Source: an uncultured bacterium (GTDB lineage: Bacteria > Zixibacteria > MSB-5A5 > UBA10806). Taken from it: a stretch of DNA of 64,000 bases. Each line of letters begins with the position of its first letter. Within the stretch, counting starts at the first letter, position 1. The DNA lies in contig CBEUCH010000009.1 in assembly GCA_965541585.1 (NCBI GenBank), positions 1 through 64,000 of the forward strand, written 5' to 3'. A program made the translations under genes and the position numbers. The notes beneath the pieces were generated by a model, which did not search any database, had not been told where the DNA came from, and saw only the letters and a list, made by a program, of their open reading frames with translations. This document shows, piece after piece, positions 1 to 64,000 of this stretch.

Positions 1-332
1 CCCGCATGGCCATGGGGGCGCTCAGGCCTAATGTCGTGGATTTTATGACTATTGCACGCCTCGAGGATGAAGATGGCCTCAGAATCGAGGAGGTGGTGGT
101 GTCCGATGGATCATCGCTAATCGGTAAATCTTTTGAGGAGCTTGATGTCCGGGCCAGATACGGATTGAACGTTATCGGCATTAAGAGACGCGATGGCAAA
201 ATGGTTTATAATCCGCCTGCGGAACAGGTAATAGAAGGCGGCGATACTCTGATTATGGCAGGCGGCGGAGATCAACTGTCCAAAATCGATGAACTCTGCG
301 CACCGGTTGACCAACGGGAAAGCGCGCCATAA
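1..332 (+). CDS. TrkA-C (RCK C-terminal) domain of a potassium channel/transport protein, 5' truncated by the window edge
   Basis: IEEVVVSDGSSLIGKSFEELDVRARYGLNVIGIKR...NPPAEQVIEGGDTLI is a typical TrkA-C pattern. Confidence 0.85.
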   Translation, partial: RMAMGALRPNVVDFMTIARLEDEDGLRIEEVVVSDGSSLIGKSFEELDVRARYGLNVIGIKRRDGKMVYNPPAEQVIEGGDTLIMAGGGDQLSKIDELCAPVDQRESAP

Positions 333-340
333 TATAAAAG

Positions 341-1240
341 TTGTCAAACAGATCATCCGGAATACAGCCGGGCCTGGGCGCCCTGATGCTTATCGCAGCT
401 GTATTTTTTGTCAGCTGGGCTGCAATATTGATCCGGATCTCCGAATCGGCTCCCACCACTATAGCTTTTTTCAGAATGTTCTTTTCGACTATTATGGTTG
501 GTTTCGCATTGCCTTTTTATCGAAAGAAATGGTTCCATAGAAGCTCGGATTTCTGGGTATCAGTTTTGTCCGGCATCTTTCTCGGCTTCCATTTTTACCT
601 CTGGATCGCCTCCTTGAAATTCACGTCGATATCGTCGTCGGTAATGCTGGTCACCACTCAGCCTGTTTTCGTGGCCGCTCTTGGATATATCTTCCTGAAA
701 GAAGGCATCGGTAAAATAGGCCTGGTGGCCATCATCTTCGCCATGATCGGCAGTTATCTTATAGCCAGGGGAGACCTGGCCATAGACAGCGTCCATCTCA
801 AGGGAGATGTTCTGGCGGTCGGGGGAGCGCTGGCCGCAGGTTTATATCTGTTTATGGGACGGTTCGTCCGGCCGCGTGTCGATCTGATCCCATACGTCTT
901 TACGGTTTACGGTATTGCATCGGTCACTATTTTAGTTCTCGGTATCGTCAGCGGTTCACTGCATGCCCCGGCGGTCGGGAGCGATTACCTGATATTCTTC
1001 CTTCTTGCCCTGGGCCCCACGATTTTAGGTCATAATGTTTATAATTACGCACTTCGTCACATGCCGGCCTTCCCGGTCGGTATGTCCATTCTCGGCGAGC
1101 CGGTTCTGGCGACCATCTGGGCAATGATTATATTCAAAGAATACCCGATAATATCCACCATCATCGGCGGCGCGATCATTATATTGTCCGTGATAATGGT
1201 GATGATCAGGCTGAAAACCGGGCAGGAGCCGGCGGCATGA
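341..1240 (+). CDS. EamA/DMT family transporter
   Basis: About 10 hydrophobic helices; TTQPVFVAALGYIFLKE and GEPVLATIWAMIIFKE repeat motifs. Confidence 0.9.
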   Translation: MSNRSSGIQPGLGALMLIAAVFFVSWAAILIRISESAPTTIAFFRMFFSTIMVGFALPFYRKKWFHRSSDFWVSVLSGIFLGFHFYLWIASLKFTSISSSVMLVTTQPVFVAALGYIFLKEGIGKIGLVAIIFAMIGSYLIARGDLAIDSVHLKGDVLAVGGALAAGLYLFMGRFVRPRVDLIPYVFTVYGIASVTILVLGIVSGSLHAPAVGSDYLIFFLLALGPTILGHNVYNYALRHMPAFPVGMSILGEPVLATIWAMIIFKEYPIISTIIGGAIIILSVIMVMIRLKTGQEPAA

Positions 1241-1887
1241 AAAAGGGCGTTTTGATAAGCTTCGAGGGGCTTGACAAGGTCGGCAAGTCGACCCAGGTGA
1301 AGCAACTGCTCAAGCATCTGAAAAAAAGCGGAGTCGATCCGACACTGGTGCGTGAGCCGGGTTCCACCGAGGTCTCCGAGAGAATACGGGAGATCCTGGC
1401 CGATAGATCCCTGGTCGGCAAGATCTCACCGTTGACAGAATTCCTGCTCTATTCGGCCAGCCGCGCCCAGTTGGTGGCCGAGACGATCAAGCCGGCCTTG
1501 GAGAGGGGAGAGGTCGTTATTACAGATAGGTATTATGACTCATCAACCGCCTACCAGGGTTACGGCCGCGGAATGGATATCGGCTTTATAGAAACCGTCA
1601 ATATGGTATCCACAGATCACCTGGTTCCCGATCTGACCATACTGCTGGTGGCGGATAAATCCATCTCCAATTCCAAAAAGAATATCAAGCGATTCAGCCC
1701 CGATTTGTTCGATGATCGCCTGGAGCGGGAGTTTCTGGCGTTCAGGAAGAAGGTTCAGGCGGGATTTCTGAAGATAGCAAAAAGAGAAAAGAAACGTTTC
1801 CTGGTTATAGACGCTTCCGAGAAGAAATCCGGGATCGCCAAAAAGATAGCTGTCGGCGTCGATGAGCTGTTGAAGCATGAAAAATAG
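1237..1887 (+). CDS. tmk: Thymidylate (dTMP) kinase
   Basis: P-loop FEGLDKVGKSTQ, REPG, LLYSASRAQ, TDRYYDSSTAYQG. Confidence 0.95.
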   Translation: MKKGVLISFEGLDKVGKSTQVKQLLKHLKKSGVDPTLVREPGSTEVSERIREILADRSLVGKISPLTEFLLYSASRAQLVAETIKPALERGEVVITDRYYDSSTAYQGYGRGMDIGFIETVNMVSTDHLVPDLTILLVADKSISNSKKNIKRFSPDLFDDRLEREFLAFRKKVQAGFLKIAKREKKRFLVIDASEKKSGIAKKIAVGVDELLKHEK

Positions 1888-1904
1888 AGGGACAGGGAGG
1901 AGAT

Positions 1905-2615
1905 ATGAAAAGCGAAAATGGCCGCGGTCTTAATCCCAAACTGATCATCGGGCTGGCGATCATTCTGATCGGTGTGCTGGCGTTACTCGCAAATCTCGGG
2001 TTTGATACCGACATCGGCATCTGGGATTACTGGCCTGTTATCCTGATTCTGATCGGTCTCAGCGTCATACTCCAGCCGGCCGAGTACAGAAATGCTTTTG
2101 CCGGATCTATTTTCGTTGTCATCGGAATTTTATTTCTGCTTGATAATTTCTATATAATCGATTTCGGATTCAACCTGCTCTGGCCGGTTCTTCTTATCCT
2201 GGTTGGCGTAGCGATCGTCAAACACGGAGTCGGCCGCGGGAGAGGGGTTTTGTTTGATGCCGAACATATCAATCTCATGGCCATACTGGGAGGAGGGGAT
2301 CACAACTATACATCCAAATCCCTTAAAGGCGGAAGGATATTCGCATTCATGGGGGGAGGTAAGTTGAATCTCACGGAGGCCGATATGCTCGAGGATTCTA
2401 TGGTCATTGATGTATTCGCCATGATGGGTGGCGTGGAAATAAAGGTCCCGATTGGATGGCAGGTAACAATGCATGGTATTCCGATACTTGGCGGGATGGA
2501 CAACAAAACCTCCTCTATATCAGATGACGATAAAGCCGCGGCGCGACCTACACCGGGCAAAAGTCTTATTATCAAAGGCATTGCCATCATGGGTGGCGTC
2601 GAGGTGAAAAACTGA
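1905..2615 (+). CDS. LiaF-like membrane protein (DUF5668 TM region plus DUF2154-like beta C-terminus)
   Basis: Four N-terminal TM helices with WPVILILIG repeats; C-terminal AFMGGG/AMMGGVEIKVP/AIMGGVEVK repeats. Confidence 0.8.
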   Translation: MKSENGRGLNPKLIIGLAIILIGVLALLANLGFDTDIGIWDYWPVILILIGLSVILQPAEYRNAFAGSIFVVIGILFLLDNFYIIDFGFNLLWPVLLILVGVAIVKHGVGRGRGVLFDAEHINLMAILGGGDHNYTSKSLKGGRIFAFMGGGKLNLTEADMLEDSMVIDVFAMMGGVEIKVPIGWQVTMHGIPILGGMDNKTSSISDDDKAAARPTPGKSLIIKGIAIMGGVEVKN

Positions 2616-2686
2616 TATAACGAGCATATCTCCCACCGGCGGCTGAGTCCGACCGGTAGGATATTGCAGGATATGACGATAACCGG

Positions 2687-2713
2687 TAAAGGCTGATCAA
2701 ATCCTGCCGATAC
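2687..2713 (+). promoter_or_regulatory. Sigma-28 (FliA/WhiG)-like promoter
   Basis: TAAA-N15-GCCGATAC against consensus TAAA-N15-GCCGATAA, 41 nt upstream of the 2755 ATG. Confidence 0.45.
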
Positions 2714-2754
2714 AATCACTGGATTTAAAGATATATCCTTAGCAGGGGGGATTT

Positions 2755-3027
2755 ATGCTTATCTGGAGTATTGTGCTTTTGGTCCTTGGAATTCTGGCCG
2801 TTATTGATTCCCAGGTTAATTATGGCCAAATTTTTCGAAGCGCCAATTCAATCTTGTTTATGCTTCTGGCGCTTGGCGTTCTGATCAGAACAAAAATACT
2901 GGGAACCAGGGGATTTAGAGAACGGCTTGTTAGAAAAAACTTAGAGTTGGAGGCCAGAGTTGAAGAATTAGAACGCGCTCTCGGTCTATTAAAAAAGCAA
3001 GAGGTTGAACAGAACGTTCCCGTATAA
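2755..3027 (+). CDS. Small hypothetical membrane protein (2 TM plus coiled coil)
   Basis: Strong RBS (GGGGGA), two hydrophobic segments, heptad-rich C-terminus. Confidence 0.7.
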   Translation: MLIWSIVLLVLGILAVIDSQVNYGQIFRSANSILFMLLALGVLIRTKILGTRGFRERLVRKNLELEARVEELERALGLLKKQEVEQNVPV

Positions 3028-3137
3028 AAATCCCATTTTTCTCTCTTTTCCTGCATTTTGAATTATCTCGTTTATCAGTATGCCATATTGCCTTCGGATC
3101 AACTCCCGACCGTTTGGAATTGAATAAAGGTGCTAAC

Positions 3138-3166
3138 GTACGGACACAACATTGTTCTGTCCCTAC
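3138..3166 (-). repeat. GTAG-type REP-like hairpin
   Basis: Minus strand reads GTAGGGACAGAACAATGTTGTGTCCGTAC, an imperfect palindrome starting with GTAG. Confidence 0.65.
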
Positions 3167-3184
3167 AAATATTGCCGTGGTTGG

Positions 3185-3259
3185 GTGTGGCAATCCCAAA
3201 CTCGTTTGGGATTTAACAACATATAAATGCACCCCCAAACAAGTTTGAGGGTGCCACCC
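3185..3259. repeat. REP doublet (REPIN-like), copy 1
   Basis: GTGTGGCAATCCCAAACTCGTTTGGGATT + 16-nt spacer + CACCCCCAAACAAGTTTGAGGGTGCCACCC; both arms identical to those at 5814-5887. Confidence 0.85.
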
Positions 3260-3284
3260 GCCGGGTCAGGCGACCCGACACCAC
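3260..3284 (-). repeat. GTGG-type REP-like hairpin
   Basis: Minus strand reads GTGG-T-GTCGGGTC-GCCT-GACCCGGC. Confidence 0.6.
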
Positions 3285-3395
3285 GGCATGACACGCGGCC
3301 TACCCCCAAAAATTATATTGACACCGAGGGCTATATTCACTTTCTTGCATCATCCCCGCCGTAGGCGGGATTCCCACCCCCCGGGAATATGAGAA

Positions 3396-3944
3396 ATGAG
3401 GTATGATATGGCTTTCTTGGTTTATGAAATTTCAAAGGCCAAGCTGGGTATGGATTTCAGAAATCCTGAACCGCTAAAGGTTAATATCCTCGCAGCAATT
3501 CTAATCGATTATCTAAGACGCGGAAACGTCAAGAAATCGCAGATTTTTACATGGCATATTAATCAGAATGAGATATTGACAAATCTCGAGTTTGATCCCC
3601 AAAAACATGCCTTTGTTATTGATGTAAAACCTGACGTTAAGAATAACGTATCCATATGCAAATTACAGGATATTTGGGGATATTCTAATGATTGGTGGAC
3701 TCCAGTATTAATTAGATTGGAATCTATTTTTATAGATAAAAAGAGTATCGATCACTCAACATTTAAGAGAGCATTTAATGACTCTGAGGCTGAAAGAGAG
3801 GTTCTCCATGAGATCTTGTATTTAGATGCAGGAACGCATTACGGGAAGCGACGATGGGGGAAAACGGGCTATGTTAATGCCGCTCTTCTCTGGCCTGAGG
3901 TCTTAAGTCATTTCTGTTCAATTATAGAAGAAAATCCGTTTTAG
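3396..3944 (+). CDS. Hypothetical protein (AT-rich island); start may be the ATG at 3408
   Basis: 182-aa ORF with AT-rich codon usage; no motif recognised. Confidence 0.65.
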   Translation: MRYDMAFLVYEISKAKLGMDFRNPEPLKVNILAAILIDYLRRGNVKKSQIFTWHINQNEILTNLEFDPQKHAFVIDVKPDVKNNVSICKLQDIWGYSNDWWTPVLIRLESIFIDKKSIDHSTFKRAFNDSEAEREVLHEILYLDAGTHYGKRRWGKTGYVNAALLWPEVLSHFCSIIEENPF

Positions 3945-4091
3945 CCAAAATGGAGCAATAACTAAATGCCAGGATAATGAAGATAAATCTCCCCCCGGGC
4001 GGAGCGGACCGTAACCCGGCGGAAAAGGAATGGAGGTAAGGTAACAACTATTCACTTAACATTGCGAGGGTAGAAAGGGCGTAGAAAAAAA

Positions 4092-5096
4092 ATGACAGTA
4101 CGGGGATTTGTCAGAACGCTGGCTGCCGCTCAAAGAAGAGCCGAGCGAGAGGCCCATAGAAGGCAAAGAGAACTTCTAAGGCAGCAAAAAGAATATGATA
4201 AAATGATGGCGCTTGAACGAGATCAATATGAAGTCGAAGTCTATGAAAATACTATTGATCTTCTAACGTCCATTCATAAAGATTGCGCAGGCTTTTGGGA
4301 TTGGGGCCAAATCGCCAATACCCCTCCACCAGAGAAGCCTCTTAAGAGCAATACACAGGAAAATAAAGCTATGGAGGCACTAAGTAATTATAAGCCCAGT
4401 ATTTTTGACAAGATCTTCAAAAATGTCGAAAAGAAGACAGGGAAATTGAAAGATAAAATTGATGAAGCTAGAAGACAAGATGCAAGTGATTATAAAATTG
4501 AAATCCAAAAATACGAAAAAGATCGTGAAGAGTGGGAATCAATTGTTAGGGTTGGCAAAGGTGTACTAAATGGCGATATAAAGATGCACATTGAAGCGAT
4601 AAAATTATCGAATCCTTTTGATGATATTGAATTGTTGGGATCTACAATGGATTTTGAGCCAATAGATTCTTCCAAAATGTGCGTAACTTTTAACGCAAAT
4701 GATACCGATGTAATCCCGAAGACGAAGAAATCACTAACAAAAACCAGCAAGTTGTCAACACGGGAGATGCCTATTGGGCAGGTGAACCAGCTTTATCAGG
4801 ATTATGTATGCGGCTGCGCGTTGCGAATCGGACGAGAACTGTTTTCTCTATTGCCGCTGAATCTAATAATTGTAACCGTGCTCGGGTCAATTCTCGATAG
4901 TGCAACAGGCCATGTTGAAGATAAACCCATATTATCAGTGGGACTGATCAGAGATACTTTGGAAGCACTAAATTTCGACGCTATCGATCCCTCTGATTCG
5001 ATGAGGAATTTTAAGCACAATATGGCTTTTAAGAAAACGGCCGGGTTCGCACCGGTAAATGCGATGGACGTTTATGATTTTAATTTTCGAAATTAG
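4092..5096 (+). CDS. Hypothetical protein: N-terminal coiled coil plus a C-terminal domain resembling that of DUF4236-type proteins and the N-terminal half of some Mrr-fused proteins
   Basis: AAAQRRAEREAHRRQRE coiled coil; LYQDYVCGCALRIGRELF...DSATGH...ILSV...IDPSDSMRNFKHNMAFKK pattern, recalled by eye. Confidence 0.6.
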   Translation: MTVRGFVRTLAAAQRRAEREAHRRQRELLRQQKEYDKMMALERDQYEVEVYENTIDLLTSIHKDCAGFWDWGQIANTPPPEKPLKSNTQENKAMEALSNYKPSIFDKIFKNVEKKTGKLKDKIDEARRQDASDYKIEIQKYEKDREEWESIVRVGKGVLNGDIKMHIEAIKLSNPFDDIELLGSTMDFEPIDSSKMCVTFNANDTDVIPKTKKSLTKTSKLSTREMPIGQVNQLYQDYVCGCALRIGRELFSLLPLNLIIVTVLGSILDSATGHVEDKPILSVGLIRDTLEALNFDAIDPSDSMRNFKHNMAFKKTAGFAPVNAMDVYDFNFRN

Positions 5097-5168
5097 GGTC
5101 CGGCAGGATGTCATTTAATTGCCATCTTGATGCATGAAAACTTTCTGGATTTTATGTGAGGTAATTAA

Positions 5169-5603
5169 ATGGCAGTGACTTCTTTCTTGGCAATTTGGGG
5201 GGCCATTTTATCTACTGTTGCAGTTACTTGGAATATAATCCGGGATAGAAATGATAAGGGCAAAATAAGATTGACGGGCTATATTGGAAAAGTAATTCCT
5301 GGCAATCCTGAGGAAAGGAAACTTGTAGTCACTATAACCAATATTGGTCGAAGACCTATTCGAATAACCGGATGGGGAGCAACAAAAAAGAAACAGGCAA
5401 TAGACAAAAGGTGCTTATTTATCCTAGGACGGCATTTACCCGTAACATTAAAGGAAGGGGATGAAGTCGTAGAAATAAATGATGATCTTACCTTACTTTC
5501 TGAAGATATCAAAACTCTGTATGCAATTGACTCGACAAGCAAGATGTGGAAAATGAAGGAAAAATATTTCAAAGGCATAGTATTAGAAATGCAGAAAACT
5601 TAA
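5169..5603 (+). CDS. Hypothetical protein with N-terminal membrane anchor (AT-rich island)
   Basis: RBS GAGGT; N-terminal hydrophobic helix; VTITNIGRRPI beta-rich motif. Confidence 0.7.
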   Translation: MAVTSFLAIWGAILSTVAVTWNIIRDRNDKGKIRLTGYIGKVIPGNPEERKLVVTITNIGRRPIRITGWGATKKKQAIDKRCLFILGRHLPVTLKEGDEVVEINDDLTLLSEDIKTLYAIDSTSKMWKMKEKYFKGIVLEMQKT

Positions 5604-5717
5604 AAACTCTGGTAAAATACAGTAATAAATGTGCCGAGCTTTCGTTGTTTACAACCACAGAGTATTTTCGGCACAAGGTTTCTGACGGCTCTTTTCACCC
5701 CACCTCCCCCAGCCCCC

Positions 5718-5970
5718 CCCCATGTCCCATTCTGGGCAATCACTCCATTGCAGACTGCAACAAATCCAACTGCAGACCTGTTCATCCATAAGCCGCATAA
5801 TTATTAGTATGGAGTGTGGCAATCCCAAACTCGTTTGGGATTGAGATAAACAAAATACACCCCCAAACAAGTTTGAGGGTGCCACCCCTGTACCATTATG
5901 GCGATTCCCCCTATTGCAGACTGCAACAAATTTAACGCAAACCTGTTCATCCGTAAGCCGCATAATAATT
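5718..5970. repeat. Imperfect ~85-bp direct repeat (5718-5805 and 5885-5970), each copy with the palindrome TTGCAG-A-CTGCAA
   Basis: ATTGCAGACTGCAACAAAT...ACCTGTTCATCCRTAAGCCGCATAAT occurs twice, flanking the REP doublet. Confidence 0.8.
5814..5887. repeat. REP doublet (REPIN-like), copy 2
   Basis: 29-bp and 30-bp arms identical to 3185-3259, with a different 15-nt spacer. Confidence 0.85.
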
Positions 5971-6019
5971 TAAGACGATAAGATAACGGTATGGCGCAGT
6001 ATGCGCCTGCCGGATAAAT

Positions 6020-7666
6020 ATGAATATATTCTCCAAAATATTCAAAGTCTTGAGCAAGTACGGCTGGGGCACGACGCTGGTATTGCTGGCTATCTTCGCG
6101 GTCGGCTTCACCTGGTCGTCATCGGATAAGCTCTACAGCAACATCCGCGTCTTCGACCGCATAGCGCTTTTAGTCAGCCAGAACTACCTTCTGGATCTCG
6201 ATGAGACGAAGCTGGTGCGGGCCGGTATCGACGGCATGCTCACGAAGCTGGACAAATATACGAAATACCTGGAGGGCAGCGATTACCTGCATCTGAAGCA
6301 GGAGACCGACGGGCGGTTCTATGGTATCGGCGTTTACCTGGAGTACCATCATGATACCCTGACGGTGACCTCGGTGCAGGAGGGCACACCCGGCTATCGA
6401 GCGGGGATCAAACCGGGAGACAGGCTCATCGAAATCGATTCGGTTCAAACCGCGGGCCTGGATAAAACGGAAATCAGAACGTTGATGGCAGGTCCGGTGG
6501 GCAGCCGTATCATGCTCCGCATCAGTCGCCCCGGCGACCGTGAATACGACGTGTTTGCCGAGCGCGCCGAGGTGGAAGTGGTAGCCATCCCATATTATAC
6601 CATGCTGACCGAGAAGGTCGGCTATGCCCGGATGTTGCGTTTTTCCGAGGGTTGCTATAAGGAGTTGAGGGCGGCCGTCACCGATCTGAAAAAGCAGGGA
6701 ATGGAATCGTTTATATTCGATCTCCGGGATAACCCGGGCGGCCTGCTGTCGGAGGCCATCGAGGTTTCCAGCGCCTTCCTGCCCGCCAATTCTATTATAG
6801 TCGAGGCGCGCGGCAGACGGGAATTGTTGAAAGGTCTCTATGTTTCGCAAGACCTGCCCATATTTCCCGATGGCGATCTGGTGATTCTGGTGGATAGCCA
6901 GACCGCCAGCGCAGCAGAGATCGTCGCCGGTGCCATTCAGGATCACGACCGGGGCGTGGTTGTCGGGACCGAGACCTATGGGAAAGGGCTGGTTCAGCAG
7001 ATCCTCAAGCTCTCCGAACAGTCGGCGCTGAAAGTTACCACCTCTAAATATTACCTGCCGGCTGGCAGATGCCTGCAGAAACCGGACTGGTCGACATTCG
7101 AGCTGGTCTCCGGTGAGGTCGAGCCGCAAACTGATGAGCTGTTCGCCACCGACTCGGGCCGTCCCGTTTTCGGCGGCGGCGGCATCCTGCCGGACGTCTA
7201 TCTCGATGAAAAGACCGCATCGGATTTTGTCGAGGCTTTAAAACGCGAATCCTGTTTCTTCGATTTCGCCACCGTTTTTATCAAAGACCATCAGGTAACT
7301 ACCGGGCTGGAGATCGATGAGAATATCATGCAGGATTTTAAGGAATTTGTGGAGGAATCAAATTTCCGTTTCGAGGAGAAAGACCGAACGGCCTTCGACG
7401 ATTTCAAAAGCAACTTCACGGCTGCCGACAGCAAAACCGAGGAAGCGATGGAGGTTCTCGATCAGAAGCTCCTGTCGAAAGAGGAGTGGCTTTTCGAATC
7501 CAATTATCTCGAGATCGCCTGGAATCTGAAAGAATCGATCCTGCTTCAGGCCTTTGGTGAAGAGAATATCTACGAAATCTGGGTTTCGAATCAGCCCCAG
7601 ATCTCCGAGGCCGTCGATATTCTCTCCAACTCTCAAAAGTACAACTCTATCCTCGTCCAGCGCTGA
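6020..7666 (+). CDS. ctpA: Carboxyl-terminal processing protease (S41 family, PDZ domain)
   Basis: DLRDNPGGLL, TASAAEIVAGAIQDHDRG, TYGKGLVQ, PDZ GIGV motif. Confidence 0.93.
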   Translation: MNIFSKIFKVLSKYGWGTTLVLLAIFAVGFTWSSSDKLYSNIRVFDRIALLVSQNYLLDLDETKLVRAGIDGMLTKLDKYTKYLEGSDYLHLKQETDGRFYGIGVYLEYHHDTLTVTSVQEGTPGYRAGIKPGDRLIEIDSVQTAGLDKTEIRTLMAGPVGSRIMLRISRPGDREYDVFAERAEVEVVAIPYYTMLTEKVGYARMLRFSEGCYKELRAAVTDLKKQGMESFIFDLRDNPGGLLSEAIEVSSAFLPANSIIVEARGRRELLKGLYVSQDLPIFPDGDLVILVDSQTASAAEIVAGAIQDHDRGVVVGTETYGKGLVQQILKLSEQSALKVTTSKYYLPAGRCLQKPDWSTFELVSGEVEPQTDELFATDSGRPVFGGGGILPDVYLDEKTASDFVEALKRESCFFDFATVFIKDHQVTTGLEIDENIMQDFKEFVEESNFRFEEKDRTAFDDFKSNFTAADSKTEEAMEVLDQKLLSKEEWLFESNYLEIAWNLKESILLQAFGEENIYEIWVSNQPQISEAVDILSNSQKYNSILVQR

Positions 7667-7706
7667 TTCTTGCCTTTTAGCTACATTCATCATAAGTTGT
7701 CTCCCG

Positions 7707-8456
7707 ATGGAATTAGCCTATCTAATAGCGACCGGTTTTCTGGCCGGTTTCGTGGGCTCGCTTTTCGGCCTCGGCGGGGGGATAATTCTCGTCCCGGCGT
7801 TGACCCTGATATTCGGCATGCCGATGACGGAGGCGGTTGGAACCTCATTGATGGGCGTAGTGGCCGTCTCCACGGCCGCCGCCATAGATTTTTTGAAATC
7901 CGGAAGAGCCGATCTTGAACTGGGCCTGACCCTCGAAACTCTAACTGCTCTGGGCGCGCTGAGCGGGGGCTTGTTGGCCGCTGTAATCGCTGCCCGTTCC
8001 CTTTATATCTTGTTCGGCATCGTCTGCCTCTATGCGGCGTTCAATATGATTCGTCCGCGGAACAGGCTCTCAGAGAGTGAAGAAAGTACATATCCCGGAA
8101 ACAAATTAATCGGCTTGGGGCTGTCGTTTGCGGCGGGCAATATCTCCGGCTTGCTGGGGGTCGGGGGGGGCATCATGAAAGTGCCGCTTCTGAATCTGGT
8201 CATGGGCGTGCCGCTTAAGATCGCCACCGCAACCTCGAGCTATATGATAGGCATCACCGCCGCCACGGCCTCGATCATCTACCTGGTCAGGGGCGACGTC
8301 GATCTTTATAAAGCCGCAGTCATCATCCTGGGAATATTCTTTGGCAGCCGCTTGGGCGCATCGATCTCCTACAGAATCAATGTCCTTACGTTGCGATTGC
8401 TCTTCGTGGCTATTTTGCTTTATACCGCGTATAAAATGATATTAAGGGGTTTTTGA
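7707..8456 (+). CDS. TauE/SafE family sulfite exporter
   Basis: GSLFGLGGGIILVP and SGLLGVGGGIMKVP repeats; start at ATG 7707. Confidence 0.9.
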   Translation: MELAYLIATGFLAGFVGSLFGLGGGIILVPALTLIFGMPMTEAVGTSLMGVVAVSTAAAIDFLKSGRADLELGLTLETLTALGALSGGLLAAVIAARSLYILFGIVCLYAAFNMIRPRNRLSESEESTYPGNKLIGLGLSFAAGNISGLLGVGGGIMKVPLLNLVMGVPLKIATATSSYMIGITAATASIIYLVRGDVDLYKAAVIILGIFFGSRLGASISYRINVLTLRLLFVAILLYTAYKMILRGF

Positions 8457-8740
8457 TGGCGAATAATATGGGAAGTATCAACAAACTGACCGGTCGGTCA
8501 TTGAAGATTTTCGAATATACTGCCGTTTCTGTACTTTCGATGGCCGTTATTACTCATTTAGCAAGATTTTCAATCTCGAAAACTCTGGTGATTATCGGCA
8601 TCGGCCTGATGGCTATCGCTCCGCTTGCTGGCGTAATTACGGCCGGCGTGATTTCGTTCCGGTCGGGGAAGCATAGACTGTTCTATATGGCGACCATTAT
8701 CGTAGCCATTTATATTGCGGCATTCCTGGTGGCACGATGA
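8456..8740 (+). CDS. Small 3-TM membrane protein, probable TauE partner (DUF1634-like)
   Basis: Translationally coupled to tauE; GIGLMAIAPLAGV motif. Confidence 0.6.
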   Translation: MANNMGSINKLTGRSLKIFEYTAVSVLSMAVITHLARFSISKTLVIIGIGLMAIAPLAGVITAGVISFRSGKHRLFYMATIIVAIYIAAFLVAR

Positions 8741-8868
8741 AATGGAATGGATCCCCGAAGGCATCTCCAATGCCGTTCCCGTTCGATCCAAGCGTATGAT
8801 CAAAAGGTAGAATTGATATTGCTGCAACCTGCAATATGCGATAAGATTGTTGATGTGGAGGAGGATGG

Positions 8869-11367
8869 ATGAAAGCGGTGATAATGGCCGGCGGCTTCGG
8901 CACCAGATTGAGACCGCTGACCTCAAACGTCCCCAAACCGATGGTCCCCATGGCAGGCCGTCCGGTGATGGAACATATTGTCCGATTACTCAAGAAGCAC
9001 AAGATAAAGAACATAACCGCTGCATTGTATTTTCAATCGGAACAGATAAAATCATATTTCGGAAGCGGCAAACGATGGGGCGTCGATATCAAGTATATCA
9101 CTGCCGAGGCGGATTTCGGCACCGCCGGAGCAGCTAAGAACGCACAAAAGAATCTGGATTCGCGATTTATAGTTATCTCCGGTGATATCCTCACGGATTT
9201 CGATATCTCCGAGGCGATAGATTTCCATATCAAGAGGAAGGCCATGGCCACCATTGTATTGACCCGTGTCGAGAATCCGTTGAACTATGGTATCGTAATA
9301 GCGGGTAAATCGGGAAAAATCACCAGATTTCTCGAAAAGCCGGGCTGGGGGCAGGTCTTTTCCGATACAGTGAACACCGGGATTTATATTCTGGAGCCTG
9401 AGGTTTTAGATCTGATCCCTCCAACGATAAAGTATGATTTCTCGCAAGATTTGTTTCCAGATATGCTTGAAAAGAAGTTAAAGCTTTACGGCTATATTGC
9501 TCAGGGATACTGGCGCGATATTGGCAATATCGAGGATTACTACGTTGGCCACCAGGATATTCTGGACGGCAAGGTAAATGTTCAGATTCCAGGCATTAAA
9601 ACTGACGATGCGGACACCAATATCTTTATTGGCGAAAACGCCATGATATCCCACGGTTCAATGCTCTCCGGAACCGTGGTTATCGGTGATAATGTTAAGA
9701 TCGGGCCGCGGGCACGGATATTCAATAGTGTTATCGGAGACGGTTCTATCATCGGGCGCGACGTGAATCTGAGCCGCGTTATCGCCTGGGAGGGTGTTTC
9801 GATCGGACCTAAAGTCGAGGCCTCCGAAGCGATCTTTTGCAAAGGCAGTATCGTGGGCGAGGGAGCAACCGTTGAAGAGGAATGTATAATATCAGATAAT
9901 TCCAGAGTCGGCAATGCTGCATGGATTAAAAGAAACGTTAAGATTTGGCCCAACAAGGAGGTGGAGGCCGGAGCCACGCTTACCTTCAGTCTGATCTGGG
10001 GCGAAAGATGGAGCCGCGAGCTTTTCTCCGACGCCAAGGTCACTGGAATCGGCAATGCGGAGATTACCCCTGAGTTTGCAGCCAAACTGGGAGCCGCATA
10101 TGGCGCCATCGTTGGAGCCGGACGAACCGTTGCAGTCTGCAGAGGAGCATCGGACACGTCCAGGATGATTAATAGGGCCGTCATCTCCGGGCTGCTATCG
10201 TCGGGTGTGAACGTAGCCGATCTCAGGACAATCCCTGTTCCGGTTTTGAGACAGGAGCTCAAAAGCGGGCGGATGGCGGGCGGGATACATGTGAGGCTCA
10301 ATCCCGACGGCAACGACGAAATCGATATTATCTTCTTCGATCAAGATGGGCGGGATCTACCGACTCCCAAAACCAAAAGCATCGAAAGGCTTTTTACGAG
10401 AGAGGATTTTCGACGGGCTCCAGTGAGCGGCATCGGTAGCCTCGATTTTCCACAGAGGGTATATGAAACCTATCGTGAATCCTTTGTATCCCATATAGAT
10501 AAGTCTGTTTTCTTAAACTCCAAGTTTAAGGTAGTTATCGATTACGGGTACGGAGGAGCATCGGAGATTTTGCCGGGAATCTTAGGCTCTCTCGGCATCG
10601 ATTCGGTGTCTTTGAACTCTTTCGTCGATCCACGTCAGGCATATTATTTTGCGCGTCGGCAAAAAGAGGCCACCAAACAGCTCGGCACTATCGTCAAATC
10701 GCTTGGTGCCGATATCGGGATATTGCTGAATTCCGGCGCAGAGAAGATCATCGCAGTCAGTGAAAAAGGAGAAGTGATAAACTCTCAGAGAATGCTCTTA
10801 AAAGTAGCCCAATTATATTGCGAGGCGGCCAGCCCGAGAAAAATCGCGGTTCCCGTCTCGGCCTCGTCAGGAATAGAAACTATTGCCAGGGAGCACGGGG
10901 CAAAGATCGAATGGATACCCGGCGATCACCAGGGGATGATGGAGGCCGGCATTTCGGGCAAAACAGTCTTTGTCGGGGGCACCAAAGGAGGATTCCTTTT
11001 CCCCGGCTTCCAACTCGGAGTGGATGCAATGTTCGCCACCGTCAAGATATTCGAGCTGTTGGAGAAGGCGGGACGAAGAATAGGCAGTATCACGGGGCCC
11101 TGGGATAAGCTTGTTATGGTGGAAAAGAGCGTGGCCTGCTCGTGGGGCAAAAAGGGTCAGGTAATGCGTTCCTTATTACACCATTCCGAGGGATTTGAGC
11201 GTATTCTTGTAGATGGAGCAAGATTTTCGGAGGATGGCGCCTGGATTCTGGTCAGGCCGGACAGGAGGCGCGCCCAGTTTTTCGTTCAGGCGGAATCGAG
11301 CAATGCCGGAACTGCCAGAGAGTTGGCCGGGCAATATGTCAAGTACATAAAAAACTGGCAAAAATAG
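8869..11367 (+). CDS. Mannose-1-phosphate guanylyltransferase with LbH repeats fused to a phosphomannomutase-like domain
   Basis: MAGGFGTRLRPLT...PKPMVP nucleotidyltransferase motif, hexapeptide repeats, PMM-like C-terminal half. Confidence 0.88.
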   Translation: MKAVIMAGGFGTRLRPLTSNVPKPMVPMAGRPVMEHIVRLLKKHKIKNITAALYFQSEQIKSYFGSGKRWGVDIKYITAEADFGTAGAAKNAQKNLDSRFIVISGDILTDFDISEAIDFHIKRKAMATIVLTRVENPLNYGIVIAGKSGKITRFLEKPGWGQVFSDTVNTGIYILEPEVLDLIPPTIKYDFSQDLFPDMLEKKLKLYGYIAQGYWRDIGNIEDYYVGHQDILDGKVNVQIPGIKTDDADTNIFIGENAMISHGSMLSGTVVIGDNVKIGPRARIFNSVIGDGSIIGRDVNLSRVIAWEGVSIGPKVEASEAIFCKGSIVGEGATVEEECIISDNSRVGNAAWIKRNVKIWPNKEVEAGATLTFSLIWGERWSRELFSDAKVTGIGNAEITPEFAAKLGAAYGAIVGAGRTVAVCRGASDTSRMINRAVISGLLSSGVNVADLRTIPVPVLRQELKSGRMAGGIHVRLNPDGNDEIDIIFFDQDGRDLPTPKTKSIERLFTREDFRRAPVSGIGSLDFPQRVYETYRESFVSHIDKSVFLNSKFKVVIDYGYGGASEILPGILGSLGIDSVSLNSFVDPRQAYYFARRQKEATKQLGTIVKSLGADIGILLNSGAEKIIAVSEKGEVINSQRMLLKVAQLYCEAASPRKIAVPVSASSGIETIAREHGAKIEWIPGDHQGMMEAGISGKTVFVGGTKGGFLFPGFQLGVDAMFATVKIFELLEKAGRRIGSITGPWDKLVMVEKSVACSWGKKGQVMRSLLHHSEGFERILVDGARFSEDGAWILVRPDRRRAQFFVQAESSNAGTARELAGQYVKYIKNWQK

Positions 11368-11556
11368 CGCTAAACCGAGGTCGTATTCTGGCTGTCAGCG
11401 AGGAATATTTCCCTTGACCTTTTCGGCCCAAACATTGTATTGTAGAGTCAATTGTAAGGAGGAGCGCCAGGTCGATACCGTTAAAAGTTTGTGCTGATTT
11501 TTTAAGGATCGGGAAGACGAAAAAGGACGTAAAAAAGGAATGGGTGCTCCTTATCC

Positions 11557-13257
11557 ATGGAATCTTTAAAGATATTTAAAATTATTTCAAGAAAGTCTAT
11601 ACCATCTATGAGCAGGGCAGTTCTTTTATTTATTGTGGCGATGATCGCCGTACCCTCTATGGCTTCGGGTCAGAACAATGGAGAGGATTCGGGAAGGGGA
11701 AAAGTCGACGAGAGCTTTTTGACCAGGCTGCCTGCCCTGAAAGCGGGAAAAGTGCTATTGGAGGAAAAGGTCGATCCCAGGACCTATATACTTGGTCCGG
11801 GCGATATCCTCTCGATCTTCACATGGGGTAATTTCCAGGGACAGTATCGCCTGCCCGTCTCGCCGGAGGGTGTTCTGCTCGTTCCCGAGATCGGGCCGAT
11901 TCAGGTCTCCGGGATCAGCCTCCATAGAGCAGAAAAGAGAATATCGGCACGCATAATGAAGCGCTATCTCAATGTCGAAACCATAGTCTCGCTTATTGAT
12001 CTGCGGACGTTCAAGGTTTATATCGGAGGTGCGGTCAAATACCCGGGACCTTATCCTGGAACAGCCGTTACGAGGGTTTCGGAGATAATAAATATGGCAG
12101 GGGGTTTCCTGGGGGAGGATAATCCCGAAATCAATTTCCCACCTGGGATCCGAAGAATAACATCAAACAGGAAAATGTCATCGAAGAGGAACGTACAGGT
12201 ATATCGAAAAAACGGAGATATCCTTACAGCCGATATTCTCAGATTTGAGATAACGGGTCAAACTAAATTCGATCTGCTTCTTAGTGATGGCGACAGAATT
12301 CTCGTTCCGGTGATGGAGAGTTCAATTAACCTCTATGGTATATTTGGGGCCGTTAGAAATCCGGGATATTTTGAATATTCAAGCCATGATTCGCTCTCCG
12401 ATCTTATAGAGCTTGCCCATGGACTGAAATTGAGTGCGGATTCTCAAAATGTAGAGGTTGTGAGATTCAGGCCCGATAACAGGCAAACCTACAGTATAAC
12501 AATTGATCTTCGATCAACCGATTGGAATATCTCTCTAAATGCCGATGATCGCGTTTATGTAAAGGCAATCCAGGAATATCACGAAAAATATCAGGTCTTG
12601 CTTACCGGAGAATTCACATATCCTGGCTATTACGCTATCAGCAGAGATTCCTCCTGGCTGACTGAGATTGTTGAAAAAGCCGGGGGCTTTACCCTGTCTG
12701 CTTCTCTGGATGAAGCCGAGATGACCAGGGTTTCAATCGAGGAGATAATCGATCCGGAATATGAGCGGTTGCGGAGGATGCAGGTTTCGGATATGTCCGA
12801 TAGCGAATACGATTACTACAAGACCAAATCGAGGAGCAAACCGGGCAGGGTGGCCGCCGATTTCGTCGGCCTATTTGTCAAAGGCGATTCCACCAAGGAT
12901 TTTATCCTTCGAGATGGCGATGTTATAAATGTTCCCCGCAAAACGAAGATTATTAGCGTCATAGGCGAGGTTTCAAATCCCGGCCTCTTACCTTTTAGGT
13001 CCGGGGCCGATTACAGACACTATATTGATGCCGCCGGAGGGTTTTCTTACCGTGCGAGTAAAGGAAAGGTCTCAATCATTAAAGGGATCTCACGCGAATG
13101 GAAAAAGGCCAGAAAGGGAAAGCCGCTGGAGCCCGGTGATACTGTCTGGATACCGGAGAGAAAAAAACGCGAGTACTGGACTTTTATTAAAGAGACGCTG
13201 ATATTCGTTGGCAATCTGGCAACCGTTTATCTTGTAATTCAGCAGGCTACAGAATGA
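11557..13257 (+). CDS. Polysaccharide export protein with multiple SLBB domains
   Basis: YILGPGDIL poly_export motif; repeated GAVKYPG/GAVRNPG/GEVSNPG...AGG SLBB units. Confidence 0.88.
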   Translation: MESLKIFKIISRKSIPSMSRAVLLFIVAMIAVPSMASGQNNGEDSGRGKVDESFLTRLPALKAGKVLLEEKVDPRTYILGPGDILSIFTWGNFQGQYRLPVSPEGVLLVPEIGPIQVSGISLHRAEKRISARIMKRYLNVETIVSLIDLRTFKVYIGGAVKYPGPYPGTAVTRVSEIINMAGGFLGEDNPEINFPPGIRRITSNRKMSSKRNVQVYRKNGDILTADILRFEITGQTKFDLLLSDGDRILVPVMESSINLYGIFGAVRNPGYFEYSSHDSLSDLIELAHGLKLSADSQNVEVVRFRPDNRQTYSITIDLRSTDWNISLNADDRVYVKAIQEYHEKYQVLLTGEFTYPGYYAISRDSSWLTEIVEKAGGFTLSASLDEAEMTRVSIEEIIDPEYERLRRMQVSDMSDSEYDYYKTKSRSKPGRVAADFVGLFVKGDSTKDFILRDGDVINVPRKTKIISVIGEVSNPGLLPFRSGADYRHYIDAAGGFSYRASKGKVSIIKGISREWKKARKGKPLEPGDTVWIPERKKREYWTFIKETLIFVGNLATVYLVIQQATE

Positions 13258-14522
13258 ACGACGAGAAAAATCCCATAAGCGATGATAGCAATTTCATCCT
13301 GCAGTTAACGACGATCATATTCCGGTGGCGACGTCTATTGATTGTCAATGCATTAGCGGCAGCGATTCTGACTCTTGCAGTGATGCTGATATTCTCCCCC
13401 GACTGGTTTACTGCCACCACCTCGATCATGCCGCCGGAAAAAGATTCGGGCAGCCTGAGCTTTGGTGCGGGTATGCTGCCGTCGGGTCTAAGTTCGCTTC
13501 TGGGAGGCAGCGGGCTCGCATTGCCCGGATTGGCGAGCCCGTCCGATCTTTACGCCTCCATCCTAAGAAGCGGCACCGTCTCCATGGCCGTCATTGAGAA
13601 ACACGGCTTAAGAGAGGTTTTCGGTACCGAGCTTGATATAGAAGCGCTGGCGGAACTCCACGGTCGTACGACCGTTATCGTGCAACCGGAAGGTATTATC
13701 AACTTATCGTATGAGGATACAGATCCCGAGCGTGCGGCGGCAGTGGCCAATAGTTTCATAGATGAACTCAATCGTGTCAACCAGGAGAATCTCGTTTCCA
13801 AAGCCAGGGCTATGAGAGAATTCATCGAGGGGAGACTTGACGAATCGGTGGTGGACTTAACCTTAGCTGAGGAGGCTCTGGAGACATTTCAGAAAGAACA
13901 TAATGCCGTCGCCCTGGACGAACAAGTAAGGGCCGCTATCAATGCCATAGCCGATTTGCGGGCGCAATTCGTCATTGCGGAGATAGAACTCGGTGTCATG
14001 AAGAAATCTCTATCTCCGGATAATACGCGATATAAGAATCAGGAGTTCAAGATCCAGCAGATTAGAATACAGCTCGAAAGGCTGGAGAAAGGGAATGAGG
14101 TTTTTCCAGATTCTTCAATCTTGAGCGTCCCGATGAGCGAAGCCCCCGAGCTCGGCCTGGCTTATGCGAGATTGATGCGCGATTTGAAAATCCAGGAAAC
14201 AATCTTCGAGTTGCTCAAACAGCAGTATGAGCAGGCCAAGATCCAGGAGATGAGAGACACACCGACGGTCCAGGTGCTGGATTTCGCCCGGGTGCCGGAG
14301 ATGAAAAGCGGGCCCAAACGGACTATGATCGCTGCCTTAGCCGGCGTGATGAGTTTCGGCCTGACTTTTTTCTTCGTTATTATTCTGGAATTTGCCCGGA
14401 GGGAAGAAGAGAAAAATTCTCTCATTCATCAGAGGATCCAGGGATTTTCCAGAATGCTGAATGAGGATTTCTACTGGATCAGGTCCCCGTTTCGAAAGGG
14501 GAAGCAGGACGATGCCGGTTAG
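13254..14522 (+). CDS. Polysaccharide co-polymerase / chain-length determinant (Wzz/GNVR, no kinase domain)
   Basis: Two TM helices flanking a coiled coil; QVLDFARVPEMKSGPKR motif. Confidence 0.85.
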   Translation: MNDEKNPISDDSNFILQLTTIIFRWRRLLIVNALAAAILTLAVMLIFSPDWFTATTSIMPPEKDSGSLSFGAGMLPSGLSSLLGGSGLALPGLASPSDLYASILRSGTVSMAVIEKHGLREVFGTELDIEALAELHGRTTVIVQPEGIINLSYEDTDPERAAAVANSFIDELNRVNQENLVSKARAMREFIEGRLDESVVDLTLAEEALETFQKEHNAVALDEQVRAAINAIADLRAQFVIAEIELGVMKKSLSPDNTRYKNQEFKIQQIRIQLERLEKGNEVFPDSSILSVPMSEAPELGLAYARLMRDLKIQETIFELLKQQYEQAKIQEMRDTPTVQVLDFARVPEMKSGPKRTMIAALAGVMSFGLTFFFVIILEFARREEEKNSLIHQRIQGFSRMLNEDFYWIRSPFRKGKQDDAG

Positions 14523-15540
14523 TATCGGGCAGATAGGGCTGGGGGCCTGGGGACGAAACCTTATAAGAACATTCTATAATCTGCCGGGCGTATCCATAAC
14601 GATAGGATGCGATTCCGATGCAGGACGGCTCTCCACGATCAGCGCCTCCTTCCCCGGAATCAACTGGACCAGGGATCCGGCAGAGGTCATAGGAGATCCC
14701 TCTCTGGATGCCATAGTAATAGCCACTCCTCCCGCCTCTCATTATGAACTTGCCGCGAAAGCGATCGATGCGGGTAAAGACGTTTTCATCGAGAAACCTC
14801 TGGTACTGGATCTAGAGAATGGCCGCAGGCTGGTGGCCCTTGCCGAACAGAAGGGCCGGGTCCTGATGGTGGGACATATAATGGAATACCATCCAGCCTC
14901 CCTGAAGCTCAAAGAATATATTGAAAGCGATAAGCTGGGGAAAATATACTATCTTTATTCCACCAGGATTAATCTCGGGAAGGTTAGAGATATCGAGAAT
15001 TCTCTGTGGAGTTTCGCGCCGCATGATATCTCGCTGATAATGTTTCTTCTGGGCACGTCTCCTTCGATGGTTACCGCAACCGGAGCCTCTTATATTCAGA
15101 ACGGGATCGAGGATGTCTCATTCATGACGCTTCATTTTACAGATGGGACGATGGCGCATGTGCATGTCAGCTGGTTGGATCCTCACAAGGAAAGAAAGTT
15201 GACCGTGGTCGGCTCGAAGATGATGGCGGTGTTCGATGATACCCTGGGCTCTGAGAAAATCAGGCTCTATGACAAGGGAGTAGATACCAGGCTCGATTAT
15301 GCTACCTACGGAGAATATCTGAGTCTGAGAGCGGGGGATATTCTCATACCTCGAGTTGATTCCACTGAGCCACTGCAGGCCGAATGCTCTCATTTTATAG
15401 AATGCATCAAGAACCGTAGCCAACCGAGGTCTGACGGTATGGATGGTCTCAAAGTACTGAACATTCTTACGGCGGCGCAGAAATCAATGGAACAGGGCGG
15501 CGCACCGATCGAGATAAAACCGGTCACTATTGATCAGTGA
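14512..15540 (+). CDS. Gfo/Idh/MocA oxidoreductase (WbpB/WlbA-like sugar 3-dehydrogenase)
   Basis: GLGAWG, VFIEKPL, LWSFAPHD motifs; gene context. Confidence 0.85.
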   Translation: MPVSIGQIGLGAWGRNLIRTFYNLPGVSITIGCDSDAGRLSTISASFPGINWTRDPAEVIGDPSLDAIVIATPPASHYELAAKAIDAGKDVFIEKPLVLDLENGRRLVALAEQKGRVLMVGHIMEYHPASLKLKEYIESDKLGKIYYLYSTRINLGKVRDIENSLWSFAPHDISLIMFLLGTSPSMVTATGASYIQNGIEDVSFMTLHFTDGTMAHVHVSWLDPHKERKLTVVGSKMMAVFDDTLGSEKIRLYDKGVDTRLDYATYGEYLSLRAGDILIPRVDSTEPLQAECSHFIECIKNRSQPRSDGMDGLKVLNILTAAQKSMEQGGAPIEIKPVTIDQ

Positions 15541-15546
15541 GGTCTT

Positions 15547-16305
15547 ATGGACTTTTTTCAACACGGCACAGCCAGAGTCGGTAATGATGTGACCATAGGA
15601 TATCGCAGTTTTATCGGCGAGGACGTGGAGATAGGTGACGGTTGCCGGATCGGATGCGGTGTGGTTATTCACGAGGGTTCCAGGATCGGTTCTAATGTTC
15701 GTATCGATGATAATACTGTTCTGGGAAAATTCCCCATGAAAGCGGCTAACTCGGCCACTACCGGAGATCAACGGCTTCCCGTTCTGTCGATTGCCGATGA
15801 TTGTATTATCGGGACCTCTGTGGTGATTTACCGTGGCGCCACTCTGGGAAAAAAAATCCTCGTAGCCGATCTATCGACGGTTCGCGAGAATGTCGATATT
15901 GGAGATTATACCATTGTCGGGCGCGGAGTCGCAATAGAATGTGATTGCAGGATAGGAACATACTGCAAGCTGGAGACCAACGTATATATTACCGCCTATT
16001 CTGAGATCGAGGATAGAGTTTTTGTGGCGCCCTGCGTGGCAACATCCAATGACAATTTCATTGGCCGAACGGAAGAGAGATTCAAACATTTCAAGGGTGT
16101 TACCGTTAAAAAGGGGGGGCGCATCGGCGTCGGTGCGGTGATTTTACCCGGCAAAATAATCGGGGAGGACGCCCTTATTGCCGCCGGTGCGTTACTGACG
16201 AAAAACGCGGAGCCGCGGCAAATTGTGGCAGGAGTGCCCGCAAAGAAACTGAGAAAGGTGCCGCCCGAACAGTTGCTGGAAAATCAAAACTGGCAAAAGG
16301 ACTGA
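15547..16305 (+). CDS. Hexapeptide-repeat N-acetyltransferase (WbpD/WlbB-like)
   Basis: LbH repeats, VFVAPCVATSND, VAGVPAK. Confidence 0.85.
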   Translation: MDFFQHGTARVGNDVTIGYRSFIGEDVEIGDGCRIGCGVVIHEGSRIGSNVRIDDNTVLGKFPMKAANSATTGDQRLPVLSIADDCIIGTSVVIYRGATLGKKILVADLSTVRENVDIGDYTIVGRGVAIECDCRIGTYCKLETNVYITAYSEIEDRVFVAPCVATSNDNFIGRTEERFKHFKGVTVKKGGRIGVGAVILPGKIIGEDALIAAGALLTKNAEPRQIVAGVPAKKLRKVPPEQLLENQNWQKD

Positions 16306-16308
16306 TAG

Positions 16309-17415
16309 GTGAGAGTTCCATTACTGGATCTTACAAGACAGTACGCGTCCATCAAGGACAAGATAGACGATGCTATCCAGAGGGTCCTGGATCATGGCAG
16401 ATTTATCATGGGCCCCGAGTTAAAAGAGTTCGAATCCAATCTCGCAGATTATTGCGCTGTCAAAAACGGCATCGGAGTGGCATCAGGTACCGATGCTTTA
16501 CTTTTATCCCTCAGGGCTCTTGGTGTCGGCCCGGGAGATGAAGTCATTACATCGACTTTTACTTTTTTTTCCACTGCCGGTGTGATCAGCCGCCTCGGTG
16601 CCAGGCCTGTATTTGTCGATATAGATCCGCGAACATTCAACTTAGATCCCGAAAATGTTGCCGGCGCTATCACGAAAAAAACGAGAGTTGTTGTGCCGGT
16701 TCACCTCTACGGTCAGATCGCCGAGATGGATGAAATCTCTGCCATCGCGGGTAAACATAATCTTGCAATTGTCGAGGACGCTGCCCAGGCGATAGGCGCA
16801 GTCTACAAGGGCAAGAAAGCGGGCAGCTTTGGCAGAACGGCCTGTTTTTCTTTTTTCCCGAGCAAGAACCTGGGCGCCTATGGCGACGCCGGGTTCATCG
16901 CCACCGACGATGACGATCTTGCCGATTTAATCAGGAAACTTCGCGTTCACGGCGCGAAACCCAAATATTACCATTCCCTGATAGGATACAATAGCCGGCT
17001 GGATACTGTTCAGGCTGCCGTGCTGATGGTTAAGTTGAAATACCTGCCGGACTGGCATGAGGCCAGGAGGGAAAGGGCGGCCAGATATGACGATATGCTT
17101 AAGAATGTTCAACAGATAGCAACGCCCCTCGTGCACGGGCATAATTATCACATCTATCATCAGTATACCCTGATAGCGGAAGATCGCGACGGCCTTAAGG
17201 ATTTCCTGAAAACGAGAGAAATCGGGATAGATACTTATTATCCCTTGCCGCTCCATTTACAGGACTGCTATTCAGACCTGGGTTACCGGAGGGGAGATTT
17301 GCCTGTTTCAGAGAGGTTATCGGAGAAAGTTATATCATTGCCTATATTCCCCGAACTTACCAATGAGGAACAGGACTTCGTAGTAGAGAGCATAAAGGAG
17401 CATTACGGAAAATAA
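16309..17415 (+). CDS. DegT/DnrJ/EryC1/StrS aminotransferase (WbpE/WlbC-like)
   Basis: VEDAAQAIG, SFFPSKNLGAYGD, GYNSRLD. Confidence 0.93.
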   Translation: MRVPLLDLTRQYASIKDKIDDAIQRVLDHGRFIMGPELKEFESNLADYCAVKNGIGVASGTDALLLSLRALGVGPGDEVITSTFTFFSTAGVISRLGARPVFVDIDPRTFNLDPENVAGAITKKTRVVVPVHLYGQIAEMDEISAIAGKHNLAIVEDAAQAIGAVYKGKKAGSFGRTACFSFFPSKNLGAYGDAGFIATDDDDLADLIRKLRVHGAKPKYYHSLIGYNSRLDTVQAAVLMVKLKYLPDWHEARRERAARYDDMLKNVQQIATPLVHGHNYHIYHQYTLIAEDRDGLKDFLKTREIGIDTYYPLPLHLQDCYSDLGYRRGDLPVSERLSEKVISLPIFPELTNEEQDFVVESIKEHYGK

Positions 17416-18467
17416 TGAAGAAGGCGGCGTTGGTCGTAGGAGCCAGGCCTCAATTCATAAAAACCGCCCCTCTGATTCTGGAGTTGGGGCGTTTTTTCCA
17501 GATAGCCCTGATTCATACGGGCCAGCATTACGATTTTGAAATGTCAGATACCTTTTTTGAGGAGCTTGATCTACCGGATCCCGACTACCATCTGGATACG
17601 CCGGGCGGCTCGCAAGGCAGACGGATAGGGCGAATGCTGGAGGGACTGGATTCGGTGCTGGCTTTCGAGAAGCCGGATTTGACAATCGTCGTGGGCGATA
17701 CGGATTCGACACTGGCCGGGGCGCTGGCTTCGTCAAAGTTGGCTATACCTCTGGTTCACGTTGAGGCAGGAGTCAGGTCTCAAGATAATAGTCTCTCCGA
17801 ACAGATTAATCGGGTCGTGACCGATTCCGTCTCGGATTGCATGTTATGTCCAACTCCTACGGCGGTCGAGAATCTTAGGCGAGAGGGTCGGACTAAGGAT
17901 GTTTTCGATACCGGTGATATAATATACGATTGCCTGAGGATGTTTGAAGAGAGTATTCCCGAAAGACCGTCTCTGCCATTTGAATTGCCCGGGAGATATG
18001 TACTGGCGACACTACATAGAGCCGAGGCGGTCGATGATACCGGGCGACTGAAAAATATATTACGTTCGTTGGCTACATCGCCATATCCTGTAATATTGCC
18101 GGTTCACCCCAGAACCAGGAAGAGAATCGATCTATATAATCTCCAGTCTCTGATTCTTGATAATCTCCTTCTCATCGATCCGGTCGGATATACAGATCTT
18201 CTTTCGCTCCTGAAATCGTCCGAATTCGTGATCACTGATTCGGGTGGCGTTCAAAGAGAGGCAGCTTACCTTGGCAAGCGTGTATATGTTGCCCGACCGG
18301 AAACGGAATGGAGAGAGCTCGAAGAATCGGGATGGGCGAAGGTCGTTGGTTATGATTTTGATCTGTCGAGGGAGAATTCCCGGATCGATCAGCCGCATGT
18401 CGATCTGGCAAATCTCATGAGACCTGCATCAAAAAGCATGGCCGAAGCAATAAGATCTTTGTCTTAA
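17415..18467 (+). CDS. Non-hydrolysing UDP-N-acetylglucosamine 2-epimerase family (WecB/WbpI-like)
   Basis: VGARPQFIK, HTGQHYD, HVEAG, TDSGGVQREA. Confidence 0.9.
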   Translation: MKKAALVVGARPQFIKTAPLILELGRFFQIALIHTGQHYDFEMSDTFFEELDLPDPDYHLDTPGGSQGRRIGRMLEGLDSVLAFEKPDLTIVVGDTDSTLAGALASSKLAIPLVHVEAGVRSQDNSLSEQINRVVTDSVSDCMLCPTPTAVENLRREGRTKDVFDTGDIIYDCLRMFEESIPERPSLPFELPGRYVLATLHRAEAVDDTGRLKNILRSLATSPYPVILPVHPRTRKRIDLYNLQSLILDNLLLIDPVGYTDLLSLLKSSEFVITDSGGVQREAAYLGKRVYVARPETEWRELEESGWAKVVGYDFDLSRENSRIDQPHVDLANLMRPASKSMAEAIRSLS

Positions 18468-18481
18468 ATCACCGTAGCATT

Positions 18482-19564
18482 ATGACTGATGAATTAAAAT
18501 CAAAGACTCCTTTGCACGTCTGCATGTTTTCCGATGAGAGGTCTATTCATACGCGACGCTGGGTTCGCGGCCTGAGAGAGATGGGCCATCGAATCGATCT
18601 GATAACCCTCATCAAGGATAAGGATGACGATGTAGGCGGAATATCACTCGATGCCACCGGCAAGTGGTCGTATTTAACGAAAATAAGGAAGCTCAAGTCG
18701 CTGGTTCGAGAATTGAACCCGGACATCCTGCATTCCCATTATGCGTCCAGTTTTGGGTTTCTGGCCAGCTTCGTTAAACATCCGAGAAAGATCCTTTCGG
18801 TCTGGGGTAATGATGTAATAGTGTTTCCGTATTCAAATTCGCTGTTCAAGGCGATTGTGAAGCGATCCCTGAAAAAAACCCATTATATTACGGCCACGAG
18901 TCAATTTTTGGTCCGATCCGTTGAGAGGCTTGATAGCAATATAAAGGGAATAAGGGTGATTGCCTTCGGGATAGATCCGGCGCGGTTTGATTACCGTCAG
19001 CGAACCCGGGGATCAAAGATAAATATAGGAATCGCAAAATCCTTAAGACCCAAATATGGTATTGATGTTTTGATAAAGGCTTTTCAAATATTGTCCGATT
19101 CCCACAACAACATAGAGTTGTTTATTGCCGGCAGAGGGGAATTCGAAGATAGATACAAAAAACTGGTTAAGAATCTCCGGCTTGAGGAAAGGGTGAGGTT
19201 TCTTGGTTTTATCAACCACGACAAACTGCCGGATTTCCTGTATGGAATGGACATATTTGCTATGCCTTCGGTATCGGATGGCGAAAGTTTCGGGGTAGCG
19301 GCGGTGGAGGCGTCATCTACCGGTTTGCCGGTGGTTGCGGCAAAAGTGGGCGGCGTGCCGGACGTCGTTGTGGATAATAAGACCGGATTTTTGGTCGAGC
19401 CCGAGAACGTCGCGGAATTGGCCAACGCCCTTGAGAAATTGATCTCGAATCCCGACCTGAGAGAGAAGATGGGTCGGGCCGGAAGGGCATATGTTGAAAA
19501 CAATTACCGCTGGGAGTCGAATCTCAAGGCGATGAATGATCTTTATATGGAGATAATGGGATAG
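18482..19564 (+). CDS. Glycosyltransferase family 4
   Basis: ESFGVAAVEASSTGLPVVAAKVGGVPDVV. Confidence 0.92.
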   Translation: MTDELKSKTPLHVCMFSDERSIHTRRWVRGLREMGHRIDLITLIKDKDDDVGGISLDATGKWSYLTKIRKLKSLVRELNPDILHSHYASSFGFLASFVKHPRKILSVWGNDVIVFPYSNSLFKAIVKRSLKKTHYITATSQFLVRSVERLDSNIKGIRVIAFGIDPARFDYRQRTRGSKINIGIAKSLRPKYGIDVLIKAFQILSDSHNNIELFIAGRGEFEDRYKKLVKNLRLEERVRFLGFINHDKLPDFLYGMDIFAMPSVSDGESFGVAAVEASSTGLPVVAAKVGGVPDVVVDNKTGFLVEPENVAELANALEKLISNPDLREKMGRAGRAYVENNYRWESNLKAMNDLYMEIMG

Positions 19565-19653
19565 GTTGAATGTTTCATTCTCTCGAGAATTGTAAATAAT
19601 GATGGTGAAAATACTATGAACACTAACTCCTGCATCTACCGTCTGATTATAAA

Positions 19654-20478
19654 ATGTTGAATGCATTCACGGTAGATTTCGAGGACTGGTATCAGGGATT
19701 GGAGATTTACAGGGTCGATACCTGGCATAAGTTCGAATCCCGCATCGAAAAATATTGCCATGAATTTCTGGAAATTCTGGATAAATATGACACCAGGGCG
19801 ACTTTTTTTGTTCTCGGGTACCTGGCCGAAGAATATCCTCACCTGATAAAAATGATTCATCAAGCCGGACATGAAATCGGTTCTCACGGGTACGGCCATG
19901 ACCAGATATTCAAGCTCACACCGGAGAAATTTGACCGCGAGATAGTCAGGACCAATGAAGCAATCATGGCGATTACGGGCAAGCAACCTATAGGTTTTCG
20001 GGCGCCCATATTTTCGATTACAAGTGAATCGTTATGGGCATTCGATATCTTAGCCGAGAATGGCTTTAAATACGATTCCAGCATTTACCCGGTTTTCAAT
20101 TATCGCTATGGCGTGGTGAAATCTGATCGGTTTCGTCATATGATTACTACTGAATCGAAGGCTCAGATTATCGAAATCCCCGTTGCCACGGGAAGGCTAT
20201 TGGGATTAAATGTCCCCGTTGGCGGTGGCGCCTATTTCCGTATCTGGCCGTATGCGATAACAAAATGGGGATTTACGCAAATGAATAGAATGGGAAATCC
20301 CGCCGTCTTTTATATTCACCCCTGGGAATTAGACCCTGATCAGCCGAAGACAGATATGCCTAAGAGGATTTATCTTACCCATTATCATAGACTGGGTTCG
20401 ACCCGTAAGAAATTGCACAGACTGTTTTCGGATTTTGAATTTACAAGCCTGTCAAATGTTCTTGATCTGGAGTATTGA
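19654..20478 (+). CDS. Polysaccharide deacetylase (DUF3473 / PEP-CTERM-locus subfamily)
   Basis: TVDFEDWY, HEIGSHGYGH, GFRAP, GGGAYFR, YIHPWE. Confidence 0.9.
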   Translation: MLNAFTVDFEDWYQGLEIYRVDTWHKFESRIEKYCHEFLEILDKYDTRATFFVLGYLAEEYPHLIKMIHQAGHEIGSHGYGHDQIFKLTPEKFDREIVRTNEAIMAITGKQPIGFRAPIFSITSESLWAFDILAENGFKYDSSIYPVFNYRYGVVKSDRFRHMITTESKAQIIEIPVATGRLLGLNVPVGGGAYFRIWPYAITKWGFTQMNRMGNPAVFYIHPWELDPDQPKTDMPKRIYLTHYHRLGSTRKKLHRLFSDFEFTSLSNVLDLEY

Positions 20479-20491
20479 GGTCGTATCTTAG

Positions 20492-21043
20492 ATGGAATCC
20501 GATAAGAAGAGGCCGGTTCTATTTCTGGACAGAGATGGTGTGATTATCGTGGAAAAGAATTTTCAGATTGATATCGGGACAATGGAATTTTATCCGGGGG
20601 CAGTCGATGCTCTAAGAGAGGCCGACCAGCGGTTCTTAAAGGTGGTTGTGTCAAATCAGTCCGGCGTCGCTCGAAAGAGATTTACGCAGGATGACGTTGA
20701 AAGATTCAATCTCGCATTGTCGGAAAGGCTGAAAAGGGAGAGCATTAAAATAGATGGCTGGTATTTTTGTCCACACCGGCCCGGAGACAACTGCCCTTGC
20801 CGTAAGCCAAAGGCCGGGATGTTGTTAAAAGCGGCAGATGAACTATCGATTGAGCTGAAAGGAAGCTGGATGATTGGAGATAAATCATCAGATATACTGG
20901 CTGGTAAAACTGCCGGAGTGAAGACGGTTCTCGTAAGAACGGGATATGCTGGAAAAGAGCAGGGAACGGTTCCTGTCAAACCCGATCATATTGCCGATAA
21001 CTTATACGACGCAGTGCAGTATATAAACAGGAGTCCAGGTTGA
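20492..21043 (+). CDS. gmhB: D-glycero-manno-heptose-1,7-bisphosphate phosphatase (HAD IIIA)
   Basis: FLDRDGVI, SNQSGVAR, CPHRP..CPCRKPK, IGDKSSD. Confidence 0.85.
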   Translation: MESDKKRPVLFLDRDGVIIVEKNFQIDIGTMEFYPGAVDALREADQRFLKVVVSNQSGVARKRFTQDDVERFNLALSERLKRESIKIDGWYFCPHRPGDNCPCRKPKAGMLLKAADELSIELKGSWMIGDKSSDILAGKTAGVKTVLVRTGYAGKEQGTVPVKPDHIADNLYDAVQYINRSPG

Positions 21044-22005
21044 AAGAGAAGATGTTAATAACGGGTGGGGCCGGATTTGTCGGCTCTTTCCTCGCTGAGG
21101 AACTTCTAAAAAGAGACTATGTAGTTGTGGCGGTCGACAATCTATCGACCGGTAGCCTTCAAAATATCGCTCATCTCAGAGACAATCCCGACTTCGAGTT
21201 CAATACCGGCACTATTATGGATGAGGACTTGATGGATAAGCTCATCGGCCAATCTTCAAAAATATTCCATCTGGCCGCCGCTGTCGGTGTCAGGCTGATA
21301 ATAGAGCGTCCTGTGGAAACGATTGAAACCAACATCATGGGAACCGAAATAATTTACAAATACGCCAATAAGCATAAGAAAAAGGTCATCATCTCTTCAA
21401 CCTCCGAGGTTTACGGCAAGAATAACGAGATACCCTTTAAGGAAACCGATGATTCGGTTTATGGGCCGACATTTAGATCGAGATGGAGTTATGCATGCTC
21501 AAAGGCTATAGATGAGTTTCTAGCGCTGGCGTATTACCATGAAAAAAAGCTTCCGGTAGTTATAGTAAGGCTTTTCAACACCATCGGGCCGAGGCAAACC
21601 GGCAGGTATGGGATGGTGGTGCCCAACTTCGTACAGCAGGCTCTACTGGGTCATCCAATTACAGTTTTCGGCGATGGTGAACAGACCCGCTGTTTTGCCA
21701 ATGTCAGGGATGTCGTCTGGGCCATAGCGGAGCTTGCCGGAAAACCGGAGGCCGAGGGACAGGTCTTCAATGTCGGCACTCAGGAGGTCATTTCCATAAA
21801 GGACTTAGCGCTTAAGGTCAAAACTTTATGCAACTCGGATTCGGAAATCAGTTATATCCCTTATGATGATGCTTACGAGGCTGGCTTCGAGGATATGAAT
21901 CGACGGATGCCCGATATAGCCAAAGTGCGTGAGTTAATTGGATTCGAGCCAAAATTGGATCTGGAACAAACCATTAATGAAATAATAGAATATTTTAAGG
22001 AATGA
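21040..22005 (+). CDS. NAD-dependent nucleotide-sugar epimerase/dehydratase (extended SDR)
   Basis: TGGAGFVGS, STSEVYGK, YACSK. Confidence 0.92.
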   Translation: MKEKMLITGGAGFVGSFLAEELLKRDYVVVAVDNLSTGSLQNIAHLRDNPDFEFNTGTIMDEDLMDKLIGQSSKIFHLAAAVGVRLIIERPVETIETNIMGTEIIYKYANKHKKKVIISSTSEVYGKNNEIPFKETDDSVYGPTFRSRWSYACSKAIDEFLALAYYHEKKLPVVIVRLFNTIGPRQTGRYGMVVPNFVQQALLGHPITVFGDGEQTRCFANVRDVVWAIAELAGKPEAEGQVFNVGTQEVISIKDLALKVKTLCNSDSEISYIPYDDAYEAGFEDMNRRMPDIAKVRELIGFEPKLDLEQTINEIIEYFKE

Positions 22006-24281
22006 GTAGATTCTATATAGGTTCATTCGTGATCTCATTTCTGGCCGTTATCGCCTTTGTACCGGTAGTGAGACGCTGGGCGTTGAATTTGGATTTTCTC
22101 GATATCCCTGCCGGAGTAAAAAGCCACAAAACGCCTACGCCATTGGGCGGAGGCCTGGCCGTTCTGGCCGGTTCAGTGATCCTTATGACAGTTGTTGCCA
22201 TTGTATCAGGTATACAAATACCTAAAACTGCTGCAGGAATTATCGCCGGAACCATTCTGATAGCTTTGATTGGCGTATATGATGATTATTATGAAATGGG
22301 GGCGCTGGGCAAGATTCTAGGGCAGATCATTGCGGCTTTGATTTTTCTGACCTTTGTCGAGAAGTATCCTCCGATTATTTCGTTGCCTGCGTTTCTTATC
22401 CTGACGTCCATCTGGATCATAGGGATGCAAAATGCCATCAACTTTATTGATAATCTGGATGGTATGTGCGGCGGGATTTCTCTGACAATTGCAATGGCCT
22501 TCGGGATCCTTTTCATCATCAAGGCAATGCCGATATTTGCTATATTCAGTTTCGCACTCGCCGGGGGCGCTCTTGGATTTCTGCGTTATAATTTCACCCC
22601 TGCGAATATTTTTCTTGGTGACGGGGGGAGTCTTCTGTTCGGTTTTGCGTTATCATGTCTGGGCATCGTTCATCTCAATACTTCAAAATCATTCACCGAG
22701 GCATTAGCTCCCATACTTATCATGGCATTTCCGATTTTCGATATGACATTGGTGACAATTACCAGATTGAATAAGGGGCGAAAGGTTTATATTGCCAGCA
22801 AGGATCATGCCTGGGATATGATCAAGATTCAAGGATTGACGAATGAAGCCACAGTATACGTAATCTTGTTGATCAACCTTATGCTGGTGATATCGGGTGC
22901 GACTGTCTTTTTTATGGATGATTCACCTTATCGAACACTCCTGGTTGTGGGATTTGCACTCCTTCTTTCTTTTATTGGTGCCCAACTTTATAAGAATTTT
23001 CTCTTTCTCAAGGACAACATTCTAGCCTTAACGGTCGATTTGATATCTATTAATCTCGCTTTCTGGGCCTATTATCTGATAAAATATAAAAGTGGCCTTT
23101 TGCATTATTCTACGGTGCTATCACCGGAGGCGCTTGCCAATCCTCTGGCCTGGATAAATATATTCTGGATCGTATTATACGCAGCCCTGGGGCTGTATGA
23201 TATCTCATTTGAAATGAAATTCCGTACGCATTATTCGATTCTGGCAAAGAGCATCTTCGCAGGGGTCTCGATCTTTCTTCTGGCAAATTTCAAGCCCGGT
23301 GCCGGCTTCCAGGTCTCCTTCGCGTCCATTGTCATTTTCGTAATTCTGCTATTATCAATTAGCTCGTTGATGAGAGCCATATTGTATTTTCATTTTTCGA
23401 AGAAATTCAAAAAAACCGATCGAAAAATGAACGGTGTCATTGTAAATCCGAGCGGCGCCATCACTACTCCCTCGCCGAACGAGATTTTCGGCCATCGCTA
23501 CAATGTGGTTGGATATATCGGTCCTGAAACAAAGAATAGCCTGGAAAGGCTCGGGGAGCTATCCGAAATGGAGAATGTTCTGAGAGTGATGAAAGCCGGC
23601 CGTGTTATCCTGGATATAGCGAAATCAGATTACCGTAACTTAAGACCCGTCTTTGAAAGTCCGTTTTATATGGAGACTATTTTTCTGGTGCATGCGGATG
23701 GGCAGGATAATCTCAGGGGGTTGAAAAGATTCAGGTCGAACAATAAAGATATAGATATTATATCGATAAGGCATCGACGGCTTTTCCCCTTGATGCTAAG
23801 GCGTCTCATTGATCTGGGACTTTCTTTTGCTACGCTGTTAGCGATCAGTCCATATTGGGGATTAAAGGTCTTGCTCGCCCGGCTGAAAAAGAATAGAATT
23901 CTTGAGGATGTAAAAATAATTTCGAGAGGCGAGAGAAGAGTCAGAATGAAGGCGCTTTCCAGAAATGCCGGGTCTATCAGCATTAGAAGCTGGCCGGCGT
24001 TGTTGTCTGTACTCAAGGGCAATCTAAGCTTTTACGGCCCTACTATAACGATTGCCGATGAATATGAATCCTCCAGGGATTCCATCCCCGGATACTGGAG
24101 GAAATTCCTGTTGAAACCGGGTTTGTTCGGGCCGGGATACATCGGGAGCACGCCTGAAGAGAGATTCGAGCTGGATCTGGCCTATATGGAGAAGACGTCG
24201 CTGCGTGGTGATTTGATCATGATGGCAAAACAAATACTGGGGATACCTGTATCGAAGGAGATCAAAACGGAAAATGCTTGA
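22002..24281 (+). CDS. Fusion of a WecA/MraY-type polytopic phosphoglycosyl transferase with a degenerate WcaJ/WbaP-like region
   Basis: N-half GVYDDY, NAINFIDNLDG, IFLGDGGS; C-half RRLIDL, VLKGNLSFYGP, KPGLFG, ELDLAYMEKTSLRGDL. Confidence 0.8.
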   Translation: MSRFYIGSFVISFLAVIAFVPVVRRWALNLDFLDIPAGVKSHKTPTPLGGGLAVLAGSVILMTVVAIVSGIQIPKTAAGIIAGTILIALIGVYDDYYEMGALGKILGQIIAALIFLTFVEKYPPIISLPAFLILTSIWIIGMQNAINFIDNLDGMCGGISLTIAMAFGILFIIKAMPIFAIFSFALAGGALGFLRYNFTPANIFLGDGGSLLFGFALSCLGIVHLNTSKSFTEALAPILIMAFPIFDMTLVTITRLNKGRKVYIASKDHAWDMIKIQGLTNEATVYVILLINLMLVISGATVFFMDDSPYRTLLVVGFALLLSFIGAQLYKNFLFLKDNILALTVDLISINLAFWAYYLIKYKSGLLHYSTVLSPEALANPLAWINIFWIVLYAALGLYDISFEMKFRTHYSILAKSIFAGVSIFLLANFKPGAGFQVSFASIVIFVILLLSISSLMRAILYFHFSKKFKKTDRKMNGVIVNPSGAITTPSPNEIFGHRYNVVGYIGPETKNSLERLGELSEMENVLRVMKAGRVILDIAKSDYRNLRPVFESPFYMETIFLVHADGQDNLRGLKRFRSNNKDIDIISIRHRRLFPLMLRRLIDLGLSFATLLAISPYWGLKVLLARLKKNRILEDVKIISRGERRVRMKALSRNAGSISIRSWPALLSVLKGNLSFYGPTITIADEYESSRDSIPGYWRKFLLKPGLFGPGYIGSTPEERFELDLAYMEKTSLRGDLIMMAKQILGIPVSKEIKTENA

Positions 24282-25548
24282 TCCAAAATTTATAAGAACC
24301 AATCCTGAACTTTTGAAGAAGGCCATACGGGATAAAGGGGAAAAAGCGGACGTAGACGAGTTTCTGGCTCTTGATGAAGAAAGACGTCAGGTTATTGCCC
24401 GTGTGGAAAAATTAAAGGCCGAACGCAACGCCGCTTCCATGGAGGTGGCCGGGATAAAGAAAGAAAAAGGGGACGCTTCCGGGATTATCTCGCAGATGAA
24501 GGTTGTAGGAGATAAGATCGCCGACTCTGATAAACAGTTGAGGGAACTCGAAGATCGGATTGCGGATATCCTGTTATGGATCCCGAACATTCCCCACCAA
24601 TCGGTACCGGTTGGCCGGAGCGATGAGGATAACGTGGAGATCAGGCGCTGGGGAGAGATGAAATCATTCGACTTCACTCCCAGACCGCATTGGGAGATAG
24701 GGGAGATGATAGGCGGTCTTGACATACCGCACGGGGCTAAAGTCAGCGGTTCCGGATTCTACTTTCTAACCGGGCCGGGGGCAAGACTCGAACGGGCGCT
24801 GATCAATTTCATGCTGGATCTGCATACCGGGGAACATGGTTATACCGAGGTTATGGTGCCCTATCTTGTAGGCGAGGACTCCATGCGCGGAACTGGCCAG
24901 TTGCCGAAGCTTAAAGAGGATATGTACCGGATCGAACAGGATAACCTCTATCTTATCCCGACCTCCGAGGTATCGTTGACCAATATTCACGCCGGCGAAA
25001 TCCTGCCGCCCGGCTCGCTGCCGAAAAAAGTTTGCGCTTTTTCTCCATGCTTCAGGAGGGAGGCAGGTTCGTATGGCAAGGAAACCCGTGGCATCGTCAG
25101 GGTGCATCAATTTCACAAAGTGGAGATGGTAAAGATCGTGGAGCGGGAATCTTCATACGATGAACTCGACTCTCTTCTTGCGGATGCTGAGAAAATCCTG
25201 CAAATTCTGCATTTGCCGTACAGGGTTAGAGCCCTCTGCACGGGGGAGCTTTCATTCGCTGCATCAAAATGTTACGATATCGAACTCTATGCCCCCGGCA
25301 TGGACGCCTGGCTCGAGGTTTCCTCCTGCTCCAACTTCGAAAGCTTCCAATCTCGCCGCATGAATCTGCGCTACAGGCCCGAAAAAGGCGGCAAAACCGA
25401 ATTCCCGCATACCCTGAACGGTTCCGGCCTGGCTCTGCCAAGAACACTTGTTGGAATCCTGGAGAATTATCAGACCAGAAGCGGCGAAGTGGTGGTGCCG
25501 GAAGCTCTTCATCCTTACATGGGAGGTCTGAAGATCCTGAAGGGCTGA
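24274..25548 (+). CDS. serS: Serine--tRNA ligase
   Basis: LIPTSEV, CFRREAGSYG, RVHQFHKVE, EVSSCSN, HTLNGSGLA. Confidence 0.97.
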   Translation: MLDPKFIRTNPELLKKAIRDKGEKADVDEFLALDEERRQVIARVEKLKAERNAASMEVAGIKKEKGDASGIISQMKVVGDKIADSDKQLRELEDRIADILLWIPNIPHQSVPVGRSDEDNVEIRRWGEMKSFDFTPRPHWEIGEMIGGLDIPHGAKVSGSGFYFLTGPGARLERALINFMLDLHTGEHGYTEVMVPYLVGEDSMRGTGQLPKLKEDMYRIEQDNLYLIPTSEVSLTNIHAGEILPPGSLPKKVCAFSPCFRREAGSYGKETRGIVRVHQFHKVEMVKIVERESSYDELDSLLADAEKILQILHLPYRVRALCTGELSFAASKCYDIELYAPGMDAWLEVSSCSNFESFQSRRMNLRYRPEKGGKTEFPHTLNGSGLALPRTLVGILENYQTRSGEVVVPEALHPYMGGLKILKG

Positions 25549-25551
25549 CTC

Positions 25552-26790
25552 ATGCGCCTGTTCAAGAAAAAATACCCCGAATCCGTATATGTCGGATATA
25601 CGCGTTTCTTTAAGGGATTTTTGATATTCGGGATGATTGCGGTTATAAGCTTGTTTATCTATTTCAACCAATCGATTGTCGCCGGGCTCCGGGAGGACTC
25701 GGCCCGGGTCAGCCACGCCTACGCGACGCTTATTCAATACGGCGCCAGCGAGGCTACCGACCCGGCAATCATAGATTTCATTTTTGAAAATATCGTAACT
25801 AAAGTGAATTTTCCTATCGTCGTCACCGATAGAGACGGATTGCCGGCTGCCTGGACCGTAGATATTGACCCCTCTGACACCACCCAGCAAGCCAGAAACA
25901 GATTATTAAGGTATATCGCCGAGTTCGATAATCAGAATCCACCCATTGAAATCACCTCGGGAGATGACGTTATCAGTATCCTCCATTATGGAGATTCACG
26001 TCTGATCAGTCAGCTCCAGCTGATTCCCGTGATAGAGATTTCAGTGGTGGGCGTGTTTATCCTGGTAGCATTCGTAGGCATACGCCATATTCAACATTCG
26101 GAACAAAGATCGATCTGGATTGGTATGGCAAAAGAGACAGCGCATCAACTGGGCACGCCGCTATCGTCATTGATGGGCTGGGTCGAGCTAATGAAGCTTA
26201 AACATTCCGATGGAGAAATAAGTTTTTCGGAGAACAACAGCGAGAAAGACTTTGAGGAGATGACATCTAGAATGCTCGGCGATCTAAAAAGGTTGGATAA
26301 AATAGCAACTCGTTTTGGACAGATTGGTTCGATCCCGGAACTGGAGGAGTGCGATATAAATGATGTTGTCAAAGAAACGGTCGCTTATTTCAGGCTCCGC
26401 TTACCCTCGAAAGGCGTGAACCTAATGGAGAAATGCGGAGAAATCAGGCCGGTTAAAGTCAATACGGAATTGATGAGTTGGGTTATCGAGAACTTGATAA
26501 AAAATTCTCTGGAGTCAACCAGCCCGAAAACGGGATTTATCACAATTTCCACGGAATATGATACCGGACAGAAGAAGGTCCGCATAACCATCGAGGATAA
26601 CGGCCGCGGAATTCCTCCATCAGAGCAAAAGAAGGTTTTCGCACCGGGTTTCACCACTAAAAAAAGAGGATGGGGACTGGGGCTAACTCTTGCTAAAAGA
26701 ATCGTTGAGGAGTATCATGGAGGCAGGATAACTCTTAAGTTCTCGGACCCTCGGATAAGAACGGCGTTCAGCATCGAGTTACCGGTTTGA
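25552..26790 (+). CDS. Membrane sensor histidine kinase
   Basis: 2 TM, ETAHQLGTPLSS H-box, ENLIKNS, DNGRG, FTTKKRGWGLGL. Confidence 0.93.
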   Translation: MRLFKKKYPESVYVGYTRFFKGFLIFGMIAVISLFIYFNQSIVAGLREDSARVSHAYATLIQYGASEATDPAIIDFIFENIVTKVNFPIVVTDRDGLPAAWTVDIDPSDTTQQARNRLLRYIAEFDNQNPPIEITSGDDVISILHYGDSRLISQLQLIPVIEISVVGVFILVAFVGIRHIQHSEQRSIWIGMAKETAHQLGTPLSSLMGWVELMKLKHSDGEISFSENNSEKDFEEMTSRMLGDLKRLDKIATRFGQIGSIPELEECDINDVVKETVAYFRLRLPSKGVNLMEKCGEIRPVKVNTELMSWVIENLIKNSLESTSPKTGFITISTEYDTGQKKVRITIEDNGRGIPPSEQKKVFAPGFTTKKRGWGLGLTLAKRIVEEYHGGRITLKFSDPRIRTAFSIELPV

Positions 26791-26792
26791 TT

Positions 26793-28352
26793 ATGCGGAA
26801 AGAAGAACGAAAAACAATTCTCTGGGTCGATGATGAGATAGACCTGCTCAAGGCTCATATCATATACCTCAACGAGAGAGGTTACAGGATGGTTGAGGCC
26901 TCCAACGGCGACGATGCGATCGAGTTAGTAAGAAAAGGCGGTGTAGATCTTGTTCTTCTTGATGAGATGATGCCAGGGCGGGATGGCCTGTCGACCCTGG
27001 TGGAGATCAAGGATATCAATCCCAGCCTGCCGGTTATCATGGTCACCAAGTCGGAGGAAGAACACTTAATGGACGAGGCCATCGGTAAGAAGATAGACGA
27101 TTATCTCACCAAACCCGTTAATTTGACCCAGATTCTCTCAGCCGTTAAGAGAATACTCGAGCGTCAGAAGATCACAGAAAGTGCTCTAACTCGCGAATTC
27201 GTAACCGAATTCTCCGGGATCAGTGCAAGATTGTCGGGGCCCATGAGCTGGAAGGATTGGCTGGAAACTCATATCAAGCTCTCTGAGATAGACATTGAGC
27301 TGGAGAAATTACGTGATGTGGGTCTCAGGCAATCTCTCCAGGATTTAAAGAAGCATAGTTCGGCGGAATTCGGGAACTTCGTCAAGAAAAATTATCGAAG
27401 CTGGGTCAGTGATGGCGGCGGACCGCCATTGTCTGTCAATATTGTCAAAGACCATGTCCTGCCGTTGCTCAAAGATGGGATTCAGACCTTTTTCATAGTA
27501 ATTGATTGCATGCGCCTTGATCAATGGTTTATGATCGAACCCATCCTGGCTGACTATTTTGAAATAAAAAGGGATTACTATTTTTCAATTCTTCCGACAG
27601 CAACTCCCTTTTCGAGAAATGCCATCTTCGCCGGCGAATTTCCCGATGAGGTCGCAAAGTTGAATTCAGAACTCTGGGAAAAATCGTTCAGCGAGGCAAG
27701 CCGCAATCGACATGAAAGACAGCTTCTCGATCGCAACCTGGCAAAACTCGGCCAGAAGTTTAAAAGTGAGCCTAAATATGTTAAGGTTCTCGATTATGCG
27801 GAAGGACAGAATCTGGCCAGGAAGATAAAAACCTATTCAAGCGTGCCCCTTCTTTCAATCGTATATAATTTTGTTGATATCATGATTCACGGACGGAGCG
27901 AGTCGGAGATACTGCAGGAGATAGCCCCCAATGAGGCGGCCTTTAGATCTCTGGTAAAATCATGGTTTGAGCATTCTCACCTTTTCGATATGCTCAAGAA
28001 GCTTGCGGCGCTTGATTGCGCAGTCGTCATTACCACTGACCACGGCTCGGTTATTGGAACCAGGGGAACATTGGCCTACGGTAAAAGAGATACGTCCACC
28101 AACCTCAGGTATAAATACGGAGATAACCTCAACTGCGATCCCAAGCAGGCATGGATGATCAAGGATCCCAGAGAGCTTCGCCTGCCGATATGGGGACTGG
28201 CCACAACCTATATCATCGCCCTGGAGGATTATTATTTCGTTTATCCAACCAAGTATTCGGAATATAAACGTCAATACCGGGATAGTTTTCAACATGGTGG
28301 CATATCGCCCGATGAAATGATCCTGCCGGTGGCAACGTTAAGACCAAGATAG
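26793..28352 (+). CDS. porX: PorX-family response regulator (REC plus PglZ/alkaline-phosphatase domain)
   Basis: WVDDE, LLDEMMPG receiver; IDCMRLDQW, ILPTATPFSRNAIF, TTDHG, FQHGG PglZ motifs; adjacent to tsaE. Confidence 0.85.
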   Translation: MRKEERKTILWVDDEIDLLKAHIIYLNERGYRMVEASNGDDAIELVRKGGVDLVLLDEMMPGRDGLSTLVEIKDINPSLPVIMVTKSEEEHLMDEAIGKKIDDYLTKPVNLTQILSAVKRILERQKITESALTREFVTEFSGISARLSGPMSWKDWLETHIKLSEIDIELEKLRDVGLRQSLQDLKKHSSAEFGNFVKKNYRSWVSDGGGPPLSVNIVKDHVLPLLKDGIQTFFIVIDCMRLDQWFMIEPILADYFEIKRDYYFSILPTATPFSRNAIFAGEFPDEVAKLNSELWEKSFSEASRNRHERQLLDRNLAKLGQKFKSEPKYVKVLDYAEGQNLARKIKTYSSVPLLSIVYNFVDIMIHGRSESEILQEIAPNEAAFRSLVKSWFEHSHLFDMLKKLAALDCAVVITTDHGSVIGTRGTLAYGKRDTSTNLRYKYGDNLNCDPKQAWMIKDPRELRLPIWGLATTYIIALEDYYFVYPTKYSEYKRQYRDSFQHGGISPDEMILPVATLRPR

Positions 28353-28419
28353 TTAACAATTTCTTCTCACGACAAGAATGAGTTTTTCCAGTGGTTAAGA
28401 ATCTTAGAATCTCGACAAC

Positions 28420-28863
28420 ATGAGAGAATTTCTTTCAAAGACTACGAAAAGCGCTTCGGAAACGGAAAAGATCGCCCGGGATCTGGCAGGCGCCCTGAAA
28501 TCCGGTGATATCGTCGCTCTATACGGGCCGGTAGGATCCGGAAAGACCTGTTTCGTTCGCGGACTCGCCTCTGGTCTCGGATGCAGCCAGAAAGTCAGAA
28601 GCCCGTCATTCAGTCTGGTTAATGAATATTCCGGCCCGCTGCCTTTGTATCATATCGATTTCTATCGCCTGGAAAAGGAAGCGGAAATAATCGACCTCGG
28701 CTGGACCGATTATCTCGATTCGGATGGAGTTCTGGCTATCGAGTGGGCCGAACGGGTCAGAAATATGTTGCCGTCGATGAGATTTGACGTTTATTTAGAT
28801 TTTTCCGGCCCGGAGATGAGGCGAGTGGAGATAATGGCGGATGATAATATTGGGAATCGATAG
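28420..28863 (+). CDS. tsaE: tRNA t6A biosynthesis ATPase
   Basis: GPVGSGKT, VRSPSFSLVNEY, HIDFYRL, IEWAE. Confidence 0.95.
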   Translation: MREFLSKTTKSASETEKIARDLAGALKSGDIVALYGPVGSGKTCFVRGLASGLGCSQKVRSPSFSLVNEYSGPLPLYHIDFYRLEKEAEIIDLGWTDYLDSDGVLAIEWAERVRNMLPSMRFDVYLDFSGPEMRRVEIMADDNIGNR

Positions 28864-29509
28864 TTCTGACGAATTTGTTTCGGTGGGTGTTGCCGGGCCG
28901 CCGGGGGTTATGATTTCGAGATCCTCCGGGGTAGAGTCAAGGAATAAGAACGTGCTCCACAAATTTATGGTGGATACTCTGGCCGAAAAAGAACTTTCTT
29001 TTGCCGATCTTGGCGGTGTGGCAATAGCTGTCGGGCCCGGATCTTTTACCGGATTGCGCGTGGGGCTGGCCACGGCTAAGGGATTGTGCTGGTCTTTGAA
29101 TATTCCGCTGACAGGAGTCTCTTCCATCCGTGCCGTAGCCGGATGCTCAAAACCTGACGGCCGGAAGCTCCTGGCCATAAAGGACGCCAGGAAAAAAGAA
29201 TTTTACTACGGTGGATTTGACATGGCTGAAACCGAAATGGCACAGGTGATCCCGGATTCTCTTGGATCGGCTGAGGACATTTTCGCGCTTATGGAGAAAG
29301 GATATAAAGTCGCAGGCCCCGGCGTCCTGACGCTGCAGAAAAATCTTCCCCCTCACTTTACTATCGAAACCGATTTCGATGGCAACTGCCTGGGCGGAGA
29401 AATCGCTCGCCTGGGAAGGGCATCTCTGATATCCGGGGAAAGGCTAAATATCGCGGAGGCAGCTCCGAATTATATAAGAACACCCGGGTTTGTCAGGGAA
29501 AGAGCATAA
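28841..29509 (+). CDS. tsaB: tRNA t6A biosynthesis protein
   Basis: LGIDSS, GPGSFTGLRVG, DARKKE, PNYIR. Confidence 0.93.
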   Translation: MIILGIDSSDEFVSVGVAGPPGVMISRSSGVESRNKNVLHKFMVDTLAEKELSFADLGGVAIAVGPGSFTGLRVGLATAKGLCWSLNIPLTGVSSIRAVAGCSKPDGRKLLAIKDARKKEFYYGGFDMAETEMAQVIPDSLGSAEDIFALMEKGYKVAGPGVLTLQKNLPPHFTIETDFDGNCLGGEIARLGRASLISGERLNIAEAAPNYIRTPGFVRERA

Positions 29510-29512
29510 GAT

Positions 29513-29956
29513 ATGTCAGCTATAACGATCAGGAAAATGGCCGAAGAGGATCTCGAAAGGGTTACTGCAATTGAACAGGAAATCTTTTCGGATCCATGGA
29601 GCCTCAACGCCTTCAAGACGGACCTGAATAACGATATGACCTGGCCGCTGGTGGTGGAGTTTGAGAATTCCATTATCGGCTACACAAGTCTATATATAGT
29701 TGCGGGTGAGGTGCAGATAGGCAACTTTGCGGTTGCTGCCGGCTATCGCAAGAGGGGGGTCGCGAAGAAGATGATGTCCGAGATTATAAAGATCGCCGGC
29801 GATCATGGGTGCAACTCTATATTCCTGGAGGTTAGAGAGTCAAATAGTCAGGCTCAAGCTTTATATGAATCGTTCGGATTTATAAGATCAGGGCGGCGAA
29901 AAAATTATTATGCGAATCCCCGCGAATCAGCGGTCCTGATGGCGAAGGAACTGTGA
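29513..29956 (+). CDS. rimI: Ribosomal-protein-alanine N-acetyltransferase (GNAT)
   Basis: FSDPWS, LEVRESN, GRRKNYY; tsaB-rimI synteny. Confidence 0.9.
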   Translation: MSAITIRKMAEEDLERVTAIEQEIFSDPWSLNAFKTDLNNDMTWPLVVEFENSIIGYTSLYIVAGEVQIGNFAVAAGYRKRGVAKKMMSEIIKIAGDHGCNSIFLEVRESNSQAQALYESFGFIRSGRRKNYYANPRESAVLMAKEL

Positions 29957-30816
29957 TGGTTGATTGGTTCCGCAGAACGAGGAAGGGCATAATTGGCGAT
30001 CAGAAAAGGAATATCCCCGATGGGATATGGATTAAATGCCCCTCCTGCAGCGAAATCCTCACTGTCATGTCCCTCGAAAAACACTTCAGGGTATGTCTTA
30101 AGTGCGATTATCATTTTAAAATACCGCCTACAACATATATTAAGTTGCTTCTCGATGATGATTCCTTTGAGGAGTATGATGCCGATCTGGTATCCGACGA
30201 TCCTCTCACCTTTAAGGACTCGAAAAAATATCCCGAAAGAATTGCCGCCGCCAGAAAGAAGACCGGCAGAAACGACGCCATCATGGTGGGCATAGGGAAG
30301 ACCGATGGCATCGACGTTTCCTTCGGTGTAATGGATTTCGATTTTATCGGCGGTTCCATGGGAAGCGTTGTCGGAGAAAAAGTTGCCCGCTCTATCGAGA
30401 GGTCTCTTGAACATGGAATCCCTTTGATAATAGTCTGCAGTTCCGGTGGCGCCCGCATGATGGAGGGTATTCTCTCCCTGATGCAAATGGCCAAAACGTC
30501 GGCTCTGCTGGCGGTCCTGAATAAAAGGAGGATTCCGTATATCTCGGTTCTAACAAATCCAACTACGGCAGGTGTCATGGCATCCTATGCATCACTCGGG
30601 GACGTGATAATCGCCGAGCCAAAGGCGCTTCTGGGGTTCGCCGGGCCTCGAGTCATAACTCAGACCATTGGGGCGGAGCTGCCTCCCGGCTTCCAGTCTT
30701 CAGATTTTTTCCTCGATCACGGATTTCTTGACAAAATTGTAAGCAGGCCGAAGCTAAAAGACTCTGTCGTCAAACTCTTAAGATATATGCTTCCCCGAGA
30801 TGGCATTACGGAATAA
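29956..30816 (+). CDS. accD: Acetyl-CoA carboxylase carboxyltransferase beta subunit
   Basis: Zn finger WIKCPSC..VCLKC, GGSMGSVVGEK, SGGARMMEG, FAGPRVI. Confidence 0.96.
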   Translation: MVDWFRRTRKGIIGDQKRNIPDGIWIKCPSCSEILTVMSLEKHFRVCLKCDYHFKIPPTTYIKLLLDDDSFEEYDADLVSDDPLTFKDSKKYPERIAAARKKTGRNDAIMVGIGKTDGIDVSFGVMDFDFIGGSMGSVVGEKVARSIERSLEHGIPLIIVCSSGGARMMEGILSLMQMAKTSALLAVLNKRRIPYISVLTNPTTAGVMASYASLGDVIIAEPKALLGFAGPRVITQTIGAELPPGFQSSDFFLDHGFLDKIVSRPKLKDSVVKLLRYMLPRDGITE

Positions 30817-32101
30817 AACGCCCGAAATGAAATATAACGAGGTGCTGGATTACATTCTCCAGATGGAGAAATTCGGCATCAAATTAGGCCTTTCCAATAT
30901 TACGAGGTTTTTGGCCTATTTGGGAAACCCCCACCAGAGCTTTCCTGCAATACATATAGCAGGTACCAATGGTAAAGGCTCCACGGCTGCCGTCATGGAA
31001 TCGATCCTCTCTTCAGCCGGTCACAGGGTAGGCGTATTTACCTCGCCTCACCTGGTGGATTTCAGAGAGAGAATCAGCATTAGTGGCCGCTTTATAGAAA
31101 AGAAATATATAACTGATTTTTTCAACAAGAATCTTAAGAAAATCGAAAAGCTCCCCGTCACTTATTTCGAAGCTATGACCGCCCTGGCATTCTCATATTT
31201 TGGTGATGAAAAAATCGATGTTGCCTTAGTCGAAACGGGAATGGGTGGGAGAATGGACGCCACGAACGTGATTACGCCAAAGGTTACTATAATCACGAAC
31301 ATTGCCACAGAACATACCAGGTGGCTGGGTTTCAAGATCCGGGAGATCGCTTTTGAGAAAGCAGGAATAATAAAGCCCGGAATACCTGTTGTGACTGCGG
31401 CGGTTAACATGGATGCCCGCAAAGTTATAAGGCAGGTATGCGAACAGAATAAATGTAAGATGGTATCGGCATTCGATGAAACCCAGTGGATTATCAAAAG
31501 TATCTCCCGTGACAACACCGAGGTGGATATTTTCACGCGCTCGAATAAGTATTACAATCTGCGGCTGTCGCTTCCCGGGCGCCATCAGCTCGAAAATGCC
31601 GTATCTGCCCTCATAGCGGTTGAATTATTTGAGGAAGAAACCGGCATAAAGACCTCTCCGAATGCGGTTGCGGCCGGCTTCAGGTCGGTGAATTGGGAGG
31701 GTCGCCTGCAGAGGATCTCCGATTCACCCGTCATAATCCTCGATGTTGCCCATAACCCGGCTGCTCTCGCCAGAATCAGGGAATATTTCGACGAATTTTA
31801 TCCTGATAAGAAAATCATCGCCGTCTTCGGCATCCTCTCGGATAAAGATTACAATCAGATGCTAAAAGAGCTCGATAGAATCGCCGATGTTATCATTCTC
31901 ACTCGTCCTATGACCGACAGAGCCGCGGATCCCGAGCTACTGGCTGAGGAAATCGCCAAAACCGGAACAAACTTCCGGGTCATCCCGATGGTAAGAGAAG
32001 CCTACCAGGCCGCCAAGGACATAAGCAATCCCGATGATGTTATTCTGGTAACAGGCTCTCATTTTACAGTGGGTGAGGTGCTCTCGGGGCTGGCGCAATA
32101 G
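30800..32101 (+). CDS. folC: Dihydrofolate/folylpolyglutamate synthase
   Basis: HIAGTNGKGST, TSPHL, ETGMGGRMDATN, LDVAHNP. Confidence 0.95.
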   Translation: MALRNKTPEMKYNEVLDYILQMEKFGIKLGLSNITRFLAYLGNPHQSFPAIHIAGTNGKGSTAAVMESILSSAGHRVGVFTSPHLVDFRERISISGRFIEKKYITDFFNKNLKKIEKLPVTYFEAMTALAFSYFGDEKIDVALVETGMGGRMDATNVITPKVTIITNIATEHTRWLGFKIREIAFEKAGIIKPGIPVVTAAVNMDARKVIRQVCEQNKCKMVSAFDETQWIIKSISRDNTEVDIFTRSNKYYNLRLSLPGRHQLENAVSALIAVELFEEETGIKTSPNAVAAGFRSVNWEGRLQRISDSPVIILDVAHNPAALARIREYFDEFYPDKKIIAVFGILSDKDYNQMLKELDRIADVIILTRPMTDRAADPELLAEEIAKTGTNFRVIPMVREAYQAAKDISNPDDVILVTGSHFTVGEVLSGLAQ

Positions 32102-32210
32102 GAAGTTTATCCCGTAAGTTTTGTTTTCTTATGATAGCGGATGATTATAGCTATATTTTCCCTTAGATTTTCGCTAACATTCGCAGGCCTCATTTGTATA
32201 TTATGATAAT

Positions 32211-34205
32211 ATGGCCGATTTCAAACTGCACTCCACCTACCAGCCCAGGGGCGACCAACCGGAGGCCATCCGGCAACTGACCGAGGGCCTCGAACGTGGC
32301 GATAAGCACCAGACCCTCCTGGGAGTCACCGGCTCCGGCAAAACCTTCACCATGGCCAATGTCATAGCCAATTACCAAAGGCCAACCCTGGTCATTTCTC
32401 ATAACAAGACCCTTGCAGCTCAGCTCTATGGCGAGTTCAAAGGTTTCTTCCCCGAAAACGCGGTGGAGTTTTTCATCAGCTACTATGACTACTATCAGCC
32501 CGAAGCCTACATCCCCAGTTCCGACACCTACATCGAAAAAGATACCTCGATCAATGAGGATATCGATCGTCTTCGATTGCGGGCGACCTCATCGCTCATG
32601 GAGCGGGACGATGTCATCATAGTGGCCTCCGTTTCCTGCATCTACGGCCTCGGTTCCCCGGAGGATTACAAGGATATGCTCGTATTTTTGGAGTCCGGCC
32701 AGTCCATAGAAAGGGATAGATTGCTGAAGGATCTGATAGACATTCATTATTCCCGAAACGATATTGAATTCGGCCGCGGCCATTTCAGGGTCAGAGGCGA
32801 TGTGGTCGAGATCCATCCGGCCTATGACGATCAGGCCGTCAGGGTGCAGTTCTCAGGCGATGAAATCGAAAAAATCACAATCATCAATATCGTCGAAGGC
32901 TCGGTTCTGGCCGAGAAGAATAAGCATGCCATTTATCCCGCGAGACATTTTGTCACCAGAAAAGAAAAACTGATCGGGGCTGTCGATTCAATAGAAACGG
33001 AGCTTGCCGACCGGCTGAAGAGTTACCGGGAAAATAGCAAACTTCTCGAAGCCCAGAGGCTGGAATCCAGAACGAAATACGATATCGAGATGATGCAGGA
33101 GATCGGCTACTGTTCCGGCATAGAGAACTACTCTCGATACCTTTCAGGAAGAAAACCCGGCGAGTCTCCATATACCCTGATAGATTTCTTTCCGTCGGAT
33201 TTCCTGACAATAATAGACGAATCGCATCAGACCATTCCGCAGATTAAGGGGATGTACAGGGGAGACCGATCGCGGAAAGAGACTCTGGTCGAATACGGAT
33301 TTCGGCTTCCATCGGCCCTGGACAACCGACCGCTTTTCTTCGAAGAGTTTGAATCCAGGGTGCACCGGGCGATATTCGTTTCTGCGACTCCGGCGGAATA
33401 CGAACTTGAGAAATCAAAGGGTGTACTGGTGGAGCAGATTATTCGACCCACCGGTCTCGTCGACCCGATAATAACGATCAAACCTGTAGCATCTCAGGTC
33501 GATGACTTGATCGGGCAAATTAGGAGGGTTACTCCCCGCGGTGAGAGAATTCTGGTGACAACTTTGACCAAGAGGATGGCCGAGGATCTGACCGATTATC
33601 TTAATAACCTCGGTGTAAAAGTGAGATATCTCCATTCGGAAATCGATGCCATCGACAGGGTCGAAATATTGAGAGATCTAAGACTGGCCGAGTTCGACGT
33701 TCTGGTCGGGATAAATCTGTTGAGGGAAGGTCTCGATCTGCCGGAGGTTTCGCTGGTGGCCATCCTCGATGCCGACAAGGAGGGATTCTTGCGTTCGGAA
33801 AGATCGCTGATCCAGACTGCCGGGCGAGCGGCTCGCAACAAGGCGGGGGAGGTAATCCTCTATGCGGACAAGATAACCGACTCAATCAGAAAAGCGGTTT
33901 CGGAAACCGATCGTCGGCGGAAAATTCAGATCGAATATAATGATAAGCATGGCATTAAGCCTGAGACTATTGTAAAATCGCGCGACGAGATCTTGAGAAC
34001 AACGTCATTCGCCGATGCCAAAACGGCCATACCGGAACGGGCCGCCCCGGAAGAAATTGATGCCGTAGCCAGGCTGGAATACGAGGAGAGAATTCAAGCC
34101 CTGCAGAGGCTGATGAGAAAGGCAGCAAAAGAATTACAATTTGAGAAAGCGGCGGAACTGAGAAATGAAATCTCGCGTCTGAGAAAGGCGGTTGGAAAAG
34201 AATGA
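32211..34205 (+). CDS. uvrB: Excinuclease ABC subunit B
   Basis: [18 protein letters not shown] beta-hairpin, DESH, GRAARN, C-terminal UVR domain. Confidence 0.98.
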
Positions 34206-35095
34206 CTGAGCTAAAAAAAAATCTCGACGTTTTAATGGTTTTGATGCTCATCCTCATGCTTTCATGCGGAGATACCGGTGTAACCGGGCAGGATGAACCG
34301 ACTGACGAGGACGCAATCTATAATATCATCAGATTTGACCGGCCCTCGGAATTCAATATTAACCTTCTGGATTTCTCCGTTCCCGAGACTTTAATGGTGC
34401 CAATAGGGCCGATTGTGCCTGCTGATTACTGGCTCGATCTTGACAGCGATTCTCTGTTTATTGCAATCGATATCAATTATCCACAGCCCGGAGACCCGGT
34501 TGGAACCAACGCCAAAGCCGATGTTCGGCTATCGAAATATTTTTTCGGGACATTTGAAATAATCGGCGTGGATACGACCGGCGGCGATCAGGTTCCGGTC
34601 AGGATGTCGAAGGAGTTTACTATTCTGGGCATCATGGAGGCAGATTTTGAGAAGTTCGGGGCTGATTACCACACCCGCCGGGGCTGGCTGCTGACAGATA
34701 TCTCCGATGCTGTCTTTGTCGGCGATGTCCCTGGCCCAATTGGAGCAATCGGTCCGATAGCAATAAATTCAGCATCAAACCCGGACTATATTGTCGATAC
34801 CGATATCAGGCCCTTATCGGATGTTCTGCGGTTTGCTCCAGACGAGTCTCTGACGGTTTCGATTATCGCTGCAGATACAGGTGACTTCATAAGCCTCCGT
34901 TACAGGTCCGGTACGGATTTCAGATCGGTTCCGATCATGCCCAATGCCGAGGGTGAATATATTGCCGGCTTCAGAGTTTCCGGTAGCGAAGGATACGATC
35001 ATTTCCTGGTCGAGGCCATAAGCAATGAGACAGTTACAGATACGGCGGCGAGCTTTAAGCAGAAAGCGATCGGCATTCTCTATCGTATCAGGTAG
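34202..35095 (+). CDS. Hypothetical acidic lipoprotein
   Basis: Signal peptide with lipobox MLSC. Confidence 0.7.
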
Positions 35096-35182
35096 TGAAG
35101 CAGCCCGGGAAGCGTGATGGTTTTCGAAAAATCACTTTCTTTGCCGGTGGAATAGTATTATATTCGCTCAAACGGAGGAGTT

Positions 35183-35371
35183 ATGGCTAAAAGACAATCT
35201 TTCGCCGACAAAGCGTCAAAGAAAAAACATGTGCTCAATTGCGAGGTCTGTAATTCACCTATCACAGCAACTCTGGTGGTGCTTCCGCAGACTACCGGTA
35301 GCGGGAATATTAAGTATAAAAAGAGAATGGTGAGCGTCTGTAAGTGTAACCACAAAGAAATCTATGGGTGA
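35183..35371 (+). CDS. Small basic Cys4 protein, possibly a Zn-binding relative of ribosomal protein bL38 (DUF4295)
   Basis: Strong RBS GGAGGAG; MAKRQSFADK start; CxxC and CxC; followed by a hairpin. Confidence 0.6.
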   Translation: MAKRQSFADKASKKKHVLNCEVCNSPITATLVVLPQTTGSGNIKYKKRMVSVCKCNHKEIYG

Positions 35372-35411
35372 GCGTAACTTATTTGTGTATATATGATTAT
35401 CGAGTTAAATC

Positions 35412-35446
35412 AGCCGACGATTCCAGATGGTTAGAATCGGCGGCTT
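35412..35446 (+). terminator. Stem-loop after the small basic gene, probable terminator
   Basis: AGCCGACGATTC / GAATCGGCGGCT inverted repeat. Confidence 0.5.
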
Positions 35447-35462
35447 GTGAAAATATTTACAA
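35445..35462. promoter_or_regulatory. Rex-type operator upstream of the VOR operon
   Basis: TTGTGAA-AATA-TTTACAA against consensus TTGTGAA-N4-TTCACAA (1 mismatch), just upstream of TTGACC-17-TATTTT (35469-35497). Confidence 0.55.
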
Positions 35463-35534
35463 AATCCCTTGACCCGTGCGGCTCCGGGGATTATTTTTTG
35501 TTGATATGGATTTCCAGTTATCGAGGAGGTCTCG

Positions 35535-35738
35535 ATGGCCAAAATAGATGTTGATACTGTACGCTGTAAGGGATGCGAATTGTGTATTCCGGCCTGCCCC
35601 AAAGACGTTATCGGCCTCTCAAAATCCTTTTCCTCCTCCGGATACTATCCGGCCACTATGGTCCAGCCCGAGGCATGTAATGGCTGTAAACTTTGCGCTT
35701 ATGTTTGTCCCGATGTAGCCATTACAGTCTATAAATAG
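35535..35738 (+). CDS. 2[4Fe-4S] ferredoxin-like delta subunit of 2-oxoacid:ferredoxin oxidoreductase
   Basis: CKGCELCIPACP and CNGCKLCAYVCP. Confidence 0.92.
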   Translation: MAKIDVDTVRCKGCELCIPACPKDVIGLSKSFSSSGYYPATMVQPEACNGCKLCAYVCPDVAITVYK

Positions 35739-35750
35739 GAAGGATTAGAA

Positions 35751-36833
35751 ATGTCCGAGAGAATATTGATGAAGGGTAATGAGGCGATTGCTGAAGGCGC
35801 CGTGAGAGCCGGCTGCCGATTCTTCGCCGGCTATCCCATAACGCCCCAAAATGAAATCCCTGAATACATGTCATGGCGTCTTCCGGAAAAAGGGGGTACA
35901 TTCATTCAAGCCGAATCAGAGGTTTCCGCCATAAACATGCTTTACGGCGCCAGTTCTGTCGGAACAAGAGTAATGACTTCATCGTCATCGCCGGGGATTA
36001 GCTTAAAGCAGGAGGGGATCTCCTATTGCGCCTCGGCGGAACTTCCTATTTTCTATGCCAACGTTGTCAGGGGCGGGCCGGGACTCGGCAACATCGCTCC
36101 GGCACAGGGGGACTATTTTCAAGCCACGCGCGGCGGCGGCCATGGCGATTATCGCGTCATCGTCATGGCTCCGAAATCGGTTGAAGAGATGGCTAATTTC
36201 CCGAGAAAATGTTACGATCTGGCATTCAAATACAGAATTCCCACCATGGTTCTGGCTGACGGAATCCTGGGCCAGATGATGGAACCGATCACATTCGATT
36301 TCGATCCCATAGATCCCGGCTCATTACCGGCGCCGGATTGGGCCTTGAGGGGTACCAACGGTGGCGAAAGGAGAGTCATAAAATCCTATGACCTGAGGCC
36401 GGGGAAGATGGAAGAATGGAATTTTCGGCTTGAGAAAAAATACGATCAAATAAGGGCTGACGAAACCAGATATGAAAGTTTTAACCTGGATGACGCTGAG
36501 ATTATTCTAACGGGATACGGCACATCGGCCAGGATTTGTGAATCAGCCATGATGCTCGGCAGGAGCCAGGGGTTGAAGATAGGTCTGGTGAGACCGATAA
36601 CGCTCTGGCCATTCCCCGGTCAGGTCTTTCGGGATCTGGCTGTTAAAGTCAGCAAATTCCTGGTCATCGAAATGAGTCTCGGACAGTATGTCGAGGATGT
36701 TCAGCTTTCTGTTAACGGTAAATCTGAAATTCACCTGCATAAACGTCCGGCGGGCGGCATTCCAACCGGCGAAGAGGTCCTTGAAATAACAAGAAAGGTC
36801 CTTGCCGGCGATGACTCCCTGCGGTTTGCCTGA
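35751..36833 (+). CDS. vorB: 2-oxoisovalerate-type 2-oxoacid:ferredoxin oxidoreductase, alpha-type subunit
   Basis: MKGNEAIAE, GYPITPQ, QAESE, TSSSSPGISLKQE, GGGHGDY. Confidence 0.88.
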   Translation: MSERILMKGNEAIAEGAVRAGCRFFAGYPITPQNEIPEYMSWRLPEKGGTFIQAESEVSAINMLYGASSVGTRVMTSSSSPGISLKQEGISYCASAELPIFYANVVRGGPGLGNIAPAQGDYFQATRGGGHGDYRVIVMAPKSVEEMANFPRKCYDLAFKYRIPTMVLADGILGQMMEPITFDFDPIDPGSLPAPDWALRGTNGGERRVIKSYDLRPGKMEEWNFRLEKKYDQIRADETRYESFNLDDAEIILTGYGTSARICESAMMLGRSQGLKIGLVRPITLWPFPGQVFRDLAVKVSKFLVIEMSLGQYVEDVQLSVNGKSEIHLHKRPAGGIPTGEEVLEITRKVLAGDDSLRFA

Positions 36834-36857
36834 TATCTGGCTGGATTGGAGATAGAC

Positions 36858-37658
36858 ATGAAAAAAGTTTTCGAACAGACAAAAGGACTCACCGATATCC
36901 CCATGCGGTATTGCCCCGGTTGTGGTCATGGTGTTGTCCATCGCCTGGTTGCCGAGGTTTACGAGGAACTCGGGGTCCAGGGACAGACAATCGGGGTTGG
37001 GCCCGTGGGATGTTCGGTTTTCGCCGATGAGTATTTCAATGTCGATATGATCCAGGGCGCTCATGGCAGGGGACCGGCTATCGCCACCGGCATCAAGAGA
37101 AACCTTCCCGACCGATTGGTTTTCTCATACCAGGGAGATGGTGACCTGGCATCGATAGGAGCTGCCGAGATGCTACACGTTGCCATGCGCTCGGAGAACA
37201 TCACCATCATTTTTATAAACAACGCCATCTACGGTATGACCGGCGGGCAGATGGCGCCGACAACGCTTCTGGGTATGAAATCGACAACCTCCCCGGCGGG
37301 CCGCACTGTTGAGGCCCACGGTTATCCGATTAAAGTCTGCGAACTGCTGTCCGTTCTCGACGGACCGGTCTATCTCGAAAGAACCTCGGTTGACAAACCG
37401 GCCGGGGTGATCAAGACCAAAAAGGCGATCAAACGCGCATTCGAATACCAGCTGCAGGGACGGGGTTTCACCCTGGTTGAGATACTCTCTCAATGCCCCA
37501 CCGACTGGGGAATGACTCCCCTGCAATCGTTGGAGCGAATCAGAAATGAGATGATCCCATATTTTCCTCTCGGCGTGTACCTGGAGCCCGAGGATGACAA
37601 AAGATCGCGGCCGGCCAAAACCACAACTGCAGAGTCCGTCTCAGCCAGGAAGGGGTAA
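36858..37658 (+). CDS. 2-oxoacid:ferredoxin oxidoreductase beta (TPP-binding) subunit
   Basis: YCPGCGHG, YQGDGDLASIG, NNAIYGMTGGQ, SQCPT. Confidence 0.92.
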   Translation: MKKVFEQTKGLTDIPMRYCPGCGHGVVHRLVAEVYEELGVQGQTIGVGPVGCSVFADEYFNVDMIQGAHGRGPAIATGIKRNLPDRLVFSYQGDGDLASIGAAEMLHVAMRSENITIIFINNAIYGMTGGQMAPTTLLGMKSTTSPAGRTVEAHGYPIKVCELLSVLDGPVYLERTSVDKPAGVIKTKKAIKRAFEYQLQGRGFTLVEILSQCPTDWGMTPLQSLERIRNEMIPYFPLGVYLEPEDDKRSRPAKTTTAESVSARKG

Positions 37659-37663
37659 GGCGG

Positions 37664-38200
37664 ATGTATCAGGGAATCATAATGTCCGGTTTTGGCGGCC
37701 AGGGGATCATATCGTGTGGTATAATGTTGGCTTACGCCGGAATGATGGACGGCAAAAACGTTACCTTCTTTCCTGCTTATGGCGCCGAAATGAGAGGCGG
37801 CACCGCCAACTGTTCCGTGGTAGTGTCAACGGATCTTGTGGCATCGCCCGTTGTCGGCAGTCCGGATTCCATTATGATATTAAACGAGCCATCCCTTGCG
37901 AAATTTGAACCGGTTCTTAAGCAGGCCGGATTGCTCTTTTTGAATACGTCCCTGGTGGCATCGAAACCAACAAGGGCGGATATTACGGTTATAGAAGTGC
38001 CCGCTAACGACATTGCCGAAGAACTGGGAAACATAAAGGCCGCCAATATGGTCATGCTTGGCGCCTACGCAAAAAAAACCGGCGCCGTCAGAATCGAGAC
38101 TCTTAAAGACAGTATAAAGAAAGTCTACGTGCGGGCCGCCGACCAGATGGTCGAAACCAACAAAAAAGCCATAGATAGAGGAGTCGCTATCGCAGGATAG
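37664..38200 (+). CDS. 2-oxoacid:ferredoxin oxidoreductase gamma subunit
   Basis: GFGGQG, YGAEMRGG, NMVMLGA. Confidence 0.92.
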   Translation: MYQGIIMSGFGGQGIISCGIMLAYAGMMDGKNVTFFPAYGAEMRGGTANCSVVVSTDLVASPVVGSPDSIMILNEPSLAKFEPVLKQAGLLFLNTSLVASKPTRADITVIEVPANDIAEELGNIKAANMVMLGAYAKKTGAVRIETLKDSIKKVYVRAADQMVETNKKAIDRGVAIAG

Positions 38201-38277
38201 AGAATCGCGACTGCCTTTTCTAATTGTCTTTGAAATAGATATGATAATATTCCCGCACTCTTAAAAGGGAGCCTGAA

Positions 38278-38724
38278 ATGGGAATAGTGGATGAGTTGGA
38301 GAAATCCCATATGGATATACTGGCCGCAGTCGAAAATAACACGGCGGAGGAAATGTCCCGGGAAAAAACTATCGGCGAATGGTCTGTTCGAGATGTCATC
38401 CTGCATATCGCCATGTGGGAGGGCGAAGCATTGAAGGGTCTTGCAGTGTGGCGCACAGGACATGATCCCGATTGGTCATATATTAAGAGTATTCAGGTTT
38501 TCAACGATTTCTGGATCGATTCCGCTTCCAAGATGTCCGTAGATCAGGTCATGCGTATGTTCAATCTCATACATTATGCAGTCATAGCCGAGGTTTCTGC
38601 AATACCGGAGGATATCTGGCAGAAGCGTGGAGGCATACCCGGTTGGTCGAAGGATGAGACAACCAATCATTTCAAAGAACATATCCCCAGGGTGCAGGCT
38701 TATAAAGGATCCCTGGGTAAATAG
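38278..38724 (+). CDS. DinB/ClbS-like four-helix-bundle protein
   Basis: WSVRDVILHIAMWE and C-terminal HFKEH His triad. Confidence 0.75.
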   Translation: MGIVDELEKSHMDILAAVENNTAEEMSREKTIGEWSVRDVILHIAMWEGEALKGLAVWRTGHDPDWSYIKSIQVFNDFWIDSASKMSVDQVMRMFNLIHYAVIAEVSAIPEDIWQKRGGIPGWSKDETTNHFKEHIPRVQAYKGSLGK

Positions 38725-38827
38725 TCAAAGAATTGCTGCAGATACACTTCCACCGACAATAGAATCCTTTGAATATATTAGATCGGTAGTATATATTTAG
38801 ATTGCATTTGAATATCCGAGGCGAGGA

Positions 38828-40333
38828 TTGTTTAAGAAGATCTTAATTGCTAACAGGGGAGAGATAGCGGTAAGAATTATCCGGGCCTGCCGCGATCTCG
38901 ATATCAGGTCGGTGGCTGTCTTCTCCGAGCCGGATAGAACTTCATTGCATGTTCGCCTGGCTGACGAAGCCTACCCGATCGGCCCCGCGCCGTCATCTGA
39001 ATCTTATCTTGTAATCGATAGAATTATCGAGACGGCTAAGAAGGCAAAGGCTGAGGCAATTCATCCCGGTTATGGTTTTCTGGCTGAGAATCCCTTGTTC
39101 GCCAGGGCCTGTGAGGACGCAGGGATTGTATTTATAGGCCCGCCTGCGACCTCGATAGAAATGATGGGCGATAAGATAGCCGCCCGCAAAGCCATGATCA
39201 AAGCCGGCGTGAAGGTGGTACCCGGAGTTGAAAAACCGATAAGCAGTGAAAAGGATGCTATGACCATGGCCGGTAATATCGGCTACCCCGTCCTGATCAA
39301 AGCCGCTGCCGGTGGTGGCGGCAAGGGGATGCGAATCGTTGACGATGATTCGGGGATAAAATCTGCGGTCAGGGGTGCAAAATCTGAGGCTAAATCTGCT
39401 TTCGGCGACGATAGAATCTATATCGAAAAATATCTCCCCCGGCCACGCCATATCGAAATTCAGATGATTGCCGATCTCCACGGAAATTACGTCTATCTCG
39501 GAGAGCGGGAATGCTCCATTCAGAGGCGTCATCAGAAGGTGATTGAGGAGGCCCCCAGCCCGCTTGTCGATGATGCCATGCGCCAGAAGATGGGGCAGGC
39601 TGCCATCGCTGCCGCAAAAGCCGCCGGATATACCAACGCCGGAACAGTCGAGTTTCTCGCCGACGATGACAGGAAGTTTTACTTTCTGGAGATGAATACT
39701 CGTCTGCAAGTGGAGCATCCGGTAACCGAACTTGTGACCGGACTCGATCTTGCCATAGAACAGATCCGCATCGCTACGGGGGAGAAGCTGTCATTTATGC
39801 AAGATGATATCGCGATCGAGGGTTATGCCATAGAATGCCGCATCTATGCCGAGGATCCGAGCGCCGGATTCTTACCTTCAAGCGGACTTCTGCGCTGTTA
39901 CCAGGAGCCGGCCGGCCCGGGTATAAGAGTCGATTCGGGAGTTTACGAGGGGGCCGAAATTTCAGTATATTACGATCCTATGATCTCCAAGCTGCTCTCT
40001 TACGGCAAGGACCGTGGTCAGGCCATCGGCCGCATGAAACGTGCCTTAAATGAATACCGGATATCGGGCGTAACCACCAATATAGAATTTCACAAAACCG
40101 TTCTGGATCATCCCGAATTCGTCGCCGGAAATTTATCTACTCATTTCATCGATGATTACTTCGAAGCTGCGGACGAGCAGCATCAAAAGACAGAGGAAAC
40201 ACTGGCGGTTGCAGCAGCCATGGTGGAGCATAACGCTCGCAACAAGCTCTCCGTTTCGAACATGAAGAAAACTCCCGTCTCCGCCTGGAAGACCTCCTGG
40301 CGTCCGGGCAACAGCGAGCCGGATGACTTATGA
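38828..40333 (+). CDS. accC: Biotin carboxylase subunit, probably of propionyl-CoA carboxylase given the neighbours
   Basis: ANRGEIA, HPGYGFLAEN, GGGGKGMR, ERECSIQRRHQK, EMNTRLQVEH. Confidence 0.9.
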   Translation: MFKKILIANRGEIAVRIIRACRDLDIRSVAVFSEPDRTSLHVRLADEAYPIGPAPSSESYLVIDRIIETAKKAKAEAIHPGYGFLAENPLFARACEDAGIVFIGPPATSIEMMGDKIAARKAMIKAGVKVVPGVEKPISSEKDAMTMAGNIGYPVLIKAAAGGGGKGMRIVDDDSGIKSAVRGAKSEAKSAFGDDRIYIEKYLPRPRHIEIQMIADLHGNYVYLGERECSIQRRHQKVIEEAPSPLVDDAMRQKMGQAAIAAAKAAGYTNAGTVEFLADDDRKFYFLEMNTRLQVEHPVTELVTGLDLAIEQIRIATGEKLSFMQDDIAIEGYAIECRIYAEDPSAGFLPSSGLLRCYQEPAGPGIRVDSGVYEGAEISVYYDPMISKLLSYGKDRGQAIGRMKRALNEYRISGVTTNIEFHKTVLDHPEFVAGNLSTHFIDDYFEAADEQHQKTEETLAVAAAMVEHNARNKLSVSNMKKTPVSAWKTSWRPGNSEPDDL

Positions 40334-40830
40334 AATACCAAGTCAAAATAGGCGAGAGAAAGTACGAGGTCGGCATCGACGGCGACGGGCCCGGTGTCAC
40401 CGTCAACGGCCGGCGTTTGAATGTCGATCTGAGAAGTCTCAAAGGCGGCAAGCTCCATTCCATTCTGGCCGATAACGAAAATTTCGAGTTCGAGCTGGAG
40501 CGCTCCAACGGTGGGTTCAATCTCTGGCACGGGAGAGGGCAGGTCTTCGTCGAGGTCACCGACGAGAAAACCGAACGGCTTAAAAGACTCATGGGCGGTG
40601 CCGAAACCGGCAGAAAACAGGCCGTCCTGAGAGCCGCCATGCCCGGCCTGGTGGTTAAAGTAGAGGTTGAACCGGGGCAGAGAATCATGAAGGGAGACGG
40701 CCTTTTAATCATCGAGGCCATGAAGATGGAAAACGAGATCAAAGCCCAGAGCCCCGGCGTGGTCAATGAGATCAAAGTCAAACCCGGCCAGCCAGTTGAG
40801 AAAAACCAGGTGCTGGTTGTGTTTGAATAA
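40330..40830 (+). CDS. Biotin carboxyl carrier protein
   Basis: EAMKME biotinylation motif. Confidence 0.92.
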   Translation: MKYQVKIGERKYEVGIDGDGPGVTVNGRRLNVDLRSLKGGKLHSILADNENFEFELERSNGGFNLWHGRGQVFVEVTDEKTERLKRLMGGAETGRKQAVLRAAMPGLVVKVEVEPGQRIMKGDGLLIIEAMKMENEIKAQSPGVVNEIKVKPGQPVEKNQVLVVFE

Positions 40831-40883
40831 ATATACTTTTCAATGTTGTAATATCTAACAGGAATGAGGAACCCGACAATTTT

Positions 40884-41441
40884 CTAAAAATCCAGATCTA
40901 TATTATCAGCTTTCTCGAAATTGAATGAATAATCATAGCCGTATAGCTGTATGCCTTTTCCGGAGACCATGTAGTAATCCAATAGATACGGCTCACCGTT
41001 CTCCGGCTTGAAGCGGATGCTGTCGAAATGGAAATCGTATTTTCCCTTTTCTGTTATCTCTCCCGCTACCGGATCTTTGATTAAGAGCCAGTAATGGCGT
41101 TTGTCGAATCTCAAAACCGCCATGTTGGCCTGGTCGGCTCGCCTCACGCCCATCCAGGTTCCCACCGGTCTGCGCGGCATGGGAGCCCTCTCGATTTCGG
41201 GAGATTCCCCCGGAACCTTCGGGACTGAGGCGGTTTGATAATCTCTGGTCGAGGCCCCGATATCCTCCAGATCCTCCTGAATATATCCGGAGAAGAGCTT
41301 CTGCCGCTCGATCATCTCTTGCTTCTGCTTCTCGAGTTTCGGCATCACTTTATCGTAACCCCTGTCGGTTACATAATTCATGGCCGCTAAGACTATTATA
41401 AAGGACGCCATCGACGCTATTAATATCCTGGGATTAAGCAT
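40884..41441 (-). CDS. Hypothetical membrane-anchored protein
   Basis: RBS AGGAG, N-terminal TM, aromatic-rich beta C-terminal domain. Confidence 0.65.
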   Translation of the reverse strand: MLNPRILIASMASFIIVLAAMNYVTDRGYDKVMPKLEKQKQEMIERQKLFSGYIQEDLEDIGASTRDYQTASVPKVPGESPEIERAPMPRRPVGTWMGVRRADQANMAVLRFDKRHYWLLIKDPVAGEITEKGKYDFHFDSIRFKPENGEPYLLDYYMVSGKGIQLYGYDYSFNFEKADNIDLDF

Positions 41442-41541
41442 ATTACTCTCCTGTATAGCTCTTTCTATATATATATATCGGTTTCCTGATATGGAAGGTT
41501 GAATTATAGGGTGTTTCGGCCAACTGGGACCGGACGGCGAT

Positions 41542-41829
41542 TTATCCCGGAATGCTAATGCTTTTTGCCATAATCAGTTCGGCGTCGCTGGGAAGCCTTA
41601 GAGGCTCCGCTGATTTGGTGAAAAAAGCCAGCCCCTTATGGCTTGAGATATATTTGTAGCTTGGTGACCAGAAACTCTTTAGTTTCATCACCACCAGCGG
41701 TTTTTCGGCCCTTCCGATGATTGTCAAAAAATCGCCGTTTTCCACCCGGACTATAGCCCCGGAGGCCTTTATGGCGTTGGCTATGGCTGCCGCAGCCGCG
41801 GCCCCTGCAATTACTGCCCCGTTGCTCAT
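41542..41829 (-). CDS. Hypothetical protein with Ala-rich N-terminus
   Basis: RBS GGAGGTGA before ATG 41829; AAAAAAIANAIKASGAIV. Confidence 0.7.
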   Translation of the reverse strand: MSNGAVIAGAAAAAAIANAIKASGAIVRVENGDFLTIIGRAEKPLVVMKLKSFWSPSYKYISSHKGLAFFTKSAEPLRLPSDAELIMAKSISIPG

Positions 41830-42014
41830 TCTGCTCACCTCCCGTAAGTACTCTTTTCGTATAATAATAACCGCAAAAATAGCAATTATTCAAGCGATTT
41901 GACCGGGCAAATTATTGCCTTTCAAGCAATTTCCGGAAACGAGCGGTTATCCCCGGCGCGGCAGATTTTCTATTCTTTATTTCCCTGTTTTTATTATATT
42001 ATCACTGCAGGGTA

Positions 42015-43601
42015 GTGCTGAATATGAAACAGAAAAAAACATCGTCCGGAATATCTACAAAGCGCATCTACAATAAATCTGATTCTGAAAATCGTGTGCA
42101 TCCGGAAGCCGATTCCGGCCAATATCCATTCACGCGGGGCATTTATCCCGAAATGTACCGTCAGAGGCTCTGGACCATGCGCCAGTATGCAGGCTATGGG
42201 ACGGCTAGGCAATCCAATGAACGTTATCGCTACCTGCTCTCGCAGGGTCAGACAGGCCTTTCAGTGGCCTTCGATCTGCCGACACAGATCGGCTACGATT
42301 CCGATCACGCGCTGGCCGCCGGGGAGGTCGGCAAAACAGGCGTGGCAATAGATTCGCTCGCTGATATGGAGATCCTGCTCGATAAGATTCCCTTAGATCA
42401 GGTCTCGACATCCATGACCATCAATGCCACCGCTTTTGTTCTCCTGGCACTGTACATTGCCGTTGCCAAAAAGCAGAATGTCCCCCTGGGCAAATTAAAG
42501 GGGACTATTCAGAACGATATTCTCAAGGAATATATTGCGCGCGGGACCTATATCTTCCCGCCCGAACCATCGCTTCGGCTCGTTACGGACATATTCAGAT
42601 TTTGTCAGGGCAGCATGCCGAACTGGAATACAATTTCAATTTCCGGTTATCATATCCGCGAGGCAGGGTCGACCGCCGCCCAGGAAGCGGCATTCACCCT
42701 TGCTGACGGTATCTGCTATGTGGAGCATGCTCTTAAGGCCGGTCTGGATATAGATGATTTCGCGCCCAGAGTTTCTTTCTTTTTCAATGCTCACAACGAT
42801 CTTTTCGAGGAGGTGGCAAAGTTCCGAGCCGCTCGATATGTCTGGGCCAAGATCATCAGGGAACGGTTCAAGGCCAGAGATGATCGTTCCTGTATGCTGC
42901 GTTTTCATACACAGACAGCGGGATCGACACTGACTGCACAACAACCCGAAAACAATATCGCCCGCGTCACTATCCAGGCTTTAGCCGCGGTTCTGGGCGG
43001 AACGCAGTCTTTGCATACCAATTCGATGGATGAGGCGCTGGCCTTACCCTCTGAAAAAAGCGCAACCATCGCCCTGCGCACTCAACAGATAATAGCGCAT
43101 GAGTCCATGGTCGGCGCTACAGTCGATCCTTTGGGCGGATCATATTATATTGAATATTTGACATCTGAGATGATAAAGAAAATCGAGGACTACCTCAGTG
43201 AGATTGATAAAATCGGCGGGGCGCTCAAGGCTGTCGAACAGGGGTATTTCCAGTTGGAAATACAGAAGGCCGCTTACGAATATCAGAAGGATGTCGAAAC
43301 GAAACGGCGAATAGTCGTTGGCGTTAACGATTTCACCGGAGAATCTGAGGATCCGCAAAACGTGCTCAAGGTGGACCCGCAACTGGAAAAAAGTCAGATC
43401 GGATTCACAAATTCAGTCAGAGAGAAAAGAGATTCTGTGCTGGCGGATAATCGGCTGAAAGAATTAAGAGAGGCGGCGCATTCGGAACAGAATATTATTC
43501 CCCTCGTAGTTAAATGTGTGGAGTCCATGGTAACACTGGGCGAGATCTGTGCAGTGCTTCGCGAGGTATGGGGCGAATATAAGGAGAACGTCGTATTATG
43601 A
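42015..43601 (+). CDS. Methylmalonyl-CoA mutase, large (substrate-binding) subunit of a split enzyme
   Basis: [14 protein letters not shown] (Tyr = methylmalonyl-CoA specificity), [18 protein letters not shown]; no B12-binding domain. Confidence 0.93.
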
Positions 43602-44011
43602 AGATACTCGGCCTGCATCATATAGGTATCGCCGTCGATGATCTAAAAAATTATTCATCGATCTTCGAAAAACTGTTTGGTCTGAAAACCGGGCCGGTGG
43701 AAACCAATCCGGAAAACCGGGCCAGCCTTTCATTTCTCGATATTCAAAACAGCAAGCTGGAGTTTATTGAACCCGTGGATGATGATTCTTCGATCGCCGG
43801 ATTCCTTTCGAAGCGCGGGCCGGGGATTCATCATCTCTGCCTTTTAGTTGATGATATTCAGGCAGCTATCGATGAGATGAAATCAAAGAATGTTAAGATG
43901 ATCGATGACAAGCCGCGCCAGGGTGCGGGCGGTTCTCTTATAGCATTTATCCATCCCGAATCAACCGGAGGGATATTGATAGAACTAAAACAGGAAAAAA
44001 CGGGGCATTAA
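43598..44011 (+). CDS. mce: Methylmalonyl-CoA epimerase
   Basis: [24 protein letters not shown]; coupled to the mutase. Confidence 0.92.
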
Positions 44012-44028
44012 TCTTCAGGAGTAAAATC

Positions 44029-45525
44029 ATGAAAGATCTCTTAGTCTTTTTAATAGCGCTATCGATAGCGTCTATGGCCATTGCAGCGCCGATAGAAAAT
44101 GTAACGTCATCGGCCCTGATGCCGGGGGATGAGATCCTTTTCAACCTCGATTTCTTAGATCCATTCGGTCTGCCGATCTTCGATGTCTCCATCCAGGCCC
44201 GGATCAGCAACTTCCCTGAAATCCATTCGATCCCACTGGAGCATCTCGACTTTCCGCCTTATTATTTGAATACCTACGAAGGCAGTTGGATTTTCGAGGA
44301 ACCGGTAAGCGTAATCGAGTATTACGGCCGCGTGGAAGCTGAAACACTGGTCATAACCCAGTCGTTCCGGAATACCGGCAATCAGTTTCCGCCCGAGATG
44401 ATGCTGTATGCGGATCTGGCCGAGGAAGCAGTAGACGATACGTTACCCGGAACTCCAGGCTCATGGCTCGATCTTTCGGGTGCCGCAATCACTTATTCCG
44501 AGGATAGGATCTTTGCGCGCCTCGATAATGTGGATGGTGGCTGGCCCACCGACGACGGCTTTCTGGAATTCTATATTTACGCGTTTGCTCTCTATAATCC
44601 GGACAACGTCGGACTTTCGGCAACCGCCATGGTTTATGCCAATGTCCCTTTTTTCCTTCCCGATCCCGGCCTGTATCATGTAGATCTTCAGGATACCACG
44701 TTTGAGAGAATAGGGGACATTTGGGTTACTCCCCAGGGTAGAAACCTTCATATGTCATGCGCGATCGAAGATCTCCTGGCCGATCCCGATTGGGATGCCT
44801 GGCCTCCGGAATCAGGGTTCGCTCTGGTAGGAGGCCTGACTATCACCGTAAGCCTGTTTGAACCTTTCCTGAGCGATTACACATATCCGGGAGCTTTCGT
44901 TCCGATGACTCAATTTCTCGATCTCTATGAAAACCAGATCCCGGATTTGAACGTGTCGATTTCCGTTGAGCCTGACTTTTCCGTGACTGCGAATGCGCTT
45001 TATTTCGACCAGGATAATAATTTGCCGGTGGAAAAATATCTCTTCTTCGACTGGGGTTTTTACGAGATGGGCTCTTATGTTCATCAATATGACGGGGATG
45101 AAGCGAATTTCGAACATATTCTGCCGCCTCAGATTGAGGGCTGGCATTATTACCACTTTAGTTTCTCCGACGGGGACGAGGTCGTTGAGACGCCCATGGA
45201 CTCCGTTTACATTTCTCAAACCGGAATCGAGGAGCCTCATATCCCGCTGGAATTCTCGTTGCACCAGAATTACCCCAATCCTTTCAACTCCTCCACAAAT
45301 ATCAGTTTCACGCTCCCGGAGGCGGGACATGTTAAACTTGATATCTATGATATTGCCGGGCGGCTTGTGAATACGCTGGTCAATGCTGAGATCGATGCTG
45401 GCCGGCAAACCGTGATCTGGGACGGCACCGATCAATCGGGTCGGCCGGTGTCATCGGGGATCTATTTTTATACTATGCGCTCCGGCAACGATTTAAAATC
45501 GCACCGCATGCTGCTTCTCAAATAG
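44029..45525 (+). CDS. Secreted acidic protein with C-terminal Por/T9SS type-A-like sorting / FlgD Ig domain
   Basis: Signal peptide; FSLHQNYPNPFN...IYDIAGRLV...WDG...SSGIYFY...MLLLK C-terminus. Confidence 0.85.
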   Translation: MKDLLVFLIALSIASMAIAAPIENVTSSALMPGDEILFNLDFLDPFGLPIFDVSIQARISNFPEIHSIPLEHLDFPPYYLNTYEGSWIFEEPVSVIEYYGRVEAETLVITQSFRNTGNQFPPEMMLYADLAEEAVDDTLPGTPGSWLDLSGAAITYSEDRIFARLDNVDGGWPTDDGFLEFYIYAFALYNPDNVGLSATAMVYANVPFFLPDPGLYHVDLQDTTFERIGDIWVTPQGRNLHMSCAIEDLLADPDWDAWPPESGFALVGGLTITVSLFEPFLSDYTYPGAFVPMTQFLDLYENQIPDLNVSISVEPDFSVTANALYFDQDNNLPVEKYLFFDWGFYEMGSYVHQYDGDEANFEHILPPQIEGWHYYHFSFSDGDEVVETPMDSVYISQTGIEEPHIPLEFSLHQNYPNPFNSSTNISFTLPEAGHVKLDIYDIAGRLVNTLVNAEIDAGRQTVIWDGTDQSGRPVSSGIYFYTMRSGNDLKSHRMLLLK

Positions 45526-45589
45526 CTTAAATTCGGACTTGACAAAAATATCAACTATTGCTAATAAAAGGTCTTCGGAGGATAATCTC

Positions 45590-46324
45590 TTGGGACCTTT
45601 GAAGGAAAAGACCGCATCATCAATTGGAGCGGATGAGTATTCCCGCCTCAGCGGGGAGTATTTCAACTCTCAGTATGCGGAGGAGGAGTTCTACTGGGGC
45701 GAGCAGCCGAATTTGCTGGTGCCGTTGGTAAGCAGCCACTTAGAGCCTGGCTCCCGGGTGCTTGTAATAGGCTGCGGAGAGGGGCGCGATGCGCTTTTTC
45801 TGGCGCGGTTCGGCTTCGACGTCATTGCTACAGATATCGCTTCTAATGGTCTCGAGAAGGCCGGACGCCTGGCCGAAGGAAATGGCTGCAAGCTTCAGCT
45901 TATAAATCTGGATGCCCACCGGTCGCATGACCATCTGGGCGTTTTCGACGGCCTTTTGTCTATGAATGTCATACAACTCTTGAATCCTGACATGATAACA
46001 GGGCGGTTAGCATACTTTCAATCGCGGGTTAGATCGGGTGGAATAGTCGCCATTCAAGTCTTTACCGTTGACGATCCCAATTACCAGGATTGGCTGAAAT
46101 CCGGAATTCCACCGAGAGGATCACTGACCTTTGAGCACCCGACGCGCGGGTATCCTATCAGATTTTTCGCAAAAGGAGAACTGGCATCTCATTTTGAAGG
46201 CTGGGAGTTTATTCATTATTACGAGGGCTTATTGTGGGATAAGCCTCACGGCATCCAGAGCGGTTTCCACCAGCATGGGTTTGCGCAGATCATCGCCAGG
46301 AAAAAATCGGATACCTGGTCATAG
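45590..46324 (+). CDS. Class I SAM-dependent methyltransferase (TehB-like)
   Basis: VIGCGEGRDALFLA, VIATD; His-rich C-terminus; start placed at TTG 45590 after GGAGG. Confidence 0.8.
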   Translation: MGPLKEKTASSIGADEYSRLSGEYFNSQYAEEEFYWGEQPNLLVPLVSSHLEPGSRVLVIGCGEGRDALFLARFGFDVIATDIASNGLEKAGRLAEGNGCKLQLINLDAHRSHDHLGVFDGLLSMNVIQLLNPDMITGRLAYFQSRVRSGGIVAIQVFTVDDPNYQDWLKSGIPPRGSLTFEHPTRGYPIRFFAKGELASHFEGWEFIHYYEGLLWDKPHGIQSGFHQHGFAQIIARKKSDTWS

Positions 46325-46448
46325 GTTAAACATTTCAAATCTCTGAATTGATAGACTTATATTTCTTTTCATAAGAAGGAACTTATAGATACCTGGCGCG
46401 ATTAGAGTTTTAGGAGACTCGCAAGGAGGTCACGGTTGAAAGGGAGTC

Positions 46449-46775
46449 ATGTTTTTAAAGAGGCTTTTCGAACCATACAGGATTGAGATCGTCGAGGAAA
46501 GCAACCTCGGTTCCGGCCTGTCAAGGGCAGTCTATACTATTAAAGGTCTCCCATGCTTTATATGAGCCGGTTTGACCGGCTCCGGTCTGGAGCGGCAACC
46601 GGGAGTCAGGGAGGCCGAAATCTCTGATGATATGGCGGTTATTATCTTCGCTCCCGGAGAAACCAGTATCGATCGAATTTCTAATTATCTATCAAAATTC
46701 GGAGTCAAGGGAAAATTGAATATGACCTTGGAGCGCTTATATCGATTATTCCGGCCACATAAGAATCATAAATGA
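46449..46775 (+). CDS. HMA (CopZ/MerP-like) selenoprotein with CxxU motif, 108 aa, UGA at 46563-46565 read as Sec
   Basis: YTIKGLPCFI[UGA]AGLTGSGLERQPGVREAEIS...IDRISNYLSKFG fits the HMA pattern across the UGA; SECIS-like hairpin follows. Confidence 0.8.
46567..46602 (+). promoter_or_regulatory. Bacterial SECIS-like stem-loop
   Basis: CCGGU-U-UG-A-CC-G-GCUCC-(GGUCU)-GGAGC-GG-CA-ACCGG; G-starting apical loop 18 nt after the UGA. Confidence 0.7.
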
Positions 46776-46790
46776 AATCGTTTTATTAAA

Positions 46791-47303
46791 TTATTTTGCA
46801 GGTGTAAGTTTAATAATCGGCTGACCAGGCTTTACCAGATCGCCCGGCCCGAAGTGAATGGATTTCACCTCCCCGTCGGTGGGCGATTTTATTTCGTTTT
46901 CCATCTTCATCGATTCCACAATCACCAGAGATTGTTTAGCCCTGACTTTTTCCCCTTGCTTTACCAGTACCTTGACCACCTTGCCGGGCATCGGAGTGCT
47001 GATTTCGTCCCCGGACACAAACTCCACGGCGGCTCCGGCGAAACTGTTCCTGTCGTCTTTTACCTTATCCAGCTTCACCGCCCGGCCACCGATATGGACA
47101 TAAAGGCTACTCTCGGATTCCGCTATGTAGGCGATAATGTTTTTGCCGTTGAATAGAATCGAGAAGCAATTCGGCGAAACGAGGGTAGCATTAAATCGAT
47201 ATTCCTTTTCTCCGGATGAGAATATAAAGCTATCGTCCTTGCCTTCATCTGCCTGGAAATTGATAGTATGTATGTTCCCGTTATGCGAAAACTCGAATTC
47301 CAT
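46791..47303 (-). CDS. Biotin carboxyl carrier subunit of a split methylcrotonyl-CoA carboxylase alpha chain
   Basis: ESMKME motif; operon context. Confidence 0.88.
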   Translation of the reverse strand: MEFEFSHNGNIHTINFQADEGKDDSFIFSSGEKEYRFNATLVSPNCFSILFNGKNIIAYIAESESSLYVHIGGRAVKLDKVKDDRNSFAGAAVEFVSGDEISTPMPGKVVKVLVKQGEKVRAKQSLVIVESMKMENEIKSPTDGEVKSIHFGPGDLVKPGQPIIKLTPAK

Positions 47304-47334
47304 CGTTAATTAATCCCGGATTATCGTGTTGATG

Positions 47335-48834
47335 TTACCCGCCTGCAATCTGCCAATCGCCCAGAGTTTGCCAAGGAGATGACATTTCCTCGGCTCTCGA
47401 TAGCGATACAGCCTTTCTGTCATTCGTGCCTGAATAAACGGCCGCCGCCATCAGAGCCTGGTTCACGATCTCTTCCCCTGAAGACGGTTTCCAGTCGGGC
47501 ATATGTTTTTGCAGAAAATCTGTATGAGTATTACCGGCTAAAAATTCCTTATGGTTTATAATATCCCTGAGAATTTCGATATCGGTCTTTATACCCAGGA
47601 TGGGAAAATCATTTAAAGCAGTAATCATTCTGCGGCAGCAAATGTCTCTGGTGGGCGCCCAGGCTATCAGCTTGGAGAGTATCGGGTCATAGAAGACTGA
47701 TACCTCGCAGCCCGTGAAAATGCCGCTATCATGGCGGATCCCCGGCCCCGACGGTTCCTTCATGAATAGTATCCTGCCGGCCGACGGTAGAAAATTGTTT
47801 TCGGGATCCTCGGCATAGATGCGGCATTCGATGGCATGGCCCTTCTGGCTGATCTCATCCCGGGAAAGCCAGAGCTTTTCTCCCGAGGCTATCCGCAATT
47901 GCGCATGAACCAGATCGACACCGCAAACCAGCTCGGTAACCGGATGCTCTACCTGCAGACGAGCGTTGACCTCCAGAAAGTAGAAATTCTTATTCTCATC
48001 CAACAGGAATTCGACCGTACCGGCGTTCGAATATCCCGATAGCTCGACAACCTTCAGAGCCGTTTCGCCCATTCTTTTTCTCAATTCGTCATCGAGAGCG
48101 GTGGACGGGCTTTCCTCGACTATCTTCTGATGCCTTCTCTGTATCGAACATTCTCTCTCAAAAAGATGAACAGAATTTCCGTGTTTGTCCGCCAGAATCT
48201 GAAATTCGACATGCCGGGGCCGTTCGATATATTTTTCGAGATATATGGATGGATCGCCGAATGCGGCTTTGGCCTCACGCATACCGGCCTCAACTGCGTT
48301 TATCAGTTTGCTCTTCGAGTTTATGACCCGCATTCCCTTGCCGCCGCCGCCTGCCGATGCTTTCAGCAATACCGGAAATCCGATTTTTTGCGCCTCGGCC
48401 AGGCATTCGTTCGGATCGGTGCTTTTCTTCTTCATGCCCGGAATTAGCGGGATACCGGCCTTTCCGGTGATCGCCCGGGAGGCAACTTTATCCCCCACCA
48501 GTTTCAGGGCCCTTGAGTCGGGGCCGACGAAGACGATGCCTTCCTTTTCGCAGCGCTCGGCAAAACGATAATTCTCTGCAAGAAAGCCATATCCGGGGTG
48601 TATAGCTTCCGCCCCGGTTTCTTTAGCAGCCGCAATAACGGCATCAAAATTCAAATAGCTATCCTGGGGTGGCGCCTCGCCTATGCAGACCGCCTCGTCT
48701 GCCATCTGAACATGCAAGGAGTTTCTGTCTATGGTAGAATAAACGGCAACGGAATCGATTCCCAATTCTCTGCAGGCACGTATTATTCTAACGGCTATTT
48801 CGCCGCGATTAGCTATCAGGACTTTCTTGAACAT
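47335..48834 (-). CDS. Biotin carboxylase (methylcrotonyl-CoA carboxylase alpha, LiuD/MccA-like)
   Basis: ANRGEIA, HPGYGFLAEN, ERECSIQRRHQK; operon with MccB. Confidence 0.88.
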   Translation of the reverse strand: MFKKVLIANRGEIAVRIIRACRELGIDSVAVYSTIDRNSLHVQMADEAVCIGEAPPQDSYLNFDAVIAAAKETGAEAIHPGYGFLAENYRFAERCEKEGIVFVGPDSRALKLVGDKVASRAITGKAGIPLIPGMKKKSTDPNECLAEAQKIGFPVLLKASAGGGGKGMRVINSKSKLINAVEAGMREAKAAFGDPSIYLEKYIERPRHVEFQILADKHGNSVHLFERECSIQRRHQKIVEESPSTALDDELRKRMGETALKVVELSGYSNAGTVEFLLDENKNFYFLEVNARLQVEHPVTELVCGVDLVHAQLRIASGEKLWLSRDEISQKGHAIECRIYAEDPENNFLPSAGRILFMKEPSGPGIRHDSGIFTGCEVSVFYDPILSKLIAWAPTRDICCRRMITALNDFPILGIKTDIEILRDIINHKEFLAGNTHTDFLQKHMPDWKPSSGEEIVNQALMAAAVYSGTNDRKAVSLSRAEEMSSPWQTLGDWQIAGG

Positions 48835-48897
48835 TTTTTAAAGAATCTTTCTGTCCGCCGGGTCTCCGTACCTGTTGGTAAAGTCACGTTTCTTAGT

Positions 48898-49025
48898 TGT
48901 CGGCAGACCCCGCGTTTCGCGGGGCGGACCTACATTTTCGCCAGTTTATTTGTCAGGTTTTTCTCTCGCTTCGCTCATTCGGAACCCGACCTACATTTTG
49001 TCCGCGAGTCAGGGCTTGCCCTGAC
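48898..49025 (-). repeat. Cluster of GTAGGTC-type REP-like hairpins inside the operon
   Basis: Minus-strand TGTAGGTCCGCCCCGCG-AAA-CGCGGGGTCTGCCGACA (48898-48934), TGTAGGTCGGGTT...AACCTGACA (48951-48995), and GTCAGGGC-TT-GCCCTGAC (49008-49025). Confidence 0.7.
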
Positions 49026-49033
49026 CGCCTTTA

Positions 49034-49831
49034 TCAATCCTCATACCAATTAGGTTTACGTTTTTCAAAAAAGGCTTTTATCCCTTCCTGGCCCTCGTCG
49101 CCCATTCTAAGTTTGGCTATGATCTCGGCAGTGTAATTTCCGACCTCGGATTCGGGCATCGTGGGCACATTCAAAAGTAACTGTTTGCACCAGGATAAAG
49201 CTTTCGGGCCGCTGGATAATAACTGTTGCACTCTCGTTTCCACTGCTTCATCTAGCTTCCCATCGCGTACGACCTCGTTGACAAGACCGGCGGCTCTCGC
49301 TTTTTCAGCAGTAAGCCTCTCGCCCGTCAGAAAATACTCCCTGCAATTCTTATCTCCCATGCGCCGGATTATGTAGGGGGAGATACAGGCCGGAATAAGT
49401 CCCAGCTTGACCTCGCTCAAACTGAAAACGGCCTTTTCTGAGGCAATGACAAGATCGCAGACCGCCACCAGACCACAACCGCCACCGATGGCAGCGCCAT
49501 TGACTCGTGCAATCGTTGGCAGCGGACAGCTAAACATAAGATGAAACATATCCGCCAGATTTTTGGAGTCCTCCAGGTTTTCCTCATAAGTGTAATCGAG
49601 AACATCCTTCATCCAGTGCAGATCGGCGCCGGCGCAGAATGTTGATCCATCGCCAGTCAATACCACGACTCTCAGATCGTCTCGAGAGTTTATTTCCTTA
49701 AACAGATCCGCTAACTCGGATATCATAACATTGTTGAAGGCATTTCTCACATCCGGGCGGCTCAAGGTTATCCATGCGACCCGTTTTCGGATTTCTACCT
49801 TCAGGGTTTTATAATCGTTGGATAACGCCAT
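49034..49831 (-). CDS. Enoyl-CoA hydratase family, methylglutaconyl-CoA hydratase (LiuC-like)
   Basis: FCAGADL, AIGGGCGLVAVCD, SEVKLGLIPACISPY; adjacent to MccB. Confidence 0.85.
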   Translation of the reverse strand: MALSNDYKTLKVEIRKRVAWITLSRPDVRNAFNNVMISELADLFKEINSRDDLRVVVLTGDGSTFCAGADLHWMKDVLDYTYEENLEDSKNLADMFHLMFSCPLPTIARVNGAAIGGGCGLVAVCDLVIASEKAVFSLSEVKLGLIPACISPYIIRRMGDKNCREYFLTGERLTAEKARAAGLVNEVVRDGKLDEAVETRVQQLLSSGPKALSWCKQLLLNVPTMPESEVGNYTAEIIAKLRMGDEGQEGIKAFFEKRKPNWYED

Positions 49832-49852
49832 AACGCTTACTTGATTCCGAAC

Positions 49853-51460
49853 CTACATCCTGAATACGCCGTACCGCTGATCGGGGATGGGAGCGTTTAA
49901 CGATAATGAAATGGCCAGCCCCAGAACGGTGCGTGTGTCGAGCGGATCAATAATACCGTCGTCCCAGACCCGGGCCGTGCTGAAATAGGGAGAGCCCTCT
50001 TGTTCATATTTTTCCAGTATGGGAGCCAGAAACTCTTTTTCTTCGTTCTTCGTCATCGATTTACCATCGGCTTCGAGACCTTTCTTCTTTACCATTAGAA
50101 GGACGTTGGCTGCCTGCTCGCCTCCCATGACGCTTATTTTGGCGCTTGGCCACATCCAGAGGAAACGCGGCTCGTAGCCTCTGCCGCACATGGCATAATT
50201 CCCGGCGCCGTATGAGCCGCCGATTATAATCGTGAATTTCGGGACGTCGGCGTTAGCTACGGCATGCACCATCTTAGCGCCATTGCGAGCGATGCCACCA
50301 TGCTCATAATCCTTGCCGACGATAAAACCGGTGATGTTCTGCAGGAATAACAGGGGGATCTTTCTCATTGTGCAAAGCTCGATAAAATGTGCGCCTTTAA
50401 CAGCGCTTTCCGAAAATAAAACACCGTTATTGCCGAGTATTCCCACCAGGTAGCCCATGATGCGCGCGAAACCGCAGACTAACGTCTGCCCATAAAGTTC
50501 TTTGAATTCATGAAACTCACTGTTATCGACGATGCGGGCTATGATCTCCCTGATCTCAAACTGCTTTCTAATATCTCTCGAAACAATGCCGTAGAGTTCA
50601 GCCGGATCATACTTTGGGTCAACAGGCTCGTTTCGCCCGAGATCGAACTTTCGAGGCTTATCGAGACACTGAATGATATTCCTCGTTATCTGCAGCGCAT
50701 GCTTGTCGTTTTGTGCGTAATGATCGGCCACACCGGATATACGACAATGAACATCAGCTCCTCCGAGTTCCTCGGCAGTGACATCGGCACCGGTTGCCGC
50801 CTTGACCAGGGGAGGGCCACCGATAAAGATCGTTCCCTGTTTGCGTACTATAACCGCTTCGTCGCTCATGGCCGGGACATAGGCCCCTCCGGCCGTGCAT
50901 GACCCCATTACAACCGCTATCTGCGGAATGCCTTGGGCGGATAGTCGGGCTTGATTGTAAAAAATGCTTCCGAAATGCCCTTTATCGGGAAAGACGTCCT
51001 TCTGATGAGGCAGGAATACGCCTCCCGAATCAACCAGATAAACGCATGGCAGCCGATTCCGCAAGGCGATCTCCTGGGCCCGGGTATGCTTTTTGATTGT
51101 CATCGGGAGATAGGTTCCGCCCTTGACCGTGGCATCATTGGCCACCACCAGCACTTCTCTGCCATTAACCACTCCCACGCCTGTTATAACGCCGGCAGAG
51201 GGAGCCTCGTTGTCATACATATCGAGAGCCGCCAACCCGGAGAATTCCAGGAATGGCGTATTTTTGTCGAATAGGTTTTTTATTCTATCCCGGGTCAGGA
51301 GTTTATTTCTCTTAAGATGTTTCTGGCGCGCCTTCTCAGGCCCACCCTTATATATCTCGGCCAGGCGTTCCTTGAGTAAGGCAACCCCTTTTTCCATATG
51401 CTTGCTGTTTTTCCGGAACTCTTCGCTCTTGGTATCGACCGTCGACTCTATCTGAAACAC
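49853..51460 (-). CDS. mccB: 3-methylcrotonyl-CoA carboxylase beta (carboxyltransferase) subunit
   Basis: [43 protein letters not shown]-terminal YGVFRM. Confidence 0.9.
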
Positions 51461-51489
51461 AAAACGTCCCTGTTACGCAATACGATTAC

Positions 51490-51879
51490 TTAAGCCGGAA
51501 CACATTTATATCCATAATTGAGAATGCCACCATGGCCCTCCTGCTGTATCCTGCGGAATTCGATCTTAACCGGCAATCCGATCTTCATATCCTCCGGCTC
51601 ACAATCCACTACCTGGCAGAGGATCTTCACGTCATCGCCGACATTTACAATGGCAACCGCATAAGGAGACTGATCCGTAAACTGGCTGGGGGCAACCCTG
51701 ATAATCGTGAATGCCTCGACCTTACCCTTATCTCCTATTTGTGTTTCATCAAACTCTCGCGACTTGCATGCAGGACAGATCTGCCTTGGAGGGAACAACA
51801 CCTTGCCGCATTTCTTGCATTTTACAGCCTCGAGACGATATCTTTGAGGCATCTCTCTCCAGTATCTCGGCCCCGACAT
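51490..51879 (-). CDS. DUF35 Zn-ribbon/OB-fold protein (thiolase-HMG-CoA synthase scaffold)
   Basis: RYWRE..QRYRL, CKKC..FPPR..CPAC, OB fold; follows the thiolase by 1 nt. Confidence 0.9.
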   Translation of the reverse strand: MSGPRYWREMPQRYRLEAVKCKKCGKVLFPPRQICPACKSREFDETQIGDKGKVEAFTIIRVAPSQFTDQSPYAVAIVNVGDDVKILCQVVDCEPEDMKIGLPVKIEFRRIQQEGHGGILNYGYKCVPA

Positions 51880-51880
51880 T

Positions 51881-53041
51881 TTACACTCCCTCCAGAATAT
51901 GGACTACGCTGCTGGCGCCGCTTCCGCCCATGTTCTGTGCCAATCCGATATCGGCTTTTTTCAATTGTCGGCCGTTATCGGCCTCACCACGAATCTGCTT
52001 GGTAAGCTCTACTATCTGTGCCACTCCGGTAGCGCCTACAGGATGTCCTTTTGATTTCAATCCGCCGCTGGCATTAATCGGAATATCACCGTCCAGCGCC
52101 GTTTTACCGTCGGCCGTGGCGGGGCCGCCTTTGCCCCTGTCTGCAAATCCCAGAGCTTCTATCACCATAATCTCGGCGATTGTGAAACAATCATGAACCT
52201 CGGCAAAATCTATATCCGATGTTTTCTTGCCGGCCATTTTGAGAGCCTCTTCCGCCGCCACCGCGGTTGATTTCAGAAAGGATAGATCCTCACGGTGAGC
52301 AAGCTGAATGGTATCTGATGCATGTCCGGAACCGGTGATTTTTACCAGGCGTTTTTTAGTTAGTTTTTTGGCCTTGTCCATGGAACATAGAATAACCGCG
52401 GCCGAACCGTCGGTGATGGGAGAGCAATCCAGGAGAGTAAGTGGATCAGAAACCATAACTGCATTCTTAACCTGATCGGCTGTTACTTTCATTCTGTATT
52501 GTGCCAGCGGATTCATAGATCCGTTATGATGGTTCTTAACGGCCACCTGCGCCAGGTGATCTCGCGTGGTGCCGTATTTATTCATATGGTGATTAGCCAT
52601 CATTGCATACAGCCCGGGAAACGTCACCCCGTTGTAAACCTCGTATTCCTGTTCGGCGGCCGTGGCCAGGGCAAACGTCGCTTTGCCGCCATCGACATCG
52701 GTCATTTTTTCCACGCCGGTGACCATCACTGTATCGGCCATACCGGATGCCACGTGCATATATCCGGTTCTGAACGCCAGTCCGCCGGAAGCGCAGGCCG
52801 ATTCGATCCTGATACCCGGAGTCGGGCAGAGGCCCGCCATGTCGGGCCCCATGGAACCCAGATGTTCCTGATCGCAGAAAAGCCCCGATGACATACAGCC
52901 TATATACATGGCATCGACCTTGTCTATTCCTGCATCATCGAGAGCCAGAAGAGCGCTTTCGACCAGTAGATCGCGGATAGAATATTCCCAGATCTCGCCC
53001 CATTTGTTCATACCAATACCGATTACCGCGACTTCTCTCAT
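51881..53041 (-). CDS. Archaeal-type (SCP2-like) acetoacetyl-CoA thiolase
   Basis: [32 protein letters not shown]. Confidence 0.9.
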
Positions 53042-53077
53042 CTATATTCCTCCGGGAATCCCATTCATCAATAATCC

Positions 53078-54130
53078 TTACTCACCCCTCATCCTGATTT
53101 TGCCCCGGTACTTGGAATAGGTGCCGTAATCAAGATATTTTCTGTTGTCCGATTCCAGCATGTCCCTGGTCTTCGCCGCCTTGTCCTGCACCTCTTTTAT
53201 CCGGTCGGTCACCTTCCAGATAAAACCATCGCTACCGGCCCCGGAGCCATAGGAGACCATGAAGACCCAATCTCCCGGCCTGGCGACATCGAGTATCGCC
53301 GTAAGGCCCATGGGCGACGAGCCCGAATATGTATTGCCCAGAAGCGGACATAACCATCCGGTTTCTATCTGCTCTTTTGTGAAACCGAGTTTCTTGCCGA
53401 CGGTCATGGGGAATTTGCCATTCGGCTGGTGGAAGACCGCATAAGCAAAATCCTCGGGCTTCATGCCGGATTTATCCAATATCGCCCTGGCGCAGCCCGT
53501 GATGTGTTTAAAATAGGCCGGCTCTCCCGTGAAACGGGAGGCATGGCTGGGATAAAACTGATGTTCGCGTCGCCAGAAATCGGGTGTGTCAGTCATGAAT
53601 GAATGAGTGTAATGACACTCTGCGATAATATTCTCTTTGCCGAATATGAACGATGCCGCCCCCGCCGATGCGGAGTACTCCAGGGCATCACCGGGCGCTC
53701 CCTGCGAAGTATCTGCGCCGACACCGACTCCATACTCTATCTCACCGGCCTTAACCAGGCTCATGGCCACGAACATGCCCTCTGACCCGGCTTTGCAGGC
53801 GAATTCGAAATCGGCGCAATGGCAATCCGGGACCGCTCCGATAGCCTCCGCCAGGGTCGTTCCGCTCGGCTTGACCGCATACGGATGTGATTCCGAACCG
53901 ATATATACAGCGCCGATCTTCCGGGGATCGATGCCTGCACGCTTGATAGCGTGCCTGGTAGCCTCTACGGACATGGTTATCGTGTCCTGGTCCGGACCCG
54001 GAACAGATTTTTCCTGGAGCATCAAACCTCTTTTGTAGCTGGGGGCATCGGCGCCCCAGACCTTGGCGATCTCCTCGACTTTGATCCTGTTTCGTGGTAT
54101 GTATGCACCGTAACCAATTATTCCCGCCAT
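53078..54130 (-). CDS. Archaeal-type hydroxymethylglutaryl-CoA synthase
   Basis: GSESHPYAVKP, EFACKAG (catalytic Cys), TDTPDFWRR, FHQPNGKFP, GNTYSG, SYGSGAGSD. Confidence 0.93.
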   Translation of the reverse strand: MAGIIGYGAYIPRNRIKVEEIAKVWGADAPSYKRGLMLQEKSVPGPDQDTITMSVEATRHAIKRAGIDPRKIGAVYIGSESHPYAVKPSGTTLAEAIGAVPDCHCADFEFACKAGSEGMFVAMSLVKAGEIEYGVGVGADTSQGAPGDALEYSASAGAASFIFGKENIIAECHYTHSFMTDTPDFWRREHQFYPSHASRFTGEPAYFKHITGCARAILDKSGMKPEDFAYAVFHQPNGKFPMTVGKKLGFTKEQIETGWLCPLLGNTYSGSSPMGLTAILDVARPGDWVFMVSYGSGAGSDGFIWKVTDRIKEVQDKAAKTRDMLESDNRKYLDYGTYSKYRGKIRMRGE

Positions 54131-54194
54131 AAAAAATCCTCGCTCGCTGGATCTATTTTGAAAGCTGTTTGCATCTCGTTTTCATAGTTTTAGC

Positions 54195-54223
54195 AATCTA
54201 AGATTTGGGTATCTTAATGTCAA
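54195..54223 (-). promoter_or_regulatory. Sigma-70-type promoter of the HMG-CoA synthase operon
   Basis: Minus strand TTGACA-17 nt-TAGATT. Confidence 0.55.
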
Positions 54224-54466
54224 CTTATTTGCCTTAAAATCAGTTGGATGCCCAGTATATTCATCTGTTGCGAGCGCCCAAGCTCACTTCCTCCATCTAA
54301 TGCTAAAATCGATTATTATATTTTTCAGGTGGAAGCTAGGGACATACCGGGGATTGTACAATGAAAGCAGCAACGGAATACTAAAATCGAATTGATTATT
54401 GCTCGATCAAACCATATATTTGCGCCCGGTGATCTATCGGAAAAGAATCTTTTTTTAGGGTAGATA

Positions 54467-55237
54467 ATGAAAAAAATCACAAATCCGTATCTGATGCAGG
54501 GAATATTGTCGATCATTATCGTGACAGTTTCATGTGGATTATTCGCTCCTTCCGAAGATGCGTATCTGAAAAACTATACCAAGGCCCACGAGTACATGGT
54601 TCAAAACCTGCCTCATAAAGCGATTCCTTTTTATAAAAAGGCGTTAAAGCAAAAAGAAGATTTTACATCGGCCTATCAGGAGATTGCCGTGTGCCTGCAG
54701 ATGATAGGGGAGAACGACAGCGCCATAGTCTATTATGAGGGCGCCATTGTATACAATCCCCGCAATGTCGATGCCTACCAGTCCATAGGCAATATTTACT
54801 ATATGCAGGGGAATTATGATGATGCCCTCATAAGGTATGACCAGGCCACCGAGGTCGATGATCTCTACCCCCGTTCATACAACAACATGGCCACCATCTG
54901 GCTTTCACGCGGAAACTATGAGAAAGCAAAATATTACTATGAACTGGCAATTACCGTCGATGCCACCTATCCGCGTGCTTATTACGGTCTGGGTATAGTT
55001 GCCCTGAAGCAGGGAGATATAGAGGAAGCGGAAGCGAAGTTCTTGGACGCGGTCAAGGTTGGCTCCATGCCGGAGGCGATCTATATGCTGGGGCAGTTGA
55101 ATTTCGAAAAGAGGACTTACAATAAGGCGAAAAACTGGTTCGAGAGATATCTTGAAAAAGAACCGATTGGCGAATGGGCCGAAAAGGCGAAAGATATGCT
55201 GCTTATTATGAAGCAGAGCAATGCGGATAATGAATAA
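54467..55237 (+). CDS. TPR-repeat lipoprotein
   Basis: Lipobox VSC; about six TPR-like repeats (AY..IG..Y...G.Y..A). Confidence 0.85.
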   Translation: MKKITNPYLMQGILSIIIVTVSCGLFAPSEDAYLKNYTKAHEYMVQNLPHKAIPFYKKALKQKEDFTSAYQEIAVCLQMIGENDSAIVYYEGAIVYNPRNVDAYQSIGNIYYMQGNYDDALIRYDQATEVDDLYPRSYNNMATIWLSRGNYEKAKYYYELAITVDATYPRAYYGLGIVALKQGDIEEAEAKFLDAVKVGSMPEAIYMLGQLNFEKRTYNKAKNWFERYLEKEPIGEWAEKAKDMLLIMKQSNADNE

Positions 55238-55244
55238 CAAAGAA

Positions 55245-55468
55245 GTAGGTCGGGTTTATGGTGTGCCCGCGGGCTGTGAAACCCGACAAAAAAGCACAGC
55301 CTGCGTGTCGCCTTTATTGCGACCGCTCTTGGTGCGGTCATAACAAGTTATGACACGCAGGATATCATTTCGCAAGACGAAGGAGAGAATAAGTAGAGAT
55401 GTAGGTCGGGAGCCCTGCGCTCCCGACAAAGAAGGATAGCCTGTGTGTCACCTTTATTGTGATCGCTG
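55245..55468 (+). repeat. Tandem composite REP-like units (GTAGGTCGGG hairpin plus CCTGYGTGTC hairpin)
   Basis: Units at 55245-55327 and 55401-55468; long inverted repeat CCTGCGTGTC...GACACGCAGG at 55300-55361. Confidence 0.75.
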
Positions 55469-55517
55469 AGGTGGGATTAGCAGTTTAAAAGAAGATTTGG
55501 CTGGTAGGGATATTTGT

Positions 55518-55856
55518 ATGGATGTAAGTCGATACGTGAGACCTTTTAGAAAAATATATTATTACTTAACTATCTTCACTTTTTGTATGCTTTTTTTAAC
55601 TGGATTAGTGACCTTGATATCAAATAGTATGGAAAGTTGGGTTGATTTTATAGATGCTATGGTTTTAACGCCTCTCACTGCCGGATTCCATTTGTTACTT
55701 ATCATGATTCTGTTGAGTATTGCCGGTATTATTATCGATTGGGCTCGGAAACTAAGATATTTTCTAATTATAATCGGATGCCTTACCTCAATGGTTTTTC
55801 TATTTTTGTATTCAGTATTTTTTTATTTTTTAAATGTAGGCGGATTTTATCAATAG
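55518..55856 (+). CDS. AT-rich hypothetical 3-TM membrane protein
   Basis: Three hydrophobic helices; composition differs from the neighbours. Confidence 0.55.
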   Translation: MDVSRYVRPFRKIYYYLTIFTFCMLFLTGLVTLISNSMESWVDFIDAMVLTPLTAGFHLLLIMILLSIAGIIIDWARKLRYFLIIIGCLTSMVFLFLYSVFFYFLNVGGFYQ

Positions 55857-55865
55857 ATAATAAAT

Positions 55866-55891
55866 GTAGGTTGGCAGTTTATCTGCTGACA
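55866..55891 (+). repeat. GTAG-type REP-like hairpin
   Basis: GTAG-GTTGGCAG-TTTAT-CTGCTGAC. Confidence 0.55.
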
Positions 55892-55929
55892 GCTGAGACT
55901 AAATAATCTGGTGCTAAGGAGGAAATAAG

Positions 55930-57114
55930 ATGGCTGGTGAAGCGGTAATATTATCGGCATGCAGATCGGCGGTCGGGAATTTTTTAGGCGGGCTGTCATC
56001 TTTTACCGCGCCGCAGCTGGGCGCATTGGCTATAAAGGAGGCAGTCAGACGGGCCGGCATCAATGTCGACGATATAGACGAGGTCATCATGGGGCAGGTG
56101 GTCCAGGGTGGCTCCAATCAGGCCCCCGGCCGCCAGGCGGCGGTTCATGGCGGCATACCGCCGACGGTTCCAGCCATGACCATCAATAAAGTCTGCGGCT
56201 CCGGTCTTAAGGCAGTGATGCTGTCGGCCCAGGCTATCAAGGCCGGGGACGGTCATCTGTTTGTCGCCGGAGGGCAGGAATCCATGTCCAATACCCCGTA
56301 TGCTCTTCATGGCGCCAGGGGAGGCTTGAAGTTCGGCCATAAAAAGCTGGTCGATCTCATGATCACCGACGGCCTCTGGGATTCGTTTAACGATTTCCAC
56401 ATGGGCGTCGCCGCCGAGTACACCGCCGAGAAATCAAAGTTGACACGCGAGGAACTCGACGAGTACGCCTTCAACTCACAGATGAAAGCCTCCAGGGCTG
56501 TCGAGGAAGGTAAGCTCGAGGCGGAGATTTTCCCCATTGAGATACCACAGCGAAAGGGCGACCCGATAATTTTCGATACGGACGAGGCTCCCAGGGCTGA
56601 AACCACCGTGGAGAAACTTGCCAAACTGAAACCAGCATTTCAAAAAGATGGAGTTGTTACTGCAGGCAATGCGCCTGGGCTAAACGATGGCTCAGCTGCC
56701 GTGGTGGTGTCGTCACTTGAATACGCTGAAGAAAAAGGTCATAAACCTTTGGCCAGAATCATCGCCTACGCCGCCGCCGGCACCGATCCCAGGGATCTGT
56801 TCTACGCGCCGATCTATGCAGTTCAAAAACTGATGAACAAGATGGGCGTCGATATCAACCACTGGGATTTAATCGAAGCTAACGAGGCCTTTGCGGCCCA
56901 GGCGATGGCCGACGGTAGAGAACTCGGCTGGGATTGGTCGCGGGTCAATGTCAACGGCGGAGCCATCGCGCTGGGACATCCCATCGGGGCCACCGGGGCC
57001 AAGATCCTTGCGACGCTAATCTACGCCCTAAAGGACCGCGATCTTAAGAAAGGGATGGTGACCCTCTGTCTCGGTGGCGGAAATGCCGTGGCCATGGCGA
57101 TTGAGATGATGTAA
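55930..57114 (+). CDS. atoB: Acetyl-CoA C-acetyltransferase (bacterial thiolase)
   Basis: [27 protein letters not shown]. Confidence 0.9.
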
Positions 57115-57225
57115 TATAGATGATGTTGTTTGATGTTGTCAAAGTGAGCTGTCGGGTCCCCGCACTCGACAGCCGTCCAGTAACGTGTCACAGTTCATTG
57201 TGAACGCATGCGAGGGAGGAATTTT

Positions 57226-57972
57226 ATGAAGGCAATGATCAATTTCATTTTGATTTCGATAATTTCTTTGATATTGGCCGGTTGCACCAAGAGCGGCACT
57301 CCTCCCGAGAGAACCGCCACCTCTACTTTTCCCCTTACAACTGACAGCAGATGGCATTATCAGGCTTACATGTACGATGTACCTTTCAATGATCCCTCGC
57401 TCGCCAATACAGTCCGGCGGGACATTATTAGATATGTTATAGGGCCGGATACTCTCTTGAATCTGCCCGAACTGGTTGCTGTCGAAGATACTATCATAAA
57501 CGAAAGCAGGATAGTCATCGATACTTTGATAATCAGGCGCTGGCAGGGAATCGATGAGCAAAGACTGAAAGAATACGCTTACTCATTCGTGGTCGATTCG
57601 GATCCGGATCCATATCTTTATGATATTCCACATATCATTCTGGATTTCCCGCTGTCCGCCGGTAAAGAATGGATTGCTTATTCATGGGATTTCGGCGTCG
57701 CCAACAGCGCCGTCGTGGGTGCCGAGCGGATAGATGTAGAATACGGCTCGTTTATTTGTGACGTACTTCTGACACGCGTCATCAATGGTTTTGAGCAAGA
57801 TGCCGATACACTTTCAGTCACTTACGAGTGGTTTTCTAATGACGGCTTGATTCGAAAAGAAATTGACTATGGGATTCGGGAAATACTTGATAAAGGTGGC
57901 ACTGTTCTGGATTCGGCCAGAATTATTGAAACCTGGGAATTGATAGATATGGAGATTCAAAACGATGGATAG
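57226..57972 (+). CDS. Hypothetical lipoprotein inserted between thiolase and hbd
   Basis: RBS GGAGGA; lipobox LAGC. Confidence 0.75.
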   Translation: MKAMINFILISIISLILAGCTKSGTPPERTATSTFPLTTDSRWHYQAYMYDVPFNDPSLANTVRRDIIRYVIGPDTLLNLPELVAVEDTIINESRIVIDTLIIRRWQGIDEQRLKEYAYSFVVDSDPDPYLYDIPHIILDFPLSAGKEWIAYSWDFGVANSAVVGAERIDVEYGSFICDVLLTRVINGFEQDADTLSVTYEWFSNDGLIRKEIDYGIREILDKGGTVLDSARIIETWELIDMEIQNDG

Positions 57973-58010
57973 ATTCTGGATTAATAAAAGAAAGAAAAGT
58001 GGAAAGTGAT

Positions 58011-58865
58011 ATGCAAATCAAACAAATCGCAGTAATCGGCGGCGGCACCATGGGCAACGGTATCGCCCATGTCTTCGCCCAGAATGGATACGAAACCCTT
58101 CTTGTCGACACCGAACAGGAATTCCTCGACAGGGCTTTGGGCGCTATTAAGAAGAACCTCGAACGCCAGGCTAAAAAAGGCGCCATCGGCCCCGAGGATA
58201 TCTCATCGACCATGGGACGGATCAAGCCGACTATAAAACTGGATGAGGCCCGGATTGCCGATATCGTTATAGAGGCCGTCTTCGAAGATCCCCATGAAAA
58301 AGGTGAAATATTCGAAGAGCTTGATTCGATCTGTAAACCGGAAACGATTTTTGCGTCGAATACATCCTCGTTGCCTATAACGGCGTTGGCCGCTGATACC
58401 AAACGACCTGATAAGTTTATCGGTATGCATTTTATGAATCCGGTTCCGGTTATGAAACTGGTGGAGATCATTCGCGGGCTTGCCACTTCCGATGAGACCT
58501 GCGAAACAATCAAGGATCTGGCTGTCAAGTTAGGAAAAACTCCTGTGGAGGTTAACGACTATCCCGGTTTCATCTCAAATCGCGTCTTGATGCCGATGAT
58601 AAACGAGGCTATATACTGTTTGATGGAGGGCGTGGCCACCGCAGAGGATATTGATACGGTTATGAAATTGGGCATGAATCATCCCATGGGACCTCTGACC
58701 CTGGCCGACTTCATCGGTCTGGATGTCTGTCTGGATATCATGGAGGTCTTGCATGAGGGTTATTCCGATTCCAAATACCGTCCCTGCCCGCTTCTCAAAA
58801 AGATGGTGCAGGCGGAGTATCTCGGCCGGAAATCGGGGCGTGGTTTTTATGTTTATGAAAAATGA
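58011..58865 (+). CDS. hbd: 3-hydroxybutyryl-CoA dehydrogenase
   Basis: GGGTMGNGIA, ASNTSS, GMHFMNPVPVM, HPMGPL. Confidence 0.93.
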   Translation: MQIKQIAVIGGGTMGNGIAHVFAQNGYETLLVDTEQEFLDRALGAIKKNLERQAKKGAIGPEDISSTMGRIKPTIKLDEARIADIVIEAVFEDPHEKGEIFEELDSICKPETIFASNTSSLPITALAADTKRPDKFIGMHFMNPVPVMKLVEIIRGLATSDETCETIKDLAVKLGKTPVEVNDYPGFISNRVLMPMINEAIYCLMEGVATAEDIDTVMKLGMNHPMGPLTLADFIGLDVCLDIMEVLHEGYSDSKYRPCPLLKKMVQAEYLGRKSGRGFYVYEK

Positions 58866-58898
58866 ATTGTCTTTTTGAATATAATTAGAGGTGGCGCG

Positions 58899-60044
58899 AT
58901 GGAATTTGAATTGGGTGAAGATCAGAAACTGATGCAGGGGGCGGCCAGGGAGTTTGCCGAGAAGAAGCTGATGCCGATCGCCGAGAAAATGGACGAGGAC
59001 GAAGCGGTTCCTGCTGAAATCTATAAAGAACTCGGTGAACTCGGATATTTCGGTATGCTTCTCCCGGAGAAATATGGGGGTCTCGATTTGGATACGCTCT
59101 CCTACGTCTGCGCCATGGAGGAGTTGGCCAGAGGATCGGCCGGGGTCATGATCGGTCTTTCGGTTCATAATTCGCTCTGCTGCAGCGCCGTATATGACTG
59201 GGGCTCCGATTACCTCAAGGAAAAGTACCTTCCGGGTATGGCCTCCGGCGAGCTATTCGGGTCTTATTGCCTTTCCGAGCCCGGCTCCGGCACTGATGCC
59301 GGCTCTCTTCAATGCACGGCGGATGAGAAAAACGATAAATTCGTTTTAAACGGGACCAAATCGTGGATCACCTCTGCGGGCGTGGCCAGGGTTTTTATCG
59401 TCTTCGCATTGACAGATAAGGCGGCCGGGCCGAATGGGATTTCCTGTTTTGTCGTGGATAGAGATACACCCGGATTGAACCTGGGCGCTAAAGAGAAGAA
59501 GATGGGGATCAAACCGTCCGACACACGCGAGGTTTCTTTCATCGACTGCGAAGTGCCAAAAGAGAACTTAATCGGCGAGAAAAATAATGGGTTCAAAGTT
59601 GCCCTTTCGCTTCTCGATGGCGGCCGGATAGGTGTCGCCGCCCAGGGAGTCGGTATCGCTCAGGCGTCTTTCGAAGAAGCTTATAAATATGCTCACGAGC
59701 GGGAGCAGTTCAACCAGCCTATCGCCAATTTCCAGACCATCCAGTTCAAGCTTGCAGATATGGCCATGAGGATAGAGGCGGCCCGGCTTCTGACCTATTC
59801 CGGGGCCTGGAAGAAAGATCGCCCGGGGCGTGATACAGCCAGGTACATTTCCATGGCGAAATTGTTCGCATCGGAAACCGCCAACTGGGTGGCCAATCAG
59901 GCGGTGCAGATACATGGCGGCTACGGATATGTAAAAGAGTACGCGGTCGAACGGTATTTCCGGGACGCGCGCGTAACCGAGATCTATGAGGGAACATCGG
60001 AAGCGCAGCGAATGGTTATATTCAGAAGCCTGGGGAAGAAATAG
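58899..60044 (+). CDS. Acyl-CoA dehydrogenase (short/branched chain)
   Basis: LSEPGSGTDA, LDGGRIG, QIHGGYGY, IYEGTSE. Confidence 0.93.
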   Translation: MEFELGEDQKLMQGAAREFAEKKLMPIAEKMDEDEAVPAEIYKELGELGYFGMLLPEKYGGLDLDTLSYVCAMEELARGSAGVMIGLSVHNSLCCSAVYDWGSDYLKEKYLPGMASGELFGSYCLSEPGSGTDAGSLQCTADEKNDKFVLNGTKSWITSAGVARVFIVFALTDKAAGPNGISCFVVDRDTPGLNLGAKEKKMGIKPSDTREVSFIDCEVPKENLIGEKNNGFKVALSLLDGGRIGVAAQGVGIAQASFEEAYKYAHEREQFNQPIANFQTIQFKLADMAMRIEAARLLTYSGAWKKDRPGRDTARYISMAKLFASETANWVANQAVQIHGGYGYVKEYAVERYFRDARVTEIYEGTSEAQRMVIFRSLGKK

Positions 60045-60045
60045 A

Positions 60046-61203
60046 ATGTGGACCAGCGACAAGCATGAAAAATATAGGGCCCTGGTCAGAGAGTTCGCCG
60101 AAAGCGAAATCGGGCCGATAACGCAGAAAATGGACCGTGATCAGATCTTCCCCAAGGAACTGGTGAAGAAACTCTGTGATTTCGGTCTCCTCGGTATGGT
60201 GGTGGATAAAAAATACGGCGGAACCGAGATCGATATGATGACTTATATTATCGCCGTGGAGGAGGTTTCCCGGGTTTGCGGTTCAACCGGTATTACACTC
60301 GCGGCCCACAATTCCCTGGGCTGCTGGCCTATATTTGTCTTCGGCACCGAGGACCAGAAGGAGAAATATCTCCCTGAGATTACAACCGGCGGTAAGCTCG
60401 CCGCCTTCGGGTTGACAGAGCCGGAGGCTGGATCTGACGCCGGCGGCACCAGGACATTTGCGGAAAAAGTCGATGGCGGTTTCAAGGTCAACGGCACCAA
60501 GTGCTGGATCACCAATGCCGGTGTTGCCTCCACATTCATCTTTACAGCCAAGACTTCGCAGGAACCGGGCGTTCATTCTATATCGTCTTTCGTTATAAAG
60601 GCGGATGCCAAGGGCTTTTCTTCGGGCAAAAAAGAAAATAAAATGGGTCTTCGCGGCTCCGATACATGTTTTCTTCATTTTGACGATTGTTTCGTGCCGG
60701 ATGATGATTTACTGGGCCAGCAGGGGGAGGGATTCAAGCAATTCATGAAAACTCTCGATGGCGGCCGGATTTCTATTGGGGCAATGGCGCTCGGCTTGGC
60801 ACAGGGTGCCTATGATGTTGCCGTCCGCTATGCGAAAGAAAGAAAGCAATTCGGTAAACCGATAGCGGATTTCCAGGCGGTCGGTAACAAATTGGCCGAT
60901 ATGGCCACACAGATTCAAGCCGCCCGCCACCTGGTCTACCATGCCTCCTATCTAAAGGACGAAGGCAAACATCGCTATACCAAAGAATCGGCCATGGCCA
61001 AACTTTACGCTTCCGAGGTCGGTAATAGGGTAACTTATGATGCCATCCAGATCCTTGGCGCCGAGGGTTTCGGAGATAGATATCCTGTGGAGAGAATGTA
61101 CCGCGATGTCAAGCTTTGCGAGATAGGGGAGGGAACTTCCGAGATACAGAGGATAGTTATATGCAGACAGTTGTTGAAGGAGATCGAGCAGGGAGAAAAA
61201 TGA
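60046..61203 (+). CDS. Acyl-CoA dehydrogenase (short/branched chain), second paralogue
   Basis: GLTEPEAGSDA, LDGGRISIG, EIGEGTSEIQR. Confidence 0.93.
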   Translation: MWTSDKHEKYRALVREFAESEIGPITQKMDRDQIFPKELVKKLCDFGLLGMVVDKKYGGTEIDMMTYIIAVEEVSRVCGSTGITLAAHNSLGCWPIFVFGTEDQKEKYLPEITTGGKLAAFGLTEPEAGSDAGGTRTFAEKVDGGFKVNGTKCWITNAGVASTFIFTAKTSQEPGVHSISSFVIKADAKGFSSGKKENKMGLRGSDTCFLHFDDCFVPDDDLLGQQGEGFKQFMKTLDGGRISIGAMALGLAQGAYDVAVRYAKERKQFGKPIADFQAVGNKLADMATQIQAARHLVYHASYLKDEGKHRYTKESAMAKLYASEVGNRVTYDAIQILGAEGFGDRYPVERMYRDVKLCEIGEGTSEIQRIVICRQLLKEIEQGEK

Positions 61204-61355
61204 GAGAGTTTCTCGAAATCGGATTGATAATCGGCGTCTGGTTCTTCCTCGTGAAATATCTATTCCCCAGGCTTGGAGTTCCCACCTGATGTTCATCCTC
61301 GAGCCGTCCCGTGGGGAAGGAAAAACATAAGGACGGGGTCGAGCCACATTTATAA
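61200..61355 (+). CDS. Single-TM microprotein: 29 aa if UGA 61287-61289 is a stop, 51 aa if it is read as Sec
   Basis: ATGA overlap with the ACAD stop, RBS GGGAG; MREFLEIGLIIGVWFFLVKYLFPRLGVPT[UGA]CSSSS... Confidence 0.55.
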
Positions 61356-61473
61356 TAGAATATATGTCACGTTAAGAAAAAACTAATGCTGGCGCCGTCC
61401 TTTTATCCAGGACGTTATTGAACTACTAATCTGAGAGACAAAAATCTATAATACATTCTCTGGATTCTATATC

Positions 61474-62259
61474 TCAATCCGGATCTTCGCTTCCGGTTTC
61501 GGGCGGTTTAGCGGGAGTAATAGTGATCGGATTCTTGCCTGATTCCGACGGCGTAGAAGTGGCGGGCGCGTTATGCCAGTGGCCGTGTTCAGAAGACCAG
61601 ACTTTTCCCTCTGGAGCCGGACCTGGAGGTTGTGGAGTTGGCTCAGCGCTCGCTCTGGTTGTTGCGCTGGGTTTGATATTGGTCGGGACCGTGCTTGATC
61701 CGGATGGCCTTGCTGCAATAGGTGCATCATGCCAGTGGCCGTGTTCCTCAGACCAGGCTTTACCCTCTGGTGCAGGCCCGGGGGGTTGAGGAGTTGGCTC
61801 TCCGGGAGTCTCAGATATTGCGCCGGGCTCGTCATGCCAGTGACCGTGTTCCTCAGACCAGACTTTGCCTTCAGGGGCTAACCCCGGAGGTTGAGGCGTA
61901 AATTTCGTAGCGAAGTCAGACGCGGCCCCCTGCTCGTCGTGCCAGTGGCCGTGCTCCTCAGACCAGACCTTACCCTCGGGAGCGGTTCCCGCAGGCTGAG
62001 ACTGAATAGGCTGAACGCGCTTCGAGAGTACCTCGGTCGAGAATTCCTCTGATATGGGGGCCGTTGTAGGAATTGTGGGTTCTGAAAAAATCATATATGC
62101 TGCTATCCCCCCCCCCACGATAACGATAATCGGCGCGATAAACTTAAGCCTGGACCCTTTTTCTGAGCTGGATCCGGCTCCCTGCCTTCCACAGCAGTTC
62201 TTATACTTTTTGCCGCTTCCGCAGGGGCAGGGGTCTCTTCGCTGGATCTTTGACGACAT
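61474..62259 (-). CDS. SEC-C motif membrane protein with four His/Trp-rich repeats
   Basis: DPCPCGSGKKYKNCCG, one TM, 4x APEGKxWSxEHGHWHx. Confidence 0.85.
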   Translation of the reverse strand: MSSKIQRRDPCPCGSGKKYKNCCGRQGAGSSSEKGSRLKFIAPIIVIVGGGIAAYMIFSEPTIPTTAPISEEFSTEVLSKRVQPIQSQPAGTAPEGKVWSEEHGHWHDEQGAASDFATKFTPQPPGLAPEGKVWSEEHGHWHDEPGAISETPGEPTPQPPGPAPEGKAWSEEHGHWHDAPIAARPSGSSTVPTNIKPSATTRASAEPTPQPPGPAPEGKVWSSEHGHWHNAPATSTPSESGKNPITITPAKPPETGSEDPD

Positions 62260-62483
62260 ATTTCTCTACTCTTCTCCTGCCGGTCGTATCGGCAAAACCA
62301 ATATTGCCATTTTACTTATACGCACAATATCAAGAATAAGCAATTATCAAAAAAAGTCAAGCAAGGATGCTAACCTCATTTTCTTGTTGAAAAAGGTTTT
62401 CATTTGCCGTCTTCGATTGTATGTTTGGAAAGGGCAATGGATTAGACCTGTATTAAGCGAATTGCAGGCCGGGAGAAGATTAC

Positions 62484-63878
62484 GTGAAATTTCGGATAGA
62501 GGAAGATTCTCTGGGCGAGATTAAGGTCCCGAAAAACGCTTACTGGGGTGCTCAGACTCAAAGGGCGGTAGAAAATTTCCCGATTTCCGGGCAGAAAGCT
62601 CATTCGGCCTTCATCTGGGCCTCGGCACTGGTTAAAAAGGCGGCCTGCATCACCAATAGAGACCTCGGCTTGATCGAGAAGGATAATGCCGATGCCATCA
62701 TGCGAGTTTGCGATGAGATAATCGACGGAAAACTGCATGACCAGTTCGTTGTCGATATCTTCCAAGCTGGTGCTGGAACCTCGCATAATATGAACTGCAA
62801 TGAGGTCATCGCCAATCGTGCCAATGAGATCCTGGGTGCTCCATTGGGACGATATGATCCCGTCCATCCGAATGATACGGTAAACATGTCCCAGTCAACC
62901 AACGATTTTATGCCTACGGCTATCCGCATTGCATCCATTAAGTTATCGCATCAACTTAAAGGTAAACTTGATATATTAGAGAAAGCACTAGATAGCAAAG
63001 CGAACGAGTTTGACTCGATCATCAAGGCAGCCAGAACCCACCTCCAGGACGCCGTCCCCATAAGATTGGGGCAGGAGTTCTCGGGGTATGCGCGATCTGT
63101 TGAGAGGCATATCAAATGGATTGATGATGCGTCCGCTGAGCTGGGGGAGATCGGTTTCGGTGGATCGGCGGCAGGCACCGGCCTTAATTGCCATCCCGAT
63201 TATCGAAGAAAAGTAACTGAAAATCTGGCCAGACAAACCGGCTTCGATATCAGGCCTGCAAAGAATTATTTCGAAGCTATGCAGTCCATGGCGCCGTTTG
63301 TCGGGCTGTCATCAGCCTTGCGCAATTTCGCCCAGGATCTTTCGAGGATAGCCAACGATTTAAGGCTTCTCTCCTCTGGCCCCCGGACAGGGCTGGCGGA
63401 ACTGTTGCTGCCGACGCGTCAGCCGGGATCATCGATAATGCCCGGCAAGGTCAATCCCGTGATGGCGGAAATGGTGAATATGGTCTGTTTCGCCGTTATC
63501 GGCAACGATGAGTCTATTCTCTGGGCCGCACAGGCGGGACAACTCGATCTCAATGTCATGATGCCGCTGATCGCCTGTAAGCTGCCTGAATCGATGACCA
63601 TTCTGACAAATGCCGTCGATCTCTTCGCTCGGTTTTGTATCGAGGGCCTCAAGGCCGATCCCGATAGATGCAAAGCCTATGCGGAATCATCCGCGGCGGT
63701 TGTCACGGCATTAAATCCGGTGATCGGTTATGATAAGGCGGCCGAGGTCGTCAAACGATCGTATGCGGAGAATAAAACCATCCGCGAGATCCTGCTGGAG
63801 GAGAAGCTCGTCGATCCCAAAAAAATCGATGAGATCCTCGATCTCATAAAGCTTACCGAGCCGGGGATTCATAAATAG
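62484..63878 (+). CDS. aspA: Aspartate ammonia-lyase (fumarase/aspartase superfamily)
   Basis: GSSIMPGKVNP signature; QAGAGTSHNMN is closer to aspartase than to FumC. Confidence 0.75.
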   Translation: MKFRIEEDSLGEIKVPKNAYWGAQTQRAVENFPISGQKAHSAFIWASALVKKAACITNRDLGLIEKDNADAIMRVCDEIIDGKLHDQFVVDIFQAGAGTSHNMNCNEVIANRANEILGAPLGRYDPVHPNDTVNMSQSTNDFMPTAIRIASIKLSHQLKGKLDILEKALDSKANEFDSIIKAARTHLQDAVPIRLGQEFSGYARSVERHIKWIDDASAELGEIGFGGSAAGTGLNCHPDYRRKVTENLARQTGFDIRPAKNYFEAMQSMAPFVGLSSALRNFAQDLSRIANDLRLLSSGPRTGLAELLLPTRQPGSSIMPGKVNPVMAEMVNMVCFAVIGNDESILWAAQAGQLDLNVMMPLIACKLPESMTILTNAVDLFARFCIEGLKADPDRCKAYAESSAAVVTALNPVIGYDKAAEVVKRSYAENKTIREILLEEKLVDPKKIDEILDLIKLTEPGIHK

Positions 63879-64000
63879 GGAGCTTAGGACTTTATCATTC
63901 CTTGCGTATCAGGCCGGTAAACGTGGCCAGAAGCAATGTTGAGAATACCCAGCCTGCCATGATATGAAACCAGAAATAAAAACGCAGTGCAGAACCCCAG

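Follow-up and report, generated by a model that had tools for sequence, protein, structure and literature searches.

The window analysed here comprises 64,000 nucleotides (positions 1 to 64,000 of contig CBEUCH010000009.1, assembly GCA_965541585.1) from an uncultured bacterium of the phylum Zixibacteria. Its forward strand harbours a short frame that opens with ATG 46449, the first start codon downstream of an in-frame stop, and is immediately preceded by a purine-rich stretch. The frame is interrupted by a TGA at 46563–46565 and ends with a second TGA at 46773–46775. When the first TGA is read as selenocysteine (Sec, U), a protein of 108 amino acids is obtained, in which U39 lies in the context IKGLPCFIUAGLT. 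Open reading frame calling with table 11 reports only 46572–46775, equivalent to a 67-residue tail. A sequence-only reading of this DNA had pointed out both the in-frame ATG and the truncated call, and both observations are correct. The features of the locus are as follows, with the basis of each assignment in brackets.

45539..46324, forward strand: TehB-like class I SAM methyltransferase, upstream gene (family matches)
46449..46775, forward strand: read-through coding sequence of 108 amino acids for a putative HMA-fold protein with C36-x-x-U39, ending at the second TGA (frame, orthologues, dN/dS)
46449..46514, forward strand: N-terminal extension, residues 1–22, predicted as a short helix and an extra beta strand (both AlphaFold models)
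46515..46709, forward strand: predicted HMA core, residues 23–87, strand-helix-strand-strand-helix, matching the ATP7B, CsoZ and CopA metal-binding domains (profile, fold searches)
46554..46556, forward strand: TGC codon of Cys36, the first ligand position of CxxU, invariant in full-length members (alignment)
46563..46565, forward strand: in-frame TGA, presumed Sec39, aligned to the second Cys of the HMA GMxCxxC motif (alignment to CopA metal-binding domains)
46567..46602, forward strand: bSECIS-type stem-loop with apical loop GGUCU at 46584–46588, 18 nt from the UGA (folding, consensus criteria)
46710..46772, forward strand: C-terminal basic amphipathic segment, residues 88–108, after the invariant G85-x-K87-G88 (alignment; models, helix 2 continued, at low confidence)
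46791..47303, reverse strand: convergent biotin-carrier gene, the downstream bound of the locus (open reading frame list, family match)

A scan for promoters and terminators gave a chance-level result, with six found against 4.3 expected.

Full-length orthologues were retrieved by profile search from six of the 285 genomes of the phylum: G000, which is the genome of the window, G001, G002, G004, G049 and G078. All six scored E ≤ 2.2e-38 and the next match 5.2e-10; five of the six were themselves in the search profile. G001, G002, G004, G049 and G078 share 69, 69, 41, 29 and 30% identity, respectively, with the window protein. The TGA occupies the same column, after G-[LI]-P-C-x-x, in all six carrier genomes, and every one of them has a Cys codon at the first position of CxxU. 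In four pairs, dN/dS was 0.08–0.20 before the TGA and 0.10–0.36 after it, and these low values on both sides indicate that both halves are coding. Furthermore, contig X1, obtained in an independent run, spans the TGA codon with three differences, none of which falls at the TGA. The sequence-only reading had named the circumstance that would undo its proposal, namely that all close homologues carry Cys and the TGA is an error or a recent nonsense mutation. No close homologue with Cys was found and the objection has failed.

When the family profile was run against a protein database, five further clusters emerged, all belonging to the G049-like clade. Database proteins carry W at the Sec site in three cases and start after the site in three others, and one cluster contains a full-length form together with a form truncated after the stop. 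These W calls and late starts fit what would be expected if gene callers meet a TGA. By cutting the gene to a 67-residue fragment or reading the UGA as Trp, gene callers render the family invisible in databases. A single-sequence search with the window protein found no homologue at E ≤ 0.001. A library of 1.84 billion representatives at 50% gave 2638 matches at E ≤ 0.001. The best 150 of these are all multi-HMA proteins of at least 140 amino acids, the top single domain scores 45.8 bits as against 122–131 for family members, and none of the 150 contains G-x-P-C-x-x-C. No Cys orthologue appeared in the 285 genomes, in the protein database or among these best 150 matches; known family members are also missing from the best 150, so that clusters can be concealed by truncated representatives and the absence of a Cys orthologue is unproven. 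Longer fused forms were sought among 7993 candidates and did not appear at E ≤ 1e-6, which is weak evidence. When genome and metagenome collections were scanned for the sequence pattern, a single new contig (L056) and one chance match (L057) were all that was gained. Of the 24 methyltransferase loci searched, only the four already known have an HMA copy beside the methyltransferase; no diverged or Cys-containing one turned up.

The genome of the window (3.52 Mb, 98% complete) encodes the entire selenocysteine machinery. selA (459.9 bits), selB (341.6), selD (349) and tRNA-Sec (75.6 bits) all score above curated cut-offs, and ARAGORN reports a tRNA-SeC(tca). selD, selA and selB lie consecutively on contig C11, with tRNA-Sec close by, and selD has an in-frame TGA of its own. 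The sequence-only reading had suggested a search for selA, selB, selC and selD and had held that their absence from a complete genome would count against it; all four are present. Both selA and selB also occur in the five relatives that carry the HMA gene. TGA is the commonest stop of long open reading frames in this genome, ending 561 of 1582. Recoding is consequently site-specific and a reassignment of TGA to Trp, which was also considered, is ruled out. Known selenoprotein types with an in-frame TGA are found in the same genome: HdrA (CxxU), Rdx (CxxU) and DUF3179 (UxxC), as well as an OS_HP2-like gene just below its family cut-off and a TlpA-like redoxin gene. The earlier proposal that this organism recodes UGA is thus well founded. 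Across the phylum, selB exceeds its cut-off in 257 of the 285 genomes and in 188 of the 198 near-complete ones: Sec use is nearly universal in Zixibacteria and recoding is the rule. The literature searched for selenoproteins together with Zixibacteria contains nothing beyond mention of the phylum name.

In bacteria, insertion of Sec depends on a hairpin just after the UGA, which is used by SelB. Folding of the RNA downstream of codon 39 gives a stem-loop at 46567–46602 with an upper stem of GCUCC (46579–83) and GGAGC (46589–93) enclosing the loop GGUCU (46584–88), a loop that presumably resembles that of Escherichia coli fdhF. Its stability is unexceptional over 50 nt from the UGA (z = −0.80) and more pronounced when the hairpin is trimmed to 36 nt (z = −2.41; 3 of 200 shuffles equally stable). 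A simple hairpin scorer finds an equally good hairpin at 14 of the 561 TGA stops of long open reading frames. Hairpins whose loop starts with GUC or GGUC follow 585 of 122,913 six-frame TGAs and only two of the 561 long-frame TGA stops, both of which are themselves CxxU candidates; this loop motif was picked after the query hairpin had been inspected. The HdrA, Rdx and DUF3179 genes of the same genome carry GUC/GGUC-loop hairpins like that of the HMA gene. The bSECIS criteria in the legend of Fig. 2 of PMC13188914 specify a loop of 3–9 nt, a stem of 4–16 bp, a G in the first two loop positions, a distance of 16–37 nt from the UGA and a minimum free energy ≤ −7.5 kcal/mol, and the query hairpin agrees with all of them. 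A hairpin with a G-led loop is present in all six orthologues, 18–23 nt from the UGA. In contrast to the E. coli fdhF-type bSECIS model, whose consensus on loop, stem, G, distance and free energy the query hairpin satisfies, the register is not fixed in the family: the loop lies 18–19 nt from the UGA in G000–G002 and 23 nt in G004, G049 and G078, a shift of 5 nt in three orthologues. The sequence-only reading had described a clear SECIS-like hairpin; the structure folds as described and agrees with the bacterial consensus, but it is not clear when taken alone. On its own, the hairpin is modest evidence for recoding.

Considered as a whole, the HMA gene almost certainly recodes TGA 39 as Sec, with SelB acting at the hairpin; the decisive evidence is the conservation of the TGA in six of six genomes, alongside which stand selection on both halves and the complete machinery. 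These genes almost certainly form a small, patchy and uncatalogued family of genuine hidden selenoproteins, judging from their sequences.

As to what the protein is, the window sequence matches nothing in Pfam at E ≤ 1. The family profile, on the other hand, matches structures of CopA, ATP7, CopZ and MerP, with U placed on the second Cys, exactly where the UGA had been located by the sequence-only reading. PF00403 (HMA) is matched by seven of 11 aligned sequences at E ≤ 0.1, and the G049 orthologue exceeds the cut-off of this family (36.7 against 24.8 bits). An AlphaFold model of the window protein, built with five sequences, has a pLDDT of 75.5. Residues 23–87 of the model superpose on the metal-binding domain of ATP7B with Z 8.8 and rmsd 1.7 over 65 aligned residues, and Z is 8.5 for CsoZ and 8.4 for CopA. 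The G049 protein, modelled independently (pLDDT 73.5), gave the same HMA result (Z 9.4). Foldseek returned no match at E ≤ 0.001, the best being the CopA metal-binding domain at 2.5e-3. In the model C36-x-x-U39 is positioned at the start of helix 37–48, in the loop that joins strand 1 to helix 1. A tree was built from 71 HMA cores (68 columns); in it the nine family rows fall on one side of a branch, with support of 100/99, against 62 CxxC domains, the outgroups being drawn from the same phylum only. The protein is predicted to contain an HMA core of the CopZ/MerP type. The earlier description of a stand-alone HMA-type domain is borne out by the family profile, the orthologues and the predicted fold, and the unusual GLPC variant and N-terminal extension have likewise proved to be family traits, the former conserved as G-[LI]-P-C. 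The G-L-x-C of the window protein presumably resembles that of sulfur carriers of the TusA/SirA type; no such family occurs among the Pfam matches or the best 50 rows of the fold search.

The two ends of the protein depart from the usual HMA arrangement. Both models contain an extra strand at residues 11–20, and helix 2 extends to the C-terminus, with no last HMA strand. Five of the six HMA fold elements superpose, and a helix follows G85 in both models at pLDDT 56–70. As the C-terminal part of both has pLDDT 49–70, this rearrangement is a prediction. The C-terminal tail, preceded by an invariant G-x-K-G, is basic and amphipathic in all six proteins (net charge +3 to +5, hydrophobic moment 0.69–0.87), and the pI of the family is 9.3–9.9. 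This conserved basic helix had escaped the sequence-only reading; it is modelled, with low confidence, in the place usually taken by the last HMA strand. Over residues 10–101 this order of strands and helices is shared with RNA polymerase subunit L (Z 7.2 and 7.6), although similarity of this degree may reflect nothing beyond a common arrangement. Inspection of the sequence revealed no signal peptide.

HMA-fold selenoproteins as such have been catalogued before. Table 1 of PMC13188914 lists 119 selenoprotein families, which include NF041115 (UxxU, 'putative mercuric reductase'), a mercuric transport protein (C/SxxU) and a P1B ATPase (UxxC); NCBIfam also contains NF045683, MerT_CopZ_Se. NF041115 (UxxU_metal_bind) is the best NCBIfam match of the window protein and, like it, is of a small HMA type that stands alone and carries Sec in its metal-binding loop. 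All five aligned family members match this model weakly. However, the window protein attains 25.7 bits against a cut-off of 95 and is no member; the family has CxxU with a single Sec at the second position, whereas NF041115 has UxxU, and its proteins are 104–113 amino acids long with N- and C-terminal extensions, whereas the model has 74 positions. NF041115 is found above its cut-off in none of the 285 genomes of the phylum. NF045683 and PF02411 also concern heavy-metal transport selenoproteins, with the motif C/SxxU in PMC13188914, but are built on the membrane MerT domain; the genes studied here are bounded by in-frame stops at 104–113 amino acids, the window protein shows no match to MerT, and only one of five family members matches NF045683 (E 4.5e-4). 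The P1B ATPase selenoprotein (TIGR01525, UxxC) shares a heavy-metal-transport assignment and Sec in a CxxC-type motif, but is a large membrane ATPase with Sec in first place, as opposed to a free protein of 108 residues with Sec in second. The core superposes on the PF00403 proteins CopZ, CsoZ, Atx1 and MerP and on the metal-binding domains of CopA and ATP7 with rmsd 1.3–2.2 Å and Z 8.4–8.8, and the CxxC position is kept. In contrast to these proteins, the family replaces the second Cys by Sec and G-M-x-C by G-[LI]-P-C, has V, I or L for the Tyr or Phe that follows the loop-5 Gly of other HMA domains and a pI of 9.3–9.9, and is predicted to possess an additional N-terminal strand and, instead of the last strand, a long C-terminal helix. 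The family is not described in the literature searched: term searches of PMC9312934, PMC1976440, bioRxiv 2022.07.06.499078, PMC13326102, PMC8318568 and PMC12013277 disclosed no such family, while supplements, BSepDB, and Haft and Tolstoy 2025 lie outside this scope and could list it. No new principle is involved; what is added to the short list of HMA-fold selenoproteins is a single-Sec, stand-alone CxxU form. The role of selenium in heavy-metal-binding proteins is named as an open question in the 2026 review PMC13188914, and a 12 kDa protein with one Cys and one Sec offers a simple test bed for it.

The genomic surroundings differ between carriers. The methyltransferase lies directly upstream on the same strand in all four carriers that belong to genome family f1, with a gap of 124 nt in the window and approximately 25 nt in G004. 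Its best families are TehB and Methyltransf_25, at 59 bits against a TehB cut-off of 303. The enzyme has a conserved C-terminal DKPHG...HQHG motif, is present in 10 of 13 other genomes of f1 and sits in a region of acyl-CoA carboxylase and methylmalonyl-CoA mutase genes. The gene that follows on the same strand in G049 and G078 encodes an AhpC/TSA-ResA-like CxxC redoxin (L058:6896–7435, reverse strand, and L059:1030–1539, forward strand, respectively). In both genomes it ends in PAFK[AV]G-TGA-GSKNK, with a G-loop hairpin conserved past the stop, and is probably a C-terminal-Sec selenoprotein; it matches none of the NCBIfam selenoprotein families. The HMA gene itself is patchy, occurring in six of 285 genomes though selB is present in 257. 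Unlike CopZ/MerP systems, it is adjoined by no metal transporter, ATPase or MerR/CsoR-type regulator in any carrier. The metal systems of the genome of the window reside on other contigs, all with Cys motifs, and consist of CopA-like and CadA-like ATPases, a MerR-like/MerT-HMA locus and an HMA lipoprotein. Sequence inspection and HMA matches place a MerR-like regulator, a MerT-HMA fusion and an outer-membrane-like gene at C1:100226–103744 (reverse strand), the HMA lipoprotein followed by a similar outer-membrane-like gene at C4:104925–106159 (forward strand), and an ArsR-like regulator with the CadA-like ATPase at C27:12911–15703 (reverse strand).

The favoured reading of this gene, with a probability of roughly 0.55, is that a soft metal is bound between Cys36 and Sec39 and that the protein acts as a chaperone or buffer. 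It is preferred because Cu(I) and Hg(II) carriers have this fold and ligand position, and because selenolate is softer than thiolate as a ligand. The gene product is almost certainly a cytoplasmic selenoprotein of 108 amino acids with a predicted HMA core. From the established SelB mechanism, SelB-GTP-Sec-tRNA would bind the G-led apical loop 18 nt downstream and insert Sec at UGA39, and the UGA at codon 109 would terminate translation. The Cys36 thiolate and the Sec39 selenolate would then hold a soft metal ion, for instance Cu(I) or Hg(II), between them, and the protein would serve as a small metal chaperone or buffer, handing the metal to unlinked systems such as the CopA-like or CadA-like P1B ATPases or the MerR-like/MerT-HMA locus. 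Membrane tethering or self-association may be mediated by the predicted C-terminal helix, which is long, basic and amphipathic. The Cu/Hg-type chaperone proposed by the sequence-only reading is thus likely at best. Against it stand the motif, which is G-[LI]-P-C instead of GMxCxxC, the replacement of the loop-5 aromatic residue by V, I or L, the lack of any transporter, ATPase or metal regulator beside the gene, its patchy occurrence in the phylum, the low pLDDT of the C-terminal part and the thiol oxidoreductase neighbour in G049 and G078, which fits a redox role equally well.

That neighbour is also an argument for a different view of the same selenoprotein, a possibility held with considerably less confidence, in which an HMA scaffold would carry CxxU as a redox pair (selenylsulfide/thiol-selenol), with a TlpA-like redoxin restoring the reduced state. 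According to section 7 of PMC13188914, a redox function is assumed for most CxxU selenoproteins, and a structure of oxidised MerP exists (1osd). The redoxin, however, is not adjacent in the four f1 carriers, the genome of the window has no close copy of it (best 24–25% identity), and the predicted fold is that of HMA and not of thioredoxin. The upstream gene of the f1 carriers raises the rather improbable alternative that the protein is a Sec-based carrier of a metal or metalloid and supplies the TehB-like SAM methyltransferase, with methylation of Te, Se or of the Hg/As type. Its constant position on the same strand in four of four f1 carriers, the family matches and the methyltransferase-selenoprotein fusions catalogued in Table 1 of PMC13188914 would suit such a link, but the enzyme is far below the TehB cut-off, seven other f1 genomes keep it (53–64% identity) with no HMA gene beside it although all seven have selB, and G049 and G078 carry the HMA gene and show no match to the methyltransferase at E ≤ 1e-20.

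It is very improbable that no recoding takes place, be it because the TGA truly terminates translation, arose by nonsense mutation or reflects a sequencing error, leaving a pseudogene or two small frames, or because it is read as Trp or Cys. The unremarkable stability of the hairpin and the W found at the site in three database proteins are what such an explanation can draw upon; it is difficult to reconcile with a TGA that is identical in six genomes down to 29% protein identity, with purifying selection on both halves, with the complete Sec machinery and with the use of TGA as a normal stop genome-wide, including at the end of the HMA gene itself, while the 150 ordinary HMA matches listed for the phylum are free of internal stops. 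An extension of the metal reading, which is speculative and considered unlikely, would describe an obligately Sec-dependent and rearranged HMA family that has no Cys version, in which the N-terminal strand replaces the last strand and the long basic helix dimerises the protein or fixes it to the membrane, and which, together with a second selenoprotein, the redoxin, or a SAM methyltransferase, handles a soft metal or metalloid by a selenium-based route in sediment Zixibacteria. If this were true, the rearranged order would be beta-beta-alpha-beta-beta-alpha, as in RNA polymerase subunit L.

The genome of the window contains seven other likely selenoprotein genes, at C4:96079, C5:164083, C12:6061, C16:77900, C16:83801, C19:16072 and C8:14312, the last of which lies outside the scan. 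This set corresponds to HdrA, Rdx, DUF3179, the TlpA-like redoxin with a T9SS tail, the OS_HP2-like gene and two thioredoxin-like exported proteins. In addition, two genes for Ser/Thr kinase-TPR proteins of approximately 880 amino acids are found at C25:23911–26553 (reverse strand; L076) and C9:95927–98617 (forward strand; part in L081). G007 lacks the corresponding segment, and a relative in G026 has one TGA within the match. In both kinase-TPR genes of the genome of the window, an in-frame TGA completes a CxxU motif immediately ahead of the TPR end domain, and the GGUC-loop hairpins downstream of it are near-identical in the two genes.

Follow-up and report, generated by a model that had tools for sequence, protein, structure and literature searches.

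An archaeal-type HMG-CoA synthase, thiolase and DUF35 trio linked to methylcrotonyl-CoA carboxylase may finish leucine breakdown in reverse in uncultured Zixibacteria

What does an archaeal-type HMG-CoA synthase do in a bacterial gene run that otherwise resembles a leucine-breakdown operon? The question is raised by a 64,000-nt stretch of DNA (the window) from an uncultured member of the Zixibacteria (GCA_965541585.1, contig CBEUCH010000009.1). A first-pass annotation of the letters had described seven minus-strand open reading frames, in the order HMG-CoA synthase, thiolase, DUF35 protein, MccB, hydratase, biotin carboxylase and biotin carrier, with intergenic gaps of 36, 1, 29, 21, 199 and 31 nt, and we confirmed both the order and the gaps.

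54195..54223, minus strand: candidate sigma70-like promoter, TTGACA-17-TAGATT, about 65 nt upstream of HMGS (motif scan)
53078..54130, minus strand: archaeal-type HMG-CoA synthase (HMGS), 350 aa (NCBIfam, PDB match, motifs)
51881..53041, minus strand: archaeal/SCP2-type acetoacetyl-CoA thiolase, 386 aa (family models, PDB match, motifs)
51490..51879, minus strand: DUF35 scaffold, zinc ribbon plus OB fold, 129 aa (Pfam, PDB match, motifs)
49853..51460, minus strand: methylcrotonyl-CoA carboxylase (MCC) beta-type carboxyltransferase (MccB), 535 aa (Pfam, PDB matches)
49034..49831, minus strand: crotonase, likely 3-methylglutaconyl-CoA hydratase, a LiuC role suggested by position (family search, neighbourhood)
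48835..49033, no strand: 199-nt spacer with low-copy palindromic repeats (folding against shuffles, genome repeat search)
47335..48834, minus strand: biotin carboxylase (BC), the N-terminal part of MCC alpha, 499 aa (Pfam, NCBIfam)
46791..47303, minus strand: biotin carrier subunit (BCCP), 170 aa, MKM at 132 (Pfam, motif)

The synthase exceeds the cut-offs of two archaeal HMG-CoA synthase equivalogs, TIGR00748 (524 bits against 353) and NF003274, and in the PDB it matches 6ESQ best (E 3e-141). The thiolase best matches 7YVY and 6ESQ, and the DUF35 protein carries PF12172 and PF01796 and best matches 6ESQ_E (E 4e-34). MccB matches named MCC beta chains at E 1e-190 to 1e-221 and most PCC-named chains at 1e-82 or weaker; its top PDB row, 9TPS, bears the depositors' label PCC, yet its score falls with the MCC group. 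The fifth gene, previously called a methylglutaconyl-CoA hydratase, is indeed a crotonase, with 41–47% identity to hydratases adjoining lyases in relatives, but it lies below all NCBIfam cut-offs shown and the specific function is assigned from its position.

The seven genes would probably share a single transcript. The proposed single promoter has a candidate in the TTGACA-17-TAGATT site, which ties for the best promoter-like score in the region, although such sites are no more numerous than chance (11 versus 10.6), and a terminator scan of the region gave nothing above chance. The description of the 199-nt gap as REP-filled was roughly right: none of 200 shuffles folds as well as the spacer (z −3.15), which has five short matches (33–47 nt) elsewhere in the genome and is best called a low-copy palindromic repeat. 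The same junction hosts passenger genes in several relatives.

The first three proteins, hereafter the trio, closely resemble the archaeal thiolase/DUF35/HMGS complex (6ESQ), which is defined, in the available parts of PMC12960953 and PMC11522927, by an E-C-H-N tetrad in the synthase, CxS/HDxF/GHx motifs in the thiolase (these two sets from PMC12960953) and a zinc ribbon. Each trio subunit has 6ESQ as its best or second-best PDB match, and all these features are likewise intact here: E80, C112, H234 and N237 in the synthase, SACASG at 81, HDCF at 283 and GHP at 332 in the thiolase, and a zinc ribbon with two CxxC in the DUF35 protein. This likeness, together with gene adjacency, suggests that the trio may be physically assembled with a shared CoA site. 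Four synthase positions are clade-specific, H104, E117, P241 and S272 each occurring in 85 or 86 of 86 bacterial rows, with other residues in all four Methanobrevibacter rows. As far as PMC12960953 was available, the PhlABC/MucABC acetyltransferases offer a bacterial precedent for using this three-protein scaffold in a role other than mevalonate synthesis, but they have lost the E-C-H-N tetrad and HDxF, both of which the trio retains. Unlike the archaeal complex, the trio is joined to MCC and a hydratase in a genome without a mevalonate pathway, and the net direction that we propose for it is reversed.

The first-pass annotation had seen neither HMG-CoA lyase nor reductase in the window, and neither was found when the search was extended to the whole genome, which is 98% complete. 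HMG-CoA reductase, the mevalonate kinases and the decarboxylase were all not found there; the sole GHMP kinase is IspE, and DXR is present, and a mevalonate role for the trio in this genome was accordingly rejected. Nor did the genome contain AtuA, a CitE-fold protein above cut-off, or CoA-transferases of family I (PF01144), family III or the PF02550 type, and the AMP-ligases checked included no acetoacetate–CoA ligase. No other recognised HMG-CoA outlet was found. The genome does carry an ADP-forming acetate–CoA ligase-like gene, a second succinate–CoA-ligase-like pair and a stand-alone citryl-CoA lyase gene (C3:108880-109686) that could be a hidden lyase.

The surroundings form a branched-chain amino acid catabolic cluster:

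35751..38200, plus strand: VorB-type 2-oxoacid:ferredoxin oxidoreductase (VOR), three subunits (Pfam, NCBIfam)
38828..44011, plus strand: second BC/BCCP pair, methylmalonyl-CoA mutase and epimerase (Pfam, NCBIfam)
55930..61203, plus strand: canonical thiolase, 254-aa ORF, 3-hydroxybutyryl-CoA dehydrogenase and two acyl-CoA dehydrogenases (ACADs) (Pfam, NCBIfam)

VOR is a likely source of isovaleryl-CoA, and the mutase block would serve the Val/Ile/propionyl-CoA branch. The two ACADs lie about 4.7 kb from the run, neither above the cut-off of a specific model, and one of them is a putative isovaleryl-CoA dehydrogenase. Branched-chain amino acids are probably imported, because IlvD is missing in all 41 genomes of a close set, lyase-bearing ones included.

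We propose, with a probability of roughly 55%, that the trio works in reverse and takes over from lyase, CoA-transferase and thiolase in the catabolism of leucine, a scheme in which we infer every flux direction. Leucine would be converted to 2-oxoisocaproate by IlvE and to isovaleryl-CoA by VOR or a fused E1, and then by a nearby ACAD to methylcrotonyl-CoA, by MCC to methylglutaconyl-CoA and by the hydratase to HMG-CoA. The synthase would cleave HMG-CoA to acetoacetyl-CoA and an acetyl-enzyme, with its partner thiolase pulling the cleavage by thiolysis, giving three acetyl-CoA, or two acetyl-CoA and acetate should the acetyl-enzyme be hydrolysed. A single complex would thus stand in for three enzymes, leaving no free acetoacetate to re-activate. 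This direction is likely because neither lyase nor reductase is found here and because trio-less relatives have a lyase, or a putative one, next to the same genes.

HMG-CoA synthase is irreversible according to textbooks. Reversal of the coupled step is nonetheless not barred by thermodynamics: eQuilibrator values (PMC7264872, Table S5) are +26.1 ± 1.7 kJ/mol for the thiolase and −16.9 ± 15.8 kJ/mol for the synthase, a forward sum of +9 ± 16 kJ/mol whose uncertainty spans −7 to +25 kJ/mol. Since the coupled step is estimated to lie near equilibrium, the same complex may work in the forward direction as well wherever HMG-CoA is drawn off by a reductase. As a counterpoint to reversal, the synthase tetrad is the same as in forward-working methanogen enzymes.

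The distribution of the trio was examined in 201 genomes of the phylum, which are kin and give non-independent counts, with synthase presence called at E 1e-60, a threshold at which an MvaS-type synthase would be missed, including in AtuA-only genomes. The run is conserved across the phylum lineage and recurs in several other phyla. The synthase is missing in 36 genomes, of which 11 also lack MccB, four have contig breaks and 21 keep MccB. None of the 11 has AtuA or a classical lyase, whereas the 21 comprise 16 with AtuA, three with a classical LiuE-type lyase, one with a distant lyase and one with none, the lyase or putative lyase adjoining the same leucine-breakdown genes. AtuA is tentatively an acetate-releasing lyase; PMC4847356 names AtuA for the lyase role, whereas PMC4097962 assigns the activity to LiuE. 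(The AtuA family name was the only addition from the ESM Atlas.) Among trio genomes, 113 of 169 have neither AtuA nor a classical or distant lyase. The exclusion is one-sided, because AtuA occurs in 35 of the 169, often in the same gene run, a LiuE-type lyase in five and a more distant lyase homologue in 19, and because a lyase-bearing liu cluster stands opposite the trio in G027 and G036. (A weak PF01144 pair in these two genomes is unlinked to the operon.) The distant homologues, of about 305–309 aa, were tallied separately as possible HMG-CoA lyases; a tested member passes the NCBIfam HMG-CoA lyase cut-off, and none of the eight loci viewed is near MCC, while five adjoin a gene of about 400 aa (a family III CoA-transferase where scanned). 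Family I CoA-transferases occur among the 41 close genomes only in the five with a lyase in the MCC cluster, and in G032 and G058 a ScoAB pair comes directly after the lyase.

In an MccB tree built by a quick method, AtuA-only cassettes are interleaved with trio-plus-AtuA cassettes in one clade (98% SH-aLRT), a pattern that would fit repeated loss of the trio after gain of AtuA. One cassette of the lyase-bearing clade, from Eisenbacteria, carries the trio after BCCP, the place of liuE in other cassettes. Across phyla, 27 of 80 synthase loci have an MCC-type carboxyltransferase, and in four the trio is coupled to another, distantly related cassette made up of a 580-aa carboxyltransferase, BC, BCCP and hydratase, two of these also with an ACAD; the neighbourhoods of up to 9 kb around the 80 loci contain no lyase, ScoAB or reductase. 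A plasmid collection gave no synthase match at E 1e-60. A functional link between the trio and MCC halves is well supported, because gene order is conserved, the association recurs across phyla and the trio is coupled to more than one carboxylase lineage.

The first-pass annotation had offered two readings, and reversal is a third that the distribution favours. Its anabolic route, in which three acetyl-CoA would pass through HMG-CoA, methylglutaconyl-CoA and, by MCC reversed, methylcrotonyl-CoA to isovaleryl-CoA, to prime iso-fatty acids or, via reductive carboxylation, to make leucine, we consider improbable. It accords with the forward-type motifs of synthase and thiolase, with a FabH and type II fatty acid synthesis cluster, the absence of IlvD and a nearby VOR, and with the lack of a lyase, which would be counter-productive. 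A precedent exists in the myxobacterial MvaS/LiuC route, to judge from the part of PMC9636800 available. But it leaves unexplained the lyase or putative lyase in 20 of 21 trio-less genomes keeping MccB and the AtuA in the same gene run as the trio, and IlvE, VOR and the fused E1 would already lead directly from leucine to isovaleryl-CoA. AibAB has a family I CoA-transferase fold, and none is present in this genome; conceivable AibC candidates are two unlinked medium-chain dehydrogenases, one in a benzoyl-CoA cluster and the other PIG3-like. The proposed check for missing leuABCD does not discriminate, because this genome has LeuB above its equivalog cut-off, together with homologues of LeuC/D and a LeuA-like gene, and because IlvD is also missing from lyase-bearing relatives. 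Still less probable is that an unrecognised lyase, such as the citryl-CoA lyase, ends leucine catabolism while the trio works forward for acetoacetate or another HMG-CoA-derived product. Some genomes do keep trio and lyase together, and among five relatives tested the citryl-CoA lyase-family gene is found in trio genomes G003 and G026 and not in G030 or G032; yet lyase-bearing G040 has a match too, one with an internal stop, the gene of the present genome lies unlinked to the run, its product could receive citryl-CoA from the succinate–CoA-ligase-like pair, and free acetoacetate would need re-activation, for which neither CoA-transferase nor acetoacetate ligase was found.

The other earlier reading, a hub feeding acetate and leucine carbon through HMG-CoA into mevalonate, is very improbable: barring a non-homologous HMG-CoA reductase or genes in the missing 2%, it is refuted for this genome by the missing mevalonate genes and the presence of DXR and IspE. 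The reductase is absent from all 13 other genomes of the family, 12 of which have the synthase at 80–96% identity. Relatives with a reductase (14 of 41), five of which have no detected DXR, are where this hub holds, as a secondary role. In four loci inspected the reductase is a protein of about 770 aa in a cluster without a synthase gene, and there the trio likely runs forward; G015 has a reductase–GHMP kinase fusion adjoining diphosphomevalonate decarboxylase and an FMN-dependent (IDI-2-like) gene.

The order MccB, putative hydratase, MCC alpha is shared by lyase-bearing relatives and liuABCDE of Pseudomonas, as far as PMC9636800 was available, but the run here has the trio in place of LiuE, in a genome without acetoacetate CoA-transferase, with MCC alpha split into BC and BCCP and the dehydrogenase outside. 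The myxobacterial isovaleryl-CoA pathway (MvaS, LiuC, AibAB, AibC) couples HMG-CoA synthase to a LiuC-type hydratase, as the run here probably does; here the synthase is archaeal-type rather than MvaS (TIGR01835, 101 bits against a cut-off of 360), and ATP-dependent MCC takes the place of an AibAB-fold gene. In the reversed oxidative TCA cycle, citrate synthase, a condensing enzyme thought irreversible, is driven backwards by CoA supply and coupling; it belongs to a different enzyme family, and the pull proposed for the trio would come from a channelled thiolase. A search of mostly open-access literature gave no title or abstract opening that describes a trio-plus-MCC operon.

We offer more tentatively, and rather doubt, the strongest form of the proposal: that HMG-CoA synthase is an in vivo CoA-dependent cleaving enzyme, channelled by DUF35 to the thiolase, that takes leucine-derived HMG-CoA to three acetyl-CoA with one thioester more conserved than in the lyase route, across many uncultured phyla, with AtuA as a third, acetate-releasing solution that would thereby gain a testable function. 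If reversal is correct, uncultured bacteria of a widespread group would complete the degradation of leucine by an undescribed route, and HMG-CoA synthase would follow citrate synthase as the second 'irreversible' condensing enzyme found to be physiologically reversible. In the three-acetyl-CoA version, no energy would go into acetoacetate re-activation, and the ADP-forming acetate–CoA ligase-like gene could recover what is saved. Finding an archaeal-type HMG-CoA synthase in a bacterium would then be no evidence of a mevalonate pathway.

The seven minus-strand open reading frames (ORFs) at 46791..54130 (in run order HMG-CoA synthase (HMGS), thiolase, DUF35 protein, the carboxyltransferase MccB, a crotonase, BC and BCCP) are separated by gaps of 36, 1, 29, 21, 199 and 31 nt, as the first-pass annotation had stated. 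Its archaeal-type assignment of the first three genes also held, with the products of this trio each matching one chain of the archaeal complex 6ESQ. In a motif check, the trio retained the residues by which excerpts of PMC12960953 tell true synthase complexes apart from those repurposed as in PhlABC/MucABC; the synthase clade has conserved residues of its own (H104, E117, P241 and S272). Named homologues of the synthase with 80–82% identity come from Zixibacteria, to which this organism therefore probably belongs. Sequence comparison placed MccB with methylcrotonyl-CoA carboxylase (MCC) β chains, in line with its earlier naming. The proposed methylglutaconyl-CoA hydratase is a crotonase, with no specific model above cut-off, so its role as hydratase is a probable one. 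The claim of a single promoter fared less well: there is a promoter-like site around 65 nt upstream of HMGS, in a region where the number of sites of this kind does not exceed chance. The 199-nt gap, described as REP-filled, does contain a structured repeat, which is low-copy.

Around the operon lie VOR, a second BC/BCCP pair, methylmalonyl-CoA mutase and epimerase, a canonical thiolase, HCDH and two ACADs, with IlvE just outside the window. Three ORFs of the window, inside this catabolic cluster, have no Pfam match at E 0.01:
57208-57972, plus strand
55497-55856, plus strand
40884-41441, minus strand

Among 41 close genomes, the synthase was matched in 36 and MccB in 38. MccB follows the trio within the run in 22 of the 35 relative loci fetched, with all seven genes visible in 17; in another 7 the contig ends before that point, and the remaining 6 differ in arrangement (all read by eye). 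In three of these six the canonical trio is split, one has a divergent trio, and in two the trio faces a liu cluster that includes a lyase. The two halves of the operon are therefore linked in relatives, rather than being unlinked and accompanied by a lyase and a separate mevalonate pathway, the combination that the first-pass annotation had named as contrary to its proposal. The operon is real and conserved, and not an artefact. Passenger genes occur at the hydratase–BC and HMGS–thiolase junctions of relatives, and five relatives carry related ORFs of around 200 amino acids (56–87% identical), one matching the IS200-like Y1 transposase family PF01797, between DUF35 and MccB:
L018:6789-7370
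L019:5717-6370
L022:5741-6364
L023:5818-6408
L040:4367-4975

Whole-genome searches of this organism (98.17% complete) found no HMG-CoA reductase, HMG-CoA lyase, mevalonate kinases (the sole GHMP kinase is IspE), AtuA (a PF07287 protein), IlvD, or CoA-transferase of family I, family III or PF02550. No acetoacetate-CoA ligase was found among the three full-length AMP-ligases scanned; a fourth is a fragment at the end of a contig. Two HMGL-like matches were rejected as HMG-CoA lyases, being a LeuA/homocitrate-synthase-like protein and an OadA-like protein. DXR and a fused 2-oxoacid dehydrogenase E1 are present, and FabH sits in a fatty acid synthesis cluster. Further features, on contigs C1 to C7 of this genome, are:
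C2:26424-27461 and C4:110578-112242, IlvC and an acetolactate synthase, whereas no IlvD turned up in any of the 41 close genomes
C1:123315-127262, homologues of LeuC/D together with a LeuB that exceeds its cut-off
C3:108880-109686 and C7:146625-149177, a stand-alone citryl-CoA lyase plus the genome's second pair of succinate-CoA-ligase-like genes, which may together cleave citrate in two steps
C1:395949-406624, a gene cluster for bzd-type benzoyl-CoA reductase, suggestive of anaerobic breakdown of aromatics
Given the absences, we recognise just two exits for HMG-CoA in this genome, the hydratase step in reverse and the synthase.

We then asked what stands in for the trio where it is missing. 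Across 201 genomes of the phylum with completeness of at least 90%, the synthase was matched in 165, lyase homologues in 31 and AtuA in 51, represented by:
L047:10266-12137, minus strand (genome G030), AtuA (PF07287), also in 50 other phylum genomes
The lyase homologues were divided post hoc into 8 with at least 46% identity to the lyase of genome G032 and 23 with 35–41%; the 7 of these 8 that were viewed, all except G075, adjoin MCC. Of 36 synthase-negative genomes (16 deduced from handle numbers absent among the matches), 4 reflect contig breaks, the trio's thiolase still being on the MccB contig, and 11 are also without MccB, none with AtuA or a classical (LiuE-type) lyase and two with the distant type. 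The other 21 comprise 16 with AtuA, 3 with a classical lyase, 1 with the distant type and 1 (G174, 440 contigs) with none of these. AtuA is immediately upstream of MccB in 14 of the 16, and directly upstream in most AtuA genomes viewed. AtuA is also present in 35 of the 169 trio genomes, a classical lyase in 5 and a distant-type lyase in 19, and in 113 none of the three occurs. Four layouts recur (trio–MCC, trio–AtuA–MCC, AtuA–MCC and MCC–lyase, the last followed by ScoAB in two genomes). In a quick 58-row MccB tree, AtuA-only and trio-plus-AtuA cassettes interleave within one clade and lyase-linked MccBs form a separate clade, one Eisenbacteria member of which has the trio at the lyase position. 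Because the trio's substitutes are cleaving enzymes, one known and one putative, the MCC cassette would be catabolic, with the trio as cleaving step where it stands alone. AtuA itself is a candidate acetate-releasing HMG-CoA lyase; if it frees acetate from HMG-CoA, acetoacetyl-CoA would arise directly, which fits G030 having no family I CoA-transferase.

A separate cluster (L062 in genome G019; similar in L061 and L064) combines LeuC/D-like genes with a family III CoA-transferase and a distant member of the HMG-CoA lyase family; L062 also has ROK and PEP-mutase/isocitrate-lyase-like genes. The cluster likely encodes an itaconate/citramalate-type pathway.

Run in reverse, the trio would convert HMG-CoA and 2 CoA to 3 acetyl-CoA. 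Excerpts of PMC7264872 (Table S5) give +26.1 ± 1.7 kJ/mol for the thiolase and −16.9 ± 15.8 kJ/mol for the synthase, and those of PMC10562921 give +25.2 kJ/mol for the thiolase. The forward sum that we computed, +9 ± 16 kJ/mol, in which total CoA concentration cancels, makes this cleavage thermodynamically plausible, within an energy range that includes a modest barrier. Citrate synthase is reversed in some anaerobes, and the HMG-CoA synthase of Staphylococcus reportedly runs "backwards" to acetoacetyl-CoA and acetate. A complex near equilibrium would also account for the reductase in 14 of 41 relatives, five of which showed no DXR. Several relatives with the following fusion cluster, which also holds diphosphomevalonate decarboxylase and an IDI-2-like gene, do have DXR:
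L073:8158-13479 (genome G015), HMG-CoA reductase–GHMP kinase fusion of around 770 amino acids; similar in L072, L074 and L075

Cleavage by the trio has to be weighed against 56 of the 169 trio genomes that also have AtuA or a lyase, a co-occurrence that implies redundant functions, regulation or a further role in the forward direction. A classical lyase is combined with a divergent synthase or trio (around 55% identity) in four genomes (G031, at locus L038, G057, G075 and G134); in the single one viewed, the divergent trio is not linked to MCC. The tetrad positions of the G031 synthase are intact. A forward role could be an anabolic route from acetyl-CoA through HMG-CoA to isovaleryl-CoA, active when leucine is scarce, for which excerpts of PMC9636800 describe a precedent in Myxococcus; the cleaving nature of the substitutes points the other way. 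In an alternative of another kind, this genome's citryl-CoA lyase may act as a hidden lyase and would provide the HMG-CoA outlet.

Related loci extend across phyla. A scan of species genomes confirmed at least 598 loci, of which we inspected the best 80, many cut by contig ends and some overlapping close relatives. An MCC-type carboxyltransferase occurs in 27 of the 80 and AtuA in 9, and over distances of up to 9 kb none of them contains a lyase, ScoAB or a reductase. Another 4 (L096, L097, L142 and L155) have after the trio a distant 580-residue carboxyltransferase, about equidistant from MCC β and glutaconyl-CoA decarboxylase α, with BC, BCCP, hydratase and, in two, ACAD. The records are labelled, perhaps wrongly, Aminicenantes, Acidobacteriota, Ignavibacteria, Eisenbacteria, Glassbacteria, WOR-3/Stahlbacteria, Cloacimonadota and Planctomycetota, among others.

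We found no description of this operon in literature that covered few subscription journals; related work includes PMC11522927 and bioRxiv 10.1101/2024.07.05.601840. The protein families are all known, and the novelty is in their wiring and proposed direction. With a probability of roughly 0.55, we infer that the seven genes form a lyase-free leucine breakdown operon, in which a reversible synthase complex would take the place of HMG-CoA lyase.
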